Assembly (NCBI GenBank): GCA_027492205.1
Contig: JAOZFN010000011.1
Span: 32,001-96,000 of the forward strand
Direction of reading: 5' to 3'
DNA length: 64,000 nucleotides
DNA from: Thermoproteota archaeon
Lineage (GTDB): Archaea > Korarchaeota > Korarchaeia > Korarchaeales > Korarchaeaceae
In this document: positions 1 through 64,000 of the stretch, piece after piece
How the letters are laid out: each line of letters opens with the position of its first letter
How positions within the stretch are numbered: position 1 is the stretch's first letter
Position numbers and translations under genes: made by a program
The notes under the pieces: generated by a model
Seen by the model: the letters and a program-made list of their open reading frames with translations, nothing else
The model's database searches: none
Told to the model about the DNA's origin: nothing

Positions 1-643
1 AGGCGGGCCAGGCCCCGTTCAGAACGCCTCAACCCTGACCCCCCTCGAATCGGCGTAGCCGGCGACGCCTCGCGGGATCAAGGCCCCCGGAGGGGGAAAT
101 ATGATCTTCACCCCCCTTCAGGGACCAGACTTCGTCCGGCAGGTCGTCCACGTCCCACCTGCTCGGCCTTACCTTCGCGTCAACGCGAAGGTCTCCCCGT
201 CCACCCGGCGACCCCCCGAGGCCCCCCGTCCCCCTCCAGGGGGGGTTCCATGGGCCCTTCCTCAGGGAGACATTGCTCAATTCCCTCGTATCCCCCCTTT
301 CAAGCCAACTTCGTCGGATCCCGGTTAGAAAAGTTGCATTTGCGTGCAGTCCCGGGGGGCGGGTAGGCTGACGCTTCTGATGAGAAGTCTCTTCCGGCGA
401 TCATGGAGCCAAGGTCGCTCTGCTCAGCCTAAATTTCACGGCGGACGCCGCCGAGGTTCCTGGAGATCGCTAGAGACTCCGCAATCGGACGATCTCCAGA
501 GCCGCCTCTCCAGGCCCACGGCCGGAGGGGCCTCCCTGTGGGACATGCTGGGATCGCCGGTCGATTATCTGAGTGGGAGTTCGACGGGCCGACCCCCCGG
601 CGGCTGAGCCCACGGGGAGGCCCGAGAATGCAGGGATGCCGAC

Positions 644-2824
644 GTGCCAACCCCAACTTTATTAGGGAATCTCTGGACGCACCCCCCCAGCTGGGTGAGT
701 CCTCGGTTGTCTCTTAACAAACCTATCCTGGCCTTTTTCCTGGTTATCGGCCTCCTCCTGTCTCTATTCCTCACGTCGTCCAGTGCCCAACCCAGAGAAC
801 TCGAGTGGAATCACGTCTGGGGCGGATCCGAACTCGACGTAGCCAGGGCCGTCACTATGGCCCCGGACGGCACGGTCCTCATTGCTGGCGGGACTGAAAG
901 CTTCGGCCCGCCCGGAGGTGGGGATGGGGACGCCTTCGTCGCCACCTTCAGCTGGGCCACCGGCCACTACACCGGAGGTGGAACCTGGGGGGGTCCGGGC
1001 TACGAGTATGCTTGGGGTGTAGCGACCCCCTGGAACACGTTCAGCAACTTCTACCTGTCGGGCAACACGAACAGCTTCGGCTCCACATATGACGCCTTCC
1101 TCGCGAGATTCGGCTCGGATGGGGCTCACTTCTGGAGCAAGACCTGGGACGGCGGCGACTACGACGGCTCTTGGGACGTCGCCGTCGACCCCAACGGGTA
1201 CATCTACATAGTCGGAGAGACCCACGGCCTCGGGGAGGGATTCGCCGACGCGTTCCTGGCCAAGTTCAGCGAGAGCGGAGCTCATATATGGAGCAGGACC
1301 TGGGGAGGGGTCAGCTACGATTCCGCCAACGCAGTCACCACCGACGCGAGCGGGAACGTCTACGTGGTCGGGTCCACGGGGAGCTTCAACCCGGAGGGGA
1401 AACTCGATGTCTTCGTCCTCAAGTTCAGCTCATCCGGGGGCCTGCTCTGGTCGCTGGTGTGGGGGCTCGAGATGGACGACACCGCCTGGGACGTGGAGTG
1501 GTATGACGGCGTAGTCTACGTGTCCGGGTTCATGAAAAGGCTCCACGGCTATCCCTCGGGGTCCGTCACCGATGACTCCTTTGTGATAGCCCTAGACGAC
1601 TCGAATGGGAACGTCCTCTGGGCCAGGGGGCTGACCGGGGCGGATAGAGGCGTGGGCTCCTCAAGGAGCTTCGCGGTATCTGTCGACGAAGGAGGGGTGG
1701 CCGTCGTGACCCAAGAGTCTAGTGGCCTCAGTCACGTCTACGTGTTCGACAGGCCCTCGGGCCGCCTCCTCTGGGCCAGGAGCATAATACCCGGGCTGGG
1801 GACCAACATATACGCGAGAGCGTACGCCGCCACCTTCAAGTACGGGAAGATCGTGGTCGCGGGCACGGCAAACACGGAATCACAGTATATTTGGCCAGCC
1901 TATCTGTCGCTCTCCTGGCTCAGCGGTGACGTCCAGAGGAGCGTGGGCGCCGTGCACGACGTCACCTCCCAGGTGACGGTCCAGGACGTGACGTCTCAGG
2001 TCACCCTCGGAGATCCCCCCAACCCCGTGGACAGCGGGGGAGAGGAGGCAGGGGGCGCCTTCATCATGTCCATCGACTCCTGGACGGCCGAGGAAGCGCT
2101 GGCCAACGTGGACGCCTGGGCCGACTGGACCGGGACCGATGCCTACAAGCAGGTCGCCGTGGTCGTCGGGGCCCCGGTGAACAGGCCCGACAAGGTCGAG
2201 GGACCCTACAAGCAGTGCAGGACCACGGCGGTGGCTGGCGCCATGTCGATAGCCGGGGCCCTGGGCGCCAGGGATAGCTTCTTGGACGACGAGGCGGTGG
2301 AGTACGACCCTGCGGCCGACGAGGTGAACTGGATCGGGGACTTCGTCGACCACTACGGGAGGGTCGCGGCCGTGGGCGGGCCGATAGTCCACATGATCGT
2401 GGACAAGTACATGGACCAGTCAGTGTTCCCGTTCTCCTCGGTGACTGAGGGCGGGCACGAGCTGTACCAGATTACGGTGAACGAGAACGGCATAGCAAGG
2501 GTGTACCTGAACCGCACAGACAAGTACATGTACATAGAGTACGAGGACGGGAGCCTGGACAAGGTCGGCAAGGTGGGGGAGGCGGACTTCGCGGTCGTGG
2601 AGATGTTCCACGACTCGGACGCGGAAAAGTGGGTTCTCACAGGCTACGGGATAACGAAGTACGGGTCCCTGGCGTCGGGCAGGTGGCTCGGATCGATAGT
2701 CGGGTTTACCTACTTCTACACCTTTGACGCGAAGGCCGTCGTCCTCCTCTGGGAGGACAGCAACGGAGACGGGATGGTCCAGTCCGCGGAGGTCAACGTC
2801 CTGGCCCGGGGCTACGGACCCTGA
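644..2824 (+). CDS. Secreted/surface protein with beta-propeller (SBBP-like) repeats and an S-layer-like C-terminal domain
   Basis: Hydrophobic signal peptide; repeated W-x-x-T-W-G-G...D-x-x-G-N-x-Y-x-x-G-x-T-x-S-F-G...D-A-F-L-x-K-F units; C-terminal VGGP...GITKYGS segment. True start may be slightly downstream. Confidence 0.75.
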   Translation: MPTPTLLGNLWTHPPSWVSPRLSLNKPILAFFLVIGLLLSLFLTSSSAQPRELEWNHVWGGSELDVARAVTMAPDGTVLIAGGTESFGPPGGGDGDAFVATFSWATGHYTGGGTWGGPGYEYAWGVATPWNTFSNFYLSGNTNSFGSTYDAFLARFGSDGAHFWSKTWDGGDYDGSWDVAVDPNGYIYIVGETHGLGEGFADAFLAKFSESGAHIWSRTWGGVSYDSANAVTTDASGNVYVVGSTGSFNPEGKLDVFVLKFSSSGGLLWSLVWGLEMDDTAWDVEWYDGVVYVSGFMKRLHGYPSGSVTDDSFVIALDDSNGNVLWARGLTGADRGVGSSRSFAVSVDEGGVAVVTQESSGLSHVYVFDRPSGRLLWARSIIPGLGTNIYARAYAATFKYGKIVVAGTANTESQYIWPAYLSLSWLSGDVQRSVGAVHDVTSQVTVQDVTSQVTLGDPPNPVDSGGEEAGGAFIMSIDSWTAEEALANVDAWADWTGTDAYKQVAVVVGAPVNRPDKVEGPYKQCRTTAVAGAMSIAGALGARDSFLDDEAVEYDPAADEVNWIGDFVDHYGRVAAVGGPIVHMIVDKYMDQSVFPFSSVTEGGHELYQITVNENGIARVYLNRTDKYMYIEYEDGSLDKVGKVGEADFAVVEMFHDSDAEKWVLTGYGITKYGSLASGRWLGSIVGFTYFYTFDAKAVVLLWEDSNGDGMVQSAEVNVLARGYGP

Positions 2825-3339
2825 GCCGGGACGGCCCCTCACTTTTTCGGTGGCCTGCGCGGGCGCGAGACTCGCCGCCCAGCCTCAGGCGACGATCCAG
2901 AACGGGCCGCCGGGCGCGGGTGACCCATGCTGCCCTCGTCGACCGCGGGGGGCGTCTCTAGACCCCTCGTGACCCCTGCCTCGGGGGCTGCAACCACGCG
3001 ACTGGTCGGTGCGGAGGGTACACGGCCGGGGGATTCGCGCCCACATTCGGGGATGCGGGCGCAGGATGGGGAAGCGTGCGCGCTTGTTCTGGGCCGGCCC
3101 ACCCTGCCGGCCGCGGGCGCGGGGTGTGCGGGAGCGCCCGGGACTGCCGGGTCGGGTAGGCTCTCCGCATCTCGTCCCCGGTGTGGGCGTGTTAACGGTT
3201 GTCTGCGGGGTTCACAGGGGCGGTCTCCTAGTTCGCTCTGAACAACGTCAGAAGAGCCCTGTCGCGTCGACCCTGCGGCCCCCCGCACACCCGAGCACAG
3301 GCCCCGGTCGATCGGGTTATTACTTTCCCACCCCGGCGC

Positions 3340-4461
3340 TTGCCCGTGCTCATCCGAGGCGTGGAGGTACTTCACGTGGCCATGAGACTGGTGGAGCCCT
3401 TCGAGACGAGCCTCGGGGTCGAGAGCGTGCGGCACACCATCCTGATCAGGGTGGAGGAGAGGGGCGGCGAGGTGGGATGGGGCGAGGCGCCGGTGTCCGT
3501 CGGTCCGTGGTACAGCCCCGAGACTGTGTCCACGGCGTGGCACGTATTGAGGGACTTCCTGATCCCCCCCGTCGTTGGCTCGGAGGTCGATGGGCCGGAG
3601 GACTTCCTCGAGAGGATCTCTAGGGTGAGGGGGCACAGGATGGCGAGGGCCGGGCTAGAGTTCGCTCTCTGGGATCTGAAGGCCAAGCTCGAGGGTAAGT
3701 CCCTGAGCGATGTGATAGGGGGTACCAAGGAGAGGGTTCAGGTGGGCGTCAGCGTGGGCATCCAGCCAGGGGTAGAGGAGACCCTAAGGGTGGTGGAATC
3801 CTACCTCGATAAGGGCTACAGGCGGGTGAAGCTTAAGATAAGGCCTGGGTGGGATAGGCAGCCCGCTCAGGCCGTCAGGGAGGCGCATCCCGAACTGAAG
3901 CTAATGGTGGATGCAAACGGCGCCTACACGCTCGCCGGCATCGAGAGGCTGAGGGCCCTGGACGACCTGGGCCTCATGATGATCGAGCAGCCCCTGAGAC
4001 CCAGGAACCTACTGGCTCACGCCGGGCTGGCAAGGCACCTCGAGACCCCCCTCTGCCTTGACGAGAGCGTGGAGAGCGTCGACGACGCGGTTGAGGCCCT
4101 CCAGCTGGACTCGGCCCTTGTACTGAACCTCAAGCCCGCCAGGGTTGGGGGGCTGCTGGAGTCGCTGAGGATACACGACCTGTGGGCCGCCTCCGCCGGG
4201 AGACCACTCTGGATTGGGGGTCTGCTCGAGACCGGGATAGGCAGGGCGTTCTTGGTCGCCGCCGCCTCCCTCCCGGGCGTGACGATGCCCTCGGACATAT
4301 CGGCCAGCGACAGGTACTACGAGGAGGACCTGGTGGAGCCGCCATGGACCCTCAACGAGGACGGGACGCTGAGCGTGCCCAGAGGGCCGGGCATAGGGGT
4401 GGAAGTCCTGGATGACAGGGTGGAGAAGTACACCGTGAGGAGGGATGAGATACGGGTGTGA
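3340..4461 (+). CDS. menC: o-succinylbenzoate synthase / N-acylamino acid racemase (enolase superfamily)
   Basis: PFETS N-terminus, KxK (VKLKI), DAN, EQP, DES metal ligands, downstream Lys (NLKPARVGG), ETGIGRA, PGIG C-terminus. Confidence 0.9.
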   Translation: MPVLIRGVEVLHVAMRLVEPFETSLGVESVRHTILIRVEERGGEVGWGEAPVSVGPWYSPETVSTAWHVLRDFLIPPVVGSEVDGPEDFLERISRVRGHRMARAGLEFALWDLKAKLEGKSLSDVIGGTKERVQVGVSVGIQPGVEETLRVVESYLDKGYRRVKLKIRPGWDRQPAQAVREAHPELKLMVDANGAYTLAGIERLRALDDLGLMMIEQPLRPRNLLAHAGLARHLETPLCLDESVESVDDAVEALQLDSALVLNLKPARVGGLLESLRIHDLWAASAGRPLWIGGLLETGIGRAFLVAAASLPGVTMPSDISASDRYYEEDLVEPPWTLNEDGTLSVPRGPGIGVEVLDDRVEKYTVRRDEIRV

Positions 4462-5417
4462 TCCCGACCCGCAGGCTCTGCCTGGTCCTGGGGGACGAAC
4501 TGAAGCTGTACTCCTTCCCGGAGCCGCACCCGTTCAGGTCGGACAGGTACGAGGCCTTCCTCAGTCGCCTCAGGGGGGAGGGCCTGGACACCCACCCGGG
4601 GGTGACGGTCTGCGGGCCGAGGATGGCGTCGAGGGACGAGGTGGAACTCTTCCACGATCCCGACTACGTGGAGTTCGTGGCCCGGATGTCCGAGGGAGGG
4701 GTCGGCTACCTGGACTACGGCGATACGCCAGCGTTTCCGGGCGTGTACGAGGCCTCGCTGTGGGTCGTTGGAGCCACGCTCAGGGCCCTTGAGGCCGTGC
4801 TGAGTGGGGAGAGCCTGAGGGGCTTCAACCCCATTGGCGGGCTCCACCACGCCCGCAGGGATCGAGCGGCCGGCTTCTGCGTATTCAACGACGTGGGTGT
4901 CGCCTTGGAGTTTGCCCTCCGGGCTGGCGTGGAGAGGATCCTCTACGTCGACATGGACGCCCACCACGGAGACGGGGTGTTCTACGGGTTCTACGCCGAC
5001 CCGAAGGTCTGGATCTTCGACGTTCACGAGGACGGGAGGTACCTATACCCTGGCACAGGGTTCAGGCACGAGGTCGGGGAGGGCGAGGCCAGGGGGACGA
5101 AGCTAAACGTCCCGCTTCCGCCCGGAGCCGGGGACGACGAACTCGCGGAGGCAGCTGGGAAGTTGGCCGAGTTCGCCGACAGGGCGGATCCCGAGTTCGT
5201 GGTTCTTCAGGCGGGCGCGGACGGGCTGGCGGTGGATCCGCTGACGCATCTGTCCTACACAACGTCGGGTTACCTAAAGTTCGTCGATGAGGTCGTTAAG
5301 GTCGCCGAAAAGCACGCGAGAGGTCGAATCCTCGCGGTTGGGGGTGGGGGATATAGAAGAGAGGCCCTAGCGTCAGCCTGGGTGGGGCTCCTAAGGAGGC
5401 TCTTGGGGCGAACCTGA
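4458..5417 (+). CDS. Histone deacetylase-family amidohydrolase (AcuC-like)
   Basis: HP..R, GGLHHA, GFC, DMDAHHGDG, YPGTG, GADG..DP, GGGGY motifs; GTGA overlap with the upstream gene. Confidence 0.92.
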   Translation: MIPTRRLCLVLGDELKLYSFPEPHPFRSDRYEAFLSRLRGEGLDTHPGVTVCGPRMASRDEVELFHDPDYVEFVARMSEGGVGYLDYGDTPAFPGVYEASLWVVGATLRALEAVLSGESLRGFNPIGGLHHARRDRAAGFCVFNDVGVALEFALRAGVERILYVDMDAHHGDGVFYGFYADPKVWIFDVHEDGRYLYPGTGFRHEVGEGEARGTKLNVPLPPGAGDDELAEAAGKLAEFADRADPEFVVLQAGADGLAVDPLTHLSYTTSGYLKFVDEVVKVAEKHARGRILAVGGGGYRREALASAWVGLLRRLLGRT

Positions 5418-5534
5418 TCGGAGATCTATCCCGGGAGGAGGGGTCACTCAAGGCGCGGGTTTGATAGAGCCTCCAACCAACCCGGGCGCGGCACAAGGAT
5501 TTTTTTAGTTTCCGCCGGGGGCCCCCGGCGGAAA

Positions 5535-5930
5535 ATGCGTCCGCTCATGGCGCTCGCCGGGCTCATCCTATTGGTGTCCTCCCTCTTCCTGCTCTCTTTA
5601 AGCAAACAAACAACCCTCCCGGCCCTTCAAACGAGTCGGAACGAGTTGGTCGAGAAGTTCCTCGCGTCGAGCTCCAAGGTTCCGCTCGCCCTGGGCGCCC
5701 TGGGTGCGGCCGCATTCTTCGCGGGGGCCGCCCTCCCCTCGCCCGAGGAGCCAGGCGCCCGTAGGGGACTCGACCCCGAGTTCATATCTTTCATGGAGGA
5801 GATGAGGGCCCTGAGGTCACGGCTGGAGGGGGGCCTCATATCCCAGGAGGAGTTCAACAGGCTCAGGGCCGAGGTTTATCAGAGGCACAGGGCGCTGTTT
5901 CAGAGGTACTTGGGCAAGAGGTCGAGGTAG
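5535..5930 (+). CDS. Small membrane protein with SHOCT-like C-terminus
   Basis: Two hydrophobic helices; C-terminal LEGGLISQEEFNRLR resembles a SHOCT motif. Confidence 0.6.
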   Translation: MRPLMALAGLILLVSSLFLLSLSKQTTLPALQTSRNELVEKFLASSSKVPLALGALGAAAFFAGAALPSPEEPGARRGLDPEFISFMEEMRALRSRLEGGLISQEEFNRLRAEVYQRHRALFQRYLGKRSR

Positions 5931-5991
5931 GCCCAGGGAAGTGGGGGACTTGGAATACCTTTTTGGCGTGGCGGGCGGTGGATGACCACGA

Positions 5992-6678
5992 ATGTCGTCT
6001 GACTCCACAGGGCCTGACCTAAGCCTGACGCTCGCGGTGCTCGACAAGAGGATCGACGACCTCGAATCGAGGCTGGCCTCCTTGGAAAATACGATATCCA
6101 GGCTGAGGGACGAAGAGGCCTCGATATCAGATAGGGTGGACCGCCTCGTCAGGAGGGTTCTCGAGGGCACGGTGATCCTGGCCGCCATGGTGATCGCGTC
6201 GATGATGCTGCTCCCGTCCGGGAGGGTGGCCCCGTGGGTGCAGCGTGCCCTGACCATGGCCGCCCTGGGAGGGGCGGTTGTCCTGTGGGCCATCCTGAGG
6301 TTGGGCTCCTCCAGGCTCGAGCGGCGGAGAGTGGAACTCGATAAGGAGATATCCAAGAGGGCCCTCCAGCTGGAGGACTTGGAGGCGGAGGCCCGGGCGC
6401 TCGGCAGGGTCAGGACGGCCCTGGCGATAGCCCACGGGGGAGATGTGGTCAGGGCCTACGAGGAGCTCTCCAACGTCGTCCTGAGGATGCCCTCGAGCAG
6501 CGAGGCCCTGGAGGCTATTCTGATCGGCCTCAAGGCCCTCGCAGAGGGGGCCCCGAGGGATTACGCCGTGAGGCTATCCGCCGGCCTCGAGAGGAGGGCC
6601 TGGGAGCAGCCCCAAGACTCCTGGGAGAGGGCCGCCCTGCTGGCCATCGCCGACGCGCTGACCGCCAAGGCGAGGTGA
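5992..6678 (+). CDS. Hypothetical coiled-coil membrane protein
   Basis: Coiled-coil N-terminus, two TM helices, helical C-terminus; genome-typical codon usage. Confidence 0.6.
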   Translation: MSSDSTGPDLSLTLAVLDKRIDDLESRLASLENTISRLRDEEASISDRVDRLVRRVLEGTVILAAMVIASMMLLPSGRVAPWVQRALTMAALGGAVVLWAILRLGSSRLERRRVELDKEISKRALQLEDLEAEARALGRVRTALAIAHGGDVVRAYEELSNVVLRMPSSSEALEAILIGLKALAEGAPRDYAVRLSAGLERRAWEQPQDSWERAALLAIADALTAKAR

Positions 6679-6695
6679 CGCCCCGCGGGGCTCTA

Positions 6696-7358
6696 TCACC
6701 CGCTCAACTCGCCCGATAAGACTCTCTTCAGGAGGGCTAGGGCCCCCGCGACGGCCCCCAACTCCGCGAGCACGTGATCTCCAGACGTGCCTATGATGAT
6801 GGCGTCTCCTGGCTTCGCCTCCAATTCCCTGGCTATCTCCCTGGCCCTCCTCTGGAGCTCCCCGGGGCACCTGACGCCGCCAGGAAAGTAGACGGCATCC
6901 CCCTTCGGGATTAGAACTGTAGCCCCGTCCGCACCCGCCCTGAAGGCGGCGTCTCGAATTCCCAGCCCAGTGGTCACACCTCGGGCGCCCCCCTTGACCA
7001 GCACCGCGGCGTCCCTCGAACTTACCGTGAGGCCACCCGCCCTCACCCTCAGGGGCCCCCTCAGGTGCCTCCTGAGGGACTTGAGCAGCACCTCCCCCCC
7101 GGTTGTCAGGCCCCAGCCGGCCCTCGAACTCTCGGCAAATCCACCGGCCTCGAGCCTCTTGAGCAAACTCCTGACGCTGCCCTCCCCCAGCCCTAGTTCG
7201 GAGGCCAGGGCTCTCCTCCCGATTCTCCTCTTCTCCCCCAGCTTGATCAGCGCGAGCAGGACGTGTTCTAGTCTAAACCTGGCCTCTGGACCGGGTTTCG
7301 GCTCAATCAATGCTTCCAGAGTGGAGAAGGGCTCTGTCAGGGCTGAGGTCCCACCCAT
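6696..7358 (-). CDS. DUF4443-family wHTH transcriptional regulator
   Basis: N-terminal IGRRALASELGLGEGSVRSLLKRL HTH; C-terminal RDAAFRAGADGATVL typical of archaeal DUF4443 proteins. Confidence 0.8.
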   Translation of the reverse strand: MGGTSALTEPFSTLEALIEPKPGPEARFRLEHVLLALIKLGEKRRIGRRALASELGLGEGSVRSLLKRLEAGGFAESSRAGWGLTTGGEVLLKSLRRHLRGPLRVRAGGLTVSSRDAAVLVKGGARGVTTGLGIRDAAFRAGADGATVLIPKGDAVYFPGGVRCPGELQRRAREIARELEAKPGDAIIIGTSGDHVLAELGAVAGALALLKRVLSGELSG

Positions 7359-7382
7359 TGTCTCGCGGTTGGCTCTCTGAAG

Positions 7383-7417
7383 AAACTTAATATGAATATG
7401 GATGGATTATCCATCCA
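7383..7417 (+). promoter_or_regulatory. TATA-like box followed by a perfect palindromic operator
   Basis: AAACTTAATA (7383-7392) then TGGATGGA-TTA-TCCATCCA (7399-7417), 9 bp before the ATG at 7427. Confidence 0.75.
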
Positions 7418-7426
7418 GGATAACCC

Positions 7427-7894
7427 ATGGAGAGGTGGATCGCCGTCTCAGTCCTCCTCATGATCTGGGCGGTTTCGGCCTCCATGCTGGCGATCTACTA
7501 CCGATCAGAGATAACCACCCTGAACCAACGGCTGAGCGCCACGGTCGGAGGGGAAAGCGAGTACGTGACCGTCAACCTCGGGATAGGGGTCCAGGGAGGC
7601 GACGTCACGTGGTACAACGGGACCCGTGTGAAGAGGGGGTCGACGCTCCTCGACGTTACCTCGCAGGTGGCCGACGTGAACTACACCGTCTACCCTGGGA
7701 TGGGGGCGTTCGTTCAGTCGATAAACGGGGTCGCCAACAGCGACCCGTACTACTGGATGTGGTGGACCTGGACCGACTGGGGGGGCTGGCAGGAGGGCCC
7801 GGTCGCCGCAGACAGGTACGTCGTGGCGGACGGCGAGACGCTCTTCTGGTACTTCGAGGACGCCTCACAGAGCCCGCTTCCGACCCCACCCTGA
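7427..7894 (+). CDS. DUF4430 domain protein (transcobalamin C-terminal-like, probable corrinoid-binding), membrane anchored
   Basis: N-terminal TM; G.FV.SINGV....YW..W.......G...AD.Y....GE...W.Y pattern. Confidence 0.85.
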   Translation: MERWIAVSVLLMIWAVSASMLAIYYRSEITTLNQRLSATVGGESEYVTVNLGIGVQGGDVTWYNGTRVKRGSTLLDVTSQVADVNYTVYPGMGAFVQSINGVANSDPYYWMWWTWTDWGGWQEGPVAADRYVVADGETLFWYFEDASQSPLPTPP

Positions 7895-7909
7895 GGCGGT
7901 GAGGGCCGG

Positions 7910-8461
7910 GTGAGGGTCGGGACGCCGAGCCGGAGGGCGGCCGTGATAGGGCTGCTCTCCGCCCTCGCCATCGCCACCAACTACGCCATGATCGGCATCC
8001 CGAACGTAAAGCTCATGGACTCGATCGTCTTCCTTGCGGGCATGGGCCTCGGGTTCGCGGACGGGGCGGCGGTGGCGACCCTCACCTGGCTCGTCTACGG
8101 CTTTCTCAACCCGTACGGGTTCGTCCCGACGATCTGGCTCGCGACGACGCTGGGCGAGTGGCTGTTCGCGCTCGCGGGCAGCCTATCGAGGGCCCTGCCC
8201 GGCGGGAGGAGGGTCCCGGCCCTGGCAGTCCTCGGGTTCGCCACCACCCTCGCCTACGACCTGATCACCAACGCCGCCTTCGCCACAACATTCGGCCTCC
8301 CGGTCTGGACGGCCCTCGTAGCCGGGGTCCCCTTCGCACTCCTGCACGAGCTGACCAACGCCGCGGCCTTTTCCATCTTGGTTCCCAGGGCGGAGGCAGC
8401 GGTCGGGGCGCTACTCAAACTCATGGTCGAGGGTAGGCCCGTCAAGGCTGGCCGATTATGA
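7910..8461 (+). CDS. ECF transporter S-component (CbrT-like, probable cobalamin)
   Basis: About 6 TM helices; IPNVKL, Y....NP.G, YDLITN, G.PF..LH..TN motifs. Confidence 0.8.
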   Translation: MRVGTPSRRAAVIGLLSALAIATNYAMIGIPNVKLMDSIVFLAGMGLGFADGAAVATLTWLVYGFLNPYGFVPTIWLATTLGEWLFALAGSLSRALPGGRRVPALAVLGFATTLAYDLITNAAFATTFGLPVWTALVAGVPFALLHELTNAAAFSILVPRAEAAVGALLKLMVEGRPVKAGRL

Positions 8462-8777
8462 ACCTCGGGGGCTCGATCCACTCGTTCCCGCACTTCGGAC
8501 ATCTGCTTGGTTTTCTGGGCTTCTTAAGGCTCTTGAAGACGTAGCCGCACTTCCTGCAGTATGGGGGCTCCATGAGGAGCATCAGGGAGCCGCCGTACGT
8601 CCTGTTCAGCGTCTTCGCCACGTGTTCCAAGTGGGCGTAGACAGACCTAACCTCTCCGGGCGGCAGGCCGAGCTCCCGGGCGATCTCCGCAGCAGACATG
8701 GGGTACTCCGCGGAGGAGAGGAGCCTCACGATCCGCTGCCGTATCGTCCCCTCCTCGGGGTCCGTCACTCCGTTCAC
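8442..8777 (-). CDS. HTH + Zn-ribbon transcriptional regulator (COG3357-like)
   Basis: T.RQRI..LL, HLEHVAKTL, PPYCRKCGYVF...KPSRCPKC..EWIEPPRF; start placed at the GTG overlapping the upstream stop (GTGA). Confidence 0.85.
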   Translation of the reverse strand: MNGVTDPEEGTIRQRIVRLLSSAEYPMSAAEIARELGLPPGEVRSVYAHLEHVAKTLNRTYGGSLMLLMEPPYCRKCGYVFKSLKKPRKPSRCPKCGNEWIEPPRFIIGQP

Positions 8778-9793
8778 CCCCAGGAGAAGCTCACGAGGGA
8801 CATGACTGAGAGAGGCCCTCCGGGCTGGTAGTCGATCACCTCGACGATTCCCGTTATGGGGACGTCGGGGCTCACCCACACGGCTCCGGTCTGTCGGGCG
8901 AACTTCGCGCAGAGGAACCTCCCGGCCGGCACCTCCCTGTACTCGGCGGTGGCCCTCCCCAAGACCCTCGGGATCTCCTGCTCAGAGAGGTTGGGGGGCT
9001 CCCAGAGCCGGCAGGACAGGTTTGAGGAGAAGCTCTCCACCCCCGCGCCGCTGATGGAGGCGTAGGTACACACCGTCCCATTGGAGAGGTAGTAGGCGAC
9101 GCTGGTGGCGTTGGACTGGGGAGCGTACACGTTCACGGCGCTCTGGACTATGACGGTCGCCGGGACGTCTCTCAGGCTGCCGGAGGAGACCCTGTAGAGC
9201 ATGTAGCCGGTGACGTTGTCCCCGTAAGGTGAGATTATCGTGGTCGAGTAGTTCGCGTACTGCCCAGGGGATAGGCCCCTGGCCTCCAGGCTCGTCATGA
9301 CCGCGGTAATGGGTGAACCCGGAAAGCCGGAGACCGCGTACAGCTTGGCGGCGAGGAGGGTCTCGTTCCTGGTCTGACCGGCTATCACCACCGCGGTCCG
9401 GTTGCCCCAGTATCCCAGGTAGACTAGGATGGCCCCGGGCACCTGCCTGAGCCAGTCCTCGTCGCTGTCGTTGAGTACCATGGCAGAGATCTCCCCAATA
9501 CCCTCGTAGGCGTCGGGCCCACCCAGGATCACGGGGAACCGGTCCCCCACCTCACCCGCACTATCGGGGGAGAGCAACTCGACGTCAACGCCGACCCTCT
9601 GGAGGCTCTCCACTATCACCTGGGCCGCCTGGGCGTCGTAGGAGTTGGCGATCACGGCAACTCCCCCGATCGAACCCTCGGCGGCCAGGACCGAGGATAC
9701 GCCGGGGATCGGCGCAGCGAGCACGAGAGTCAGAATCAGCGCGCAGAGAGAGGACGTCTTGAGCCTCTTCACCACCGGCGACCCCGACCCCAA
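8774..9793 (-). CDS. Secreted protein with S-layer/cell-wall-binding-like alpha/beta domain
   Basis: Signal peptide; VIANSYD...ILGGPDAY...IAGQTRNET motif. Confidence 0.65.
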   Translation of the reverse strand: MGSGSPVVKRLKTSSLCALILTLVLAAPIPGVSSVLAAEGSIGGVAVIANSYDAQAAQVIVESLQRVGVDVELLSPDSAGEVGDRFPVILGGPDAYEGIGEISAMVLNDSDEDWLRQVPGAILVYLGYWGNRTAVVIAGQTRNETLLAAKLYAVSGFPGSPITAVMTSLEARGLSPGQYANYSTTIISPYGDNVTGYMLYRVSSGSLRDVPATVIVQSAVNVYAPQSNATSVAYYLSNGTVCTYASISGAGVESFSSNLSCRLWEPPNLSEQEIPRVLGRATAEYREVPAGRFLCAKFARQTGAVWVSPDVPITGIVEVIDYQPGGPLSVMSLVSFSWG

Positions 9794-9835
9794 GGAGATT
9801 TAAGGTTCCCTCGTCCCCAGCCCGCGGGCGGCCGA

Positions 9836-10618
9836 TCAGCCAGAGACGAGTCGGACGTCTCCAGCGTCCTGCGGGTACCACCTGAGGCGTGCCCCGTACA
9901 GGGGATCGGGCCCGAGGGCCTCCATGACCCCGGTCACCGCCTCTTTGACGGTGTTCCCATCGGCGAGGAGCCTGACCAGCATGACCACGGCCCTGTCCGT
10001 GTGAGTTGCAGTGACGTCCTCATCCCACCCTATGACCACGGACGCGCCCCTCCTCACCAAGGCCTCCGCGGTCACGTTGGTCACGAGCCCCTTGCATCCG
10101 GCGATGATTATCACGGCCCCGTGAAAGTTCCCCTCCATCTCCGATGAGATGAACTCAGGCGGTATCGCGAAGTACCTGTCCTCTGACTTGAGGAGCACCA
10201 GGGCGCCGACCTTCTTGGAGAGCTGCAGGTCCACGTACCTTTGGGGGGCGAAGGGCTCGCCGGTCCCCAGCGCCACGTGAACGGGCCTACCGTCTTTGTA
10301 GAAGGCCGCCGTGTGGACTCGGAGTATTAGCAGCCGGTAACTAAGCATGGGGAGCGTGCGATACAGCTCTACGGAGACATTCCAGTGCGTGAAGACGTCC
10401 AGGGTCATGTTTACCCTGCTCAGCGCCTCTCTCAGGTCCTCAGCCAGGCGAGGGTTTGGAAACTCTATGGCCAGCGAATCAAGGAGCGCGGCATCTCCCG
10501 CGACCCGGGTGGGGGGCTGCCTGGGCGACCTCAGCAATATTGCCGGAGTCGCAAGGGCCACCACGACCACGGCCAACATGAGCGGCAGTCGTCTGAGGCT
10601 CATCGGGGGGCGGCCCAA
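9836..10618 (-). CDS. Hypothetical membrane-anchored protein (possible caspase/gingipain-like fold)
   Basis: N-terminal TM; LRVH ... IIAGC ... GASVVIGW spacing is reminiscent of a His/Cys dyad. Confidence 0.55.
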   Translation of the reverse strand: MGRPPMSLRRLPLMLAVVVVALATPAILLRSPRQPPTRVAGDAALLDSLAIEFPNPRLAEDLREALSRVNMTLDVFTHWNVSVELYRTLPMLSYRLLILRVHTAAFYKDGRPVHVALGTGEPFAPQRYVDLQLSKKVGALVLLKSEDRYFAIPPEFISSEMEGNFHGAVIIIAGCKGLVTNVTAEALVRRGASVVIGWDEDVTATHTDRAVVMLVRLLADGNTVKEAVTGVMEALGPDPLYGARLRWYPQDAGDVRLVSG

Positions 10619-10654
10619 CCAGCGGCATTCAAAAAAGGTGGGGGAGGGGCCCGG

Positions 10655-13600
10655 TCAGCGCCTCCTCCTGTGGTAGACCACCAGGGCCGCCGAGGCCGCC
10701 GAGACGAATGCGGCTACCGCGGCCGCGGCGGCGAGGCTGGAGGGCTGATAGATCCCGCCCACTGCGGAGACGTCCAGGGTCCCAATGGACCCGGAGCCGA
10801 ATATGACCAGGCTGAACGAGGGGTCCTCGCTCGGGGTGTTGATGGCGTATATCCTTATCTGGTACCGACCAACCTCGGGGGAGTCTATTATCACCCTCTC
10901 GACGTTGTTCACCCTGTCGACCTCGTCGTCGTAGGGTGGAACGAGGTCGTTTCCGTGGTATATCGTGCCGTCAGGGGCGACGACGTAGAGGTCGAAGTCG
11001 TTGACCAGCGCGGGGACGCCGGGGACCCACTGGGGCGCGTCGCTCCAGGCCAGGGTCACCTCCAGCGGGGTGCTGGGATCAGTCACCTCGAACGATAGGT
11101 AGGCCACGTACCCGGTAGAGATACTGACGCACTCGTCGCAGAGGTAAAGGAGCCCGGGGTGGGTCAGGATGTCGTAGAAGTCAAGCTGGCCGAACCCCAT
11201 GTCGTAGAGGTCGGGGTTGCCGTTTCCGTCAGAGTCGGCGGTCGGGTCGAGGCCCATCCAGTCGGCGAAGTTCACTATGAGGGCCTTGACCGCAGACGGG
11301 GAGATCGTGCCGGCGAAGCTGAACAGGTCCTGCCAGAGGGCAGCGGCCCCCGCCACCTGCGGGGTGGCCATGCTGGTGCCGGCGGCCCACGCGTGCAGAG
11401 CCTGCACGGGGTCGGGGGTCAGCCGGCCGTACATGAACATGCCGGTGATCGGCCCGACCACATAGTAGCCTGGGGCCACGACATCCGGCTTTATCCTGCC
11501 GTCCGCGGTCGGACCCCTGCTGCTGAAGTCGGCGAACTGGTAGGGGGCGAAGAACGGCGGGTTGGTCGTGGCGCCGACTTGGATCACGTTCTTTGCTATC
11601 CCGGGACCGTCGAGGCTAACGGTGGGATCCGGCCCGGCGTTGCCGGCGGCGAAGACGCAGGTTATCGGCGGCTCCGGGGTGCCGTCCCCGTCCCAGTCCT
11701 CGCCTCCCTTGACGAAGAGGTCCCAGTACGCCTCATAGAGGCTGTACTCTCCCTCGGACGGATAGCCCCAGGAGTTGGAGGTGATTATGGAGCCAGTCGC
11801 CCTGTGGGCGATGGCGTAGGCCGCCCACTCGTCTATGTAGTTGTAGTTCACGTCCCAGGCGTACGGGTAGCCCGTGTCCCCGAAGAACCTGACCATCGCC
11901 AGGTCGGCCCCGGGCGCCACTCCGGGTATGGGGGGCCAGTAGTACATGGCGCCGGCCCCGCCGTACTTGCCCCACATGCTGGTCCCGAGCCCCAGGGCCG
12001 ACTCGGAGACGTGGGTGCCGTGGAACCAGAAGTCCTCGGCTGAGCCGTCTCCGGTGTACTCCCACCACTCGGTGGCGTCTATCAGCGCCCTTACCTTCCC
12101 CACGAAGTCGGGCCAGATCTCAGTGTCCTCGTCCACCAGCCCGTCCCCGTCGTTGTCTATCCCCGCCGGGTCCTCGTCCACCAGCCCGTCCCCGTCGTTG
12201 TCTATGCCGTCGACCGGATCCTCGTCAAACGAACCGTCGTTGTCATCGTCACCCGTGAAGAACGGGAGCCCCGTTCCGAAGTAGTCGTGCCACGGGATCG
12301 GATCCTCGTCCACCAGCCCGTCCCCGTCGTCGTCCTCCCCGGGGGCCGGGTCCTCGTCGAAGTACCCATCACCGTCGTTGTCGCACCCCGGGACGTCCTC
12401 GTCCACCAGCCCGTCCCCGTCGTCGTCTATCCCGTTGGGGAGCTCCTCGTCGTATAGCCCGTCCCCGTCGTCGTCGTCCATGTACCAGAACCCGTCTCCG
12501 TCCAGGTCAAGGAGGCCGCACGCCGCGTCGTCGGACATGCCGTCCTCGTCCACCAGCGTGTCCCCGTCGTTGTCCCCGTAGTTCGGCGGATCCTCGTTGA
12601 GCCTCCCGTCCATGTCGTCGTCATACGGGTCCTCGTTGATCAGCCCGTCCCCGTCGTTGTCTATGCCGGCTGGGTCCTCGTTGATCAGCCCGTCCCCGTC
12701 GTTGTCGGCGCACGGAGGGGCGGTCTCCACGGGGTCCTCGTCAATGAGCCCATCCCAGTCGTTGTCTATGCCGGCTGGGTCCTCGTCCACGTAGCCGTCC
12801 CCGTCGTTGTCGGCGCCGTCGATCGGGTCCTCGTCGACCAGCCCGTCCCCGTCCTCGTCCAGCCCGGCGACGGGGTCCTCGTCCACGTAGCCGTCCCAGT
12901 CGTCGTCAAGCCCGTTCACCGGGTCCTCGTCAACCAGCCCGTCCCCGTCGTCGTCGGGATCGTCCTCGTTTATGAGGTAGTCCCCGTCGTTGTTGATCCA
13001 GCAGCCCGGCTCCACCGGGTCCTCGTCAACCAGCCCGTCCCCGTCGTCGTCCACACCGGCTGTGTCACCGGTGTCGAGGCCCGTGTCCCCCACCGCTACG
13101 GTTACGCCTGCCCCGGTGATCCCCCACAGTAGATTGATCCAGTAGGAGCCCGTGACCTGCCCGGCCCAGTAGTTCTCGGGCTGAGCGTTGGCCGGCGGGG
13201 CCGCCTCGCCCTGTATCTGGACCGGGGCGACCGGAGCCTTCGGCTCCACGAGGTCCATCGACAGGACGTAGGCGCTGGAGGCGAGGTCGCCCGCCCTGTC
13301 CGCAGGGAGGACCACGAATGCGCCGTTCATTGGCAGCTCCCTGACCACCCTGCCGCCGAGGGACTCCACGGCCCTCCTGAGATCCTCCGGGGAGTCTGCG
13401 GCGAACCCCTTGACCAGCATCATCACCGGCCCCGTGGAGGCGGATAACCGCTGGGCGGTCCTCTGGGTCATCTTGTACTCGGGCCTGAACGGGCCGATCC
13501 GCCTCACGTGCTCCACGCTCAGGAGTTCGCTGACGAGGTCGCTGGGGACGGTTATGAGGAGGGCGTTGTCGGGTATGTAGGTCTCTACCACCGCGCCCAT

Positions 13601-13918
13601 TGACTCCAGCTGCTGAGTCCACTCCGGCATGATGGGCCCGTCGAACTGCACTATCACCCTGGCCCTGTCCCCTGGGTACAGCGCCCTTATCCCTTCGATG
13701 TCAGGCTCTCCCGGGGAGAGGGTGCCGCTCGGCAGCTTGAGGACTGCCTCGGGCTGGGGTCCCGCCCAACCGCCAAACTGGATTTCAAAGTCCTTTGGAT
13801 GAATTAGCTGGACCTGTGGACTTCCTGTGAACTTTGGGGCCGCTGCAACAGGTATTCTGAGGACTGTTAGGAAGACGACGAGTATCCCGAACAGCAGGGT
13901 TCTGTGGATCCTCTTCAA
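10655..13918 (-). CDS. S8 subtilisin-like serine protease (Kp43-like) with Asp-rich repeat insertion and C-terminal anchor
   Basis: Signal peptide and propeptide; catalytic GDTG, HGTHV, AAGN, FSSRGP..DGRIKPD, GTSMATP; C-terminal LAWSD...NNVE domain; VGG-TM-RRRR tail. Confidence 0.93.
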   Translation of the reverse strand: MKRIHRTLLFGILVVFLTVLRIPVAAAPKFTGSPQVQLIHPKDFEIQFGGWAGPQPEAVLKLPSGTLSPGEPDIEGIRALYPGDRARVIVQFDGPIMPEWTQQLESMGAVVETYIPDNALLITVPSDLVSELLSVEHVRRIGPFRPEYKMTQRTAQRLSASTGPVMMLVKGFAADSPEDLRRAVESLGGRVVRELPMNGAFVVLPADRAGDLASSAYVLSMDLVEPKAPVAPVQIQGEAAPPANAQPENYWAGQVTGSYWINLLWGITGAGVTVAVGDTGLDTGDTAGVDDDGDGLVDEDPVEPGCWINNDGDYLINEDDPDDDGDGLVDEDPVNGLDDDWDGYVDEDPVAGLDEDGDGLVDEDPIDGADNDGDGYVDEDPAGIDNDWDGLIDEDPVETAPPCADNDGDGLINEDPAGIDNDGDGLINEDPYDDDMDGRLNEDPPNYGDNDGDTLVDEDGMSDDAACGLLDLDGDGFWYMDDDDGDGLYDEELPNGIDDDGDGLVDEDVPGCDNDGDGYFDEDPAPGEDDDGDGLVDEDPIPWHDYFGTGLPFFTGDDDNDGSFDEDPVDGIDNDGDGLVDEDPAGIDNDGDGLVDEDTEIWPDFVGKVRALIDATEWWEYTGDGSAEDFWFHGTHVSESALGLGTSMWGKYGGAGAMYYWPPIPGVAPGADLAMVRFFGDTGYPYAWDVNYNYIDEWAAYAIAHRATGSIITSNSWGYPSEGEYSLYEAYWDLFVKGGEDWDGDGTPEPPITCVFAAGNAGPDPTVSLDGPGIAKNVIQVGATTNPPFFAPYQFADFSSRGPTADGRIKPDVVAPGYYVVGPITGMFMYGRLTPDPVQALHAWAAGTSMATPQVAGAAALWQDLFSFAGTISPSAVKALIVNFADWMGLDPTADSDGNGNPDLYDMGFGQLDFYDILTHPGLLYLCDECVSISTGYVAYLSFEVTDPSTPLEVTLAWSDAPQWVPGVPALVNDFDLYVVAPDGTIYHGNDLVPPYDDEVDRVNNVERVIIDSPEVGRYQIRIYAINTPSEDPSFSLVIFGSGSIGTLDVSAVGGIYQPSSLAAAAAVAAFVSAASAALVVYHRRRR
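12126..13055 (-). repeat. About 18 tandem D-[ND]-D-G-D-G-[LY]-[VI]-[DN]-E-D-P repeats inside the S8 catalytic domain
   Basis: Recurrent + strand unit gtcctcgtccaccagcccgtccccgtcgttgtc; visible directly in the translation. Confidence 0.95.
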
Positions 13919-13976
13919 AACTTTTCACCCGCTGGGCCGAGCCAGCCGGCGTACAATAAAAGTAATTCCGAGCGCA

Positions 13977-14020
13977 GTGTGGATACGTGACCCCCGCCGT
14001 GTGGATACGTGACCCCCGCC
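13977..14020. repeat. Exact 22-bp tandem duplication GTGTGGATACGTGACCCCCGCC x2
   Basis: Copies at 13977-13998 and 13999-14020, upstream of the S8 gene promoter. Confidence 0.9.
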
Positions 14021-14149
14021 CCGTCCACCCCCGCCCCACCCACCCTAAGTACCCCCAGGTGGGGGCCCGGCGCGGAGGCGGCGAAGGGCCGCAGTGGTTC
14101 ACATGGCCACCGCCGCAGCCCTCGGTTGCCGATTCGCCGGTCGGAGGAA

Positions 14150-15778
14150 TCACCTCCTCCTCGAGATCATGGCCCCAAGGGCGGTCCCCAGGGCCGCCGA
14201 GGCGGCGGCGACGGCCAGGGTGAGGGTGTAGGACGGGCCGCCGACCTCCTGCCTCGCCGATCGTGGAGGGGGCTGGGAGGAAGCTTCCTCGGGTGGGTGT
14301 GACAGCGCGGCGTTTGCGGCTGCTATCAGCCGGGAGGCTGACCTGAGCAGGTTAACCTTCTCGGCGGGGGAGTTCGCCTCCTCGTATGCGCGCAGGAGGG
14401 CCCAGATGGCCTCAGACAGCGCCGTGGCGCTTGGGTCTCCCAGAGATCCCAATCTATTGGCCTCGTTCACGATCCACTGGGCAGAGCGGGACATGGCCAG
14501 CTCTGCGAGTTCGTTGGCTCCTTTAACGACCGACTCAAGCAGTTCCTGGGCGCCGGTGCAGTTTCCCGACCGGGCCGCTTGGTCCGCCCGCCCGAGCAGA
14601 CTCTCCAGCCTCGAGAGGTCGTCGAGTCCCTCGCCCGCCCCGGTCAGGTTTGACGCGAGTTCTACCGATGACTTCGCCAAGGTCAGGGCCTCCCACCCCC
14701 TAGAAAGGTCGATGGCTGCGCATGCGTTCGCGCCGCCAGACTCCGCGGCAGCGGAGGCGGCAGTCAGCGTTCTAACCTCCCTCACCTCCAGACCTCGCCT
14801 CCCGGTTACGAGGACCTCCAGCTGCAGGGCCCCGGCGACGTCCTCAGGGACGCGTATTCTCAGGGAGAACTGCCTGCCCAGGCCTGGGGGGATGTCCCCC
14901 AAGTAGGCGGATCCCGCCGCCCTGCCGCCCAGCATTACCCTGACGGTGACGCCCCTCGCGGGAACCCCTCCCGCGTTCCGCACCGTCCCGTTGACCCAGA
15001 CCTCTTGACCGGGCGAGGCCTCCTGGGGGGCGACGACGTACAGATCTAGCATAGCCCTGCTCACGACGCTCACGTCCACCTCAGCTTTTGCGGATCCCTG
15101 AGAGGTGACCAGGACTAGGATAAGGTGGCGGGTCCCCTCGCCGAGCGGAGAGGAGTCGAACCTGACCCCGAGGGTCCTCTCGGAGCCAGCTGGTATGGTG
15201 ATCGCCAGTTCCACGGTGTCCAGGAGCGTCCAATCTTCCAGGTAGATTAGGACCTGCACGTTTTCAGCTGGCCGATCACCCTCATTCAGTACCCTAAGCC
15301 TGACCTCTACAGGCTCACCGAGCGCCGTCTCCCCTACGGTGGCCTCCAGAATCTTGACGTGCGAGACCCGCCCCCCTCCAGCCCACCCCCCTCCACCTCC
15401 ACCTCCGGACTGACTCCTAAGGGTCAGATTCACCTGAACCTTTCCAGTGCCCTCACCTACTTTGATGTACCTCACGGCCGACAGGTCGCCTTTCCTCGCC
15501 GTGACCCTGACGGTCTGCGATCCCTCTATCGAGAGAGTTATCTGGTAATATCCCTGGGGGTTTGTAGTGGCTGATCCGGAATCGCTGTCACACGTGGCCA
15601 AAACGCTCGCGCCGGCAGCTGGAGACCCGTCGGGCATGTGGACGTAGCCGTATATCACGACCGGAACCCCCTGCGCCCTGGCCGGGCTGACGCCCGCAGA
15701 CGAGGCCATCAGAGCTAGGCAGAGTAGGAGCGAGGCCTGAAAGAGTTTCAGAGATCTCTCTCGCCTCACCAGGTTCAT
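14150..15778 (-). CDS. Surface protein with carboxypeptidase-regulatory-like and CARDB/Ig-like domains, helical stalk and C-terminal anchor
   Basis: Start MNLVRR at 15778 overlaps the upstream stop (TGATG); signal peptide; IYGYV..PDG.PA.GA.V; two V.N.G...A..V.V CARDB-like modules; VGG-TM-RRR tail. Confidence 0.8.
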   Translation of the reverse strand: MNLVRRERSLKLFQASLLLCLALMASSAGVSPARAQGVPVVIYGYVHMPDGSPAAGASVLATCDSDSGSATTNPQGYYQITLSIEGSQTVRVTARKGDLSAVRYIKVGEGTGKVQVNLTLRSQSGGGGGGGWAGGGRVSHVKILEATVGETALGEPVEVRLRVLNEGDRPAENVQVLIYLEDWTLLDTVELAITIPAGSERTLGVRFDSSPLGEGTRHLILVLVTSQGSAKAEVDVSVVSRAMLDLYVVAPQEASPGQEVWVNGTVRNAGGVPARGVTVRVMLGGRAAGSAYLGDIPPGLGRQFSLRIRVPEDVAGALQLEVLVTGRRGLEVREVRTLTAASAAAESGGANACAAIDLSRGWEALTLAKSSVELASNLTGAGEGLDDLSRLESLLGRADQAARSGNCTGAQELLESVVKGANELAELAMSRSAQWIVNEANRLGSLGDPSATALSEAIWALLRAYEEANSPAEKVNLLRSASRLIAAANAALSHPPEEASSQPPPRSARQEVGGPSYTLTLAVAAASAALGTALGAMISRRR

Positions 15779-18700
15779 CAAGACCACCCCTCCTTGTCGA
15801 CGGGCTCCTGGCCCTCTACCCACGCCAACGTGGCCGGGGAGTCGAGGAACACGAAGTACCCGTAGCCCCTTAGGACGGGGAAGTCGTACTCGCCGGGACT
15901 CGTGCCCGGCAGGTACGAGTAGTACCTCTTGGCGGCCGGGTCCCACCTGCTGATGACGCTGCAGGCATCGCCTATTGCCATTCCCAGGTCCCTCGCAGTG
16001 AGGCCGCCCCTGGTCGGCTCGGCGACCGAAACTATGGTCCACCCCTCCTGCAGGTGGGTCACGTGCACCCTCAGTGACAGTCGGAGGTTCTTCGAGGCTC
16101 CCTTCACCAGAATCGTGAGTAGGTGCTCTCCCTCCTCGAGCGAGGAGGCGTCCACCTCGATGAACAGGTCCTCCCTCGCCTCGTCCGCGGATCCGTCGAC
16201 CACTTGGAGGGGGGTGACCGGATCTCCGTCTATGCCGTATCGGGCGCCCGAGATTCCGAGGGGGTGAACCGCCGTGAGATTGACTCTTATGGTCCCGTTC
16301 AGCACGTGAGGGTGGTCTGAGAGGACCACAGGCGCGTTTGAATCTCCTCCGAGGGTCCATAGCAGGGAGTTCCTGATCAGGATCTCCCTGTGAGTTGCGT
16401 TCAGGTAGTGGAGCGGGAAGGCGAAGTACACCACCCTCGACCCGTTTCCCCCTATACCGTCGTAGGCCACCGCCGCTGAATAAGCGGTCCCAGAGTACCT
16501 CAGGAACTCGAGTCCGCCCGGCAGGGGTGAGACTCCGTCGGGGAAGGGAGGCGCGACGTTGAAGTCGGAGGAGGATGGAAGATCGAGCGTGAGGGGGTGG
16601 TCGACGGACACCTCCAGGCTGGCTGGCCCCGCGTCATCTACCTGGTATGAGGCGTGCAAGACTTCCCTCATGAGCCCGTCCGAACCGTGGTCGTACGCTA
16701 CGTCTTCCCCCTCAACGACGAGCGAGCCCCCCCTCTTCACGTACTCGATGAGCAGGTTGGCATCGGTCTTGGAGACCGCCTCCCCGTAGTAGGTGCCCGC
16801 GTGCCAGAAGACCGCGACGGCTTCAAGAAGGGTGTCGAGCGTAGGCTCCCCGTACTCGCTCTCCCGGTAGACTACCGCGTTGAATCCCAGAGAGGCTGCG
16901 ACCTGACTTATCTCGTCCGGCCAGACCCCTCCGTCGTACATGCCAGCGCCGTCATCGTCCACAACTATCAGCACCGTGTTCGGCGGGAGCGCCGCCGCGA
17001 AGACCGAGACATCGACCCTGAACTGGTCCCTCACCAGGTAAGTGTCTCTGGATCCGCCCAGGGTGCTGTCCGTCGGGGACACCCTCAGGGAGGCCGCCAT
17101 GGGCGGCGTGGAGGTCAGTGGAATCTCGAAGTACCCGTCCGGGTCGGTGACGGTCTGCGCGACGAGGGAGTTCGCGTCGTACTCGTAGAGCGACACGGTC
17201 GCCCCCGCGACGGGGAGCCCGTTGGAGTCCATCACGCGGCCGAAGAGTTTGGGGCCTGGGGTCGGAGGCGGCGGGGAGCCGGTTGGAGTCAGCTCGATGG
17301 TCGGGTCTCCCAGCAGGGTGCCGTACTCCGCCACGGTCTTCCAGTTGTACTCGTCGGCGACGCCGAAGGTAAGGACGTAACCCCCTATGGCGGACGCGTG
17401 CGCGGCCCCCACCCAGGGTTTGGCCGATCCCACCGCCGAGATCAGTTCCTGGATGAGGAGTCTGTCCATCTTCCCGGCCAGTCCATCGTCTATCGAGAAA
17501 CCCTCGTACCCCCACGCCACCCTCGTGGCCCCGAAGTACCCCACGGCCCCGCCGGGGTTCGTCAGGAACGCCTCCCCAATGGAGTCGACATCCACGAACC
17601 TGGCGGTCATGCAGGCCATCGCCACGACTATGGCCGGCGACTCAGAGTTGTTGAGCGTGGCCGCCAGGGTGGAGGAATAGACGGTCCTGTAGCCGTACAG
17701 CGGTCCGGAGTACCACCCGCTCGGGTTGCCGTGGCCGGCGAAGTTCACGAACCCGTACCCCCTGTTGATCTCGGCCTGAACGGCCGAGGGGGAGAGGTTA
17801 CCCAGGTGGTCGTAGAGCTTGACCCAGCGGAACTGCTCGGGGAGGTCCTCGTACTCGATCACGTCGTTCAGGTACTCCCCCTCGGGGTGCAGGTCGTCGT
17901 CGAACGTCACGGTCCCGATCATGAGGAACCTGTAGAACCAGGAGGCGCCGGGTGAGTAGTTCGCAACCTTCGACACCATCGCCTGGGCTTCCGCGAGGCT
18001 ACTGGCCGGCAGCCTCCCGACAATCACGTCCGGAACCCCGTCTACCTCTCCAACCTCTCCGTACCTCCCATTTCCGTTGGGATCCCACGTCCCGTCAAGG
18101 TCCGCGTAGTATAGGTCCGTCTCCACGAAGGAACCGTCCTCGGACTCGTCGTTGTCGGCGTACCCGTCGGGTATGTAGGCGAGCCTCGCCGGGACCTGAT
18201 CCGCGTCCCCCAAGATGAGGAAGAAGGCGTATCCTTCGGCCTTCTTGTCGGCGATGAACGACCTGATCTCCTCCTGCAGGTCGCTTCCCGTGTAGTTGGC
18301 GTCGATTTCGTCCGTCGTGACGACGAGGACGCCCCAGCCCTGATCCCGCTTGGAGGCGGCCAGGTCGTTCGCCGCGGCCAGGAGGGTCGAGCTCGTAATT
18401 ATCACCAGCCTCCTGTCGTAGGTCTGAGCGGGCACCCTCTGGACCCTGTATGTGACGGTGACCATCATCTCCCTGGCGAACCTCACCTCGCCGAGGGCGG
18501 GCGAGTACCTCACCGGGAAGAGCCTCACTGCCAAGATGGCAGCGTCCCTCATCGTCTCGACGTCCAGCCCGAAGTGAAGCGAGTAGGTGAAGTTCTCCTC
18601 AGGAAGGAACTCCCTCGAGGAGTAGACGGTCGGGTCGGGCTCCGCCCTGTAATTCAGCCTCGTGTCGTTGAGCCAGGGCGGGCCCAGGGGCCTGGGTTTT

Positions 18701-19041
18701 GGACCGGGGGCTATCCTATAATTCCCCTCCAGTACCTCGTACTCCGCCGACACGTTGACTGACTCCAACTCCACACCCGGCGGCAGGGTAAGCGTCACCG
18801 TGACGAAGGGTAGGATGGGATACCCGGGCTTGACCAGCAGGTCGGCCCCGGGTATCGTGATCATATCGTACTTGCCTTCGACTGCCTTGAAGTGAACCTC
18901 TGGCGGGCTTAGAGTTACGAGGACGGACTTAGTCTCGAGCGCCGGCGCGTCTGCTGCCAATGCGGGCGCAGCCGCCGTGACCAAGATCAGCGTCAGGACA
19001 AGGGATGCCGACGGGGCGGGACCTCTAGGGGCCGCTGTCAT
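15778..19041 (-). CDS. C25 family (gingipain-like) cysteine peptidase
   Basis: Signal peptide, C25 propeptide (PGYPILP), LILGD...VP, TDLYYADLD, VGRLP, catalytic NFAGHG and MACMTARF, LLGDP. Confidence 0.9.
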   Translation of the reverse strand: MTAAPRGPAPSASLVLTLILVTAAAPALAADAPALETKSVLVTLSPPEVHFKAVEGKYDMITIPGADLLVKPGYPILPFVTVTLTLPPGVELESVNVSAEYEVLEGNYRIAPGPKPRPLGPPWLNDTRLNYRAEPDPTVYSSREFLPEENFTYSLHFGLDVETMRDAAILAVRLFPVRYSPALGEVRFAREMMVTVTYRVQRVPAQTYDRRLVIITSSTLLAAANDLAASKRDQGWGVLVVTTDEIDANYTGSDLQEEIRSFIADKKAEGYAFFLILGDADQVPARLAYIPDGYADNDESEDGSFVETDLYYADLDGTWDPNGNGRYGEVGEVDGVPDVIVGRLPASSLAEAQAMVSKVANYSPGASWFYRFLMIGTVTFDDDLHPEGEYLNDVIEYEDLPEQFRWVKLYDHLGNLSPSAVQAEINRGYGFVNFAGHGNPSGWYSGPLYGYRTVYSSTLAATLNNSESPAIVVAMACMTARFVDVDSIGEAFLTNPGGAVGYFGATRVAWGYEGFSIDDGLAGKMDRLLIQELISAVGSAKPWVGAAHASAIGGYVLTFGVADEYNWKTVAEYGTLLGDPTIELTPTGSPPPPTPGPKLFGRVMDSNGLPVAGATVSLYEYDANSLVAQTVTDPDGYFEIPLTSTPPMAASLRVSPTDSTLGGSRDTYLVRDQFRVDVSVFAAALPPNTVLIVVDDDGAGMYDGGVWPDEISQVAASLGFNAVVYRESEYGEPTLDTLLEAVAVFWHAGTYYGEAVSKTDANLLIEYVKRGGSLVVEGEDVAYDHGSDGLMREVLHASYQVDDAGPASLEVSVDHPLTLDLPSSSDFNVAPPFPDGVSPLPGGLEFLRYSGTAYSAAVAYDGIGGNGSRVVYFAFPLHYLNATHREILIRNSLLWTLGGDSNAPVVLSDHPHVLNGTIRVNLTAVHPLGISGARYGIDGDPVTPLQVVDGSADEAREDLFIEVDASSLEEGEHLLTILVKGASKNLRLSLRVHVTHLQEGWTIVSVAEPTRGGLTARDLGMAIGDACSVISRWDPAAKRYYSYLPGTSPGEYDFPVLRGYGYFVFLDSPATLAWVEGQEPVDKEGWS

Positions 19042-19171
19042 CGCAGGGGCCCTAATCTAGGTGAATAAAAAGATCTCCGGCACACCTCGCCTCAAAAATA
19101 GCCGGGGCGTCCCCTCGGGAGAAATTTAAGTCCCTCTGGTCGCCCGGGACGATTCGACGGGGTGAAGGCCA

Positions 19172-19459
19172 ATGGTCGCTCCGTCGCGGCTGACGCTGGT
19201 CGTGGCCACGCTGTCCGCCGTGCTTGGGATAGGGATGGTGACCGTCGGCTTCTACTACAGCCTCCAGATGTTCTCAAGCGCCTCGCCCGCCGGAGACCTG
19301 GAGGGGGAGCTCGCCAACCTCGTCTCGATAATAATACGGCTGGTTCCCCTGGCAGTCGGCATGACCGCCGGTGGCTACCTTCTGGACAGGGGCCTCTGGA
19401 GCCTCCTGAAGCTGAGAGAGAGGGAGGAGGGGGCCGTTGAGTCCACATACTCCCCTTAG
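19172..19459 (+). CDS. Small 2-TM membrane protein
   Basis: Two hydrophobic helices; TTTAAG promoter-like element upstream. Confidence 0.6.
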   Translation: MVAPSRLTLVVATLSAVLGIGMVTVGFYYSLQMFSSASPAGDLEGELANLVSIIIRLVPLAVGMTAGGYLLDRGLWSLLKLREREEGAVESTYSP

Positions 19460-19787
19460 GGTGGCGATCGCAGCTCTCTTCTGCCTATACCTCGTCCCGT
19501 GGACGCTGCTCGCCTACTCCCTGCACCAGGGGATGATCCAGGTGGAGCACGCTCCAGACGGCTCCCTGATACTCAGGAACTCGTCCCCGCTCAGAGTGAG
19601 GGTCGGCGTCTCGCTCTACTCGAGGCAGGCGCGGGTCGACGGGGAGGAGGTCAACCTCCCTCCCAGGTCGCAGAGGAGGGTTCCACTCGATCCAGAGAGT
19701 CTGAGGACCGCCGACAGGGTGGAGATGACCCTCTCGGCAATGGGGTTCGTGGAGGTGAAGGCCAGCTGGGCTCTGCCGGGTGGCTGA
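19437..19787 (+). CDS. Hypothetical membrane-anchored protein
   Basis: N-terminal TM then beta-rich domain; overlaps the previous gene. Confidence 0.55.
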   Translation: MSPHTPLRVAIAALFCLYLVPWTLLAYSLHQGMIQVEHAPDGSLILRNSSPLRVRVGVSLYSRQARVDGEEVNLPPRSQRRVPLDPESLRTADRVEMTLSAMGFVEVKASWALPGG

Positions 19788-20215
19788 GTCCGGGGGACCT
19801 CCTCGACCCGAGGGAGGGAGTCAGGAGAGCGCTCTCCTCCGCAGCCTTCTGGCTCCTGCTAAGCTTCCTGGCCGCCGTGCTGCCGGCCCCCGGCGAGGAA
19901 CTCGGGCTTCACCCTCCCTCGCCCGCCGACCTGCTCACTCTGGACCTAGTGATCTACGCGTCCATATCCTTTCTCTCCGGCGTCCTTCGACGAACGCCCC
20001 TGGCCCCGGTCCTCTCCGTGTCGGCCGGCGCCTACTTTGCAGCGACGATAATCGGAATGCCCGGGACCCTCACCACGACCTTTCCGGGGGGAGTAGTCGA
20101 GGTCGACCTGACTCCGCTCAGGGACATTCTAGCGACTTGGGCGCTCCTTGACTCTGCCCTGTGGGCTCTCAGTCCCCCAGAGAGGAGCCCCCTGAGGCTG
20201 GGTGAAGGGGAGTAG
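19784..20215 (+). CDS. Small multi-TM membrane protein
   Basis: Hydrophobic 3' part of ORF 19499..20215; start uncertain (CTG in a CTGA overlap). Confidence 0.5.
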   Translation: MSPGDLLDPREGVRRALSSAAFWLLLSFLAAVLPAPGEELGLHPPSPADLLTLDLVIYASISFLSGVLRRTPLAPVLSVSAGAYFAATIIGMPGTLTTTFPGGVVEVDLTPLRDILATWALLDSALWALSPPERSPLRLGEGE

Positions 20216-20249
20216 ACATCGGAACGGCGGGTTGCCTGTGGCTCGGGGC

Positions 20250-22721
20250 TCAGGGGACTATCCTGTACTCCACCCTCAGCACGACGTCCACCCCGAGGGC
20301 ATCGGAGAGCGCATCCTGAGCCGCGGCGACCACCTTGGGCGTCATCACCGTCCCCGCCCTCAGCCTGGACTCGCTCACGGTCACCACGGCCCTGACGACC
20401 CACCTCCCCAGCTCGACCCCCACGCTGACGTCAACGTCCGAGGGGTTCACTCCGGCGTATGAGGCGACGACGCTCCGCACCAGCTGACCCACGGTCTCCG
20501 ATCCCATCGCCTCCGCCGCCCTCGCCCTCTCGAACGCGGCGGCGCTGTGAACCATCAACGTGAACAGGGTGAAGACCACGAACCCGTATAGGGCGACGCG
20601 CCTCCTCCTCCGCCATAGCCTCTTGAGGGAGGCCACCCCCATGCCGGCCGCCAGCGCGATCGTGTACGCCGCGGCCACGTGGGAGAACTTGTGCAGCCCA
20701 AGCAGGTAGCCGGTGGTTGCCCAGAACGTGAATCCGGCCCCGAACGCTCGGGCGTAGTCCCCGAGCCCGCTGGACTCCCTGGCCCTCGCCACCTCGGCCA
20801 AGAGCGTCCTGCCCGACGCCGCCGAGGCGACCGCCACCCCCAGGATCTGGATGTCGCCGCCTGGGGAGGGAACCGGCAGTCTCGCCAGCAGGCCCTCCCA
20901 CAGCCCCTCCACAGCCTCGAAGAGGGCTGAGTAGTCGACCGAGAAGGCGTGGGACAGGTCAGTTGATATGGCGGCGCCGAGGGCCCAGGCGACGAGGATG
21001 GGGCCGACGAGCACGACCGCCCTGCGGGCCACCCTCGAGGCCACGTCGGAGATCGAGCGCGGCTCTCCGAGTATTCCGATGGTGACCCTGAGCCACGTGG
21101 AGAAGATTATGAGGACGAACCTCAGCGTCTCGCCCGTGGCCCTGGCCACCCTAGCGGCCGGAGAGCCCTCGCCCCATGCCTCCGAGATCGAGTCGACGGC
21201 CTCCCGGTAGAGGCCCCTGATGAGTGGGTAGATGGCGTAGATCTTCGCCGACAGGTATCCGGCGGAGACTATGGCCACCACGTTGACCGTCGTGAGCGTC
21301 AGGGCCCCGACGGCGAGGGACGGGTTCCCCATCGCCAACCCCACGCCCACGGCCGCTGCCGGGGGGACCAGCGCGATGGCGACCGCGGACCCCACCAGGG
21401 AGCTGGCGTCGCTCAGCTGCATCGAAGCCACCGCCCCGGCGAAACCCGCCGCGAGGGCTATGGCCAGGTCCGCCAGGTTCGGGCTCCCCCTGAGGGCCAG
21501 CTGCTCGGTCATCCTCACGGGGACGAAGGCCCTCGTGAAGAACGTGGTCAGGGCCGAGAGGGCCACGATGAGGGCAACCCCCTTGATCCCCGCCCTGAAG
21601 CCCCGGTAGAACAGGTCCAGGCCCAGCGGCCTGCCCTCGCTCCAGACGTCGTAGAGGGCTAGGCCCACCGCCCCCGCCACGAACGTGCTCATGAGGGGGG
21701 CCAGGAGCATGGAGCCTATCACCGCCGTGACGTTGTTCGCCATCATGCCCACGCTGGCCAGCGCGCCCGCCAGCGCCGCCATGACCATGCCGCGCATCGA
21801 GCTCGCCACCCTGAGCTCTCCCTGGACGCTCTTCAGCATCTCGACGGCCCTGTCGTTCACGGACTCCAGCGCCTCCTCGCCCAGGCCGAGTTCCCTCACC
21901 AAGAGCGTTGCGAGGGTGCCGTAGCCCGTGGAGTAGAAGGGGAACAGGGCGAGCGCGACCAGGAGGACCCACATCGAGGCGGTGGCCACCTTGGCCCAGA
22001 ACTCGAGGGAGAGTTGGGGGCTGAAGCTCAGAGATAGATCCATCTCCCGGGAGAGGGACCAGAAGAAGACTCGAAGGTCGCTCACCTCGTTGATCTCCTC
22101 CTCCATGCCGTCCAGCGAGGATGAGATCTCTTCGTACAGATCGGCGGCCTTCTCTGCATCTCCCCCCTCCACCGCGAGCTTCGCCAACTCTCCAAACTTG
22201 ATCGAGAGCGACTCTCGCATGGCGGAGAGCGCCTGAACCCTCGGGTCGTCCCCCCTCACCTGGGTGAGGCGGTCCAGCCTCTCATCGACCGCCGTGAGCC
22301 TCATGGCGAGCTCCGCTATCTGGGCGAGGGTAGGGGTAACGTAGAAGGTCAGCTCCTCAGACGGGGATGCGCCGCCCACCGAGAGCGTGACCCTGAGGGT
22401 GTAGACTCCCGGGGCGGCGTCCTCAGGCACCCTCAGGGAGACCGTCATCGATGCGGTCTCTCCAGGGGGAATCTGGAGGAGGCGGGGAGATGCCGACGAG
22501 ACCACCTCCCCCGCGCGGACCAGGGAGACGTGGAGTATGCCCTCCCCCCGACCTCCACATGGACCGACCAGGCTGACTCGAACCTCGACCTCCCCGCCGG
22601 GGGGAGCCGCCCGAGTGCTGGCGGAGACGCTCAGCCTTACGTCTGGTTGGGCCAGACCGTGAGCCGCGCTTGCCAGCAGTGCCAAGAGAGCCAGCGTCCC
22701 CAGGGCCCCACGGAGATTCAC
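20250..22721 (-). CDS. DUF389 (TIGR00341-like) membrane protein fused to N-terminal Ig-like and coiled-coil domains
   Basis: AVIGSMLLAPLM, P...DL.IALAAG.AGA, LVGSAVAIALVPP motifs of DUF389; signal peptide and V.L.VPEDAAPG.Y Ig-like motif. Confidence 0.85.
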   Translation of the reverse strand: MNLRGALGTLALLALLASAAHGLAQPDVRLSVSASTRAAPPGGEVEVRVSLVGPCGGRGEGILHVSLVRAGEVVSSASPRLLQIPPGETASMTVSLRVPEDAAPGVYTLRVTLSVGGASPSEELTFYVTPTLAQIAELAMRLTAVDERLDRLTQVRGDDPRVQALSAMRESLSIKFGELAKLAVEGGDAEKAADLYEEISSSLDGMEEEINEVSDLRVFFWSLSREMDLSLSFSPQLSLEFWAKVATASMWVLLVALALFPFYSTGYGTLATLLVRELGLGEEALESVNDRAVEMLKSVQGELRVASSMRGMVMAALAGALASVGMMANNVTAVIGSMLLAPLMSTFVAGAVGLALYDVWSEGRPLGLDLFYRGFRAGIKGVALIVALSALTTFFTRAFVPVRMTEQLALRGSPNLADLAIALAAGFAGAVASMQLSDASSLVGSAVAIALVPPAAAVGVGLAMGNPSLAVGALTLTTVNVVAIVSAGYLSAKIYAIYPLIRGLYREAVDSISEAWGEGSPAARVARATGETLRFVLIIFSTWLRVTIGILGEPRSISDVASRVARRAVVLVGPILVAWALGAAISTDLSHAFSVDYSALFEAVEGLWEGLLARLPVPSPGGDIQILGVAVASAASGRTLLAEVARARESSGLGDYARAFGAGFTFWATTGYLLGLHKFSHVAAAYTIALAAGMGVASLKRLWRRRRRVALYGFVVFTLFTLMVHSAAAFERARAAEAMGSETVGQLVRSVVASYAGVNPSDVDVSVGVELGRWVVRAVVTVSESRLRAGTVMTPKVVAAAQDALSDALGVDVVLRVEYRIVP

Positions 22722-22791
22722 CGCGCACCCTCCCAGGCTGTCAGCACTCCTCTCAGTGGGTAGGGCCCGGCAGCTGCCGCCCTACCGATAT

Positions 22792-23985
22792 TTAATCGGG
22801 ACTGGCACGATCGCGGCCTCTCTTCCTGAGGAGGAGCAGGAGCGGGACCGCCGAGGCATTGTACAGGGAGGCGACGAGGAACGGCGACTTGGGGCCAAAC
22901 CTGTCCCAAATCAGTCCGCCCAGGAGGTAACCCACCGCTGAGGCCACGCCGGTCACTGCGTCCACTAGGCCCATCGACCGAGCCCGCTCCTCGCCCGGGG
23001 TGCTGAGTTCGGAGATGAGGGTCCTCCTGGCCGGCATGTCCAGGGCGCCCACCACGCCGCCGAACAGCAGGATGGCCGCCGCCGACCAGAACCCGCTCGC
23101 GAGCGTGAAGGCGGACCAGGACACGGAGGACAGCAGGACGTGGGCGGCGAGCACCTCCGCCGACCCCACTGCCGCGGTCAGGTAGCCGGCCGCGATCTCG
23201 CTCACCATGACGCCCGCGCTCCTGATGGACATCAGCGTGCCGATGAGTCCCTCGCTCAGCCTCAGCTCCTCCAGCGCGTAGAGCGAGAAGAAGGGGCTCA
23301 CGGACATGAACCCCATGGTGTGCAGGAAGAGCGCGACCAGGAGGACGGTCATCGGTCTAGAGATCCCCCCGCGCGACCTGAGACCGTCACCCCTCCCCTC
23401 CACCCTGCTGGCACCGCGGGCTCCGACCTTACCCCTGAGCAGGATGGCGGAGGGGGCCGCCGCTGCCATGAGCAGGCCTCCGGCCAGGAGGAGGTACTCG
23501 TACCCCATTCCCTCGATTATGGCCCCGGCGAGGGCGCCCGACACGGTTCTGCCGAGGACCACCGCCGTGTAGAAGGCCCCAAAGGATACTGCGGCTCCCC
23601 ACCTTCCCGGGATCTCCGACAGGAGGCCCACGGCCGCCGTGCCAAAGGCGCCGTTGGAGAGCCCGTAGACCAAGACGGCCGTGATCGTGACGAGCGGAGT
23701 CATGGCCAGGGGGAAGAGGGGGGCGAGGGCGGCCGGCGGAGCCAGCGACAGGAGGAGGGCGGTGACGTATCCCCTGGAGGCCGACATCCTCCCGGCCGCC
23801 CAGGACGCGAGCGCCGAGGCGACGGTGAAGCCGGCGTTGAAGAGCCCAATCTGAGCCCCGCCGTAGCCCATGGCGTTCAGGTAGAGGGAGAGGAGGGTGG
23901 TCACTATCCCGTGGGCCAGCGTGACGCTGAACGCGAGGTAGTAGAGGGTGAAGCGAGCCGATCCGTGGTCCTCAGGACCGCCCAT
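22792..23985 (-). CDS. MFS transporter
   Basis: About 12 TM helices in two repeats; GGLIWDRFGPKSPF; ERARSMG. Confidence 0.88.
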   Translation of the reverse strand: MGGPEDHGSARFTLYYLAFSVTLAHGIVTTLLSLYLNAMGYGGAQIGLFNAGFTVASALASWAAGRMSASRGYVTALLLSLAPPAALAPLFPLAMTPLVTITAVLVYGLSNGAFGTAAVGLLSEIPGRWGAAVSFGAFYTAVVLGRTVSGALAGAIIEGMGYEYLLLAGGLLMAAAAPSAILLRGKVGARGASRVEGRGDGLRSRGGISRPMTVLLVALFLHTMGFMSVSPFFSLYALEELRLSEGLIGTLMSIRSAGVMVSEIAAGYLTAAVGSAEVLAAHVLLSSVSWSAFTLASGFWSAAAILLFGGVVGALDMPARRTLISELSTPGEERARSMGLVDAVTGVASAVGYLLGGLIWDRFGPKSPFLVASLYNASAVPLLLLLRKRGRDRASPD

Positions 23986-24105
23986 CGCCGCGGCGCCGGG
24001 CGCAAGTCGTCAAAAATCTGCACGCAACGTCGCCTCGGCCGCCGGGTTCCGCGCGCCGCCGCGGAACGTTTATCCCATGTCGAGGCCGGCGACACCGGAT
24101 CTCTG

Positions 24106-24531
24106 ATGAACCCGGGCGATGATACCGTTGACAGGCTGGCTGAGATTGTTCGGGACAGCCTTGACGATCCTTCCAGGGTGTTCAGCCTAATAAAGAGGAT
24201 GGAGAGGGACCAGACCCTCTCAAAGCTCGTCTTCGCCATCAGGCACCCCCTCCTCTACGGGAGCAAGTTCCTGGGCCTCCTGTACGTCCTCATGCAGTTC
24301 CTGCTCTCGGCCCTGTTCCTGGTCGTCGGCCTCCTGCTGGTGGTTCCATCGAGTGAGGAGGAGTTTCAGACGGTGACTTACCAGTTCCTGGACCTGCTGA
24401 CCCAGGCCAACGTCTCGGGACTCAGGTTTCTCGCCTTCCTGGTCGGACTGGCCCTGCTCGTGATGTGCGTCAACAGCCTGGCCAACGCCGGCGAGGTCAT
24501 GCAGGGCCTCGGGGTCACGGAGGAGGGATGA
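24106..24531 (+). CDS. Small membrane protein
   Basis: 3' part of ORF 23140..24531 starting MNPGDD; 2-3 TM helices; co-oriented with the permease. Confidence 0.6.
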   Translation: MNPGDDTVDRLAEIVRDSLDDPSRVFSLIKRMERDQTLSKLVFAIRHPLLYGSKFLGLLYVLMQFLLSALFLVVGLLLVVPSSEEEFQTVTYQFLDLLTQANVSGLRFLAFLVGLALLVMCVNSLANAGEVMQGLGVTEEG

Positions 24532-24537
24532 TCGCCG

Positions 24538-26505
24538 GTGGTCGTCGTCGAGCAGCTCAGGAAGGCGCTGATCGTCGTCAGGCTGTTCGCGGGCGCGCTC
24601 AGCCTGATCTTGGCGGCCGCCCTCCTGGCGGGTCTCGCCCTGTTTCAGGACAGGAACCCCGCCTCCCTCATCCTGGGCTCCGCGCTGGCCATGGTCTACG
24701 GCATAGGGGGTCTGATCTTCTTGGGGGGCATGTTCGGTAGGCTGGCCAGGAGGTTCGAGATGAGAGGCGAGGCGGCGACGCCCGAGCCCATCTACGGCTT
24801 CTTGTCCCTGCTCGTCGCCGGCATCGGGTCGACGATGGGCATCTCCATGCTGACGGTCCTCCCCTACGCAATAAGGTCCTCCTCGCTGGCCTCCACCCTG
24901 GCCGCCATAGCCCTGTCCGGGGGCATCTCCCTCCTGCTGGCGCAGGCCTACGGCACCATGGGGAGGCTCCTCTCCGGCCGTGGGGAGAGGTCGGTCGGCG
25001 GCCCGGCCTTCGTCAAGTCGGCCTACGGACCCGGGGCGTCGTACTTCCTCAGCAGGCTCAGCATGTGGGTGGGCACCACGGCACTCACGGCCTTCAACCT
25101 GGTGATGTCGATCAAGTTCCTGGCGTCCTACCTCCCGGACGTCCTGCTCGCGTTCCGGATCTCGGGATTCGCGTCGTACGTCACGATCGCCGTCGTGGGC
25201 CTTGCTGTCCTCCTATGGGCCGCCATCCTGTTCAAGTACGAGGGCACCCACAGGCGGGAGGTCGCGCTGGTCCAGGCGGGCCTGATAGCCGCCTTCCTGA
25301 CCCTCCTGACCCTCAGCCTGTCCAGCTTCCTGGGGTCGGCTCCATCGCCCCCCCTCCGCGTCCTCGCGGAGAGCCACCTGACCCTCAGAGACGTGATATT
25401 CAACGCCGGCTACATCTACCTGGTCCTCTTCGGCTTCCAAGAGGTCCAGGCCCTCTTCGAGGAGAGCAAGCCCGAGGTGAGGATTCCGCTCCTGGGAGCA
25501 GTGCCAAGGGAGAGGTACGTCGGCTGGGCGATGATGCTCACCGTCGCCGCGTCGACGGCGATCTTCGCGGTCTACTCGATAGTCATCTCCCCCTTCGACC
25601 TCTCTGGCGACATCCCTCCCCTGGAGATCTCCTTCGGGATCGGGGAGATGGCCATCCTCGTGAACGCCTCCCTGGTCCTGCTGGCCGCGATAACGACCCT
25701 CACTCCCTCCTACATGGCCGCCAAGAGGCACCTGGAGGAGCTCGGGAGGGACGGCCTCATACCCGCCTCCATCACGAGGCACTCCTGGATGTTCACCCTG
25801 GCCATGGCGCTCATCATGGGCCTCCTGGAGACCAACACCCTCGTGGGGATAGCGGACGTGGGCATACTCCTCTCCCTCGCCCTCATCTCCCTGGCGGACT
25901 TCCAGCTCAGGAGGGGGAGCATAGGGCCGCTGGCGACCGCCAGGGACCTGGCCGTGTCTGCGGCCTGCCTGGTCGTGCTCGCCGCGTACTACCTCATCGA
26001 GCCCCAGACGTTCATCCTCGGCATCATGTTCCTCGTCCTGAACTGGTTCATCTTCTCGGTGTTCAGGCTGGGGGCCGGAATGAACCTCTTCATGGCCACC
26101 CTGACCCTCACGACCTACGTGGTCATCGAGCGGGTTCAGCTCGCGCAGGCCTTCTTGGGCGTCTGGGTGACCAAGAGGGTGGGGACCGTCCTCCTACTGC
26201 TGGCCGCGGCCTACTTAGTTCAGGCCGTGCTCCAGCTCAGGCTCAGGGAGGTGTGGTACGACCTCCTGAGACTGGTCGGGTCCGGACTCAGGTCACTCAA
26301 GGTGGCCTTCTCCCCAGTGATCTCGGACGTGAGGGACGAACTCGAGAAGACCTCGCTCATGAGGAAGAGGTACGAGATCATCGACGCGGCCATAAGGCTC
26401 GAGCACCTCAGGGAAGAGAGCCCAGAACTCTACAACAAGCTTCAGCCGCTGGTGAGGAGGGATCTCGAGAGGCTGCTGAGGTACGTGAGGCAGGAGGGCG
26501 GCTGA
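24538..26505 (+). CDS. APC-superfamily amino acid permease-like transporter
   Basis: More than 14 TM helices; G.TMG.S, GG...FVK.AYG, LFGFQE, L.RDGLIP motifs. Confidence 0.75.
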   Translation: MVVVEQLRKALIVVRLFAGALSLILAAALLAGLALFQDRNPASLILGSALAMVYGIGGLIFLGGMFGRLARRFEMRGEAATPEPIYGFLSLLVAGIGSTMGISMLTVLPYAIRSSSLASTLAAIALSGGISLLLAQAYGTMGRLLSGRGERSVGGPAFVKSAYGPGASYFLSRLSMWVGTTALTAFNLVMSIKFLASYLPDVLLAFRISGFASYVTIAVVGLAVLLWAAILFKYEGTHRREVALVQAGLIAAFLTLLTLSLSSFLGSAPSPPLRVLAESHLTLRDVIFNAGYIYLVLFGFQEVQALFEESKPEVRIPLLGAVPRERYVGWAMMLTVAASTAIFAVYSIVISPFDLSGDIPPLEISFGIGEMAILVNASLVLLAAITTLTPSYMAAKRHLEELGRDGLIPASITRHSWMFTLAMALIMGLLETNTLVGIADVGILLSLALISLADFQLRRGSIGPLATARDLAVSAACLVVLAAYYLIEPQTFILGIMFLVLNWFIFSVFRLGAGMNLFMATLTLTTYVVIERVQLAQAFLGVWVTKRVGTVLLLLAAAYLVQAVLQLRLREVWYDLLRLVGSGLRSLKVAFSPVISDVRDELEKTSLMRKRYEIIDAAIRLEHLREESPELYNKLQPLVRRDLERLLRYVRQEGG

Positions 26506-26513
26506 GCCCAGCC

Positions 26514-27272
26514 TCAGCCGCTGACCTTCACCAGCTCGGGCCCCTCGGCCCTCTTCCTGCCCTCCATTCGTGAGGCGGCGACTCGAAAGTACCCCACCCT
26601 CCTCGCCACGACGAGTCCACGCTCGGTCAGCCTTATCCTGAATCCCCTCCCCTCCCCCTGGGCGGGGGTCACCTCGACGAGGCCGTGGGGCTTCAGGTAG
26701 CGGTTGATGTAGTAGTCGATGGTCGCCACCCTCCTCCTGAGTTCGTCGGTCTTCCCCCTCCTCTTCCCCCTCCCCCTGTGCTCCACGCTGGTTGCCAGCT
26801 CGCTGAGCTTCACCCCCCCTGGGTTCTTCGCGAGCGCGTCTATAATGTCGAGGACCCTCTCGGGCATCGCCAGCACGCTAGCCGGAGGGACCGGGATCTC
26901 GTCGACCGAGTCCCCGTAGGCGACCACCACCCTGAGGCCGAAGAAGGAGGCGGCCAGCTGGAAGGCGGCCGGGACCACCGGGGAAACGGAGTTGAGAAGG
27001 AGGTAGACCTCGGCCCCGGCCCTCTGGGCGTCGTGGGCCACGTGCTCGACGACGTCGAGCACCTCGTCAATGTTGTACAGGTTGACCTCCTCTACGACTA
27101 CCCTCTCAACAAAGGGGCCGACCCGCTCGCAGTACTCCTTTACGGCCGACTCTCCCCTCGAACCCCTCTGAACAAGTCCATAGACCACCTTGGGGGGCAG
27201 CTTCCTGTGTACGGCCGTTAGCTCCTCTATCGAGCCGTTCTCGGCAAGCACCAGGTAGATGCCCCCGGCCAA
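26514..27272 (-). CDS. CARF-like Rossmann + winged-HTH regulator (Csa3/DUF6293-like)
   Basis: Alpha/beta N-domain (IYLVL...KVVYGL...VN.YNIDEV...VYLLLNS...AASFF...VAY) then IPVPP linker and wHTH (KLSELA...YINRYLKPHGLVEV...IRLTERG); TTG start at 27272 inferred. Confidence 0.7.
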   Translation of the reverse strand: MAGGIYLVLAENGSIEELTAVHRKLPPKVVYGLVQRGSRGESAVKEYCERVGPFVERVVVEEVNLYNIDEVLDVVEHVAHDAQRAGAEVYLLLNSVSPVVPAAFQLAASFFGLRVVVAYGDSVDEIPVPPASVLAMPERVLDIIDALAKNPGGVKLSELATSVEHRGRGKRRGKTDELRRRVATIDYYINRYLKPHGLVEVTPAQGEGRGFRIRLTERGLVVARRVGYFRVAASRMEGRKRAEGPELVKVSG

Positions 27273-27461
27273 GGCGGTCGCCTTCCGCTGCAAAATACAT
27301 TTTGACAACTAAAAAAGGCTTCTAACATCAAAGCAACTTCCACGTTGTATGCTGGGCATTTGAAGTTAAGTTTTGAATTTACACAGGAACTTTAAGTACC
27401 ACAATTTATCTATATGATCGGTGAAAGTTATGTCAAACTTACGCGAAAGTGGGGGTGCGCA
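27273..27461. promoter_or_regulatory. AT-rich divergent promoter region between the CARF-like regulator and nurA-herA
   Basis: Strongly AT-rich; TTTAAG and TTTATCTATA boxes; inverted repeats CAAAAT-AC-ATTTTG (27291-27304) and AAGTT-N6-AACTT (27425-27440). Confidence 0.6.
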
Positions 27462-28574
27462 TTGGTCAAGGCCGTCAGGCGCCGCGCCGACCAGCTTGGC
27501 CCGCTGGAGCCCTACCTGGGGGAGGCTCCCCTAGAGTACAAGCTGGTACCGTACGAGAGCCTGAGGACTGAACTCGCCACCCAGGCTGTTGAGTACGCCG
27601 CCGAAACCGCGAAGCTCGCCTTAAAGGTTCGGAGGCTCAGGGCCGCCCTGGAGTCCGCCGTCGGGATCCTCCGGGTTGACCCGGTCGACCCCTCTTCCTC
27701 CCTCTTCGGTGCCGCGGACGCCGGCGCCAACGGCCGAGATCTGCTGGTTGGAGTCTACCCCGTGATCACGGCCGTGGGGGCGACCTTCAGAGGCGCCTCC
27801 ATGCTCTTCGGCCCCAAGTCCGCGACGACCAAACTCCCAAGGCTCTACGGGGATGAGGAGGAGGCGAGAAAGCTCTCCACCCTCGTGGGGTACTATCTCC
27901 AGTTCGAGCTGGCCAGGCACATGCTCGAGGAGGCCAGGGACGGGGTCCTGCTCGACGGCCCGTTGATCCTCAGGAGGAGCGTCTACAGTCCGAGGGGTAG
28001 GCACTACGGGGAAACCTACGTCCGGGCCTACTGGTCGGCGTGGAGGTCGCTCGCGCTCCTGCTCGAGGAGGCCAGGGACAGGGGGGTCCCGGTCGTCGGC
28101 GTCGTGAAGCGGGTCCGGTCGACGCAGGTTGCCAGGAGGGTGGGGCTGGACTCGACTGGCGACTCTGCCCTGGCGGCCCTCTGCCTGTCTCCGGGGGAGT
28201 ACACCTCCCCCACGCCGATGGAGTCCGCCTGGGTCGACCTGGTCGGACACCTCAGGGAGGCGGACGTGAGCCCCCGCGGCCTGAGGCCCCACTCCCTGAT
28301 CGTTAGAGCGGGGCAGGGCGGGCAGTCCTACAGGGTGGATGTGCCGGAGTTCGCCCTCGACAGGGTACACGAGATCGTCAGCAGGCTCTACTCACTCCGG
28401 GTCCCGCCCTCAGGTCTACCCGTGCCGATAGTGGCGGTGGACCGCCTTACCCGGGTGACGAACCGCGAGGCCGCCCTGCTCCACCGCCGGATGTTCTCGA
28501 CCCTGGCCTCCAAGCTGGGGGCCGACAGGGTCGACATACTCACCCTGCTGACCCTGCAGCACGGTGAGTCGTGA
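27462..28574 (+). CDS. nurA: NurA-family nuclease
   Basis: AADAG, LLDGPL, VVGVVKR, YRVD, GLP.P...VD motifs; TTG start after GGGGGTG; GTGA overlap with herA. Confidence 0.85.
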   Translation: MVKAVRRRADQLGPLEPYLGEAPLEYKLVPYESLRTELATQAVEYAAETAKLALKVRRLRAALESAVGILRVDPVDPSSSLFGAADAGANGRDLLVGVYPVITAVGATFRGASMLFGPKSATTKLPRLYGDEEEARKLSTLVGYYLQFELARHMLEEARDGVLLDGPLILRRSVYSPRGRHYGETYVRAYWSAWRSLALLLEEARDRGVPVVGVVKRVRSTQVARRVGLDSTGDSALAALCLSPGEYTSPTPMESAWVDLVGHLREADVSPRGLRPHSLIVRAGQGGQSYRVDVPEFALDRVHEIVSRLYSLRVPPSGLPVPIVAVDRLTRVTNREAALLHRRMFSTLASKLGADRVDILTLLTLQHGES

Positions 28575-31273
28575 GGTGCCGCCGATTGGAGGACGCCAGG
28601 ATTGTGGGCTACGTGATGTCGGGGTCGACTCCAACGAGGATAGCGTTCGTCGTTCGAAGAGACAGGAGAGTTGCCGTTGGAAGGTACTACGGGTTTAAAC
28701 ACCCGTTCTTTGGTCCGGACGGGCCCACGGTCTTCGTCCGGGTCTACGAGATCACCGCGATCAACGAGGAGATGGAGTCGGGCAGGGCCGCGGTCCTGGC
28801 ATCCTCCTCCGGGCTCGTCCCGGACTACCCCAGCGAGCTGGAGTACCTTCTCGCTGAGTCGGAGGTGCTCGGGTACAGGGATCCAGCCACGGGGGAGATA
28901 ACGCCCCTAGAGTCTCCCCCGTCCACCATGACGCCGGTGCTGGAGCCGACGGCCGAGGAGCTGGCCCGCTTCGTCGGAGACACCGCCACCGGCGGGACCC
29001 CCGTGAGGGTGGGGGCGATGAGGGGCCTCGGAGCCCCCCTCCACCTGGACCTCGACGCCATCGCCAGGGGGCACATGTTCGTCGCGGGCATGACCAGGTC
29101 GGGTAAGAGCGTATCTGGAGACACTGTAGTGGCGATCTACGACGTTGCAGAGGACAGGATGTGGCTCGGCCCCATCGGGGACTTCTTCGCGGCCATGAGG
29201 GGCAGGGTGGGGGGGGTTAGGTTCTTCACGCTCGCCCTCAACAGGAGGACCCTCCAGCCCGAGTGGGCGCCGGTCAAGGCGGTCTTGGCCCACCCCGCCC
29301 CCAGGAGGATGTACGAGATCGTCACGGAGACCGGTCGGAGGCTGAGGGTGACCGGCGACCACTCCCTCCTTGTGTTCAGGGGCGGCAGGGTAGTCGCCGT
29401 CAGGCCCGAGTCGGTGAGGGTGGGCAGGGACTACGTGATCGTCCCCTGGGGCGGCGGGGAATTGGGCAGGGGGGGGATCGACAGGCCGGAGGCGATGGTG
29501 GCTGGGGTGGTGGCGGCTCAGGGGCTCCCGTGGAGGGGTGGAAGTGAGGTCTTCGTCTTCGGCGTGCCGGAGGACTTCACGCTCTCCCTCGCTTCTCTGG
29601 GGATCGACTGGGCCGAGCTTCGCGATCCTTCGAGCGTTTTAATTAGTGGAGAAGGGATCGTGAGAGTCGCCGCGCGAGAAGGACCGGCCTTTGCCCTCAG
29701 ATTCGATGGCAGAACCGCTAAAGCGGCCATTTACTCCTCTCTGAACTCGATGGGCTCTGCCTGCAACGGAAATGGAAACTTCACGGTGTTCTCAAACTCC
29801 CAGCTGGAGCTCCGGATAGCGTCGATCCTGGCCGGGATAGTCGGGGTCAGGACTGTGGAGCTCGGGGAAGGTTACCTCATCCTGGACTCTAAGGACTTCA
29901 GGATCCTCAAGGAGGACGTCACCGGGAGGCTCAGCGGAGCGGGGGCGCTCACGATCCGAATCCCGCTCGACGGCCCTCGAAAGATCAGGCTCCTGGCAAA
30001 GAAGATCCTCGGCCCGGGAGATCTCGTGGACAAGGAGAGGCTCCTAAGGGCCCAAGAGAAGATTACGAGGCTGCTGGAGAAAGCGGGCAGCTCCAGGGAC
30101 CGGGCCCAGCTCGAGAGGCTCGCCAGGCTCATAGGCAGGATCCTGAACGCCAGGGTCACGTTCGAGAAGGTGGCCGCCGTGATGGAGGTTGACTCGGAGG
30201 AGGAGCTCGTCTACGACCTGAGCGTCGAAAGGCGCGAGAACTTCCTGGCTAACGGCGTCTTCGTCCACAACAGCAGCTTCACGCTGAACCTGATCAGGAG
30301 GGGCATGGAGGTCAACCCCAGCCCAAGGTTCCTGATACTCGACAGGAGGGGGGAGTACGAGGGCCTCGCCGACCTGGGCGGGACCGTGATGGAGTACAGG
30401 GCCTTCCTACCGACGTCGGGCGCCCTCAGGCCGGAGGACGTCGCCCGCAGGGCCGGGCTAGACAGGGGGACCAGGGCGTGGGAGCTGACCGTGATGGCGG
30501 CCGAGGAGGCTGCGGCTGCGGGGGACGCGACCGTGGACGGCATAATCTCGAGGGCTCGAGCCCTGGCCGCCAGGATGGCCCTCAGGGACAGGACGCACCT
30601 CCTCCGCCGCCTCGAGGCGAGGCTCAGGAGGGCCGCCCACGATATAGAGAGGTCCAGGGGGGAGGGCGTCGACGTGGTGAAGGTCCTCAGGGAATTCCCG
30701 GCGGTGGTGGTCGACCTGAGCCTCGACAACCACTACGACGACCAGTTTGTGGCCCTCCGCAGTATGATCAGGAGGCTGGTGTCGCACGCGGTCGGCAGGA
30801 GGAAGGCCGGGGACTTCGCAGCCATAGTGGTGGTGGAGGAGGCCCAGTACCTCGCCCCGGAGAGAGGGTCGCCGGTGGTGGGCGACCCCTACGGCTCCGG
30901 CGTGGCGTCGGCCCTGACCGAGGCCATCAGCCAGGCCGGGGGATACAACCTAGGGTTCGTCGTGGTGACGCAGAGGCCGAGCTACGTGTCCAAGGGGGTC
31001 ATCAGCCAGTGCAACACAGTCGCCGCCTTCAGGCTGCAGAGCGGAAACGACCAAGAGGCTATAGCCAAGTACACCGAGGCGGGCGAGGCAGTGGTCAGGT
31101 TCCTGCCGTCCCTCAGGGACCACGAGGCGGTCGTGTGGGGAATGGCCAGCCCGATCCCATTCCCCGTCCTGGTCAGGGTGGAGGTGGAGGCCTTCCCGTC
31201 AAAGGCCTCGGCGAGGCCCAGCGAGGCCTGGAGGAGGATGGCCAGGGCCCAGGGGGGGCCGGGGCCGAGGTGA
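28571..31273 (+). CDS. herA: HerA-family ATPase/helicase (HAS barrel + RecA-like) containing an intein
   Basis: N-terminal HAS-barrel-like region, H.FVAGMTRSGK|S Walker A, ILDRRGEY, VVEEAQ Walker B, TQRPS, SQCNT. Confidence 0.88.
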   Translation: MRCRRLEDARIVGYVMSGSTPTRIAFVVRRDRRVAVGRYYGFKHPFFGPDGPTVFVRVYEITAINEEMESGRAAVLASSSGLVPDYPSELEYLLAESEVLGYRDPATGEITPLESPPSTMTPVLEPTAEELARFVGDTATGGTPVRVGAMRGLGAPLHLDLDAIARGHMFVAGMTRSGKSVSGDTVVAIYDVAEDRMWLGPIGDFFAAMRGRVGGVRFFTLALNRRTLQPEWAPVKAVLAHPAPRRMYEIVTETGRRLRVTGDHSLLVFRGGRVVAVRPESVRVGRDYVIVPWGGGELGRGGIDRPEAMVAGVVAAQGLPWRGGSEVFVFGVPEDFTLSLASLGIDWAELRDPSSVLISGEGIVRVAAREGPAFALRFDGRTAKAAIYSSLNSMGSACNGNGNFTVFSNSQLELRIASILAGIVGVRTVELGEGYLILDSKDFRILKEDVTGRLSGAGALTIRIPLDGPRKIRLLAKKILGPGDLVDKERLLRAQEKITRLLEKAGSSRDRAQLERLARLIGRILNARVTFEKVAAVMEVDSEEELVYDLSVERRENFLANGVFVHNSSFTLNLIRRGMEVNPSPRFLILDRRGEYEGLADLGGTVMEYRAFLPTSGALRPEDVARRAGLDRGTRAWELTVMAAEEAAAAGDATVDGIISRARALAARMALRDRTHLLRRLEARLRRAAHDIERSRGEGVDVVKVLREFPAVVVDLSLDNHYDDQFVALRSMIRRLVSHAVGRRKAGDFAAIVVVEEAQYLAPERGSPVVGDPYGSGVASALTEAISQAGGYNLGFVVVTQRPSYVSKGVISQCNTVAAFRLQSGNDQEAIAKYTEAGEAVVRFLPSLRDHEAVVWGMASPIPFPVLVRVEVEAFPSKASARPSEAWRRMARAQGGPGPR
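29108..30271 (+). mobile_element. Intein (388 aa) in the HerA Walker A motif with a degenerate LAGLIDADG-like region
   Basis: Starts SVSGDT (block A), has VTGDHSL (block B TxxH), ends VYDLSV...NFLANGVFVHN|S (blocks F/G); removal restores GMTRSGKS. Confidence 0.93.
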
Positions 31274-31433
31274 GGCGGTCAGACGAACCTCGCGGCGGGA
31301 CTGCCAGGAGAACTCTCAAGTAACTTCTTTGAGTTTTTGCATTACAGAAGTTATTTATTTTTTTGTTTCAACGCGGAGCCTGAAATTGCCGAAACCCTTA
31401 AAAGGAAGATCGGAGACATCTCCCGGGACCCGC

Positions 31434-34400
31434 ATGAGGTCACGGCTTCAGAGAGCTTTCTGGGCCGCGGTCCCCATCCTCGTCTTCGTTGCGGGTTCGC
31501 CCCTCCTAACTGGGGGGGCGTACGGGCCGGTCAACGGGCAGCCATCGCCCGATACGTCCGCAGTGACCCCCGTTGACGGAAGCGTGAGAGAAGCGAGGGT
31601 GCTGGGGCAGAGTGTGGGGGAGCCGGGCGGGTACCCCTTCGCCGGCTGGTACACGGACTCCGTCGCCGTAGACGAAGCAGGAGACACGGCGATCTTCGCT
31701 TGGGTCTCGGTAGACAGTCAGGGAGACAGAGACGCGGTCTATCTGATGTTTATGAGGTTCGGCGAGTGGAACGCGACGAAGAGGGTGGAGAGGGCCGCCC
31801 TCTGGGAGGACGTCGTGAGCCTAGACTCCATCGCCGTGGGGGGCGGCGTGATCCTCGTGACGATGACCGAGACCGAGTCTGATGGCTCTCAGACCGACGT
31901 CTACGCGTCCATTTTCACAACGGACGGGCAGCACGTGTGGAGCGGCCTGGTGGCCGACACGGTTGACGTGTACGATGAGTACAGCAGGTCCTGCTGGGTT
32001 TCTGGATGGAATAAGTTCCTGGTGGTGTGGTGGAACGGGCTCGACCACCACGTGTACGGGAGGACGGTGGCCCCAGACGGTACGCTCGGGGCGATCATCG
32101 ACATCACGGACACCGACTCCGGGACCTCCATGAGCTGGAGGGACGCCGATCAGATTCTCTGCGTTGGAGGGTCTGACAAGGCCCTCGTCATATACAGGTA
32201 CCTGGACTCTTTGGGGGACTTCGGCGCGTACGCCAGGTTCGTCAGGTCTGACGGATCCGTCAGCTCCTACGTATCCGTGTACGACTACTACGCGTCGGAT
32301 GAGATGTTGGGCGTGAGGGGGGACTACCTCTCAGGGTACTTCCTAGTCCCCTTCATCTCCGGGGGTAAGGTTGGGTACGCGGTCCTTGGCGAGTCAGGGG
32401 AGAACAGGGAGTACTACACCAGCTATCCCTTCCTGGGAGACGGCAGACACCCTTACGCCATTTCGGCGGGAGATAGGTTCGTCCTAGCTTGGATCTCGGC
32501 CTCCAACAACGGGGATGTGGTCGTGGGCAATGTGGATCCCGACACCTGGGGCATAAGCTCCATCACGGTCGAGTCCACTTCGGAGCGCGCGGAGCACCCG
32601 ATCGTGGCCAGCGACCAGGCGGAGGGGAAGTACCTCTTGGTGTGGACGGGCGGACCCGCGCCAGGGGAGTACGACGTCAAGTACGCGGTTCTCAGTGCTC
32701 AGGATCCAGATCAGGCGCCCTCAATCTCCTCGGGGCCCAACACGCTCGTCTCGGATCAGAGAGACCAGGTTGCCGACGCCCTGGGGCTAGTCGCCTCTGA
32801 CAAGTTCGCGGTCCTCTTCAGGGACTGGAGGGACGGGGAGGTCGACCTTTCCGCATTCGTGTCTCTACCGTCTGCCGAGCCCGCTGGCTCGGTGGATCCC
32901 TACTTCCTGCCAGCCCAGGGCGCCGAATACAAGGCGCGGCTCATCGACCTCATAGAATCTTCCTCCTTCGAGGTTTACGCTGCCGTGGCCTTCTTCCAAG
33001 ACCTGGAGGTCGCAGAGGCCCTCGCCGACGCCCACGACAGGGGCGTAGACGTCAGGGTGATCGTGGACGACTCTCCCAACAACACGGATGTCGTGAACCT
33101 CCTGACCGCCCGTGGGGTTCCGGTCATCGACGACTCCTCGCTGGGAGATCCCGACCACATCATGCACGACAAGTTCGTCGTGATCGACCGGGCCTGGCTT
33201 GTGGTGGCCACCACCAACTTGATCCCCGAGGACCTCACCACGAACAACAACACGGCCGTCCTGATCGAGGCCACCGCCCCGGCCTATCACTACAGGCGGG
33301 AGTTCCTCCAAATGTGGAACGGCGGCATCGGGAGGTTCGGCGTGGAGAAAGAGGACGACATGAGCTTCATCTCCCTCCTCAGCCTGGGGGGGAGGACCCT
33401 GCGGGTCGAGGGGTACTTCAACCCGACCGACTACGGCTACAGGACCAAGATCCCGGACCACATATCTTGGTACGTCAACAGGTCATCGGACCGCATCTAC
33501 TTCGCCTCCTACATATTCACCACCAGCTGGACGGTTGACCCCGTAGCCGACGCCCTCGAATCCAGGTTCGCGGCGGGGGTCCAGGTGAGGGGCGTCATGG
33601 ACGAGACGATGAACCTGAACACCCCGGGTAGGAGGTGCTACGAACTCATGGGCGCCGGGATACCGGTAGCCTATCCCCACATCTACCCCCACTACATGCA
33701 CGACAAGGTATTCTCCGTGGACGGCACCGTGGCCATCCTGGGGAGCTACAACCCCACGGGCTCGGCGACGCTCGTTCACGACGAGAACCTCCTGGTCCTG
33801 GTCGATCCGGACCCCTCCGGGATCGCGGCCGGCGTGGAGGGCCACGTCTCGGCCATGTTCGACCAGTGGTTCAGCCCCGACTACTCCTGGAGGTCTGCCC
33901 ACCTGACGATAAACAGGGTCGCGTTCAGGCCCGACGCGTCTGGCCAGCCGAACCTGGAGTGGGTCACCCTGTACAACCCCACCGGCAGGCCCGTGGCGCT
34001 CGGAAGACTGGGCCTTGGCGATATCGACGACCTCTTCAGCGACGCCGACGACGGCCTCTACCAGTTCCCGCCGGGCTACTCCGCGCCGGGCGGGGGGTAC
34101 GTCGTGGTCGCCTATCGGGCCTCCGACTTCGAGTCCGTTTACGGCTTTGCCCCGGACTTCGAGATCGTAGACACCGATCCCACGGTCCCGGACATGATAA
34201 AGATTCGGCCGGGGGACTTCTCGGGTTCCTGGGACCTCTCTGACGCTGGAGACGAGGTTGTACTGGTGGAGATCTCCGACGACTTCATCAAGGTGATCGA
34301 CGCGGCCTGGTACGGGTCCAGCGCATACCTCCCGTCTCCCCCGTCACCCCTGGACATCACGGGGATCCAGTTCGGCGGGTTCAGGGAGAGGGTGGACGGG

Positions 34401-34583
34401 GTCTACGACGTGGACCCCAACGAGAGGTATTCGCTGGCGAGCTTCCCGGACGTATCTCAGTTTGACCCCAAGCCCATGCCCGTCGGTGGTCGAATCGCGG
34501 CCGCCTGGACCCCCGCCAGGGTGATCACGCTAGTCGGCGCGGCCGCCGCGGCCTGGTTCCTGGCGAGGTCCAGGAGGGGGTGA
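31434..34583 (+). CDS. Secreted phospholipase D-family (Nuc-like) protein with lamin-tail domain and C-terminal anchor
   Basis: Signal peptide; beta-rich N-domain; two HKD motifs (MHDKFVVID, MHDKVFSVD + GSYN); LTD-like INRV...EWVTLYNPT; PVGG-TM-RSRRG tail. Confidence 0.85.
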   Translation: MRSRLQRAFWAAVPILVFVAGSPLLTGGAYGPVNGQPSPDTSAVTPVDGSVREARVLGQSVGEPGGYPFAGWYTDSVAVDEAGDTAIFAWVSVDSQGDRDAVYLMFMRFGEWNATKRVERAALWEDVVSLDSIAVGGGVILVTMTETESDGSQTDVYASIFTTDGQHVWSGLVADTVDVYDEYSRSCWVSGWNKFLVVWWNGLDHHVYGRTVAPDGTLGAIIDITDTDSGTSMSWRDADQILCVGGSDKALVIYRYLDSLGDFGAYARFVRSDGSVSSYVSVYDYYASDEMLGVRGDYLSGYFLVPFISGGKVGYAVLGESGENREYYTSYPFLGDGRHPYAISAGDRFVLAWISASNNGDVVVGNVDPDTWGISSITVESTSERAEHPIVASDQAEGKYLLVWTGGPAPGEYDVKYAVLSAQDPDQAPSISSGPNTLVSDQRDQVADALGLVASDKFAVLFRDWRDGEVDLSAFVSLPSAEPAGSVDPYFLPAQGAEYKARLIDLIESSSFEVYAAVAFFQDLEVAEALADAHDRGVDVRVIVDDSPNNTDVVNLLTARGVPVIDDSSLGDPDHIMHDKFVVIDRAWLVVATTNLIPEDLTTNNNTAVLIEATAPAYHYRREFLQMWNGGIGRFGVEKEDDMSFISLLSLGGRTLRVEGYFNPTDYGYRTKIPDHISWYVNRSSDRIYFASYIFTTSWTVDPVADALESRFAAGVQVRGVMDETMNLNTPGRRCYELMGAGIPVAYPHIYPHYMHDKVFSVDGTVAILGSYNPTGSATLVHDENLLVLVDPDPSGIAAGVEGHVSAMFDQWFSPDYSWRSAHLTINRVAFRPDASGQPNLEWVTLYNPTGRPVALGRLGLGDIDDLFSDADDGLYQFPPGYSAPGGGYVVVAYRASDFESVYGFAPDFEIVDTDPTVPDMIKIRPGDFSGSWDLSDAGDEVVLVEISDDFIKVIDAAWYGSSAYLPSPPSPLDITGIQFGGFRERVDGVYDVDPNERYSLASFPDVSQFDPKPMPVGGRIAAAWTPARVITLVGAAAAAWFLARSRRG

Positions 34584-34647
34584 GGCTCGAGCCTCACCCC
34601 CCATCAACTTTTTGTCAACGGGTTGCTCGAGGGGTCGGTGACGGAGT

Positions 34648-35067
34648 ATGGCGACTTGGCTCTTCTACGCCCTGCTCTCGGCGATCTTCGCCGGCCTGGT
34701 TGGAGTGGTGGGTAAGATAGGCGTCGAGGAGGTCGATCCGATAACCGCCACGGCGATTAGGGCCGTCATAATGGCCATACTCTCGGCGCTTTTCGCGGCG
34801 GCGATCGGGAGGACCGACCTGAGCAAGGTGGACGCCAGGGCCTTGGGATTCATAGCCCTGGCTGGCCTCTTCGGAGCCTCCTCCTGGATGGCCTACTTCA
34901 AGGCCCTCAGCGTGGGCGAGGCGTCGAGGGTCATCCCCATCGACAGGACCAGCGTCGTCTTCGGGGTCGTGCTCGCGGCCCTCGTGCTCGGAGAGAGGCT
35001 GACGCTGCCGAAGGTGGTCGGGAGCCTCTTGATAGTGGTGGGCGCTATCATCGTCTCCATGTTCTGA
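34648..35067 (+). CDS. EamA/DMT family transporter
   Basis: ALLSA.FAG...K.G, ATAIR, YFKAL, V.PIDRTS, LGE motifs. Confidence 0.9.
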   Translation: MATWLFYALLSAIFAGLVGVVGKIGVEEVDPITATAIRAVIMAILSALFAAAIGRTDLSKVDARALGFIALAGLFGASSWMAYFKALSVGEASRVIPIDRTSVVFGVVLAALVLGERLTLPKVVGSLLIVVGAIIVSMF

Positions 35068-35088
35068 GGGCTGAGAAGAGGACCCAAC

Positions 35089-35367
35089 TTGACCCGACGC
35101 AGGCGAGCCGGGGCCAGGAAGGGAAAGGCCGAGATAAGGGAGATACTGAGCGCCATGCTGTGGAAGCCGGGTGAGAGGCCCGAGGAGTACGAGATAGTGT
35201 ACATCTCCAGGGGGACGGAGACCGGCCTGGGGTCTGTCAGGGGGAGCGACCTCCTGAAGGTGAGGTCGGACAGGATGGTGCTCCCGGACGGGACGGTCAT
35301 TCCCCTCCACAGGGTGGTCCAGGTGAGGGTGAGGGGGAGGGTGGTCTGGGAGCGCGGGGTCGGGTGA
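35089..35367 (+). CDS. DUF504 (MJ1316-like RNA-repair-associated) protein
   Basis: IREIL..MLW, Y.IVYI.RG, IP.HRV, VVWER. Confidence 0.8.
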   Translation: MTRRRRAGARKGKAEIREILSAMLWKPGERPEEYEIVYISRGTETGLGSVRGSDLLKVRSDRMVLPDGTVIPLHRVVQVRVRGRVVWERGVG

Positions 35368-35403
35368 CGCCGCCCTCCGCGGATCTGGGACCGCCCGGCG
35401 AAG

Positions 35404-36588
35404 TTACAGGAGCTTGAGGGCCTCCTCCGCCAGCTTCTCGCCAAGCTCGCGCGCAGCCCTGAGGTCCTCGTCCCCCGGCGTCCCCCTGACGGCCAGCTCC
35501 CCGACTATCGGCAGCTTCAGCCCCTCTACCACCTCCCTGACGACCCTGAGCGCCCCGCCGCCCCACCCGTAGGAGCCCAGGAGCGCCACTACCTTGTTCT
35601 TGGGCTTGTACTCCGAGAGCAGGTCGAGGTAGAAGGTCACCCCAAGGAAGGGCCTGGCGTTGTGGGTGCTCGACGCTATGACCAGCGCGGCCGACTCCAG
35701 CGTCTCCGAAAGGAGGTCGTCGTAGTCGGCCTCCGCCGTGTCCATGGCCACGACCTCGAACCCCTTGCCCCTCAGACCCTCTGCCGCGGCCTCCGCGAGC
35801 CTCTGCGTGCGCTCGTACTGGCTGCCAAGCACTATCAGGGCCCTCTTGAGGGGGGTCCAGGACGTCCATCTCTCGTAGGTCTTCAGGACGGACTCGACGT
35901 CCCTGTGGAGGGCCCCGTGTCCCGGCGCTATGAGCCTCGGAGAGATCTCCCTGACCTTGGCCACCGCCTTGGCCACCATGGCCGAGTAGACCATCAGGAT
36001 GGAGGAGTAGTAGTCCCTCAGCTCGAAGCCACCCGGGTCCTCGTCGTGGTAGACGGCCGCGCTGGCCCCGTGCGAGCCGAAGAGGTCGCACGTGAAGAGG
36101 ACCCCCTCCTCCTCAAGCAGCGTCATCATGGTGTCTGGCCAGTGCACGAAGGGGGCCGAGACGAACCTGAGGGTCCTGTCCCCGAGGCTGATCGCCTCCC
36201 CGTCCGCCACGGGCTTAGACCTGTCGGCCGGGTAGCTGGAGAGGGAGGTCCCTATCTGAATCGCCTGCCTCGTGCCCACCAGCCTCGCCTTGGGGGCCCT
36301 CCTCAAGACCTCGGCGAGGGTGCCCGAGTGGTCGGGCTCCGTGTGCTGAGAGACGACCAGGGTGATCTCTGAGGGATCCACAACCGTCTCGAGCGCCTCC
36401 CAGAACGCGTCCGAGACCCGCTCATCGGCGCCGTCTATGAGAGCAACTCCCTCAGACCCCTTGACCACGTAGAAGTTATAGGACGTTCCCTTTGGGATGG
36501 GCCAGAAGTTCTCGAACCTCTTGAACGTGGTGTTGAGAACCCTGACGAGGGTGACCCCCGGGGCGACCTCGGCCTTGATCCAGCCCAA
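35404..36588 (-). CDS. fprA: Flavodiiron protein (FprA A-type flavoprotein)
   Basis: GTSYN.Y, HTEPDHSG, HWPDTM, TCDLFG, PGHG, flavodoxin domain GSYGWGG. Confidence 0.93.
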   Translation of the reverse strand: MGWIKAEVAPGVTLVRVLNTTFKRFENFWPIPKGTSYNFYVVKGSEGVALIDGADERVSDAFWEALETVVDPSEITLVVSQHTEPDHSGTLAEVLRRAPKARLVGTRQAIQIGTSLSSYPADRSKPVADGEAISLGDRTLRFVSAPFVHWPDTMMTLLEEEGVLFTCDLFGSHGASAAVYHDEDPGGFELRDYYSSILMVYSAMVAKAVAKVREISPRLIAPGHGALHRDVESVLKTYERWTSWTPLKRALIVLGSQYERTQRLAEAAAEGLRGKGFEVVAMDTAEADYDDLLSETLESAALVIASSTHNARPFLGVTFYLDLLSEYKPKNKVVALLGSYGWGGGALRVVREVVEGLKLPIVGELAVRGTPGDEDLRAARELGEKLAEEALKLL

Positions 36589-36638
36589 GCTTCCACCGGG
36601 CGTCGGAGGCCGACAAACCTGAAAAAATTTACACGCTG

Positions 36639-37337
36639 TTGTGGGGGACGTTGAGGATAGAGGGTCGGCTCGGGTTCGGGCGGTTCAGGTCGAGGCCGAA
36701 CAGGTTTACCGTGGTGCTCGAGACGTCGACGGGGACGAGGAGGTGCCACCTGAGGGATCCGGGCAGGCTGACCGAGATCCTGGTTACGGGGGCCAGGACC
36801 ATATTCTTGGAGAGGGGCGCCCCAGGGAGGAAGACGGACTGCGAGGTGCTCGCCGTGTGGTCGGGGGGCTGGTGGACCGTCGTGAACTCGGGCCTTCACA
36901 CGGAACTGGCCTCGGAGCTGATACTCTCGGGGGTGGTCCCGGAGCTCCCGGCCGACGCCCCCATCAGGAGGGAGGTCAGGTTTGGCGACAGCAGGGTCGA
37001 CCTCATGCTCGGCACCTCCCCGCCCACGCTTGTGGAGGTCAAGGGGTGCACGCTGGTGGTTGATGGGGTGGCCCTGTTCCCGGACGCGCCCACCGAGAGG
37101 GGCACCAGGCACGTCCTGAACCTCATCAGGGCCGTCCGCTCAGGAATGAGGGCCGCGGTGCTGTTCCTGGTGATGCGGCCCGACGCCGAGAGGCTGGAGC
37201 CGAACGAGGAGACCGACCCGAAGTTCGCGGGGGCCCTCAGGGCGGCCCGCCGGAGGGGGGTCGCGCTGCTCGCCCACAAGTTCAGGCTCAGGGGGAGGGT
37301 CATCGAGCCGGCGGGCAGCATACCCGTGGTGGCGTAG
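36639..37337 (+). CDS. sfsA: DNA/RNA nuclease SfsA
   Basis: RPNRF, H..DPGRL.E, SRVD, VEVKGCTL, FPDAPTERG.RH. Confidence 0.93.
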   Translation: MWGTLRIEGRLGFGRFRSRPNRFTVVLETSTGTRRCHLRDPGRLTEILVTGARTIFLERGAPGRKTDCEVLAVWSGGWWTVVNSGLHTELASELILSGVVPELPADAPIRREVRFGDSRVDLMLGTSPPTLVEVKGCTLVVDGVALFPDAPTERGTRHVLNLIRAVRSGMRAAVLFLVMRPDAERLEPNEETDPKFAGALRAARRRGVALLAHKFRLRGRVIEPAGSIPVVA

Positions 37338-37382
37338 CCCGCGGGGGGAGCCCTTATTAACCCCAGACGGGGGCCGCGCGGG

Positions 37383-37733
37383 ATGCGTGACTTGAAGGAG
37401 GCATTTGAGGAGGCCGTGAGGGGGTTCAACGAGTTCCGCAGTCCGGAGGCCGTGGCAGAGCTGATCCACGTTGAGGGAGACGTCGCGGTCGTCAGGATGA
37501 GGGGCCCCTTCTGCGCCTCCTGCGGCCTCTACGACTACTTCGAGGACCTCGCCTGGAGGGTCCGAGATCAGCTGGGCGACGAGGTCGTCGTCGAGGCCGT
37601 TGAAAGGGTGGGGCAGGATGAGTACCTGGCCCTCTACAGGGTGGGGGAGAGGGCGAAGGCCCTCAGGGAGCCCGAGGGGCTGACGGCCCACTTCGGACCG
37701 GGGAGGGTTGAGGACCAGCCCCGGAGGCGATAG
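37383..37733 (+). CDS. Archaeal hypothetical protein with NifU-like CxxC motif
   Basis: FN.FRSPEA.A, V.M.GPFCASCG.YDYFED. Confidence 0.7.
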   Translation: MRDLKEAFEEAVRGFNEFRSPEAVAELIHVEGDVAVVRMRGPFCASCGLYDYFEDLAWRVRDQLGDEVVVEAVERVGQDEYLALYRVGERAKALREPEGLTAHFGPGRVEDQPRRR

Positions 37734-37813
37734 GCCCGGGAACGGGTTGGTTTGTAATTCTAACCGGATTAATTTAAATTAGAAACCAGAGAGGCACGCG
37801 AACAGAGGTTGCC

Positions 37814-39433
37814 ATGCCGGGCCTCGTCGATCTGATCCTGGAGTGGCTCAGGGGATACCCGGCCGGGTACGAGCGCCTCCTGTCCATGATAGGCATAGAG
37901 GTCCACTGGGCCATACTGCAGTACGTCCTCGGCCTGCCGCTCCTGGCGGTCCTGGCCGAGGCCATTTGGCTGCGGACGGGGAACGAGCACTGGAAGAGGC
38001 TGTCCAGGAACTTGGCCAAGGGCTTCGCGGTGGTCTTCGCGGTTGGCGCCGCCTCCGGCACGGCGTCGGAGTTCGGGCTCATACTGCTATGGCCCAACCT
38101 CACCGAGGCGGCCGGCAGGTACATCTACTTCCCGCTCTACCTAGAGATCTTCGCCTTCATCACGGAGGTCGTCTTCATCTACCTCTACTTCTACGCCGAC
38201 GGCAGGGTCTCCCGCAAGGCGCACCTGCTCATCGGGGTGCTCGCCCTGGCCGGCGCCTGGTTCTCCGGGGCCATGATCTTGAGCGTCAACTCCTTCATGC
38301 AGTCTCCGGCAAACGTCTTGGCTAACTACGACCCGACGACGGGATCCTGGGCGCCGCCGGAGGTGCTCCTCTTCGTCCCCACTCAGGTGGCCCAGGCCAT
38401 CGACGCCCAGAAGCTCGCGTCGGTCGGGGGGAAGATCCTGGAGAGCGGTGCCGACTACGTCTTGGTCTCGCTGCCGGCCGGGCTGGTCAGGGCGCTGATG
38501 GGCCAGGCCTTCGCCGGCTACACCGTCGGCGAGAGCCTGCTCGCGGCGGTCGCGAGACCCGAGGCGGCCCAGGCGCTCGCGTCGGTCCCGCTCAAGAGCG
38601 TCCTCGACTCGATAGTGGCCAACACCGTCAGGCACGCCGGCGTGTACACGATCACCTTCAAGTCCGGGACGTACGTGGCCACCTTCGTGCACTCCATAGG
38701 CGCCGCGGTGACCGTCTCGGCCTTCACGGTCATGGGCGCCTACGCGCTGAGGCTCCTCAGGACTCCCAAGGACGATCCGGACAGGGAGTACTTCAGAGGG
38801 GCATTCAAGTTCGCCGCCGTGGTGGCCCTGGTGGCCGTGGCCATCCAGGGGACCGGTTCCGGCCACGCGATGGGGGCCGCCGTCGCCGAGTTCAATCCCG
38901 AGAAGTTCGCCGCCATGGAGGGGACCAGCGAGCAGATAACGAGCCTGCCGGCCTTGATCCACGCCGAAGGGCTGGTCCACGGGAAGCTCATGCCGCTTCT
39001 GGCTTACGGGAGCACGGGCGCAGTTATCCCGTCCTACGACCTCATCCAGTCCGACTTCAGGCCTCCCCTGGTCGTGCACTACCTCTACTACACCAAGATC
39101 GGGCTGGGGGTCCTCCTCGGACTCGTGGCCCTCCTCGCGGTCGCATACCTCAGGAGGTCCGCCGAACCGCCGGGCTGGGCCCTCAACCTCTCCGCCGCCT
39201 CGCCGGTCCTGGCGCAGGTGGTTAGCTTCCTCGGGTGGGCGGTCAGGGAGATAGGGAGGAAGCCCTGGGCCATCTACGGGATCATGGACGTCCAGACCGA
39301 GCTCACCGTGAACCCGCCGCCGACGTGGCAGCTGATGCTAGTCGCCGCCTACCTAGCCGCCCTGCTGGCGCTCCTGTTCGCCGTGGTCTACGTCTACCTC
39401 TGGAAGAGGGAGGAGAGTGGGGAGGTGAGCTGA
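37814..39433 (+). CDS. cydA: Cytochrome bd quinol oxidase subunit I (CydA)
   Basis: His near N-terminus (VHW), FAVGAASG...EF, E.FAF..E, NSFMQ.P, HSIGAA, PEKFAAMEG, GW..RE.GRKPW. Confidence 0.92.
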   Translation: MPGLVDLILEWLRGYPAGYERLLSMIGIEVHWAILQYVLGLPLLAVLAEAIWLRTGNEHWKRLSRNLAKGFAVVFAVGAASGTASEFGLILLWPNLTEAAGRYIYFPLYLEIFAFITEVVFIYLYFYADGRVSRKAHLLIGVLALAGAWFSGAMILSVNSFMQSPANVLANYDPTTGSWAPPEVLLFVPTQVAQAIDAQKLASVGGKILESGADYVLVSLPAGLVRALMGQAFAGYTVGESLLAAVARPEAAQALASVPLKSVLDSIVANTVRHAGVYTITFKSGTYVATFVHSIGAAVTVSAFTVMGAYALRLLRTPKDDPDREYFRGAFKFAAVVALVAVAIQGTGSGHAMGAAVAEFNPEKFAAMEGTSEQITSLPALIHAEGLVHGKLMPLLAYGSTGAVIPSYDLIQSDFRPPLVVHYLYYTKIGLGVLLGLVALLAVAYLRRSAEPPGWALNLSAASPVLAQVVSFLGWAVREIGRKPWAIYGIMDVQTELTVNPPPTWQLMLVAAYLAALLALLFAVVYVYLWKREESGEVS

Positions 39434-39436
39434 CGC

Positions 39437-40708
39437 ATGCCCGAGCCCGTTCCCATCGTGTTCATCCTATCCCTGGCCTTCGGCCTCCACATCGCCCTCG
39501 TAAACCTGGACATAGGGCTTGCGACGCTCATCCCGATCATGAAGAGGGTCGGGGAGCGCAGGGAGGACGAGTTCCTGGTCAGGAGGGCCAAGAACCTCAT
39601 GAGATACTACGCCATGACGTACGCCGTCGCCGGGGTCTTCGGCACGGCCTTCACCGTCGCCCTGCTCGCCTTCTACCCCGCCTTCATAGGGCTGGCCGGG
39701 CACCTCACCTGGGTGCCCTTCGGCCTCGCAATCCTCCTCATAGCCCTCAGGTTCCTCTCAGTGGCCGGCTACTGGTACCTCTGGGATCGCGTCTCCAGCG
39801 GCATCCACCTGCTCATTGGGGCCGTGATGGCCGCCACCGGCATCCTGATCCCCCTCGGCTTCAGGGCGGTCTTCGCGTTTCTTAACGCCCCGTTCGGCCT
39901 CAGGCTCCAGCCAAAGCCCCACCTAATACTGGGCGAGGCGCTATCGAACCCGACCCTGATGCCGCTCTACCTGAAGAGCGTGTTCGGCGCCCTGTCCACG
40001 GGCCTGTTCGTCGTCGCGTCGGCATACGCCTGGAGGTACCTCCGGACGGAGGGTGAGCTGAGGGAGAGGTACGCCGGTCTGGTGAAGGCTCTGCTGCCGT
40101 ACGGCACGCTCTCCCTGTTCTTGATGCTGGTCTTCGGCTTCTGGTACACGCTAAGCCTACTCTCCGTCTCGCAGTACAAGTTCGTCAACATCTTCGGCAG
40201 GTTCTTGGGCGCGGACCCGACCAAGGACTTCTCGTGGCTCTTCCTGGTGAAGATGGCGCTGGTGGCCGTTCAGTTCGGCGTCGTCCTCTACGTCCTCGAC
40301 AGGCTCCTCAAGGGCTTAGAGCTCGACGACGAGCCCATGCGGTGGATAAAGACGCTGGGGCCGGCCGCCCTGGGCACGGTGATCACGGGAGAGCTGCTCA
40401 ACATGTACAGCCAGCTTCCGTACTTCGTGGCCAGGCCCGACCTCTTCAACATGCTGCCGTCCTGGGTCGTCAGCGCCCTCTCCGTCGATACGGTGAACCC
40501 CCTGGCCAACCTGCCTGGCGTCTACATCATCACGGGCGCGGCGCTGACCCCGCTCCTCGCGGCCGTTGCCGCGCTGATCTACGTCGCGACCAAGGGGGAG
40601 CCCGAGGCTCTCGAAGGGGCAAGTCGGCAGCGGGAAGACATGGCAGCGGGAGGCAGAGAGGGGCAGCCTGAAGTGAGCGGGATGGGCGGCGACGGAGGGT
40701 CCGGGTGA
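39437..40708 (+). CDS. CydA-paralogous second subunit (CydA') of a CydAA'-type bd oxidase
   Basis: CydA-like N-terminus (GLHI..VN, YAVAGVFGT) without the GRQPW motif; directly follows cydA. Confidence 0.8.
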   Translation: MPEPVPIVFILSLAFGLHIALVNLDIGLATLIPIMKRVGERREDEFLVRRAKNLMRYYAMTYAVAGVFGTAFTVALLAFYPAFIGLAGHLTWVPFGLAILLIALRFLSVAGYWYLWDRVSSGIHLLIGAVMAATGILIPLGFRAVFAFLNAPFGLRLQPKPHLILGEALSNPTLMPLYLKSVFGALSTGLFVVASAYAWRYLRTEGELRERYAGLVKALLPYGTLSLFLMLVFGFWYTLSLLSVSQYKFVNIFGRFLGADPTKDFSWLFLVKMALVAVQFGVVLYVLDRLLKGLELDDEPMRWIKTLGPAALGTVITGELLNMYSQLPYFVARPDLFNMLPSWVVSALSVDTVNPLANLPGVYIITGAALTPLLAAVAALIYVATKGEPEALEGASRQREDMAAGGREGQPEVSGMGGDGGSG

Positions 40709-40904
40709 GTCCTCGAGGTTCTCTTTTAGGCCCCCCTAATTTTTCCATTTTTATTGCCTCTGATTAGTTACCTCTTTGTATCTTTGGGAACTCTGAACAA
40801 CCCGAGATTAATCATTCAGTTTGGGTAAAGGTCGGGTCGTTCAAGTTTGGATAGCGAAGGTAAGGCTTATAATATCACAACCAAGTTGGTTAGCAGGTGG
40901 TATC

Positions 40905-41564
40905 ATGGAGGGAAGGATTCCGCTGCTGGGCGAGAAGTTCCCAACCCTCGAGGTCCAGACGACTCACGGCAAGATAAAGCTCCCCGACCAATTCGCCGGC
41001 AAGTGGTTCGTGCTGTTCAGCCATCCAGCCGACTTCACGCCCGTCTGTACCACCGAGTTCGTCGCCTTCCAGAAGAGGTACGAGAAGTTCAAGGAGCTCA
41101 ACGCCGAGCTCATCGGCCTGAGCATCGACCAGGTGTTCAGCCACATCAAGTGGGTCGAGTGGATTAAGGAGAAGCTCGGCGTGGAGATCAAGTTCCCGAT
41201 AATAGCCGACGACCTGGGCAAGGTCGCCAGCGCGCTGGGGCTCATTCACCCGAACAAGGGCACCAACACCGTGAGGGCCGTCTTCATAGTCGACCCGAAT
41301 GGCATCATCAGGGCCATCCTCTACTACCCGCAGGAGCTCGGGAGGAACGTCGACGAGATACTGAGGATGATCAAGGGCTTCCAGGTGGCCGACAAGCACG
41401 GCGTGGCCATCCCGCACAACTGGCCCGAGAACGAGCTGGTCGGCGACCACGTGATTGTCCCACCGGCCTCTGACGAGGAGACCGCCAAGGAGAGGCTAGA
41501 GAAGGCCAAGGCTGGAGAGATCGAGTGCTTCGACTGGTGGTTCTGCCACAAGAAGGTCGAGTGA
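40905..41564 (+). CDS. Peroxiredoxin (Prx6/archaeal TDXH type)
   Basis: [33 protein letters not shown]-terminal CFDWWFC; ATG at 40905 after GGTGG. Confidence 0.95.
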
Positions 41565-41815
41565 GCCGCCCGAACCTCTCCACCTTTTTCTCTTATAACC
41601 GACTCTCGTACTCGGGCTCTTCCCCGTCGAACGTCGGATTCGGGCCCCGGCCCGCGCCGATTTAAAATCTGAACCCCTCGGCGCGCTGCCATGGTTAAAT
41701 TGTTTCCTCGCGAGCATCAGGCCGCACCCCCCCCGACCCAGAGTCGCCTTCACTACTCGTGTAGGGGGCTCGTTTTGGGTTTCGGCAGGGCGCGCCAGGG
41801 GAAAGTGATGCCCGC

Positions 41816-43451
41816 ATGAGTCGTTATGCGCTTCCTGCGCTGATCCTCTGCCTGTTCGCGCCAGCCTCCCCCCTTCCACACGGCCTCTCCAGTCGGGGCC
41901 GCGCAGACCCCACAGGCAGTGCCGCCCGAGCTGGACTTCGGCTCCGTCCACGTTGGCGCCGTGGTGGAGGGGAGCTTCAGGGTGACCGACGCGAACATGG
42001 TGAGGATCAGCTCGGCCCCGAGCTGGATCGAGATCGTCTACTCCAACCCGGAGAGCCGCAACCCGAGCGGATCCGGGCTCGTGGGGGTTAGGGTGGACAC
42101 GTCGACCCCGGGAGACCTGGGGGGCGCCATAGTTGTGGAGACGGATGCCGGCGACCTGACGGTCCCGGTATCCGCAAGGGTCCTGGACTCCACCCCCAGG
42201 CTCGACGTCTTGGTATACTCCTCGCCCTTCTCTGAAGGGTCGACGACGAACCCAAACGCATTCTCGACGCTTCAGAGATTCGTGGAAGAAGCGGAGGTCA
42301 ACGTGAGCTACGTCCTCCGCGAAGACTGGAATCGGGTGTCAGACAGCCTAGAGTCCTTCGACGTAATCATCCTCGACGAGAGGGGCCTGTTCTCGATGAG
42401 TCAATCCCGCATCAAGTCCTACGTCAGGTCTGGAGGGTACCTGGTGGTCTTCGCCTCCTACTTCTTCAGGGGTTCGGTGGACGAGGCGAATCAACTGGCG
42501 GGCGAGTTCGGATTGACGTTCAAGGACGAGGAGGAGACTGGGTGGGTCAGCGCGGACAGGCTGGCGGATCACTGGCTCATGGAAGGCGTTTCCACCGTGA
42601 GGCTGCTCCGACCAACCCCGGTATAGGCCTCGTCACCGAACTCCCTGGTGATCGCGGGCATTCCGGGCAGGCCGGGGGACGTGGGGATGGTCGCCTTCTC
42701 CGAGGTGAATGGAGGTGGGATACTGGCCGTGGGGTCTCCCCTCTGGTGGGCCTTCTTCCTGCAGGGCGACCCCGACGGAAACGATCGACTGCTCCTGAAC
42801 CTCTTCGATCGGGCGGCATCCGGAGGGCGCCCCGAGGAAGCCACCGGGGAGACAGGGCTCAACGTGACCCTCTCGCCCAAAGCGCTGGAGATCTCGCCGG
42901 GGGACTCGGCCGATCTGAACCTCACCCTTCAGTCCCTCGGGGGATTTGAGGCCGACTTGCTGGTGGGGTGGACGGTCACCCCACCCACCGCGCACATGGC
43001 CGTGGAACCCCCGTCCGGGCCCGTGCACGTATCCTCTGGGGAGGTCAAGACGGAGCCCGTGACCGTCCGCGTCGACCAGGGGATCGAACCCGGCAACTAC
43101 ACGGTGAGCCTGACCTGCGTCGCCGGCGGCGAGAGGTTCACGGTGAACGCCACCGTGTCCGTTCAGCCTCCGCCACCCACCGAGACCGCCCCTCCCACGG
43201 AGGCTCCGCCAGCCGAGACCGAGACCCAGCCTCCCACGACCCAGCCCCCCACGACCTCGCCCCCACAGACCGAGGGGCCGTCGACGACCGCGCCTCCACC
43301 CGCCGGGACGGGAGGAGGACTCTCCTCCCCTGTGGCCATTGCCGTCGGCGCCGTCCTCGGAGGAGCCGCCGTCGCTCTGGCCGCGTGGATTCAGGCCGGC
43401 CGACGAGCGAGGCCTGGGGGCGGGGGTGTCGGCGAGGAGGGCACAAACTGA
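41816..43451 (+). pseudogene. Interrupted surface-protein gene (Ig-like + GATase-like/DUF4350-like domain, Pro/Thr linker, TM anchor)
   Basis: Signal-peptide ORF at 41816 joins ORF 41919 if one C is removed from the C6 run (41868-41873); ORFs 41919..42626 and 42648..43451 are in the same frame, separated only by TAG at 42624-42626. Confidence 0.75.
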
Positions 43452-43638
43452 ACGCGGATCCGTGCAAGAGACCCTCGCGGGGCCACTTGGCCCCGCCCCG
43501 ATTTTTTAACCCAGGTTCCGCGCGGTCGTCGCGAAAGAGGGATTTCACGACGAACCTAGGAAGAGTAAGTTCGCGACATATCACATTTGTAGGCCAAGGT
43601 AAAACTTATATTCCCAATAGGCCTTTCCCCTGTCAAGA

Positions 43639-45213
43639 GTGTCCTGTAGATCCGCTATGAAGACAGTTTGTAAGAAGATAGTGGATAATGTGAAATCTGC
43701 GATGGGCGAGTTCTCGGATTGTTCTAAAGAGTACTTCAGGAAAAATCTTTTCCTAAAATCCCTGATACCTCCACTAATCATCTCTTACACATTGATATTA
43801 CCTACTGTGGCGTTTACATACCAGTTGTTTAAGTCGTCAGCACCAGACTACCTAGCAAAGGCAGGGAATCTTACATTCAAGGAAATCATGACGGAATATC
43901 CACTCAGCAATCCATTCGAATATGCTAGGGTAGTATTGGTGGGCTACCTAATCTACACGATTCTCTTCGCGGTTGTTTGCTGGTATGCCCAGCACAAGTA
44001 CAAAGATAGCTATATAGAGAAAGTACTTAATGCTCTAAAGCGCGAGAAAGGCAAAAGGAATTTCCGGGACTTTCTTCTAATAGCAGGACATGGGCTCTCA
44101 GAATCAACTCACGTGAGTTTCCTCGACGCGCTTGGAACAGTGCTTAAGATTTACTTCCGCCATGTGATTGCGATAGTAGGGTCTTTTGGTCTTCTTATTC
44201 TAGTTACTAAATCACTCTTGGAAAGGATAAACCAGTTTAATTTGGTTGAATATTCCGCGATGTTAATTGTAACATCAGGAATTTCTATCTACAGTTTTGC
44301 ACTTCTATTCATAATAAGGGAGGTAAGATACTTGTCAATAAGAGTAAGAAAAACAGCACATCATTTAGTCGGAATTATCATGGTCTCGGCTATAATAGTG
44401 CTATTGTCTGTAAAAATAGCGAAATTTATTTATCTATTAGTGCCGAAGCTATCTATTGTTTTGGCTGACGTATCATCAGAAATGATGAAAAACCCGAGCA
44501 ACAGCGATACAATCCTTCCGTTTGCTATATTCCTATCTATCCTAGTGGCTTCTATTTGGCCAATTTTTGTGATGTTTTTTACTCAAATCGTAATGGGATT
44601 ATGCTATAGCTGGTTAGCCAAATCAGTGATTCTCTTTATTCTTCGTGTCAATAGTCTAAAAAGAATAATAGTTTACATAGTGAGTCCTGTTAAATCATAC
44701 AAAGTTTTAGAGAGTCTGCTCAGAGAGGTATGGGAGCAGAGTTATCTAGGCCGACTGATCCAAGCTGCCGTAATAATTACAACATTTCTCATAACTGCCG
44801 CTTTCCTGGAATTCCTTCTGGGAATAAATCTCGAAAAAACGACTATGTTATACAACATTCTAATGTTGGCGCTCTTGGTACTTCTTGTACAGGTTGTAGG
44901 AGGGGCAATGAATCCTGACTTTGTGTTCATCGTTATCGGTCTGAGCGATTCGAAGATCTTTCAGGGAATTGTATCCGACATTTTAACTTTATCTACATTG
45001 ATCTCATTCATATGGCCCATTATAGGCCTAACATTTGAGATACACTATTACGCTTCAGAACTATTACCCTTTATGTGGTCAGCCCTTATTTTGCTTCTGA
45101 TAATACCGCTAGTAATGCTGTCAATACTTACACGGGCAACACTTGAGTGTCATGTATCTTCGCCAGAGTTCCCTTGTGCTACAGACTCCGATCTCTCAGC
45201 TAACTCTGAGTGA
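43639..45213 (+). CDS. AT-rich multi-pass membrane protein of unknown function (likely horizontally acquired)
   Basis: About 10-11 hydrophobic helices; markedly lower GC than flanks; start uncertain (ATG at 43657 or 43702). Confidence 0.7.
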   Translation: MSCRSAMKTVCKKIVDNVKSAMGEFSDCSKEYFRKNLFLKSLIPPLIISYTLILPTVAFTYQLFKSSAPDYLAKAGNLTFKEIMTEYPLSNPFEYARVVLVGYLIYTILFAVVCWYAQHKYKDSYIEKVLNALKREKGKRNFRDFLLIAGHGLSESTHVSFLDALGTVLKIYFRHVIAIVGSFGLLILVTKSLLERINQFNLVEYSAMLIVTSGISIYSFALLFIIREVRYLSIRVRKTAHHLVGIIMVSAIIVLLSVKIAKFIYLLVPKLSIVLADVSSEMMKNPSNSDTILPFAIFLSILVASIWPIFVMFFTQIVMGLCYSWLAKSVILFILRVNSLKRIIVYIVSPVKSYKVLESLLREVWEQSYLGRLIQAAVIITTFLITAAFLEFLLGINLEKTTMLYNILMLALLVLLVQVVGGAMNPDFVFIVIGLSDSKIFQGIVSDILTLSTLISFIWPIIGLTFEIHYYASELLPFMWSALILLLIIPLVMLSILTRATLECHVSSPEFPCATDSDLSANSE

Positions 45214-45323
45214 ACCTAACATAAGGCAAATGTGCTTAATTGGTGCGGTTAAGATCGACCCATGAGTTTTTTCACTTAGGTCGGAATTTCCGAGGGCCTA
45301 GGGAGACTTGAGGGGCTTCCAGG

Positions 45324-45989
45324 ATGACCGTGAGGGATGTTTGGTCCATTCTGGACTTTAAGGGCTTGAAAGTCGTTGACTTTGGCGCCGGCGAATCCAC
45401 CAGGCGCCTCCTCCAGATGGGCGCAAACGTCATCGCGGTCGACCGGGATCTAGAGAGGCTCAAAGAGTTCGCCGACGCTGGCGTTCCGGTCGTGGCCTGC
45501 GACTTCGTAGACTTCCCATTCAGGTGCAGGTTCGCCGACCTGGCGCTGTTCCATTTCACCTTGCACGAGGTTGATCCCTCGAGGCACCGCGACGTCGTCG
45601 CGATGGCCCGCCAGATAGCCCCAAGGATCCTGATCATCGAGCCCTCTCCCGAGGGCTGCCCGGCCTTCCGCAGGTTCTCAGAGCTCTGGCGCGAGGCCAT
45701 GGAGAGCGTAGGTCAGTTCGAGGAGTACAGGCCCCTGGAGTACTGGAGGGGCCTGGTGGAGTCCTGCGGCCTCGAGGTCGAGCTCGCCGAGAGGGTGAGC
45801 CAAGACTCTCCAGTCCCCAGAGAGGAGGTGGAGAGGCTGGCCAGGGAGACGGTAGACCTCTGGAGGAGGCTGGGCGTCTCCGAGAGGATCGTCAAGGAGA
45901 TGCTCGAGTTCCCGGATTACGTCCAGAGGGTTGGCGGGATGAGGTGGTCCGACCTGCTGGTCGTTCTCGGACTTGACAGAGAAGTCTAG
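45324..45989 (+). CDS. Class I SAM-dependent methyltransferase-like protein
   Basis: VVDFGAG motif I, IAVD, D....PF....D, TLHE, LIIE. Confidence 0.8.
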   Translation: MTVRDVWSILDFKGLKVVDFGAGESTRRLLQMGANVIAVDRDLERLKEFADAGVPVVACDFVDFPFRCRFADLALFHFTLHEVDPSRHRDVVAMARQIAPRILIIEPSPEGCPAFRRFSELWREAMESVGQFEEYRPLEYWRGLVESCGLEVELAERVSQDSPVPREEVERLARETVDLWRRLGVSERIVKEMLEFPDYVQRVGGMRWSDLLVVLGLDREV

Positions 45990-46099
45990 TGCCCTCCTGT
46001 CGCTGCCGTGCTCTCTACCTCGTCAGGGCGAGATTCTCTGCGACCACTAACGGTCTCTCGCGCGCGAACCTTATTTTATCACATTGAGACAAAATCACA

Positions 46100-46336
46100 A
46101 TGTATAAGACTGTCAGGGTGAGGGAGGACACCTACAAGAGGCTCAACGAGCTGGCGGCCAGGCTTAGGGAGAAGCTGGGGAGGCCCGTGAGCATGGACGA
46201 GGTCATCAGGAGGCTCCTGAAGTCTAAGAGGCCCAGTGAGCTGGCCGGCGCCTGGGAGATGTCCGAGGAAGAGGAGGAGGAGATAAGGGAGGCCATCGGG
46301 AGGATGAGGGCGAAGTGGAGGCCTCGTACTGCCTAG
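46100..46336 (+). CDS. vapB: VapB-type antitoxin
   Basis: KTVRVREDTYKRL RHH-like start, SMDEVIRRLL, LAGAW; overlaps the PIN toxin. Confidence 0.85.
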   Translation: MYKTVRVREDTYKRLNELAARLREKLGRPVSMDEVIRRLLKSKRPSELAGAWEMSEEEEEEIREAIGRMRAKWRPRTA

Positions 46337-46812
46337 ACACGGACGTGCTGGTCGACCTCCTCAGGGGCAGGGAGCCGTCGGTAAGCGCCGTCAGGGCCCT
46401 CGAGCACTCGCTGGCCGAGATTGCGACCACGGCGATAACTGCCTTCGAGCTATACTACGGGGCCCTGAAGTCCTCCAGGGTTCAGGAGAACATGGCTGCG
46501 GTCCGGGAGCTGCTCGACAGGCTGGAGGTAATCGACCTAGATGAGGGCGTCGCCGAGCTTGCTGCCCGACACCTGGCGAGGTTGGAGTCCAGGGGTCAGC
46601 CCATAGAGCTGGCGGACCTCTTCATCGGGTGCGCCGCCCTCAGCAGGGGGATGGCGCTGGTCACCCGGAACGTCGATCACTTCAGGAGGATAGAGGGGCT
46701 CAGGGTTGCGACGCCGGAGGAAATCCTTAAGCAGCCCTCCGACTCCAGACGGGATCGTCAAACCAGCGCCTCACCATCCCGTGCCAAAGGATCTCCCCGA
46801 GGCCAGAGGTAA
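46315..46812 (+). CDS. vapC: VapC PIN-domain toxin
   Basis: LDTDVLVD, E.YYG, DLFIG..A, LVTRN..HF.RI.GL. Confidence 0.9.
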   Translation: MEASYCLDTDVLVDLLRGREPSVSAVRALEHSLAEIATTAITAFELYYGALKSSRVQENMAAVRELLDRLEVIDLDEGVAELAARHLARLESRGQPIELADLFIGCAALSRGMALVTRNVDHFRRIEGLRVATPEEILKQPSDSRRDRQTSASPSRAKGSPRGQR

Positions 46813-47228
46813 TCTTGAGCCGAGGCTCCGCCTCCGCTACCCCGGGCGGGGCCCCTCTACGCGCGACCTTTCCGCCGACCCGCCTCTGCCGCCACGGCCG
46901 GACCCGATCTCCGCCCGGGAGTTCGGGGGAACTAGCGTCCCTGAACTCCTCAATCCCCGGGGCGGCGGAGGTCGAGCCCGTGTCCCCCTGCCCCCCGGCC
47001 GCCACGCCCTGACCGTCTTGGCCGTCCTGGGCGGCGTCGAGCTGGCCGCCACGGCCATGTGGGTCGAGATCGAGGCGCCTCGCTCGACCGCCCGATTCTC
47101 ACGAACTCGCGCTAAGGGACGCGGGGAGCGACCGGGCCGCGCGAGGTCGGGTAGTCGACCACCATGGCGCGGCCTAGGAAGGGTTTTATATTATGTAAAC
47201 TTACTTAGGTTGACAGAGGTGGCAAGGG

Positions 47229-48041
47229 GTGAGGGCGTCCGCCCGCTGCCCACCGGCGTGGCCAGCCCCCTGGACTGGCTTGCCCCTGGCGCTGGTCTCC
47301 GCGGCAATGTGCTCGACCAGCGCGGCAATACCGCTGGGCTTTGCGTCCTGGGTCGTCAAGAGAAGCGACGTTGCCCTGACATCCGGCGTCCTGATGGCGG
47401 TGGGAGCGACCCTTCTCCTGGTCGCAGGTGGGAAGGAGGCTAAGGTCTCAGGTCAGTCGCTGATCTTGAGCTACGGCCTGCTCAGGAGGGTCGTCAGGCT
47501 CCCCGACATTGTCGAGCTGGCAGACGTGGGGGAGCTGTCAGGGTTCGTCCTCGCGCGGAGACTGCCGGGTCTGGCGCTATCCACAGCCGTATCGACTCTG
47601 TCTGGCTGGGCACCCCTGTGGTGGTCGCTGGCGCAGGTGTGGGCCTCTCCCCTCGTCCCGCTGGCCTCCTTGGCCGGGGCGCTCTCGCTGCAGTACGCAA
47701 TGCTGATCACCCTGATCTCTCCAGGCGGGGGCAGGAGGCTCGGCTTCGGACACGCTCTGGGCATTTCGGCGGGGCTAATTGCCTTGCTCGCATCCGCTGA
47801 TGCGCCAGCTGGCGTGGACAAGGTTCTGGCGGCACTCGGATGCGCCGGGCTGCTCTTCTCGGCGGCCTTTGCAATCACCCCAAGGAGGATGAGGGACCTC
47901 CTGATGATCAGGCTGGCCGACGGGGGCACGTACGTCATAGTAGCGGGGGGAGACTCGACTGATTACCTCAGAGACGCGATCGCAAGGGGAGCCGCTGGCG
48001 CGCCTGCCGCCGCGGAGCGTGGGGGGAGCGAGGATGGTTGA
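47229..48041 (+). CDS. Membrane protein with a PH-like insertion (paralog of the next gene)
   Basis: About 6 TM helices; shares ...D.VE..DV......L.RR.PGL...TLISPG with the next ORF. Confidence 0.55.
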   Translation: MRASARCPPAWPAPWTGLPLALVSAAMCSTSAAIPLGFASWVVKRSDVALTSGVLMAVGATLLLVAGGKEAKVSGQSLILSYGLLRRVVRLPDIVELADVGELSGFVLARRLPGLALSTAVSTLSGWAPLWWSLAQVWASPLVPLASLAGALSLQYAMLITLISPGGGRRLGFGHALGISAGLIALLASADAPAGVDKVLAALGCAGLLFSAAFAITPRRMRDLLMIRLADGGTYVIVAGGDSTDYLRDAIARGAAGAPAAAERGGSEDG

Positions 48042-48870
48042 GACGCACGGAGCCTGCGGGAGCGGCCTGACCTCTCCGCCCTGGACGGGTTACAGGTCTG
48101 CGCTGATGGCCGCGGGGGGTGCGGCCCTCTCCGGCGGCGTCGTCTACTCCCTCATGGCCGCCCTTCTTGGCTCGCCGCCTGCGACGTTCATCTCCGCCCT
48201 GGCCCTCTCGCTGACGGTGGGCGCGGCGCTCGCCTACCTCGGGTGGGCTCCCGCAGACCTCGAGCCCCCCGGTCTCCTCGTGGTGAGGAGGAGGCTGCTC
48301 CCGCCTGGGAGGTACGACCTCTCCGAACTCGTGGAGTTCGTTGACGTGACCTCGGTCGAGTGGTACCTGGCGCTCCGGAGGATTCCCGGCCTTCTCGCAG
48401 CAGTCCTCTCCACCCTCGCCGCCGCGGCAGCCGCCTTCGCCTGGGGATACCTGAGGTCGCTTCCACCCGCGGCGGCCGTCCCGGCGGCCGCGCTCTCCGC
48501 GTTGTGCTTCTCGTCCGTCGAGTTCTCGACCTTGATCTCGCCTGGCCTCGGTCTGAGACGTGGGCAGAGCGATCGGCTGATTGGCGCGGCTTGCCTGCTC
48601 CTGCTCCTGGGGGGCATTGCGGTGCTCGCCTGGAGCCTGTGGGGCGGGACCACCCTGGAGAAGATGACCGCAGCGGGGCCGATGGCGGGCATAGGCGTGG
48701 CGGGCACTCTCAAGGGCCTCCTCGGAGTTTCCAGACCAGGGTACAGGTCTGTGTTTAGGCTGGGGTTCCAGGACGGCCGGTTGGTCTACGTGATGGCCCT
48801 CACCGAAAAGGACGCCGCTAATCTCAGAGAGGCCTTGATGGAGGCCGTGGCGCATGCCAAGGCTGCCTGA
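48034..48870 (+). CDS. Membrane protein (paralog of the previous gene)
   Basis: About 6 TM helices; same motif layout; overlapping starts and stops. Confidence 0.55.
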   Translation: MVETHGACGSGLTSPPWTGYRSALMAAGGAALSGGVVYSLMAALLGSPPATFISALALSLTVGAALAYLGWAPADLEPPGLLVVRRRLLPPGRYDLSELVEFVDVTSVEWYLALRRIPGLLAAVLSTLAAAAAAFAWGYLRSLPPAAAVPAAALSALCFSSVEFSTLISPGLGLRRGQSDRLIGAACLLLLLGGIAVLAWSLWGGTTLEKMTAAGPMAGIGVAGTLKGLLGVSRPGYRSVFRLGFQDGRLVYVMALTEKDAANLREALMEAVAHAKAA

Positions 48871-49288
48871 GAGGATGGAGCAGGCCTGGCTCCTTACGGC
48901 CAGGGGGCTCAGCGAGGCCGACGCCGCCAGGGAGCTGGGGACCTCGAGGCAGGCCGTGAACAAGGCCGTCAGGGACGCCAGGGCGAGGCTGGCGGCCTGG
49001 TTCGTCGAGATGGCCGAGTCCCTGAACGCCGACCTGATCAGGATGGATGCGGTGAGCGGATTCGCCGTGATGAGGAGCAGGCAGCTGGCGCTCAGGATCT
49101 ACGCGATCTACGTTCCTGGGAGGGGCCTCAGGGCGATCTTCGGGATGGAGCCCCTCTGCCCGGGGAGAGACGGCCGGAGGCACTGCAGGGAGGTGGTCGA
49201 GGCCGCCCGGGCGCTGGGTCTAATCGAGGGCCTGGGGGAGGGCCTTGAAGATGCGGTGAGGGCCCTGATCAGGGTCATGGAGAGCTAG
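48854..49288 (+). CDS. Sigma70-r4-like HTH protein
   Basis: GLSEADAARELGTSRQAVNKAV HTH; C-terminal C..C motif. Confidence 0.7.
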   Translation: MPRLPERMEQAWLLTARGLSEADAARELGTSRQAVNKAVRDARARLAAWFVEMAESLNADLIRMDAVSGFAVMRSRQLALRIYAIYVPGRGLRAIFGMEPLCPGRDGRRHCREVVEAARALGLIEGLGEGLEDAVRALIRVMES

Positions 49289-49316
49289 CCCCGACCGGAT
49301 CGCGGCTGGGCGTGGG

Positions 49317-49721
49317 CTAGGGCTCCACCCTCTCTATGCCCCTTATCCTATCAAAGTCCTCGTCGTAGCTCGCTACGATCCTAATCCCGCTCTCCAGGGC
49401 TGACGCCGCATGCAGCGAGCCTCTGGGCTTGAGCCCGTACTCCTCCATGATCATCCTCGCCCTCAAGACCGTGGACTCCGTCACGGAGAGGAACCTGAGG
49501 TGGGGGAAATTGAGCAGGAGAGCGCCCTGCCTTACGGAGGCCTCGACGCCAGCCAGCTTCCTCACGACCCAGACTACCTCGTCCCACGTGAGGAGCGAGG
49601 TGCTAGCTTCCACCTCGCCCGAAGCTATCTTCAGCAGGAGGTCCCTCGACCTCTTAGCCCGCTCATCTCCTGGGTCGTAGATCGCGGGGTAGATGAACAC
49701 GTTGGAGTCAACGTAGAGCAA
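49317..49721 (-). CDS. vapC: VapC PIN-domain toxin
   Basis: YVDSNVFIY, TWDEV, H.ASA, SYDEDFD; the usual Asp of PRD is replaced by Gly (PRGSLH). Confidence 0.85.
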   Translation of the reverse strand: MLYVDSNVFIYPAIYDPGDERAKRSRDLLLKIASGEVEASTSLLTWDEVVWVVRKLAGVEASVRQGALLLNFPHLRFLSVTESTVLRARMIMEEYGLKPRGSLHAASALESGIRIVASYDEDFDRIRGIERVEP

Positions 49722-49962
49722 CCCTCTCCTCCACCTCCTCCTCCAAGATCCTCTCCAGATTCACCTCTCCAGTTAGCTTCTCCTTCACCTGCGAGCAGAA
49801 CTCGTTGACGAAGTCAGCCGGATCCATGCTGGGTCTGATTATGAGCCTGTCCTCCTGGACCTCCAGAAGGACCTCGGTTCCGGGCTCCATCCCAAGGAAC
49901 TCCCTGATTATCTTGGGAGTGACTATCTGCCCCTTCGGGCCCACCCTCCTCCTCACTATCAT
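49708..49962 (-). CDS. AbrB/MazE/SpoVT-family antitoxin
   Basis: VGPKGQIVTPK.IRE.LG..PG.EV. Confidence 0.88.
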   Translation of the reverse strand: MIVRRRVGPKGQIVTPKIIREFLGMEPGTEVLLEVQEDRLIIRPSMDPADFVNEFCSQVKEKLTGEVNLERILEEEVEERVALR

Positions 49963-50420
49963 TCCGATCGCTCCGGGCTACATTTTCTCAAAATGCAATT
50001 CAACTTTTTCCTACTCTAGATTCCAACTCAATGGCTCCCACGGGGCCGCTAGGAGACGGTCCTAGAACCGCTTCGCGCACGGAGCAGAAGCTCTGCTGGT
50101 GGAAATGGTCATCCTGTCTAGAGGGTTAATGAACGGGCTGCGCGCAGAGCTCGGCTAGGCAGAAGACGTGCAGATACCGGAGGAGAGCGATGACCTCGCC
50201 ATGAAGATCACGGAGCCAACGTTAACGGACTCTCTGCATGGGGTCATGAAGGTGAAGCGCCGCTGGTGCTCTGCCCCCACATAGCCACCGTTCGGGTAGT
50301 ATATCCGGCCGGGGGGTCAGGCTTACCTCTAGGGAGGTTCCAAGGGAGCACGAGATCGATCTGATCTTCAAAAGAAAAGGCACCAAGTCGTTTTTAGGGG
50401 GGGAATTTACGCCGACGCGA

Positions 50421-51089
50421 TTATCGGCGTAGCGTCCGCCGGGCGCTTGACTGCGGGCGCTCAACGGGGCCGAGGGCGGCGAGCCTCACCAGCAAGCGGC
50501 AGTCGGTCCCCCTGAGCACTTTGCTGACGTTTCCCCTCGTCACCCCAAACTCCCTGGCTATGTCGCTCATCTTCTCGCCGAGCCAGGCGTGATGGTAACA
50601 GTAGGCCAGCTTCCTTTCGGACATGTTGGCCAGGAGGCCGACCGTCAGAGATATCACCCCCGCCAAGTGGACGTCGGAGGGGACGGCAGAGGGGTCCACC
50701 TTGAGGTCTGCTATGGACTCCCTCCCCACACCCCTGATCAACTTTAGATCCTCGAGAGCCTCGCGGGCCCTCCAAAACGCCGGTCCGTCGCACTCGTCTG
50801 CGCTCTCCCCTAGCACGTGAACCTCCCCCGCTCCGACGCCGACTCGAAACATTACGTCTGGGACTGAGACCTTTAGGGCGTGGAGAAAGAACGTCGGCGG
50901 TCGCCACCAGTTCACCAAGAACTCCACGCTGTCTCCCGCCGTAAGAGCCGGTCTGACTAGGCACTCTCGCCTGAACCTAAGGTGGGACTCCCCCAGCAGC
51001 CTCCCTATCTCGCCGTAGAGCCTCACCTTCTTCCGGACCTCCATCTCTCTGGAGCCAGACAGGTCCACCACGACCGCCACCGGCATCAT
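50421..51089 (-). CDS. SatD-family protein (nucleotide-cyclase-like N-domain + C-terminal HTH)
   Basis: VVDLSGSR, TAGD, R.GVG.G, DGPAFWRAREAL, MSDIAREFGVTRGNVSK; ATGA overlap with the upstream gene. Confidence 0.8.
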   Translation of the reverse strand: MMPVAVVVDLSGSREMEVRKKVRLYGEIGRLLGESHLRFRRECLVRPALTAGDSVEFLVNWWRPPTFFLHALKVSVPDVMFRVGVGAGEVHVLGESADECDGPAFWRAREALEDLKLIRGVGRESIADLKVDPSAVPSDVHLAGVISLTVGLLANMSERKLAYCYHHAWLGEKMSDIAREFGVTRGNVSKVLRGTDCRLLVRLAALGPVERPQSSARRTLRR

Positions 51090-51559
51090 CTCACCAGCAG
51101 AGACAGGAGCAGCCAGCTCATCACGGTTCCGGCGAGGAGGCTTGAGAAGGTTCCGATGATGTGCCAGTCGGCGCACACCCTCTCTTCCGCTCTGGAGAAC
51201 CGGAAGATGGCCTTTCCGGCCACCAGCAGGCCCAAGACGTTCATCACGTCCTTCAGCGGTATGCCCTCGATCTTGGAAATCAAGAACACAGAGAAGACGA
51301 CGCTCCTCTCGAGGTAGCCGATTATCCTCCCTCCCGCCGGCAGCCCCCCGCATTTCTCCCTTATTCCCTCTCCCCCTAGGACGAGCGAGAGCGCCGAGAT
51401 CGCGGCAGAGGGTAGCATCATTGTCGAGAGCCACGCTAAAAGCAGCCTCACTACGAAGCCCAGGTCTAAGGATGCTTGGTAAGGGACTCTCCCTGCCAGG
51501 ATTATCGCCGGAGCCGCTCCCGCGAGGAGCTCGAGGAGGATACGCCAGCTCGACCGCAT
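51086..51559 (-). CDS. DUF3307-like membrane protein
   Basis: GG..IG.LER, AGK.IFRF, IIGT..S motifs, as in SatD-associated membrane proteins. Confidence 0.7.
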   Translation of the reverse strand: MRSSWRILLELLAGAAPAIILAGRVPYQASLDLGFVVRLLLAWLSTMMLPSAAISALSLVLGGEGIREKCGGLPAGGRIIGYLERSVVFSVFLISKIEGIPLKDVMNVLGLLVAGKAIFRFSRAEERVCADWHIIGTFSSLLAGTVMSWLLLSLLVR

Positions 51560-52180
51560 TGGGATCTCCCCGAGCTGGAGGGCTATAAAGTTTACCTATT
51601 AGGTAAACAACTGGGTGCTGTATACCGTTTTGTTCAACTCTAATTGTCCCCCACTCTCGGTAGTCAAAGCCTTGGGCGGACCCCGGGGAATTTCCAGCGA
51701 AGCTCGTATGGCAAGGGCGTGCAGACGATCCGCTTTGCCCCTTTTATCTGCACCTAGGCTGAGAATAGGTCTCAGCTACTGCGTCTCCGTCACTTTGCCT
51801 TCGGGGGACCTCATGGGGGATTGAAGGCGGGGGGACACGGATGGGGTAAACGGCAACCAACCCAGCCGGTCCTACCGCCATGAGGCCACCAAGTACTCTC
51901 CACTCGCTCATCGGCTTACTGAGAGAGGCTCAGAGGACTCGAGGAGGACCCGGAGTCCGCCAAGGCAAGATCCGGGAGCGTCAAGGGAGAGGTTCGAAAG
52001 GACCGGCAGGAAGTTCGTCGGTGAGGCGGGTCCGACCGACTGTTAAGCGACGATCCCAAGGAGTGGTTAGCAGAGTTCGGGTCTCAGGTTCAAAGTCAGG
52101 AGGGTGGGGTCGCCGAGGAACGCGACGGGGCTGGCCAGGCCGATCTACTGGCGGAGTGGCTCATCACGCAACACGGAGGC

Positions 52181-52711
52181 CTAGGGATGGGGTCCTCCCC
52201 GGGGTCGGCTCGACCGACGGGCAGACAGATCCCTAAGGTTCCTCCGCCTGGAGCCGGCGGATCGGCGCGCGGCGGGTGCTTGCGGCGCTGAGTCCTCACT
52301 CCTCCTTTCATGGATCTCCCGCTCATCCGCTCTATCTCGCCCCAGCCCTCCCCGTTGTTCCCTCTTACCATCCCCAGCGCACGAGATAGAAGCCCAAGAC
52401 AGACCTACGACCGCCAGCGCCACCAGGGCCAGGGCCGCCCGCGGCGCCCGGAGGTAGGCCGGGCCAGACGCGTCCAGAATCGAGTCAACCATGCTACCCG
52501 CGTTAAACCCTGCAACCGCGGATAGGGGCAGCTCCGGCCTCTTAAGGGCCCTTAAGGTCCCGAGACTGACGTAGGCGAAGGCATAGAAGGTGTTCTCTAG
52601 GACGAGCCAGACCGGGGCCATCTCGACGGAGAAGGCGAGGGCCAGGTCTTGGGCAAGGTACGCGATGCCCAGCGCCGCGCAGAGGACCGAGAAGGCCTTC
52701 CGGGCGAGCAC
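52181..52711 (-). CDS. Small archaeal 4-TM membrane protein
   Basis: Four hydrophobic helices, EN.FY..AY, FNAG motif; start and C-terminal tail uncertain. Confidence 0.5.
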   Translation of the reverse strand: MLARKAFSVLCAALGIAYLAQDLALAFSVEMAPVWLVLENTFYAFAYVSLGTLRALKRPELPLSAVAGFNAGSMVDSILDASGPAYLRAPRAALALVALAVVGLSWASISCAGDGKREQRGGLGRDRADEREIHERRSEDSAPQAPAARRSAGSRRRNLRDLSARRSSRPRGGPHP

Positions 52712-52839
52712 CGGCAGGTCGGGTCGACCCGATTTAAAGTGGAGGCTGGCCGGCGCGGTCAGGCGCCCCTCACCAGAGAGGTGCGAGACACCTCGCACCT
52801 GTCGGCGCAGGGTTAATACGGTCGCTCGGGCAAAGGCTC

Positions 52840-55053
52840 GTGCGCGCCCGATCGCTTGCTATCCTGGCGATCGCCCTCTCACTGTCCGCGGCCGCCTACT
52901 TCTTATGGTCTGGGCGGGGCGGCGGTGGCGTGGTCGGCCCGAGCGGGGGCAGCTACGAACTCTCCTCTCTCAGGAGGCCGGGGCTTCCTCCGCCGGGCGG
53001 CCACCCGGCCAGGCCCGTGCGGGCCTCCCTGAGTCAGTCACTCCCCCTCGAGGAGTCTCAGCTGGCCAACCCGGAGGCCATGGACGTCCTCAACCTGGGC
53101 CGGGCCCAGAGGACATCCCTCCTGGAGAGGGGATTCGTCCTGGTGAGGTGGGGCGCCTTCGACGACTTCTCGGGGGCCTACGAGGCCCTGCCCCCGACCG
53201 TGCCCGTGTACGTCACGGCAGACACCGTACTGCACGCGTACCACGTGCTCTTCGACACAACGCTCGCCCAGATTGAGGAGCGGAGGATCTACCCGGACCT
53301 GGTGGCCGTCACCAGGGCGATGCTCGACGAGAGCCTATCCCTCGGCGGGGGGTCACGGGGGGAGGTGGCCGACGCCGCCAAGAGGAACGCGGCCTACTTC
53401 GCGGTCGCCCTCTCGCTCCTCGACCCGGACTTCGAGCCTCCGTCTGAGGTCGCCGACGTGGTCGAGGCAGAGCTGGACCTGATAGAGGCGCACGAGGGGA
53501 TCCAGAGGAGCCCGCTCTTCTGGTACGAGGAGGACTACAGCCAGTACGTCCCCAGGGGGCACTACACCAGTTCTGAAATCCTGCGGAGATACTTCAGGGC
53601 GATGATGTGGTACGGGAGGATGGCCTTCCTGATAAGGGGCGGGCCCTCTGGGTTCGTCACGCGGGAGCAGGCCAGGACGCTCACCCTTCAGGCGTCTCTG
53701 ATATCTGCCGCCATGCCGTCGGTCAGGCTGGAGGACGGCCACACCGTCGGCGAGGTCTGGAGCGACATATATTCCGTGACCTCGTTCTTCGTTGGGTTCG
53801 CCGACGACCTGACCCCTTACGACTACTTGGAGGCGCTCAGGCAGCTCTTCGGCGACTCTGTCGACCCAGAACAGATCCCCGGGCGGATTGACGAGGTCAG
53901 GGCCCTCGTCGCCGGCATGGGGAGGCCTAGGATATACGGCGGGACCGGCAACTGCGTCGTGTACCCGCCCTTTGACGAGGAGGACTTGGCGCGGTGCCTG
54001 GACGCCAGCGCCGGCATGAGGTTCATGGGTCAGCGCTACGTCCCGGACTCCTACGTCTTCCAGAGGCTCATCACGCCGTCGGTCGGCCTGTACGCTGGGA
54101 GCGACGAGCCCTTCACCCTCGGCCTGACGCCGGGAGGCCCGGCCAGGGTGTTCCCCAGGGGCCTGGACTGGTTCGCCGTCGTCGGCAGCGAGGCGGCCCT
54201 GAACGTGGTCAGGGAGGAGGGGGACGCCGACTACGAGGGGTACGGGGAGGTCGTCGCCCGGTTGAGGGAGGAGTTCTCCAACCTCAGCGAGGGGGACTGG
54301 TCGAGGAACCTCTACTGGTCGTGGCTCGACGCCCTCCGCATCCTCGCTTCTCCCAGGCCCGAGGGCTACCCCGCCTACATGAGGACCGAGGCCTGGGAGA
54401 GGAGGCAGCTGATGGCCGCCCTGGCGTCTTGGGCAGAGCTGAGGCACGACACGATACTCTACGCGAAGCAGAGCTACACGCCCAGGCTCGCGGCGGCCCC
54501 GCCTGGCCCGGCCAAGAGAAGGGCGTTCGTGGAGCCGATACCAGAGCTCTACGACAGGCTCCTCGCTCTGACCAGACAGACCAGGGAGGGGCTCCGGTCG
54601 CTGGGGTACCTGACCGAGGATCTCGACCGCAGGCTGACCGGCATGGAGGACCTGCTGAAGAACTTGGCCAGGATCTCCAGGGTCGAGCTCGCCGGTGAGA
54701 GGCTCAGCGGGGAGGACGTGAGGTACCTCCTCCACGTGGGAGACGCGCTCGAGGGGATCCTCGAGGGCCTCTCGGAGAGGTCTAGGTCGACGGTGATGGT
54801 GGCGGATGTCCACACGGACTTGAACTCCGGCATGGCCCTAGAGGAGGGCGTGGGCCTCCTCGACCTGATGGTGGTGGCCCTCCCGACGCCCGACGGAACC
54901 CACGTGGCCGCCGGGCCGGTCCTTACATACTACGAGTTCAAGCACCCCATCTCAGAGAGGCTGACCGACGAATCTTGGGGAGAGGTGCTCGCTCAGAATC
55001 CCCCGGAACTCCCGAACTGGGTCTCAGACCTTTACGCTGAGAACTGGGGTTAA
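52840..55053 (+). CDS. DUF3160 domain-containing membrane-anchored protein
   Basis: VT.D.VLHAYH..FD..L, EDYSQY.PRGHYT, YFRAMMWYGR, SWAELRHDTILYAKQSY, VADVHTD, RLTDE.W. Confidence 0.9.
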   Translation: MRARSLAILAIALSLSAAAYFLWSGRGGGGVVGPSGGSYELSSLRRPGLPPPGGHPARPVRASLSQSLPLEESQLANPEAMDVLNLGRAQRTSLLERGFVLVRWGAFDDFSGAYEALPPTVPVYVTADTVLHAYHVLFDTTLAQIEERRIYPDLVAVTRAMLDESLSLGGGSRGEVADAAKRNAAYFAVALSLLDPDFEPPSEVADVVEAELDLIEAHEGIQRSPLFWYEEDYSQYVPRGHYTSSEILRRYFRAMMWYGRMAFLIRGGPSGFVTREQARTLTLQASLISAAMPSVRLEDGHTVGEVWSDIYSVTSFFVGFADDLTPYDYLEALRQLFGDSVDPEQIPGRIDEVRALVAGMGRPRIYGGTGNCVVYPPFDEEDLARCLDASAGMRFMGQRYVPDSYVFQRLITPSVGLYAGSDEPFTLGLTPGGPARVFPRGLDWFAVVGSEAALNVVREEGDADYEGYGEVVARLREEFSNLSEGDWSRNLYWSWLDALRILASPRPEGYPAYMRTEAWERRQLMAALASWAELRHDTILYAKQSYTPRLAAAPPGPAKRRAFVEPIPELYDRLLALTRQTREGLRSLGYLTEDLDRRLTGMEDLLKNLARISRVELAGERLSGEDVRYLLHVGDALEGILEGLSERSRSTVMVADVHTDLNSGMALEEGVGLLDLMVVALPTPDGTHVAAGPVLTYYEFKHPISERLTDESWGEVLAQNPPELPNWVSDLYAENWG

Positions 55054-55343
55054 CCAGCCTTCTCTCTGTTCTCTCTCCTCTCTCGCCTGGAGACTAGGTC
55101 GAGGACTATCAATACGAGCCCAAGCGCGAACACCGACCCCAGCCCCGGCACGAAGAGGGCGAGGGTGAGTAGGGCAGCCAGAATCCACAGATCCGCTGAC
55201 CTCTCAGGGGGCGCTCTGTCCCGACCGCAGATCGCCCTGACAACATACTCGAGGAACCTCTCAACCAGGTCCACCATCAGAGCGAGCGTCAGTATGGTGA
55301 TGACGGGAGGCAGCCCGTACACCCAGGGCGTTAATGGGACCAT
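55050..55343 (-). CDS. Small membrane protein
   Basis: Three hydrophobic segments, basic C-terminus. Confidence 0.5.
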   Translation of the reverse strand: MVPLTPWVYGLPPVITILTLALMVDLVERFLEYVVRAICGRDRAPPERSADLWILAALLTLALFVPGLGSVFALGLVLIVLDLVSRRERRENREKAG

Positions 55344-55584
55344 CGTGGCGCATTGACCCGTTTGTGATAAAAAGTTTTACACATAAATGTCCAGTGGTGG
55401 GTTTCCATTCCGTTGGGCGCGACGTCTCCCTCGGGAAGCAGGGAGGCCTGGGGGTTTGGCTAGTGGGGCCGCATCGCGGTGAAGACCCCCAGGCGGGGAT
55501 AGTGGCGGATCGGAGGCGAGTTCTCGTCTGAGGCCGGCCCTCTAATGGATTTTTATCAATCGCTCACTTCTCCAGCGCGCTAAG

Positions 55585-56619
55585 ATGGTCCAATTTTCCC
55601 GCATGTCGGCGCTCTTGGGGGTACTCGTGGGGTCTGCCGTTGCCCCTCCGCCACTGGTCCCGGGGGGCACAGTCGGTGGTGGAATGGTTCAGTCGCCGGT
55701 CATACCGACCTCACCAGTCCCCTGGGTTGGGCTCGCGGAAGGGGATGTGAGGGGGATAGTCTACATCCTCCCGTCGGAGTGTTGTGCGAGCTATTGGACG
55801 GAGAAATACGGGGACAGGATATACTTCTACGTGTACGCCAACCTCTCAGATTGCAGGAGGCCGATCGGGAGCGACTTCTCCCTGATTGGGAGGTATTACG
55901 ACACCGTGATAGTGATCATTCCCGCGGACGACTCCCCCCTCTTTCGCCACAACTTGAGGGTGATAGACGAGCTCGCGGAGGAGCGATCCATGAGGGTCGT
56001 CTGGGGGGTCTTCCCCAAGTGGAAGTACGGGCCCGAGGACGACTACCTCGAACCCGGAACCCCCATGAATGGGCTGGTGCTGGGGCTCATGGAGTTTCTC
56101 TCAACGTTGAACTCGACCTGGAAGGTGGCCATATGGTACGGGTGGAGCTATAGGCGTGACTACGCGGACATAATCCGGTTCTACGACTCCCTCCCTGAGG
56201 GCCTGAGGGGGCTCTACGCCGCTTGGCTGGACGAGGAGTTCGCTCCGTTGGTCAATCAACTGGCAGTCAGGCCGGAGTTCCTCGTGATCACCGAGCTGTA
56301 CAGCGAGGACGAGATAGCGAAGTTCTCCGGCATCCTGCCGAATCAGATGGTGGTGACGGGCTACGAGGGGGCAGGTGACGCGGAGGAGTGGCTCCGCGGG
56401 ATGTGCCCAAACCTCAGGGCCATAAGGGACCCCTCGCTGGTGGGGATTTGGATGTTCTACGACAAGGGAGACGGGTCGGGGGAGGACTACGGGGCCTACT
56501 TCCCAGGGGAGGGCCTGGCCGACCCGTGGAGGTGCTTAAGCGGCGTGCGGCGCTCCTCCCGTCCGCCGGCGCGGATCCCGGTACCGCGGGTGGTGGGGCG
56601 GATCATAATTCCCACATGA
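55585..56619 (+). CDS. Secreted hypothetical protein (possible TIM-barrel)
   Basis: Signal-like N-terminus; alternating beta/alpha pattern; aromatic-rich. Confidence 0.6.
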   Translation: MVQFSRMSALLGVLVGSAVAPPPLVPGGTVGGGMVQSPVIPTSPVPWVGLAEGDVRGIVYILPSECCASYWTEKYGDRIYFYVYANLSDCRRPIGSDFSLIGRYYDTVIVIIPADDSPLFRHNLRVIDELAEERSMRVVWGVFPKWKYGPEDDYLEPGTPMNGLVLGLMEFLSTLNSTWKVAIWYGWSYRRDYADIIRFYDSLPEGLRGLYAAWLDEEFAPLVNQLAVRPEFLVITELYSEDEIAKFSGILPNQMVVTGYEGAGDAEEWLRGMCPNLRAIRDPSLVGIWMFYDKGDGSGEDYGAYFPGEGLADPWRCLSGVRRSSRPPARIPVPRVVGRIIIPT

Positions 56620-56673
56620 GAGGGGGCTCGGGCGCGCGGCGCTGCAGGCCCCTCCCCTCAATCCGGCTTTCCG

Positions 56674-57708
56674 TCACGCCTTCGTACGCAGGATCCTCAG
56701 CTCAGTCGGCCTGAAGGTTACCGTCGACCCCCTCGGCGGGTCTTCCAACACGAGCTCGACTTCTTCATCCCCCACCCTCCCCTTCACCCTGTAGCCGGAT
56801 CTGGAGCGGGACACCGCGATTATCGTGGCGGCAATTCCGGCGGGCGTCTGCTCAACCTCCTCGGGGTAGAAGGCCACGGAGACCGCCTCGCCCACCCACT
56901 CCAGCTCGACCTCGTAATCCCCGAGCCCGTATCTTCTGCCGGCCCTCCGCTCCAGTGTGAGCACGTTGGCCCCAAGGAACCTGGCGACGAACTCGATCTG
57001 AGGATCGTCCACCACATCGCCGGCCGGTCCCTCCCTCAAGATCCTGCCGGCCCTCATCACCGCGAGCCTATCGGCGATGGCCAGCGCCTCCGCCTGGTCG
57101 TGGGTCACGTGGATGGCCGTGAAGCCCCTCTCGGCGTGGAGCCTCCTGACCTCCCAGAGGAGCTCCTCCCTGAGCCTGGCGTCGAGGGCCCCGAAGGGCT
57201 CGTCCAGGAGGAGCACCCTCGGCTCGGGAGAGAGCGCCCTCGCTATGGCCACCCTCTGCCTCTGACCCCCGGAGAGCTGGTGCGGGTACCTCGACTCGAG
57301 GCCCTCGAGCCTGAGGAGCCTCAGGTACTCCCTCGCCCTCCGCCTGGCCTCGCCTCCCTCGACCCCCCTCGCCACGAGCCCGAAGGCCACGTTGTCCAGG
57401 ACGGTCATGTGGGGAAACAGCGCGAGGTCTTGGAACACCATACCGACGTTTCTCTCCCTGGGGGGCACCTCGGTGACGTCGACTCCGTCAAACAGCACCC
57501 TGCCGGAGTCCGGCCTCTCCAAGCCGGCGACCACCCTCAGCATGGTGGTCTTCCCGCACCCGCTGGGGCCCAGCACGGCCGTGATGGCCCCGTCGGGAAC
57601 CTTGAGGGACGCCGAGTCCAGCGCGACCACCTTGCCGAATCTCTTGCTCACCGACCTCAGCTCGACCTCAACCACCCCATCCTCCCCTCCACGATCTGCT
57701 TCGCCCAC
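56674..57708 (-). CDS. thiQ: ABC transporter ATP-binding subunit (thiamine, ThiQ-like)
   Basis: GPSGCGKT, LSGGQRQR, LLLDEP, HVTHD; in operon with the thiamine-binding protein. Confidence 0.85.
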   Translation of the reverse strand: MGEADRGGEDGVVEVELRSVSKRFGKVVALDSASLKVPDGAITAVLGPSGCGKTTMLRVVAGLERPDSGRVLFDGVDVTEVPPRERNVGMVFQDLALFPHMTVLDNVAFGLVARGVEGGEARRRAREYLRLLRLEGLESRYPHQLSGGQRQRVAIARALSPEPRVLLLDEPFGALDARLREELLWEVRRLHAERGFTAIHVTHDQAEALAIADRLAVMRAGRILREGPAGDVVDDPQIEFVARFLGANVLTLERRAGRRYGLGDYEVELEWVGEAVSVAFYPEEVEQTPAGIAATIIAVSRSRSGYRVKGRVGDEEVELVLEDPPRGSTVTFRPTELRILRTKA

Positions 57709-59231
57709 AGCGCCCCCCAGGTCAGCAGGGCCACAAGGGACGAGACCGCCGCGGCCTCCTGGAACCTCCTCACTCCGGCGTACCTGAGGGCCACTACCGT
57801 CAGGGTCTGGGTGGCCGGGGAGGCCAGCAGGGTGCTGGCCGCCGTCTCCGACAGTGAGAGGGCGATGGCGTAGAACGCCCCGGAGAGCACGGCGGGCGCG
57901 GCTGCGGGCAGCAGCACCTTGAAGGCGGCGTCCAGCCTGCTCAGGCCCAGGGTCTCGGCGGCGTCCAGCAGGCTCTCCGACAGTCCCGACATTCCGGACT
58001 CCACGGCCCTCATGGCGAAGGGCGCCGCGATCAAGACGTGGCTGGCCGCGATGAGGGTCCAGCCCGGGATTCCGAGCCTGACGCCGAGGGCGTAGAGCCC
58101 CAGGGCCGCCGTGATGGAAGAGGTCCCCAGAGGAAGTGAGGAGACTCCCAACGCCAGCGACCTAGCCCTGGTGGGCGCTGAGGCCACCAGGGAGGCGAGG
58201 GAGAGGGTGACGATGGCCGTTATGGCGGCGAAGAAGGCGCTGTTGACGAGCCCTCTGACGGGCTCGACCCCCAGGGACGCGTCGTAGGCGGTCGAGAGGA
58301 TCCTCGCGTAGACCGTGGGATCGAACCTGTCGGTCAGCGGGTCGAAGAGCGATCGCAGGACCAGGTAGGCGACGGGGTAGATCGCTAGGGCGGCTGAGGC
58401 GTATCCATAGACCGCGGCGAGGGCCGCTCGAGACCCCACCAGGGGCCTCCTCCTCCTGACCTCCCCCGAAACCCCCACGGGGGACCACCTCAGGGATGCC
58501 CACGCAACACCCATTGTGGCGGCCAGCTGGATCAGCGCCGCGGCGGAGGCCCGATCGGTGTCGAGGAACACCTTGTACAGGGAGTAGATCTCCACCTCGA
58601 GGGTCCTGTACCGTGGCCCCCCCAGGAGGAGGGGTATGGCGAAGCTGGTGAAGCTCAGGGAGAACGTGAGAGAGAAGCCGGCCGCGATCCCCCTCAGCGC
58701 GAGTGGGAGCGTGACCCTGAAGAACCTCGTGAGCGGCCCTGCTCCGAGGGTCTCGGCCGCCTCCTCGAGGCTCAGTCCAACGGATCCGAGGGATGCGGAG
58801 ATCATCTGGGCGCAGACCCCGAAGTTGAAGTAGGCGTGCGCCAAGACTATCGCGATCCAGCCCTGCGGAACTAGGCCGGCCCTAACGAGGAGCAGGAAGG
58901 CCAAGGCCACCGACACGGTCGGAAGGGTGAACGGAAGCGCCACGAGTGTCTCCACCAATTCCCTGCCAGGGTAGTCGTATGTGGAGTTGAGGTAGGCTAG
59001 CGGCAGGGCGAGCAGCACGGCCGCGCCCGCGCTGGCGAGGGCCTGGAGGAGGGAGAACCTGAGGGATCTCAGGACTACCGGGTCTGTGGCGGCGTCCGCC
59101 AGCGCCCGGACTCCCTCGAGCAGCAGCGCCCCCGCAGAGGAGGCCCAGAGGGAAAAGAGCAGGGCGGTGGCGAGGAGGGCTGGAATCCAATCTCCTGCCT
59201 CCCATCCCCGCCGACCGCCCACGGGGAACAC
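57657..59231 (-). CDS. thiP: ABC transporter permease (ThiP-like, two BPD repeats)
   Basis: FSLLQALAS, LPF.LP, HAYFN, two EAA-type motifs, TLEVEIY. Confidence 0.85.
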   Translation of the reverse strand: MFPVGGRRGWEAGDWIPALLATALLFSLWASSAGALLLEGVRALADAATDPVVLRSLRFSLLQALASAGAAVLLALPLAYLNSTYDYPGRELVETLVALPFTLPTVSVALAFLLLVRAGLVPQGWIAIVLAHAYFNFGVCAQMISASLGSVGLSLEEAAETLGAGPLTRFFRVTLPLALRGIAAGFSLTFSLSFTSFAIPLLLGGPRYRTLEVEIYSLYKVFLDTDRASAAALIQLAATMGVAWASLRWSPVGVSGEVRRRRPLVGSRAALAAVYGYASAALAIYPVAYLVLRSLFDPLTDRFDPTVYARILSTAYDASLGVEPVRGLVNSAFFAAITAIVTLSLASLVASAPTRARSLALGVSSLPLGTSSITAALGLYALGVRLGIPGWTLIAASHVLIAAPFAMRAVESGMSGLSESLLDAAETLGLSRLDAAFKVLLPAAAPAVLSGAFYAIALSLSETAASTLLASPATQTLTVVALRYAGVRRFQEAAAVSSLVALLTWGALWAKQIVEGRMGWLRSS

Positions 59232-59261
59232 GCCGATCGCCTCTCCTCGACCTTACTCGGG

Positions 59262-60371
59262 TTAGGATCCCACGGCCCTCCTCCACTCGTCGAGCCACCG
59301 CCTGAGGTTGGCCGCCACCTCGTCTGGGGTCAGCACCTCGTTCATAAGCTTGATCTTCGTGGGATCGATGGCGTACTGCGCGTACTCCGGGGGAAGATGG
59401 ACGTTCTCGTTGGCCGGGTACATCCAGTTGTTCAGCGGTATGAGCCTCTGCACCTCGGGGCTGAGGAAATACTCGATGAACTCCTCCGCCAGCTCCCTGT
59501 GCGGGGCCCCCTTGACTAGGCCTATGCCCTCTATCTGGAGCCAGCCCCACTCCTCACCGTTGTAGGTCACCAGCGTCGCCCTGTATCTGGTTTCCTGGTA
59601 GAAGTGATAGGAGTACGCCCCGTCGGTCCCGTAGCTCACCACGATCGGCCTGCCCTGAGCCTCATCCAGGAAGACGTCGTAGGCGTCCCCCCAGCTCCCC
59701 GCGACCAGAAGGCCGTTGTCGATCGCCCGAGTCCACCAGCTCCTCCAGTCCCCGCCGGTCATCTTGTAGTAGGCGATCTGCCAGAGCAGGAAGCCGAGAC
59801 CGGTGCTGCTCACAGTCGGATCCTCGGCCACCAGCCTCGAGGCGTACTCCGGCCTGGCCAAGTCGTCGAACGTGAGTCTGCTCATTTCCTCATCCGAGAT
59901 GCGCTGACTGTCGTACACGAGGGCGATGAGGCCGTAGTCGTAGGGCACGACGTGGTGCGTCGGATCTAGGGAGCTGACCAGCCAGTCGTAGATCTCGTCG
60001 AGGTTGCTCGGGGTGTAGGGCTCGAGCACCCCGGCATCGACGGCCTCGTGCACGAGCACGTTGTCAATCCCTATGATCACGTCCGCCTGCGGGTTGTCCT
60101 TCTCCTGGATCAGGGCCAGCAGCGCGGACCTCGCGTCGTCGAACTCCCTGACCACGACCTCGCAGTTGTACCTGCGCTCGAACTCGCCGTAGACCGCGTC
60201 GAGCGTCGCGTTGGGATCATCCCCCCACTTGAGCAGGCTCTCGTAGGTGTAGATGACCAGCCTCCTCTCGGCCCGAGCCTCGCCGGTCCTCTGCAGGGCC
60301 ACGTACGCTGCGGCAAGCACCACCACCGCCGCAAGGGCTAGGGCCAGGATCCGGCCAGCAGTCCACCTCAC
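59262..60371 (-). CDS. thiB: Thiamine ABC transporter substrate-binding protein (ThiB/TbpA)
   Basis: YTYES, ADV.IGIDN, PYDYG, DP..SSTGL.FL.W, W.DAY..F, SY.TD, QIEG, IP..NWMYP; GTG start at 60371 inferred from the SD. Confidence 0.92.
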   Translation of the reverse strand: MRWTAGRILALALAAVVVLAAAYVALQRTGEARAERRLVIYTYESLLKWGDDPNATLDAVYGEFERRYNCEVVVREFDDARSALLALIQEKDNPQADVIIGIDNVLVHEAVDAGVLEPYTPSNLDEIYDWLVSSLDPTHHVVPYDYGLIALVYDSQRISDEEMSRLTFDDLARPEYASRLVAEDPTVSSTGLGFLLWQIAYYKMTGGDWRSWWTRAIDNGLLVAGSWGDAYDVFLDEAQGRPIVVSYGTDGAYSYHFYQETRYRATLVTYNGEEWGWLQIEGIGLVKGAPHRELAEEFIEYFLSPEVQRLIPLNNWMYPANENVHLPPEYAQYAIDPTKIKLMNEVLTPDEVAANLRRWLDEWRRAVGS

Positions 60372-60430
60372 CACCACACCCCTCCCGGCAGACACCGGAG
60401 GGGCCGCGGGAGTCGGCATAAGGAGGTGCC

Positions 60431-60534
60431 GCGGGCACGCTCCCTACGCCGGCATTACCCGGATCAGGTTCCAGGGGTCGGCGGCGCGCTAGCCGCCCTC
60501 TCAGCCGGGTTGCCCCAGCTCCCCCGGTGCCCGC
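60431..60534 (-). ncRNA. TPP (THI-box) riboswitch
   Basis: Minus strand: GCGGGCAC-CGGGGGAGC...GCUGAGAG...GACCCCUGGAACCUGAUCCGGGUAAUGCCGGCGUAGGGA-GC-GUGCCCGC; conserved UGAGA and CCUGAU...UAAU...CGUAGGGA motifs, perfect 8-bp P1; in the 5' leader of thiBPQ. Confidence 0.95.
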
Positions 60535-60555
60535 CGGGTGGCGAGAAACCCCGGG

Positions 60556-60574
60556 CAGTATAAATCATTTACTG
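60556..60574 (-). promoter_or_regulatory. TATA box of the thiamine operon embedded in an inverted repeat
   Basis: Minus-strand TTTATA (60564-60559) about 25 nt before the riboswitch 5' end; CAGTA-TAAAT-C-ATTTA-CTG dyad. Confidence 0.65.
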
Positions 60575-60697
60575 AAGTCGCCAGGGACGCCCCTTCGTCG
60601 TCTTCCCGTCGGGCTTGACGCTCACGGTTCCCGGCGGACGTAGATCGCTCTTGAGAGGCTGCCACGCCCGTGAGGAGAGCTGTCGGGCCCCCGGATT

Positions 60698-62629
60698 TCA
60701 CCCGTCGGACCCGGTCGGGGGGTCGTAGGTGAGCCCGTCCATCTGGTGACAGCGTGGTATCGGGGAAATCAGGTCGATCACGGTCTCCCGGACGACGTCC
60801 AAGTTATCGAGCGCATACTTCCTCGTCGAAAACCGATCCTCCCCCCACAGCCATATCAGCACCCTCCCGGGGCCGAGATCGTAAATCCCAGGCCCGCCTA
60901 GGGCGCGGGTGAGCGGGCGGAGCAGGTCGCCGAGGTGGGGACTCTCGGGCCCGCCCAACAGGATGAGCACCTTGCTGTCTAGCATGGCCAGCCTCAACCC
61001 CTCCTGGTCCAGCCTGGCCCTGCGGACCTCGACGCCCATTTGACGAATTTCGTCGGCCAGCCGAGTCCCGGTCAGGTTCCAGTCTATGTCGTTCGACAGG
61101 ATCGCCACCTCGATCCCTGGTTCCCGCCACTCAGACCACAGCTCGAGTGCGCCCCGCCGGCTCAGGGCGTGGATCCTCACTTCGCAGCCCCCAGCCGCGG
61201 CTATGGTCTCCATAGCCGCCCGCGCGACTTCCCCATAGACGGGGACCTCGAGTTCCCACGAAGTGCAGCGGATCTCTGCGCCCTCCTTCGCCATGAGGAG
61301 GAACACCCTCCCCCAGGGATCTCTGCCAAAGTCCAGCGTACTGGGCAGCTCCAAGAGGACTCCGTCGTACAGGTCGAGCGCCCAGGCCCCCACCAGGCCC
61401 TCGGGTACCGTGGCCGGGGCCTGCCCCACGGCGACCAATCCGGCGTCGTAGACGCCTATGGCCCAGCGATCCCCGAAGGTCGATCCCCTCCAGCACCCGA
61501 GCCAGTAGAGGTTCGGCAGGTCCTCCAGCTGGACTTCTCCCTCCACCTCGGACGGGGCGTAGGCCGCCCCGTCGTGGCCGAACACCCTGGCCCCGGCAAA
61601 GGAGTAGAAGGCCGCCTCCCTTCCTCCCCTGTCGGGAAGGGCGTAGCTCAGGTGAAAGAACCCCAGCTCGGGGTTGCGTCTCCGGGCCTCCTCGTAGGGT
61701 CGGACGACGAGTTCGGGGACGTACATTGCCGGACTCTCCCACGAGCTCCCGTCCCACGGGAAGAGCACGGTAGCCCCCTGCACGACGTCCGAGTAGTACG
61801 ATTCGCTTATGTCCCAGTCCACGTACTCCATGGGCTCGTGGCCGCACCTGTAGGCCTGATTGGACACGATCACGAGGTCGATCCCCCTCTCCTCGGCCCC
61901 CTCCCTCAGCTCCAGCAGGAACTCCCTCAGCGCCTCCCAGAGCGTCTGGTTTGGGTGCCTCTCCCTGAACGCCTCGACGTACCCCGGCACCTCCGACGCC
62001 CATTCCTCCGAGCACGCCGCCGGGAACCAGTCGAAAAAGACTGCGGAGTACCCGCCGTCGGCCAGCGCGTCCAGCAGATTGAGAACCCGCCTCCTCCGGA
62101 GACCCTCACTGCCGTAGTCGTATGCAAGAGCCCTCCCGTAGGGGCCGTCGAAGCTGACGAGGAAGTCTCCTGGCCTGTAGCCCTCGGCGTCCCACTCGTA
62201 GGCGGCGAATATCCAGTCGTACATCATGAGCCGGACTCCCGCGTCTAGGAGTTCAGACCTCGCCTCCGGGGGGAGTTCGGCGGCCTCCACGATATCCGCC
62301 CTCCTTGCCAGCCTGAGCCTGTCCTCAGTCGGCGGGCCCATGAAGTACAGGCTGATCCTCGCGTTCGGTCTCGGGGCGAGGCCCCCCAGATCAGTCTGGG
62401 AGGGGGAGCCCATCCCGGGGGCCAGGCTGAGGGACGTCGCTCCGGTTCCAATCTCCGATCCACCTGTCCCGGAGCCGTCAGAAGGTAGGGCCTCAGAGTT
62501 GTGGATCTCAGGGCCGGATGAGAGTCCGATCGGGGCTCCATCCCGGCCGACGCGCTTCAATCCCACAGGCAAACTGAGCACGAGCGCCAAGAGGACCACA
62601 GGCGCCACGTCTGAAACTGGCACCCTCAT
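60698..62629 (-). CDS. Secreted glycoside-hydrolase-like (TIM-barrel) protein with C-terminal S-layer/cell-wall-binding-like domain
   Basis: Signal peptide; GYSAVFFDW, IVSNQ, DISES motifs; C-terminal ILSNDID...LLGGPES...WGEDRFST. Confidence 0.6.
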   Translation of the reverse strand: MRVPVSDVAPVVLLALVLSLPVGLKRVGRDGAPIGLSSGPEIHNSEALPSDGSGTGGSEIGTGATSLSLAPGMGSPSQTDLGGLAPRPNARISLYFMGPPTEDRLRLARRADIVEAAELPPEARSELLDAGVRLMMYDWIFAAYEWDAEGYRPGDFLVSFDGPYGRALAYDYGSEGLRRRRVLNLLDALADGGYSAVFFDWFPAACSEEWASEVPGYVEAFRERHPNQTLWEALREFLLELREGAEERGIDLVIVSNQAYRCGHEPMEYVDWDISESYYSDVVQGATVLFPWDGSSWESPAMYVPELVVRPYEEARRRNPELGFFHLSYALPDRGGREAAFYSFAGARVFGHDGAAYAPSEVEGEVQLEDLPNLYWLGCWRGSTFGDRWAIGVYDAGLVAVGQAPATVPEGLVGAWALDLYDGVLLELPSTLDFGRDPWGRVFLLMAKEGAEIRCTSWELEVPVYGEVARAAMETIAAAGGCEVRIHALSRRGALELWSEWREPGIEVAILSNDIDWNLTGTRLADEIRQMGVEVRRARLDQEGLRLAMLDSKVLILLGGPESPHLGDLLRPLTRALGGPGIYDLGPGRVLIWLWGEDRFSTRKYALDNLDVVRETVIDLISPIPRCHQMDGLTYDPPTGSDG

Positions 62630-62737
62630 TGACTCCAGCTCACGGGAAGAGCACTTACGCTTATCGGGCCCCGCCCCCCACCGCGGTGGTGTGTTTAATG
62701 GATTCGGGTCTCGGAGCAGAGAAGGCCCTCTCCGGGC

Positions 62738-63337
62738 GTGGTGATGGACTTGAAGGGGCAGGTCGAAGAACTTAGGAGAACGTTCGAGGAAGAGGTCTCG
62801 TCGGAGCTGGCTAGGGAGCCAGATTCGACCACGAGGATCCTCATCTTTCTCTCGTGGCTCAACGAGTACCTGGAGGCCAGAGGGATTGGCAGGGTGATCC
62901 TAGTCGGCGGTTTCGCGGTCGAGGTGTACACGGGATCGACCTACAGGACCCTCGACGTGGACATAGTCGTCACGGGCGGGATCGACTTGGTGAAGTCCTT
63001 CTTGGATGCGATCGCCGACAGGGTTGGGAGGACTTGGGTCCCCCGGCTTCGTCCCCTCGCTGAGAGGGGGATCGACCTGGTCGGGACGGTCCCCACGGGG
63101 AAGAGGAGGCCCGTGGAACTGGTGGTCAGGGGGAGGAGGCTCTACGTCGAGGCCCCCGAGGATCTGATCGTCAAGTCCCTGGCGGGCTGGAAGTTCTGGA
63201 ACTCTGGGATGGATAGAGACAAGGCCATCCTTCTCCTGAGGGCTCTGAGGGGGCGCCTAGACTTGGACTTCCTCAGGAGAAGAGCTAAAGAAGAGGGGGT
63301 CCTTGACCTTCTCGAGGAGGCGGAGGGCCTTGCCTGA
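62738..63337 (+). CDS. DUF6036-like nucleotidyltransferase
   Basis: LVGGFAV..Y.....T.DVD, PEDLIV..L, LD.DFLR.RA. Confidence 0.8.
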   Translation: MVMDLKGQVEELRRTFEEEVSSELAREPDSTTRILIFLSWLNEYLEARGIGRVILVGGFAVEVYTGSTYRTLDVDIVVTGGIDLVKSFLDAIADRVGRTWVPRLRPLAERGIDLVGTVPTGKRRPVELVVRGRRLYVEAPEDLIVKSLAGWKFWNSGMDRDKAILLLRALRGRLDLDFLRRRAKEEGVLDLLEEAEGLA

Positions 63338-63623
63338 GGGGGGCGGCGAGTCCCTGACCTTGGTTGACTGGGATGAGCTCAGGTCATCAAGGGACAGAGT
63401 GGCCCTCCGAGAGGCCCTTAAGGCGGCCCTTCGGGCGAGGGAGAGGGAGAGGATCAGGGGCTCCAGGAGGAGCCTGGAGGACGTGAAGAGGCTTGGAGAT
63501 CTCGCGAGACTCGTTCTGGAGGAGATGGGGGAGAGGGGGGAGATATCCTTCCGGCTGGACGAGAGGGGGGCGATCGAGGCGGTGTACATCGGGTCAGGCC
63601 CCGCGGAAAGGGACAGGCGCTGA
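63330..63623 (+). CDS. Hypothetical small protein
   Basis: Overlaps the end of the nucleotidyltransferase gene; genome-typical codon usage; start uncertain. Confidence 0.45.
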   Translation: MPEGGGESLTLVDWDELRSSRDRVALREALKAALRARERERIRGSRRSLEDVKRLGDLARLVLEEMGERGEISFRLDERGAIEAVYIGSGPAERDRR

Positions 63624-63661
63624 TCCGGGCCCTGCGCCCGTCTCACCCTGGGTGGGGGGCG

Positions 63662-64000
63662 GTGTCCCAGTTGTCCGGAAAGGCCCGCAGGGAACTCCTG
63701 AACCTGATCACGAGGCTGTCCGGCGCTAGGCGGGCGGATGTCAAGGTTCCACCCAACCCGCTCCTGGACGCGGGGGTCGTTTCGGGCTCAAGGTCAATGT
63801 ACGTCTGGGCCACCGACCCGGCCCTTGGGGTCCCGGGGGAACACCTCGGGATACTGGCCTTCCACTTTACGGCCTCCGATGTTGCCGTCATGGGGGGAAG
63901 GCCCGAGTACGTGGCCGTCAACCTCCTCCTCCCCACGGGGTTCACCGGCGAGGAGGCCGTGGAGATCATGCGGCAGATCCACGAGGAGGCGCGCCTGTAC
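63662..64000 (+). CDS. AIR synthase-related (PurM/HypE-like) protein, truncated by the window end
   Basis: Not in the ORF track; translates MSQLSGK...DAGVV...ATDP...G.LA.H..ASDVAVMGGRP.Y..VNLLLP. Confidence 0.85.
   Translation, partial: MSQLSGKARRELLNLITRLSGARRADVKVPPNPLLDAGVVSGSRSMYVWATDPALGVPGEHLGILAFHFTASDVAVMGGRPEYVAVNLLLPTGFTGEEAVEIMRQIHEEARLY

Follow-up and report, generated by a model that had tools for sequence, protein, structure and literature searches.

Several archaeal CARF regulators and several NurA-HerA pairs have been described. The closest known system is Csa3a of Sulfolobus, which binds nurA-herA promoters in trans. In S. islandicus, Csa3a binds the promoters of both the stand-alone nurA-herA pair (SiRe_0094/0095) and the canonical operon (PMC5587795). 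Over-expression of the related Csa3b raises nurA-rad50-mre11-herA 2.4- to 3.0-fold (PMC7480081). The gene of the haloarchaeal CARF-wHTH protein HFX_2341 (DUF6293) is located away from cas genes and also occurs where CRISPR is lacking (PMC11434293). In addition, type III and type I systems of Crenarchaeota are known to have HerA/NurA pairs among their accessory genes (PMC6546367; PMC3973734).

Here, we analyzed a related arrangement in an uncultured heat-loving Korarchaeota archaeon with a 1.94-Mb genome. The window, that is, the whole stretch of DNA analyzed (64,000 nucleotides), lies on contig C17. As the original prediction had it, a regulator gene (26514-27308, minus strand) faces a coupled nurA-herA pair (27462-31273, plus strand) across an AT-rich gap, and the open reading frames (ORFs) were found in this layout. 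The genes and their parts are as follows.

26514..27308, minus strand: Csa3-like regulator, with a predicted N-terminal CARF (Rossmann-like) domain and C-terminal winged helix; longest ORF, 264 aa
27462..28574, plus strand: nurA, 370 aa from TTG 27462; alternative ORF start at ATG 27414
28571..29107, plus strand: herA N-extein, with the HAS barrel and the beginning of Walker A (GMTRSGK)
29108..30271, plus strand: intein of 388 aa, within the Walker A loop, HerA residues 180-567
30272..31273, plus strand: herA C-extein, remaining ATPase core with VVVEEA (Walker B-like) and TQRP
Neighbors of the trio (Pfam search): a 655-aa ORF with no Pfam match, hydrophobic-looking by eye, and a PLD/LTD protein

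The flanking ORFs placed no mre11 or rad50 next to nurA-herA, and the genes around the trio have transporter, redox, and other non-defense functions. When 24 flanking ORFs were scanned with PADLOC, no cas gene was found and the only defense match was a generic subtilase. A crude script scan of the genome located CRISPR-like arrays on contigs C1 and C10 only, not on C17. The reported lack of adjacent mre11/rad50 and of nearby cas genes or CRISPR arrays was thereby confirmed. At the selected loci annotated in other genomes, the neighbors vary by genus and are metabolic or transport genes.

TTG 27462 is the nurA start conserved in the genus; GGGGGTG precedes it at 27451-27457, and the resulting 370 aa equal the length given by gene callers to NurA of three close relatives. 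The protein matched PF09376 at 46.4 bits (cut-off, 21) over residues 167-348 only, and its orthologues match over the full model. The acidic motifs of NurA (ADAG, DEEEA, LLDGPL, and AVDRL) are intact. With numbering from ATG 27414, residues D102, D181, and D343 do not vary among 19 orthologues, and a 9-row subset keeps D102, E149, E150, D181, and D343 unchanged. We take these conserved acidic residues to be catalytic, within an RNase H-like fold. In PADLOC, this NurA had no match to any family.

The herA gene (28571-31273) begins with a GTG that overlaps the nurA stop as GTGA. Its 900-aa product contains the 388-aa intein, on which the original prediction was silent. The intein carries S180 (Ser1), TGDH at 261, VHN ending at 567, and S568 at the +1 position, and it matched PF14890 (E 2.2e-20), TIGR01443, and TIGR01445. 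Its boundaries were set by alignment to a 514-aa intein-free HerA orthologue, with which the N-extein shares 45% identity (residues 12-180) and the C-extein 41% (331 residues). The two Pfam scores of the intein-bearing protein, for HAS barrel and DUF87, stay below their cut-offs (21.4 versus 25.2; 18.2 versus 23.2); the intein-free orthologue scores 56.6 bits for DUF87. Judged by motifs and alignment, the window HerA has a HAS barrel plus a DUF87 core with Walker A (GMTRSGK, then S) and Walker B. Many PADLOC HerA models matched it, down to E 3e-21, and the anti-phage HerA models of PADLOC and NCBIfam matched its C-terminal part. It did not reach the NCBIfam equivalog cut-offs for helicase_HerA (31.4 versus 970 bits) or HerA_Thermprot (28.9 versus 800 bits).

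The pair was claimed to be paralogous to a housekeeping one, and this proved correct. The genome has four NurA loci, and a canonical nurA-herA-mre11-rad50 operon lies separately at C16:88086-94812. No BLAST similarity was detected between the window NurA and the canonical NurA of the same genome, and the two HerAs share 28% identity over 203 residues. PF09376 matches occur in 41 of the 43 genomes of the phylum, most of which have more than one.

Of 43 Korarchaeota genomes, 35 have the cassette NurA. Read from coordinates, it stands head-to-head with the regulator in 34 of these, and in the 35th the two genes are on separate contigs. All three genes were found at 17 of 20 fetched loci; two loci stop before herA, and one is a 2.3-kb contig with nurA alone. 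The proposed conservation of the regulator-nurA-herA arrangement is thus upheld. Each of the six genera represented by at least two rows forms a single clade in the NurA tree, the window's own family (15 rows) clusters together (support, 80), and the 21 cassette NurAs are all set apart from the three other paralogues of the genome (support, 91). The tree follows taxonomy, and the cassette is vertically inherited throughout Korarchaeota. No relatives of the cassette were found in a viral contig collection. Outside the phylum, the nearest regulator relatives carry HFX_2341_N plus DUF6293_C, and the seven nearest ones examined have unrelated neighbors; in this sample, pairing of the regulator with NurA-HerA is specific to Korarchaeota.

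The spacer between the divergent genes (27273-27461) is 189 bp long, with a GC content of 40.2% compared with 64.4% for the window. It contains the following elements.

27290..27305, no strand assigned: 16-bp palindrome GCAAAATACATTTTGA, candidate operator, between the regulator's TATA-like box and start codon
27309..27317, minus strand: A/T box CTTTTTTAG, putative TATA element of the regulator promoter, read from the sequence
27359..27381, plus strand: direct repeats TTTGAAGTTA and TTTGAATTTA, candidate second regulator site, half-site-like (TTTGA/TTTTGA)
27405..27413, plus strand: TTTATCTAT, putative TATA box of the nurA-herA promoter, kept in the three closest relatives

Short inverted repeats had been predicted in this spacer; they resolve to the one palindrome at 27290-27305, which was detected by comparing orthologous spacers and was missed by a repeat search at the settings used. 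It is the sole site in the 1.94-Mb genome with at most two mismatches to TCAAAAT-NN-ATTTTGA. Across genera g1 and g3, 22 genomes have the same palindrome at the same spacer position, and at g3 loci an equivalent ATTATAAG-type box lies beside it. In genera g4-g10, the palindrome was not detected at the cassette, and a different operator must be used there. The only clear candidate operator overlaps the putative promoter of the regulator itself, a geometry suggestive of autorepression.

The direct repeats precede the nurA TATA-like box, and their TTTGA core is invariant in six sequences of the genus. By inspection, at least one extra TTTTGA/TCAAAA hexamer occurs downstream of the palindrome in 10 of the 10 g1/g3 spacers listed, located toward, or just within, the called nurA start. 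With the palindrome some 100 bp away from the nurA TATA-like box, these half-sites, a weaker kind of evidence, are what speaks for control of nurA-herA.

The start of the regulator is ambiguous (TTG 27308, TTG 27293, TTG 27272, or GTG 27251), with TTG 27293 (259 aa) or TTG 27272 (252 aa) being likely. Residues 19-253 matched the PADLOC CARF3 model PDLC01874 (E 8e-21). In an AF2 model (pLDDT, 87.2) compared by VIA-align, residues 2-130 aligned with the CARFs of Can1, Cam1, Can2, Sis0811, Csm6, and Card1 at Z 12-15, with an rmsd of 2.4-3.1 over 114-127 residues. The best Foldseek match was Csa3 2wte; residues 4-227 of the model aligned with 2wte_A at Z 12.1 (199/212 residues), and the alignment with Csa3 6wxq_A gave Z 11.5 (194 residues). 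Profile matches of the winged helix included AF_1382 (E 6.5e-7) and MarR-type chains. The N-domain is CARF-like, as first suggested, and in the predicted structure CARF plus winged helix match Csa3 over the full length.

At the Pfam level, the window regulator gave no Csa3_N (PF22662) or HFX_2341_N (PF19810) match above the gathering score, and its sole match was DUF6293_C at 18 bits (cut-off, 27). The cassette orthologues in two deep-branching genomes (G001 and G002) exceed the Pfam cut-offs for Csa3_N and HFX_2341_N; for HFX_2341_N, they score 64.6 bits (G001) and 64.5 bits (G002) against a cut-off of 30. The window's genome has one strong copy of the regulator and a weak second profile match on contig C9.

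The best explanation, which we regard as probable, is a vertically inherited Korarchaeota cassette in which a Csa3-like factor of the DUF6293/HFX_2341 lineage points away from a dedicated, highly diverged nurA-herA operon, distinct from the canonical one, and sets the level of NurA-HerA. The regulator dimer would most likely bind the single 16-bp palindrome overlapping its own core promoter, resulting in autorepression. A second, probable target is the half-site-like repeats, which precede the nurA TATA-like box by about 30-50 bp; binding there would set the NurA-HerA level. Splicing out of the HerA intein would rebuild the Walker A loop, and the mature NurA-HerA would then use ATP to drive the resection or degradation of DNA ends. 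We think that the cassette has a regulated DNA-repair or DNA-processing role and is not a self-contained anti-virus system. The HerA Walker A intein, the phylum-wide head-to-head unit, and the conserved palindrome, which occurs once in the window's genome, are new here.

The canonical CARF ligand-loop signature, located after strand 4, is of the T/S-G-G-x-K/R type. In the alignment of orthologues, it is absent from the window regulator, with LLNSVSPVV at the position; the earlier reading of LNSVSP in place of the usual motif therefore stands. The deep-branching orthologues (G001 and G002) retain NITGGTR, and along the phylum the loop passes stepwise through NITGGTR, GAGDK, SPGST, TSSFP, LNSVSP, and CSGPY. 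We think that the CARF pocket in the window's genus accommodates a non-canonical ligand or none.

This loop bears on a CRISPR-coupled function, in which the regulator would sense type III-B cyclic oligoadenylate and induce NurA-HerA, and the invader DNA would be degraded or prespacer fragments made. We consider such coupling unlikely. It draws on the fold, which matches cA4-binding Csa3 and other cOA sensors, on the canonical loop of the deep-branching orthologues, and on the crenarchaeal accessory pairs. The window's genome also has Cas10/Cmr2 with an intact GGDD motif and Cas1 on contig C1, together with the CRISPR-like arrays, and cOA control may operate there. Moreover, nurA/herA expression in S. 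islandicus rises under Csa3a (PMC5587795) and Csa3b (PMC7480081), and a role in adaptation, through prespacer fragments, has been proposed for Csa3a in Sulfolobus. However, the loop motif has changed (LNSVSP in the window's genus, CSGPY in g3), the match to the PADLOC "Type III coevolved" HerA model was weak (E 1.6e-4), NurA matched no PADLOC family, and cas genes were never adjacent to the cassette in the 20 loci examined. With either model counted, Cas10 was found in 20 and Cas1 in 21 of 43 genomes, compared with 35 of 43 for the cassette. Neither was detected in six cassette-bearing genomes that are 91-99% complete (G004, G014, G017, G022, G026, and G033), and the proposed cyclic-nucleotide induction of NurA-HerA is weakened and not supported. 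Because cas loci assemble and bin poorly in metagenome-assembled genomes, their absence from such genomes is weak evidence against the coupling.

A bolder possibility, which we hold to be doubtful, is a phylum-wide inducible DNA-end-processing regulon, with a Csa3-type sensor freed from CRISPR and re-tuned to another small molecule, and with the second NurA-HerA additionally gated by splicing of the P-loop intein. The canonical cOA loop of this sensor would have been replaced, while each replacement is kept within its genus; DNA damage or nucleotide stress might, for example, yield the new ligand. Regulation of DNA repair in archaea is poorly understood; to our knowledge, archaea have no LexA and few damage-responsive regulators have been described. 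If the re-tuned regulon is real, it would amount to an SOS-like switch in archaeal form, made of immune-system parts.

It is quite unlikely that the regulator is a ligand-independent local repressor, with the CARF domain as a dimerization scaffold, that autoregulates and holds a potentially dangerous nuclease-motor pair low and constant. The stepwise erosion of the canonical loop, the g3 N-domains that CARF profiles do not recognize, and the palindrome at the regulator's own promoter are consistent with such a repressor, as is the haloarchaeal relative HFX_2341, a repressor that is also present in CRISPR-free species (PMC11434293). Nevertheless, the N-domain is full-length in every lineage. 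Within the genus, even proteins as little as 61% identical strictly keep the loop LLNS(V/I)SPVVPAAF, which argues that the pocket is under constraint rather than decaying.

CARF-type sensors are typical of immune signaling, and the cassette has one. The original prediction's proposal, a stand-alone HerA-plus-nuclease system that counters viruses by an abortive or degradative route, is nonetheless very improbable: HerA pairs with nucleases in several defense systems (PMC11291478) and anti-phage models match part of the window HerA, but its HerA_antiphage score of 53.5 bits is below the cut-off (800), the partner is NurA rather than SIR2 or DUF4297, and phylum-wide inheritance following taxonomy comes with no defense island and no viral-contig relatives. 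The claim of a defense module was not borne out, given this descent and the non-defense neighbors; the patchy, island-associated spread typical of defense genes was not seen among the 43 genomes. Core-like inheritance may still be compatible with an immune role, and if the cassette is an immune effector after all, it would be a rare defense system with core-gene-like inheritance.

On the favored reading of a dedicated regulator that sets the NurA-HerA level, the cassette is a compact, testable system: one protein, one unique 16-bp site, and one operon across a whole phylum. It is relevant to CARF domain functions outside CRISPR immunity, and the lineages of the phylum, in which the canonical loop disappears stepwise, provide natural variants for ligand studies.

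Compared with the canonical nurA-herA-mre11-rad50 operon, the cassette likewise encodes a NurA nuclease and a HerA hexameric ATPase, translationally coupled and with catalytic motifs kept; it differs in having no adjacent mre11/rad50, its own regulator, a HerA intein, and the strongly diverged NurA and HerA sequences described above. The cas-associated HerA/NurA of Thermoproteales and their relatives (clusters 57/58; "Cas HerA" and "Cas NurA") are also a non-canonical, CARF/CRISPR-linked pair and lie inside or beside type III/type I cas cassettes (PMC6546367; PMC3973734), whereas the Korarchaeota cassette never did in the 20 loci examined, and its proteins fit the corresponding PADLOC families weakly (HerA) or not at all (NurA). 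Csa3a and Csa3b of Sulfolobus/Saccharolobus (PDB 2wte, 6w11, and 6wxq) have the same CARF-plus-wHTH architecture and fold as the window regulator. Their genes are in a cas locus and they act in trans on many promoters, whereas the window protein, below the Pfam Csa3_N threshold and with the LNSVSP loop, is encoded far from cas genes and head-to-head with one nurA-herA, with its palindrome once in the genome. HFX_2341/DUF6293 shares the Pfam HFX_2341_N domain with the G001 and G002 cassette orthologues; it is described as a global repressor with no reported NurA-HerA neighbor (PMC11434293), whereas the window regulator is paired with NurA-HerA.

The three-gene cassette lies in a genome of 1.94 Mb (17 contigs, 96% complete), of which the window takes in C17:32001-96000, and consists of a Csa3-like regulator gene placed head-to-head with a coupled nurA-herA pair. 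Its features, in window coordinates, are as follows:

26514-27308, minus strand: regulator ORF, as called
27290-27305: palindrome and candidate operator, GCAAAATACATTTTGA, from aligned spacers
27359-27381: two direct repeats closer to nurA, containing TTTGA/TTTTGA
27462, plus strand: conserved TTG start of nurA, with GGGGGTG ahead, giving 370 aa; the ORF opens at ATG 27414
28571-31273, plus strand: herA, its GTG start overlapping the nurA stop as GTGA
29108-30271, plus strand: HerA intein, S180 to N567, with TGDH at 261 and S568 at +1

The TTG start of nurA is conserved within the genus, and 370 aa is also the NurA length given by gene callers in three close relatives. The spacer (27273-27461) is 189 bp long, with a GC content of 40% compared with 64% for the window. 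Thus, the anatomy described at first, a regulator divergent from a coupled nurA-herA pair across a low-GC spacer, is real. In the window, the cassette is flanked by MFS, DUF389, and PLD/LTD protein genes. An ORF of 1084 aa (31329-34583), 55 bp past herA, combines a lamin-tail domain with two PLD-like domains and has hydrophobic stretches at both termini; it was found in the closest relative (locus L024) and is absent from one 80% identical (L025), so it was placed outside the cassette. Elsewhere in the window, a low-GC island at 43639-45213 (47% GC in a 2-kb bin; GC3 of 0.41 versus approximately 0.85 in its neighbors) encodes a 524-aa ORF whose translation is largely hydrophobic and membrane-like by eye, with no PADLOC match. 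This island is probably foreign DNA.

The N-domain of the regulator had been expected to be CARF-like, and this was confirmed by PADLOC, Foldseek, and structural alignment. PADLOC model PDLC01874, labeled CARF3--CARF in the program's output (the sense in which "CARF3" is used here), matched residues 19-253 with an E value of 8e-21. One orthologue scored 392 bits against the same model; sequences of this regulator family are therefore already in a CARF catalogue. Pfam returned only a weak DUF6293_C match for the window's regulator. When a single-sequence AF2 model (pLDDT 68) was submitted to Foldseek, the top hit was Csa3 (2wte), followed by Can2, the ring nuclease Sis0811, Cami1, and Csm6. A model built from a 23-row orthologue alignment reached a pLDDT of 87.2 and a pTM of 0.79; its residues 2-130 aligned to solved CARF domains with Z scores of 12-15, and the full model aligned to Csa3 over 199 residues (Z 12.1). 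Given these alignments, the modeled N-domain is CARF-like and the predicted architecture Csa3-like.

Sequence searches reached less far. With the regulator as query, phmmer returned no useful match from the PDB, and the profile of the orthologue alignment (A5) matched mainly wHTH entries there, with only weak CARF matches (3qyf, E 0.012). Only 6 clusters were recovered by phmmer from 1.84 billion cluster representatives, and a word-based search returned 5 proteins, with a 96% identical protein recorded as from Candidatus Korarchaeota archaeon; the close family is therefore small. The window's genome holds one further, distant match to the profile of the regulator (contig C9, 27545-27928; L096:5543-6217; E 2.6e-8), in a 224-aa ORF that has no Pfam match and adjoins adenylate kinase. 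Similarly weak second matches occur in the other genomes of the genus.

The usual pocket motifs had been described as missing from the window's regulator, and the orthologues bear this out. In the two deepest lineages (genomes G001 and G002), the orthologues match HFX_2341_N and Csa3_N above the Pfam thresholds and carry the canonical NITGGTR loop in the alignment. The aligned loop in other lineages reads GAGDK, SPGST, TSSFP, CSGPY (genus g3), or, in the window's genus, LNSVSP, within a segment, LLNS(V/I)SPVVPAAF, that is strictly conserved there. The altered loop may point to another ligand or to none.

The cassette NurA matched PF09376 above the cut-off (46.4 bits). Its acidic columns in ADAG, LLDGPL, and AVDRL are invariant among 19 orthologues, as are the Glu columns of DEEEA in a 9-row subset. 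A NurA profile search yielded 12 proteins, all close, and the ESM Atlas search confirmed "NurA" and nothing further. In the 900-aa cassette HerA, the Walker A loop is split by a 388-aa intein, whose limits were set by alignment to the 514-aa intein-free orthologue, which reads GMTRSGKSSF at this point. That orthologue, from G001, is the only intein-free one among 17 orthologous HerAs (L056-L073); the other 16 measure 675-898 aa, so an insert is present. In the window, G002, and G013, the insert, or an intein, was located at this Walker A point. As the sequence stands, rebuilding of the HerA P-loop would need intein splicing. HerA scored far below the NCBIfam cut-offs for anti-phage and repair equivalogs.

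The original prediction also held that this nurA-herA pair is a paralogue, and a separate canonical operon was sought in the genome and found: contig C16 (88086-94812) carries a complete nurA-herA-mre11-rad50 operon, whose Rad50 has a zinc hook. In total, NurA is encoded at four loci in the genome and DUF87 at five or more. No BLAST similarity was detected between the cassette and canonical NurAs, and the two HerAs are 28% identical over 203 residues; the canonical HerA has 555 aa and no intein. A second nurA-herA-mre11 cluster (contig C8, 13076-17283; L020) is followed by an SMC_N match at the contig end. Contig C8 measures 18.6 kb with 60% GC, against approximately 64% for the genome; it may be mis-binned, or else represent a plasmid or mobile element. 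The third NurA-HerA pair (contig C17, 150170-153320; L021) lies outside the window and comprises a 494-aa HerA-like ATPase and a NurA of 557 aa whose N-terminal extension is long. The profile search also gave matches of like score and query span in four further genomes from this genus, listed with one in-frame TGA in the open frame.

Conservation was assessed in 43 korarchaeal genomes from 10 genera (g1-g10). With a profile of cassette NurAs, an orthologue was found in 35 of the 43 and not in G012, G015, G029, G024, G027, G006, G040, and G041. Two of these, G015 and G029, have the regulator about 380 bp from the start of its contig. When coordinates were read together, regulator and NurA were head-to-head in 34 of the 35 genomes, and on separate contigs in G039. 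The arrangement is thus conserved across Korarchaeota. Among 20 fetched loci, all three genes are present in 17; 2 break off ahead of herA, and the last, a 2.3-kb contig, carries only nurA. In the NurA tree, all six genera with at least two rows formed single clades, the 15 rows of the window's own family grouped together (support 80), and the 21 cassette sequences stood apart from the three remaining paralogues of the window's genome (support 91), which is the pattern of vertical descent. The flanking genes change between genera (HMGL-like/LeuA-dimer gene, Ldh_2, epimerase, CitMHS transporter, ferritin, and AsnC). Only 2 loci, both close, were returned by a genome-contig scan, and a metagenome scan with a smaller alignment (A4) gave 3, of which the one useful locus is a close relative.

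Aligned spacers revealed a palindrome of the type TCAAAAT-NN-ATTTTGA adjoining the regulator start. In the 1.94-Mb genome, the window's copy is the only site with at most two mismatches. With at most one mismatch, the palindrome was found in the regulator-nurA spacer of 22 genomes (3 of g1 and 19 of the 21 of g3); these genomes contain only six other matches, each with one mismatch. Matches in g4-g10 are few and all elsewhere than the spacer, and a backwards-read control pattern matches about as often in several of those genomes. The palindrome arms are too short for a repeat search run at seed 6 with a minimum length of 8, which listed no inverted repeats. On the regulator's strand, an A/T box (CTTTTTTAG) is followed by the palindrome and then the start codon. 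In archaeal promoters, a repressor at such a position blocks polymerase recruitment, and the regulator may thus repress its own gene through this candidate operator. In every listed g1 and g3 spacer, one or more extra half-site hexamers lie past the palindrome, in the direction of the called nurA start or just within it; these hexamers offer only a lead. Six sequences of the genus, with listed protein identities of 62-96%, share an unchanged 17-nt block, GGTCGCCTTCCGCTGCA (27274-27290), which lies between the palindrome and TTG 27272. This suggests a nucleotide-level constraint (leader, transcription start, or extended operator) rather than coding alone.

The cassette had been proposed as a candidate DNA-degradation/defence module induced by a (cyclic) nucleotide or damage signal. 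The window's genome encodes Cas1 and a Cas10/Cmr2 in which the GGDD motif is present, and it has three CRISPR-like arrays, all on other contigs, so cyclic oligoadenylate could exist in the cell. Of the 43 genomes, 21 gave a Cas1 match and 20 a Cas10 match with either of two models. In G014, G017, G022, G026, G033, and G004, the cassette is present with both unmatched; these assemblies are 91-99% complete, and cas genes missing from assemblies are weak evidence. A near-universal cassette, set against this distribution of Cas10 and Cas1, argues that its function would be independent of CRISPR-Cas. The 24 flanking ORFs gave no defence-family match beyond a generic subtilase, and the viral contig scan found no cassette relative. 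Neither a defence module nor cyclic-nucleotide induction of nurA-herA is supported. What stands of the proposal is the paralogous pair, the CARF-like regulator, and their linkage. We consider it fairly probable that the cassette forms a NurA-HerA module that is under local regulation and passed on by vertical descent.

In titles, abstracts, and passages on CARF/Csa3 with NurA-HerA and on korarchaeal NurA, a cis-linked cassette was not found described. In S. islandicus, Csa3a is reported to bind both the canonical operon's promoter and that of a stand-alone nurA-herA operon (PMC5587795), nurA-rad50-mre11-herA is raised by Csa3b over-expression (PMC7480081), HerA/NurA pairs of Crenarchaeota are cas-associated (PMC6546367, PMC3973734), and HFX_2341 is a DUF6293 repressor present also in a CRISPR-free species (PMC11434293). 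A small sample of 108 other archaeal genomes, which may lack lineages such as Thermofilum, contained two strong relatives of the cassette NurA-HerA, neither with a CARF regulator beside it. One (G072, contig C15, 5327-9627; L083) has a 500-aa HerA without an intein and, two genes upstream, a Cas4-like PD-(D/E)XK nuclease; the other (G066) faces an XPD-like helicase. The seven best regulator relatives in the same sample have no NurA/HerA neighbors, and both of the two scanned against Pfam contain HFX_2341_N and DUF6293_C. Within these 108 genomes, the pairing of regulator with NurA-HerA is a korarchaeal state of the DUF6293/HFX_2341 lineage.

Follow-up and report, generated by a model that had tools for sequence, protein, structure and literature searches.

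The window, the whole stretch of 64,000 nucleotides that we analysed, carries a TPP riboswitch aptamer and, behind it on the same (minus) strand, the genes of an ABC transporter. A cmscan search of the whole window matched the Rfam family RF00059 (TPP) at 60530..60435 of the minus strand with 62.8 bits (E 5.9e-10; gathering score 54.3 bits) over model positions 6-93, and RF00059 was the sole Rfam family above its gathering score in the window. This covariance-model search bears out the first-pass annotation, which had read a bona fide TPP (THI-box) aptamer from the letters alone; the sequence elements that it described are all present on the minus strand where it had put them. The aptamer is the single one in the 1.94-Mb genome (E 4.3e-12 per genome). 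Its cmscan alignment contains all of P1-P5 as well as the CUGAGA and ACCUGAUC...GCGUAGGGA cores, with CUGAGA and CCUGAUCCGGGUAAUGCCGGCGUAGGGA, unpaired core nucleotides of the ligand pocket, fitting the RF00059 consensus at high posterior probability. The G+C content of the aptamer is 0.74, and its extended P1, formed by the 5' strand GCGGGCAC (60527..60534) and the 3' strand GUGCCCGC (60431..60438), has 8 bp, all of them Watson-Crick. The aptamer is predicted to bind TPP.

An alignment of 21 full leaders, the host's own and those of relatives, allowed us to follow each helix. P1-P5 are each 98.8-100% paired, and CUGAGA and CCUGAUCCGGGUAAUGCCGGCGUAGGGA are invariant. P1 (columns 16-23/117-124) is 100% paired with two pairs changed on both sides, and the P3 extension has one such pair; the remaining aptamer pairs are invariant and thus uninformative on covariation. 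A metagenome scan yielded 15 leader stretches with six new sequences, all near known ones, and these six were left out of the alignment. In three sets of metatranscriptome contigs we found only a 40-nt piece of the aptamer core, on contigs of other organisms, and two short, low-identity pieces within thiB.

The downstream operon and its host

The first gene of the operon (59262..60371, minus strand) encodes a thiB-like thiamine-binding protein of 369 aa, counted from the GTG at 60371, with an N-terminal membrane anchor. It scores 199.1 bits against the subfamily-level model TIGR01254 (cut-off 93.4) and 139.6 bits against the thiB equivalog TIGR01276, under the cut-off of 317. Among solved structures its closest relative is TbpA of E. 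coli, a thiamine-binding periplasmic protein (2QRY), with an E of 1.1e-39; the second-best solved match has an E of 5.5e-11. A double-domain ABC permease of ThiP-like architecture (57657..59231, minus strand; BPD_transp_1 in two stretches) aligns over its full length to ThiP equivalogs, its best score being 77.4 bits against a cut-off of 788. The ThiQ position is taken by an ABC ATPase (56674..57708, minus strand; ABC_tran, 130.6 bits) that reaches 172.6 bits with the ThiQ equivalog (cut-off 245) and scores higher with other ATPase families; its ORF shares 52 nt with the permease gene, which leaves its start uncertain. In the operon, only the binding protein passes a curated thiamine-family cut-off, and it does so at subfamily level only. 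Since the scores fall below the ThiB, ThiP and ThiQ equivalog cut-offs, we describe the operon as thiBPQ-like, and the identity of its substrate rests on the similarity to ThiB together with the riboswitch.

ThiR is a regulator of thiamine genes that contains a ThiN-like domain. The host's own genome, which is 96.4% complete, yielded neither ThiC nor a ThiN domain nor an NCS1 permease; the PF10120 (ThiN) search of this genome was accompanied by a positive control in five named genomes, four of them archaeal. The genome appears to be without thiamine synthesis genes, and as ThiC, the ThiN domain and the NCS1 permease were not found in it, uptake through the operon is probably the source of thiamine.

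The host is an archaeon, as the first-pass annotation had assumed. Its genome, a MAG of 17 contigs (96.4% complete, 1.36% contamination), contains L31e and, by cmscan, an LSU_rRNA_archaea (2589.6 bits), a partial SSU_rRNA_archaea (397.6 bits) and an RNaseP_arch (99.1 bits). Whole-genome searches gave neither archaeal SSU rRNA, of which cmscan then located the partial copy at the end of a contig, nor archaeal SRP RNA. A TPP riboswitch is present in 27 of the 40 genomes of the host's class, 25 of them above the gathering score, and a sample of 21 archaeal genomes from outside the class had none. The earlier statement that archaeal TPP riboswitches are mainly a matter of Thermoplasmatales therefore misfits the lineage of this host. 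In the relatives, whose records are titled as Korarchaeum/Thermoproteota MAGs, the leader precedes an NCS1 permease, thiC or thiB. One relative (L076) additionally carries a degenerate second aptamer.

Because the genome is a MAG in 17 contigs with 1.36% contamination, and its contig C17 has neither tRNA nor rRNA, one may ask whether the locus is a mis-binned bacterial fragment or whether the aptamer is a relic with no regulatory role in the host; the second aptamer of L076 indicates that decay does occur. We regard this explanation as barely credible. The same leader and thiB-like gene are common to the congeners G001 and G003, and partly to G002, and also stand in archaeal-titled MAG records on contigs of up to 267 kb, which speaks against a bacterial contig, an outcome that the first-pass annotation had named as refuting its reading. 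In a pattern scan of 185,579 species genomes all 22 matches to the leader were archaeal by title, an outcome that describes the range of this leader type and not that of TPP riboswitches, as the pattern was derived from the leader itself. The window also encodes NurA, adjoining an intein-bearing HerA, and a PH0730-like protein, and the leader is almost invariant while the local G+C of the genomes spans 46 to 66%. The locus is of archaeal origin.

Predicted transcript start, start codon and Shine-Dalgarno sequence

Upstream of the aptamer lies a putative archaeal promoter (60558..60570, minus strand), composed of an A-rich BRE-like element at 60570-60565 and the TATA-like sequence TTTATAC at 60564-60558. 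The TATA-like box and the P1 5' strand are 23 nt apart, and the alignment places an AT-rich TATA-like box at the same distance in the leaders of the relatives. Archaeal promoters follow a spacing rule between the TATA box and the transcript start, and from the position of the box this rule predicts a start at ~60535 +/- 2. Transcription thus probably begins at the base of P1, under a promoter of the TATA type. An ORF of 66 aa on the minus strand (60501-60701) overlaps both the promoter and the aptamer and has no family match, and we consider it spurious.

Three in-frame GTG codons, at 60377, 60374 and 60371, follow the Shine-Dalgarno (SD) sequence. Alignment with the thiB leaders of relatives (M-R-W-T-A-G-R-I-L...) assigns the start to the last of these (60369..60371, minus strand). 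We rejected the ATG at 60419 as gene start, since it belongs to a conserved strand of the RNA and relatives do not preserve its frame with respect to the gene; in the leader of G003, a member of the same genus, the nearby ATG is out of frame and GTG-AGG-TGG is kept. The gene start is thereby corrected from ATG 60419 to GTG 60371. The SD sequence GGAGG (60385-60381) stands 9 nt ahead of this GTG and is present in 21/21 leaders, with the start codon 5-10 nt downstream, and the host's own 16S rRNA ends in GAUCACCUCC, which carries CCUCC. Where a thiB orthologue has no riboswitch, there seems to be hardly any leader, or none, and no SD either, which ties the SD to the switch. Access to the SD is predicted to limit translation in the host.

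Predicted competing folds of the leader

The SD lies in a hairpin, which the first-pass annotation had described and which proved real, with one bulged G (60386). It consists on the minus strand of the anti-SD arm CCCCUCCGG (60395..60403), the loop UGUCUG (60389..60394) and the 3' arm CCGGGAGGGG (60379..60388), the last containing the SD; together with its flanks, the loop copies the P1 3' strand. The sequestor helix (columns 154-161/168-175) is 91.7% paired in the 21 leaders and has one pair changed on both sides; pair 160/169 is AU in seven leaders, GU in four, GC in three and other in seven. The complete fold of P1-P5 plus sequestor pairs 98.0% of the cells in the 21 leaders, compared with 42-59% when the strands are slid. 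The longest T run is two in 21/21 leaders, so there is no oligo-U tract and intrinsic termination is unlikely. Taken with the conserved SD-masking hairpin and its compensatory changes, this makes translational control by SD sequestration the best reading, in agreement with the original proposal.

All 21 full leaders share one platform, comprising the hairpin, a strand of 12-14 nt and the loop that copies P1. The strand, CUCCUUAUGCYGRC in its conserved form, is complementary to the 3' half of the aptamer. In the host's own leader it reads CUCCUUAUGCCG (60414..60425, minus strand), includes the non-start ATG 60419 and complements CGGCGUAGGGAG (60451-60440), which is made up of the 3' strands of P5 and P4 and the junction. 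The MFE structure of the own leader contains this anti-aptamer helix as 12 bp with a GUGCC/GGCAC tip. Across the alignment, pairing over its 14 column pairs amounts to 94.6%, compared with 39-56% for slid strands, and no compensatory change occurs because the aptamer side is invariant.

A second, long-range helix is predicted as well. Its 3' strand (60388..60401, minus strand) would pair with 60534-60521, a strand that begins with the P1 5' strand. The 17 pairs are 94.4% paired in the 21 leaders; columns 13-15 are poorly paired, and the transcript may start downstream of them. Both sides change at pair 17/167 (CG in 13 leaders, AU in seven, UG in one) and at pair 22/162 (AU in 13, GC in eight). 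At column 22, G008 has a Watson-Crick G-C pair with the loop and a wobble G-U pair with the P1 3' strand, which separates the two helices. RNAalifold run without a given structure returns the long-range helix (13-23/161-171, 25-29/155-159) with the SD free, and its consensus also holds the anti-aptamer helix at 104-114/131-141. The covariation reflects few independent events, about two: the leaders switched between AU and GC are seven from one permease-leader group in one genus, plus G008. In 500 shuffles two of five measures for this helix were not above chance, namely pairs changed on both sides (3 vs 2.7 in shuffles, reached by 318/500) and further pair types (17 vs 17.0, reached by 370/500). 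Altogether, the sequence comparison suggests that the SD would be freed by pairing of the P1/P2 5' strand with both the anti-SD arm and the loop.

The first-pass annotation had wired these elements differently. There, P1 opens, its 3' strand folds into the hairpin GUGCC-CGC-GGCAC, and the following CACCUCCU (60428-60421) serves as an anti-SD that binds GGAGGGG or is kept away from it, with the local SD hairpin constant. These elements do exist in the leader: the small hairpin (60438-60426, minus strand; pairs 118-121/125-128) persists in those leaders that contain the insert, and CACCUCC, being identical to the 16S 3' end sequence, would in principle be able to pair with the SD. The hairpin is, however, merely the tip of the longer anti-aptamer helix, and CACCUCCU, instead of acting as an anti-SD, begins the conserved strand that pairs with CGGCGUAGGGAG of the aptamer; the AUGCYGRC that follows CUCCUU has no complement near the SD and fully complements CGGCGUAGGGAG. 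Moreover, a conserved local partner of the SD, showing compensatory change, already exists, the seven leaders that miss the GGCAC insert still retain CUCCUU, and it would be left unexplained why the loop duplicates the P1 3' strand and why it covaries with the 5' strand of P1. We therefore hold this wiring to be decidedly unlikely. In the interpretation as a whole, the aptamer, the archaeal host and the SD-masking hairpin have held up, whereas the anti-SD role of CACCUCCU and the Thermoplasmatales background have not.

In thermodynamic modelling of the 21 leaders at 75 C the mean probability of an unpaired SD is 0.13 with the aptamer forced, 0.43 in the free ensemble and 0.85 with the long-range helix forced, and in the free ensemble that helix has a probability of at least 0.5 in 9 of the 21. 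The aptamer-forced ensemble averages 11.3 kcal/mol above the free one under these conditions, a gap that would need to be closed by ligand binding, by tertiary contacts or by folding during transcription. For the host's own leader the modelling is equivocal. Its unconstrained MFE structure retains the SD hairpin at 37, 60 and 75 C and contains the long-range helix only at 85 C. With a short 3' boundary at 75 C, SD accessibility is 0.16 free vs 0.15 aptamer-forced and the long-range helix has a probability of 0.02; with a longer 3' context, the free and aptamer-forced values are 0.44 and 0.21 at 70 C and 0.66 and 0.22 at 85 C. The aptamer-forced MFE of the own leader also shows a released CACCUCC pairing with the start-codon region, a pairing that we discarded because it is not conserved among the relatives, as read by eye from their sequences.

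Since in the model of the own leader the SD hairpin stays closed at 37-75 C whether or not the aptamer is formed, the signal could be carried by something besides SD access. RNA that is not translated is a target of archaeal termination and cleavage factors, to which an untranslated leader might be exposed, and TPP might alter mRNA stability or factor-dependent premature termination, with SD masking secondary or absent. We consider such an action at the RNA level unlikely: the 21 leaders have no oligo-U tract, the riboswitch-free thiB orthologues seem to have neither an SD nor much of a leader, and a strong SD at fixed spacing, placed in a hairpin with a strand to open it and strictly conserved, is what a translational switch predicts.

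We favor, with a probability of about 0.7, a Korarchaeal TPP riboswitch that shuts off translation of the thiB-thiP-thiQ uptake operon when TPP is plentiful, an OFF switch of the thiM kind. The mRNA would begin at ~60535, driven by the TATA-like box at 60564-60558. With TPP, the aptamer (60534-60431) would fold and P1 would close by pairing of GCGGGCAC with GUGCCCGC, leaving the hairpin of CCCCUCCGG and CCGGGAGGGG to form and to mask the SD, so that expression is off. Without TPP, two strand swaps are predicted. In the first, CUCCUUAUGCCG (60425-60414) would pair with 60451-60440 and remove P4, P5 and the P1 3' strand; in the second, the freed P1/P2 5' strand (60534-60521) would pair with the anti-SD arm and loop (60401-60388). 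The SD would then be single-stranded, a 30S subunit could bind and expression would be on. The direction of regulation, OFF with TPP, is likewise predicted from this pairing scheme. We give even odds to the broader proposal that Korarchaeia possess a portable, lineage-specific leader with this double strand-swap platform, set before thiB, the NCS1 permease or thiC and accompanying leadered, SD-dependent initiation.

Relation to known riboswitches

Compared with the THI element as represented by RF00059, the Korarchaeal leader has the same P1-P5, conserved cores and thiamine-gene context. It differs in its host, an archaeon of the Korarchaeia, in its G+C of 0.74 and 8-bp Watson-Crick P1, and probably in having a TATA-type promoter that starts the transcript at the base of P1. 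The thiM riboswitch of E. coli is a translational OFF switch for TPP that works by alternative pairing of an anti-SD. The Korarchaeal leader would share this logic, in that SD and anti-SD are paired with ligand, an aptamer strand takes the anti-SD without ligand, and there is no terminator. In contrast to thiM, the predicted anti-sequestor is the P1/P2 5' strand, spanning the whole aptamer (~120 nt), the hairpin loop is part of its target, and a second competitor strand, CUCCUUAUGCYGRC, would unzip the 3' half of the aptamer. The leader may therefore be called thiM-like by analogy of logic only, as its platform is without sequence relationship to that of thiM.

Archaeal TPP riboswitches occur in Thermoplasmatales, and these have the same aptamer class as the Korarchaeal one and archaeal hosts as well. 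The paper 'Riboswitches in archaea' by Gupta and Swati (2019) may already include the Korarchaeal one. Titles and abstract openings of the papers found on riboswitches in Korarchaeum or Korarchaeota gave no mention of the platform, the regulon or the class-wide spread. One known riboswitch is credited to Korarchaeota, in a passage that does not name its class (McCown et al., 2017, PMC5473149). The fluoride riboswitch of Thermococcus kodakarensis presumably regulates translation and is described as the only natural archaeal riboswitch to be experimentally determined (Born et al., 2021, PMC8241225). It too is a natural archaeal riboswitch, with another ligand and another aptamer, and its ligand turns expression on, whereas the Korarchaeal TPP switch is predicted to turn it off. 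If, as that account has it, it is the sole one determined, the transfer of a signal from a riboswitch to the archaeal ribosome has been little tested.

The leader described here offers a concrete model for this transfer, with coordinates for each strand, and natural variants that serve as compensatory mutants, and the model can be examined on an RNA of 180 nt. Should the broader proposal of a portable double strand-swap leader be right, no other natural riboswitch for a metabolite in archaea would before it have had its translational mechanism resolved at the level of sequence, and hyperthermophile genetics would gain a ready-made thermostable OFF switch. For the organism itself, this single switch probably governs the supply of an essential cofactor.

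Aptamer and downstream operon

Searching the whole 64-kb window against Rfam with cmscan gave a match to the TPP family RF00059 at 60530..60435 on the minus strand (62.8 bits against a gathering score of 54.3, E 5.9e-10), the sole family above its gathering score there, which confirmed the first-pass annotation of a TPP aptamer upstream of a thiB-type gene. The match is single in the 1.94 Mb of its genome (17 contigs, 96.4% completeness, 1.36% contamination). Read along the minus strand, region 60570-60360 passes from an AT-rich island through a very G+C-rich structured stretch and a hairpin to a GTG codon run; the island holds a TATA-like box, TTTATAC (60564-60558), and the surrounding DNA is 64% G+C. 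A 643-aa ORF (60698-62629, minus strand) that immediately precedes the riboswitch has neither a Pfam nor an NCBIfam match.

The solute-binding protein ORF (59262-60419, minus strand) clears TIGR01254, a model of the thiamine-binding subfamily, with 199.1 bits (cut-off 93.4) and stays below the thiB equivalog cut-off (139.6 versus 317). Its nearest solved relative is 2QRY, the thiamine-binding periplasmic protein of E. coli (E 1.1e-39), with iron-binding proteins next (E 5.5e-11). A double-domain permease (57657-59231, minus strand) can be aligned with ThiP models over its full length, at scores far under their cut-offs, and an ABC ATPase (56674-57708, minus strand) was assigned by family match. 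The name thiBPQ given earlier is therefore fair at the family level, the equivalog level not being reached. We rejected ATG 60419 as the start, as it is part of an RNA element conserved in relatives and is often out of frame there. Comparison with relatives places the start codon of the thiB-like gene at GTG 60371 instead, where a conserved N-terminus (M-R/K-W-T/S) begins 9 nt past GGAGG. The organism's own 16S rRNA ends 3' in GAUCACCUCC, and GGAGG is thus a true Shine-Dalgarno sequence (SD) for it.

Conserved platform and alternative pairings

We aligned 21 full-length leaders, excluding truncated copies and three full-length leaders with a different platform (L004, L011, L031). All 21 share one order of parts: aptamer, P1 3' strand, optional small hairpin, CUCCUUAUGCYGRC, variable spacer, SD hairpin and start codon. 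The small hairpin, GUGCC/GGCAC, was found as originally written, and the SD hairpin proposed with it is present in the sequence, although it requires one bulged G (60386) that the earlier version lacked. The consensus of this sequestor is CCCCUCCRG-N6-CYGGAGGG, with the start codon 5-10 nt after it. In the OFF structure (closed aptamer plus sequestor) 98.0% of cells are paired, compared with 42-59% for slid partners. Pairing in P1 is complete (100%), and two of its pairs are altered on both sides, as is one pair of the sequestor (AU 7, GU 4, GC 3, other 7). The first-pass annotation had assigned the anti-SD role to CACCUCCU, but the SD has its own sequestor partner, 91.7% paired across the 21 leaders, making that wiring unlikely and less favoured than a thiM-like reading. 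A T run longer than two is absent from all 21 leaders, and an intrinsic terminator is therefore not available to them. Regulation that acts on RNA stability or by factor-dependent termination is a rather improbable alternative.

The strand CUCCUUAUGCCG (60425-60414) is complementary over 12 bp to CGGCGUAGGGAG (60451-60440, minus strand), which comprises the P5 and P4 3' strands plus the junction. This anti-aptamer helix extends to 14 bp in most relatives and is 94.6% paired versus 39-56% when slid; it shows no compensatory change because its aptamer side is invariant. The ATG in the leader is conserved because it belongs to this strand, complementary to the 3' half of the aptamer. A second, long-range helix joins the P1/P2 5' strand (60534-60521) to the anti-SD arm and hairpin loop (60401-60388), and is 94.4% paired over 17 alignment columns, of which columns 13-15 pair poorly and may precede the putative transcript start. 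Both sides change at pairs 17/167 (CG 13, AU 7, UG 1) and 22/162 (AU 13, GC 8), the 21 leaders being kin and the AU/GC switch being common to seven permease leaders of one genus and to the relative G008, approximately two events. In a shuffle test, two of five measures were at chance (both-side changed pairs, 3 versus 2.7; further pair types, 17 versus 17.0). The hairpin loop segment is nearly a copy of the leader's own P1 3' strand in every leader type. In G008, column 22 is a G, forming G-C with the loop and merely G-U with the P1 3' strand, a change which a model lacking the long-range helix does not explain. With the alignment as sole input, the RNAalifold consensus contained the long-range and anti-aptamer helices plus P3 and its extension.

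The leader is best read as a thiM-like translational OFF switch, to which we assign a probability of about 0.7. In the TPP-bound state P1 would close and the hairpin would form, hiding the SD; in the ligand-free state both the anti-aptamer strand and the 5' strand of P1/P2 would switch to their alternative partners (ON), leaving the SD free. Energy modelling of this platform gave mixed predictions, with nearest-neighbour parameters that are weak at these temperatures and co-transcriptional folding ignored. For the window's own leader, the bare ON skeleton scored -67.9 kcal/mol at 37°C and -24.2 kcal/mol at 75°C, and the bare OFF skeleton -67.2 and -20.8 kcal/mol, respectively. The unconstrained minimum free energy fold of this leader retained the SD hairpin at 37-75°C and contained the long-range helix at 85°C only. 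Averaged over the 21 leaders at 75°C, the probability of an unpaired SD was 0.13 with the aptamer forced, 0.43 when free and 0.85 with the long-range helix forced. For the own leader with a short 3' boundary it was 0.16 free and 0.15 with the aptamer forced (75°C); with longer 3' context, the corresponding values were 0.44 versus 0.21 at 70°C and 0.66 versus 0.22 at 85°C.

Archaeal origin and genomic surroundings

The genome encodes ribosomal protein L31e, and in the rRNA operon on its contig C12 the archaeal models prevail over the others of their clan (LSU 2589.6 bits, partial SSU 397.6 bits). Directly 3' of the 23S rRNA gene there, and in the same orientation, lies an archaeal RNase P RNA gene (99.1 bits; L003:1108-1397). 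The whole-genome search returned no archaeal SSU, missing the partial copy, and archaeal SRP RNA was not found in the genome. The window's contig carries no tRNA or rRNA gene, so its archaeal origin was tested separately. Leader and gene are shared with the congeners G001 and G003 and stand at a contig end in the congener G002. A pattern built from this leader found 22 stretches among 185,579 species genomes, on contigs reaching 267 kb and all under archaeal MAG titles (Candidatus Korarchaeum sp., isolates Kor2/Kor3, and Thermoproteota, Crenarchaeota or Nitrososphaerota archaeon). These markers, together with the sharing of leader and gene and the presence of NurA next to HerA in the window, identify the host as an archaeon and place the lineage in Korarchaeia. 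The earlier concern that the contig might prove bacterial is not borne out, and the same sharing with congeners and archaeal-titled records makes a relic or mis-binned fragment very unlikely.

The window also encodes NurA beside a 900-aa HerA-like ATPase split by an intein (27414-31273, plus strand; Intein_splicing 73.5 bits). The intein probably accounts for the weak score that the ORF obtains with a model of RNA polymerase A''. Three large ORFs at 10655-19041 (minus strand) encode a subtilase S8 (1087 aa), a CarboxypepD_reg plus CARDB protein (736 aa) and a gingipain-like peptidase C25 that carries its propeptide (1087 aa); the listed reading frames of the latter two overlap (14150-16360 and 15778-19041), and both starts are therefore uncertain. 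Of two adjoining ORFs at 37814-40708 (plus strand), one scores 259 bits and the other 76 bits against cytochrome bd oxidase subunit I, with no model match to subunit II there. Elsewhere in the genome, several ARAGORN tRNA calls of 90-97 nt on contigs C6, C10, C12 and C16 (e.g., Gly, Cys, Ile, Phe) suggest introns, and putative calls include a tRNA-SeC on C4 and a tRNA with a four-letter anticodon on C12.

Spread of the riboswitch and thiamine supply

Archaeal TPP riboswitches are already known. McCown et al. 2017 (PMC5473149) count 79 riboswitches in Euryarchaeota, 6 in Crenarchaeota, 1 in Korarchaeota and 1 in Thaumarchaeota, the class of the Korarchaeota example being unnamed in its text passages, and a passage of Born et al. 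2021 (PMC8241225) describes the fluoride riboswitch as the sole natural one in archaea to have been determined by experiment. Among titles and abstract openings of the riboswitch literature on Korarchaeum and Korarchaeota, none concerned this platform or its spread.

At E <= 0.001, TPP matches occur in 27 of 40 genomes of the class, this one included (25 above the gathering score), and in 18 of its 23 high-quality genomes. By genus they amount to 4/4, 17/21 and 3/4 within the organism's own family, 2/2 in a sister-family genus, and 0/5, 0/1 and 0/2 in the other three; a sample of 21 archaeal genomes from outside the class gave none. Three kinds of gene follow the switch: those for a thiB-type binding protein and for an NCS1 permease (PF02133), and thiC (PF01964). 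About 1.5 kb upstream of the intact riboswitch of the relative G019, a second match (L076:199-310, 55.2 bits, just above the gathering score) has a diverged 5' half and no sequestor hairpin after CUCCUUAUGC, which suggests a duplicate of the leader that is decaying.

Of 43 genomes of the phylum, 19 have the ThiB family, among them four of the five genomes of a genus without TPP matches. Six thiB orthologues of other Korarchaeal genera (L070-L075, from G005, G012, G009, G007, G011 and G008, respectively) gave no TPP match in their upstream DNA when the threshold was relaxed to E <= 1. All six carry an AT-rich, TATA-like box that precedes the ATG by ~25 nt and is nearly identical (TTTTTTCTAATATATAG) in three of them; at this spacing the mRNAs of these switchless orthologues probably have little or no leader. 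ThiC, a ThiN domain and an NCS1 permease were not found in the window's own genome at 96.4% completeness. This organism probably depends on the thiB-type operon for thiamine, and the Korarchaeal TPP leader platform is worth testing.
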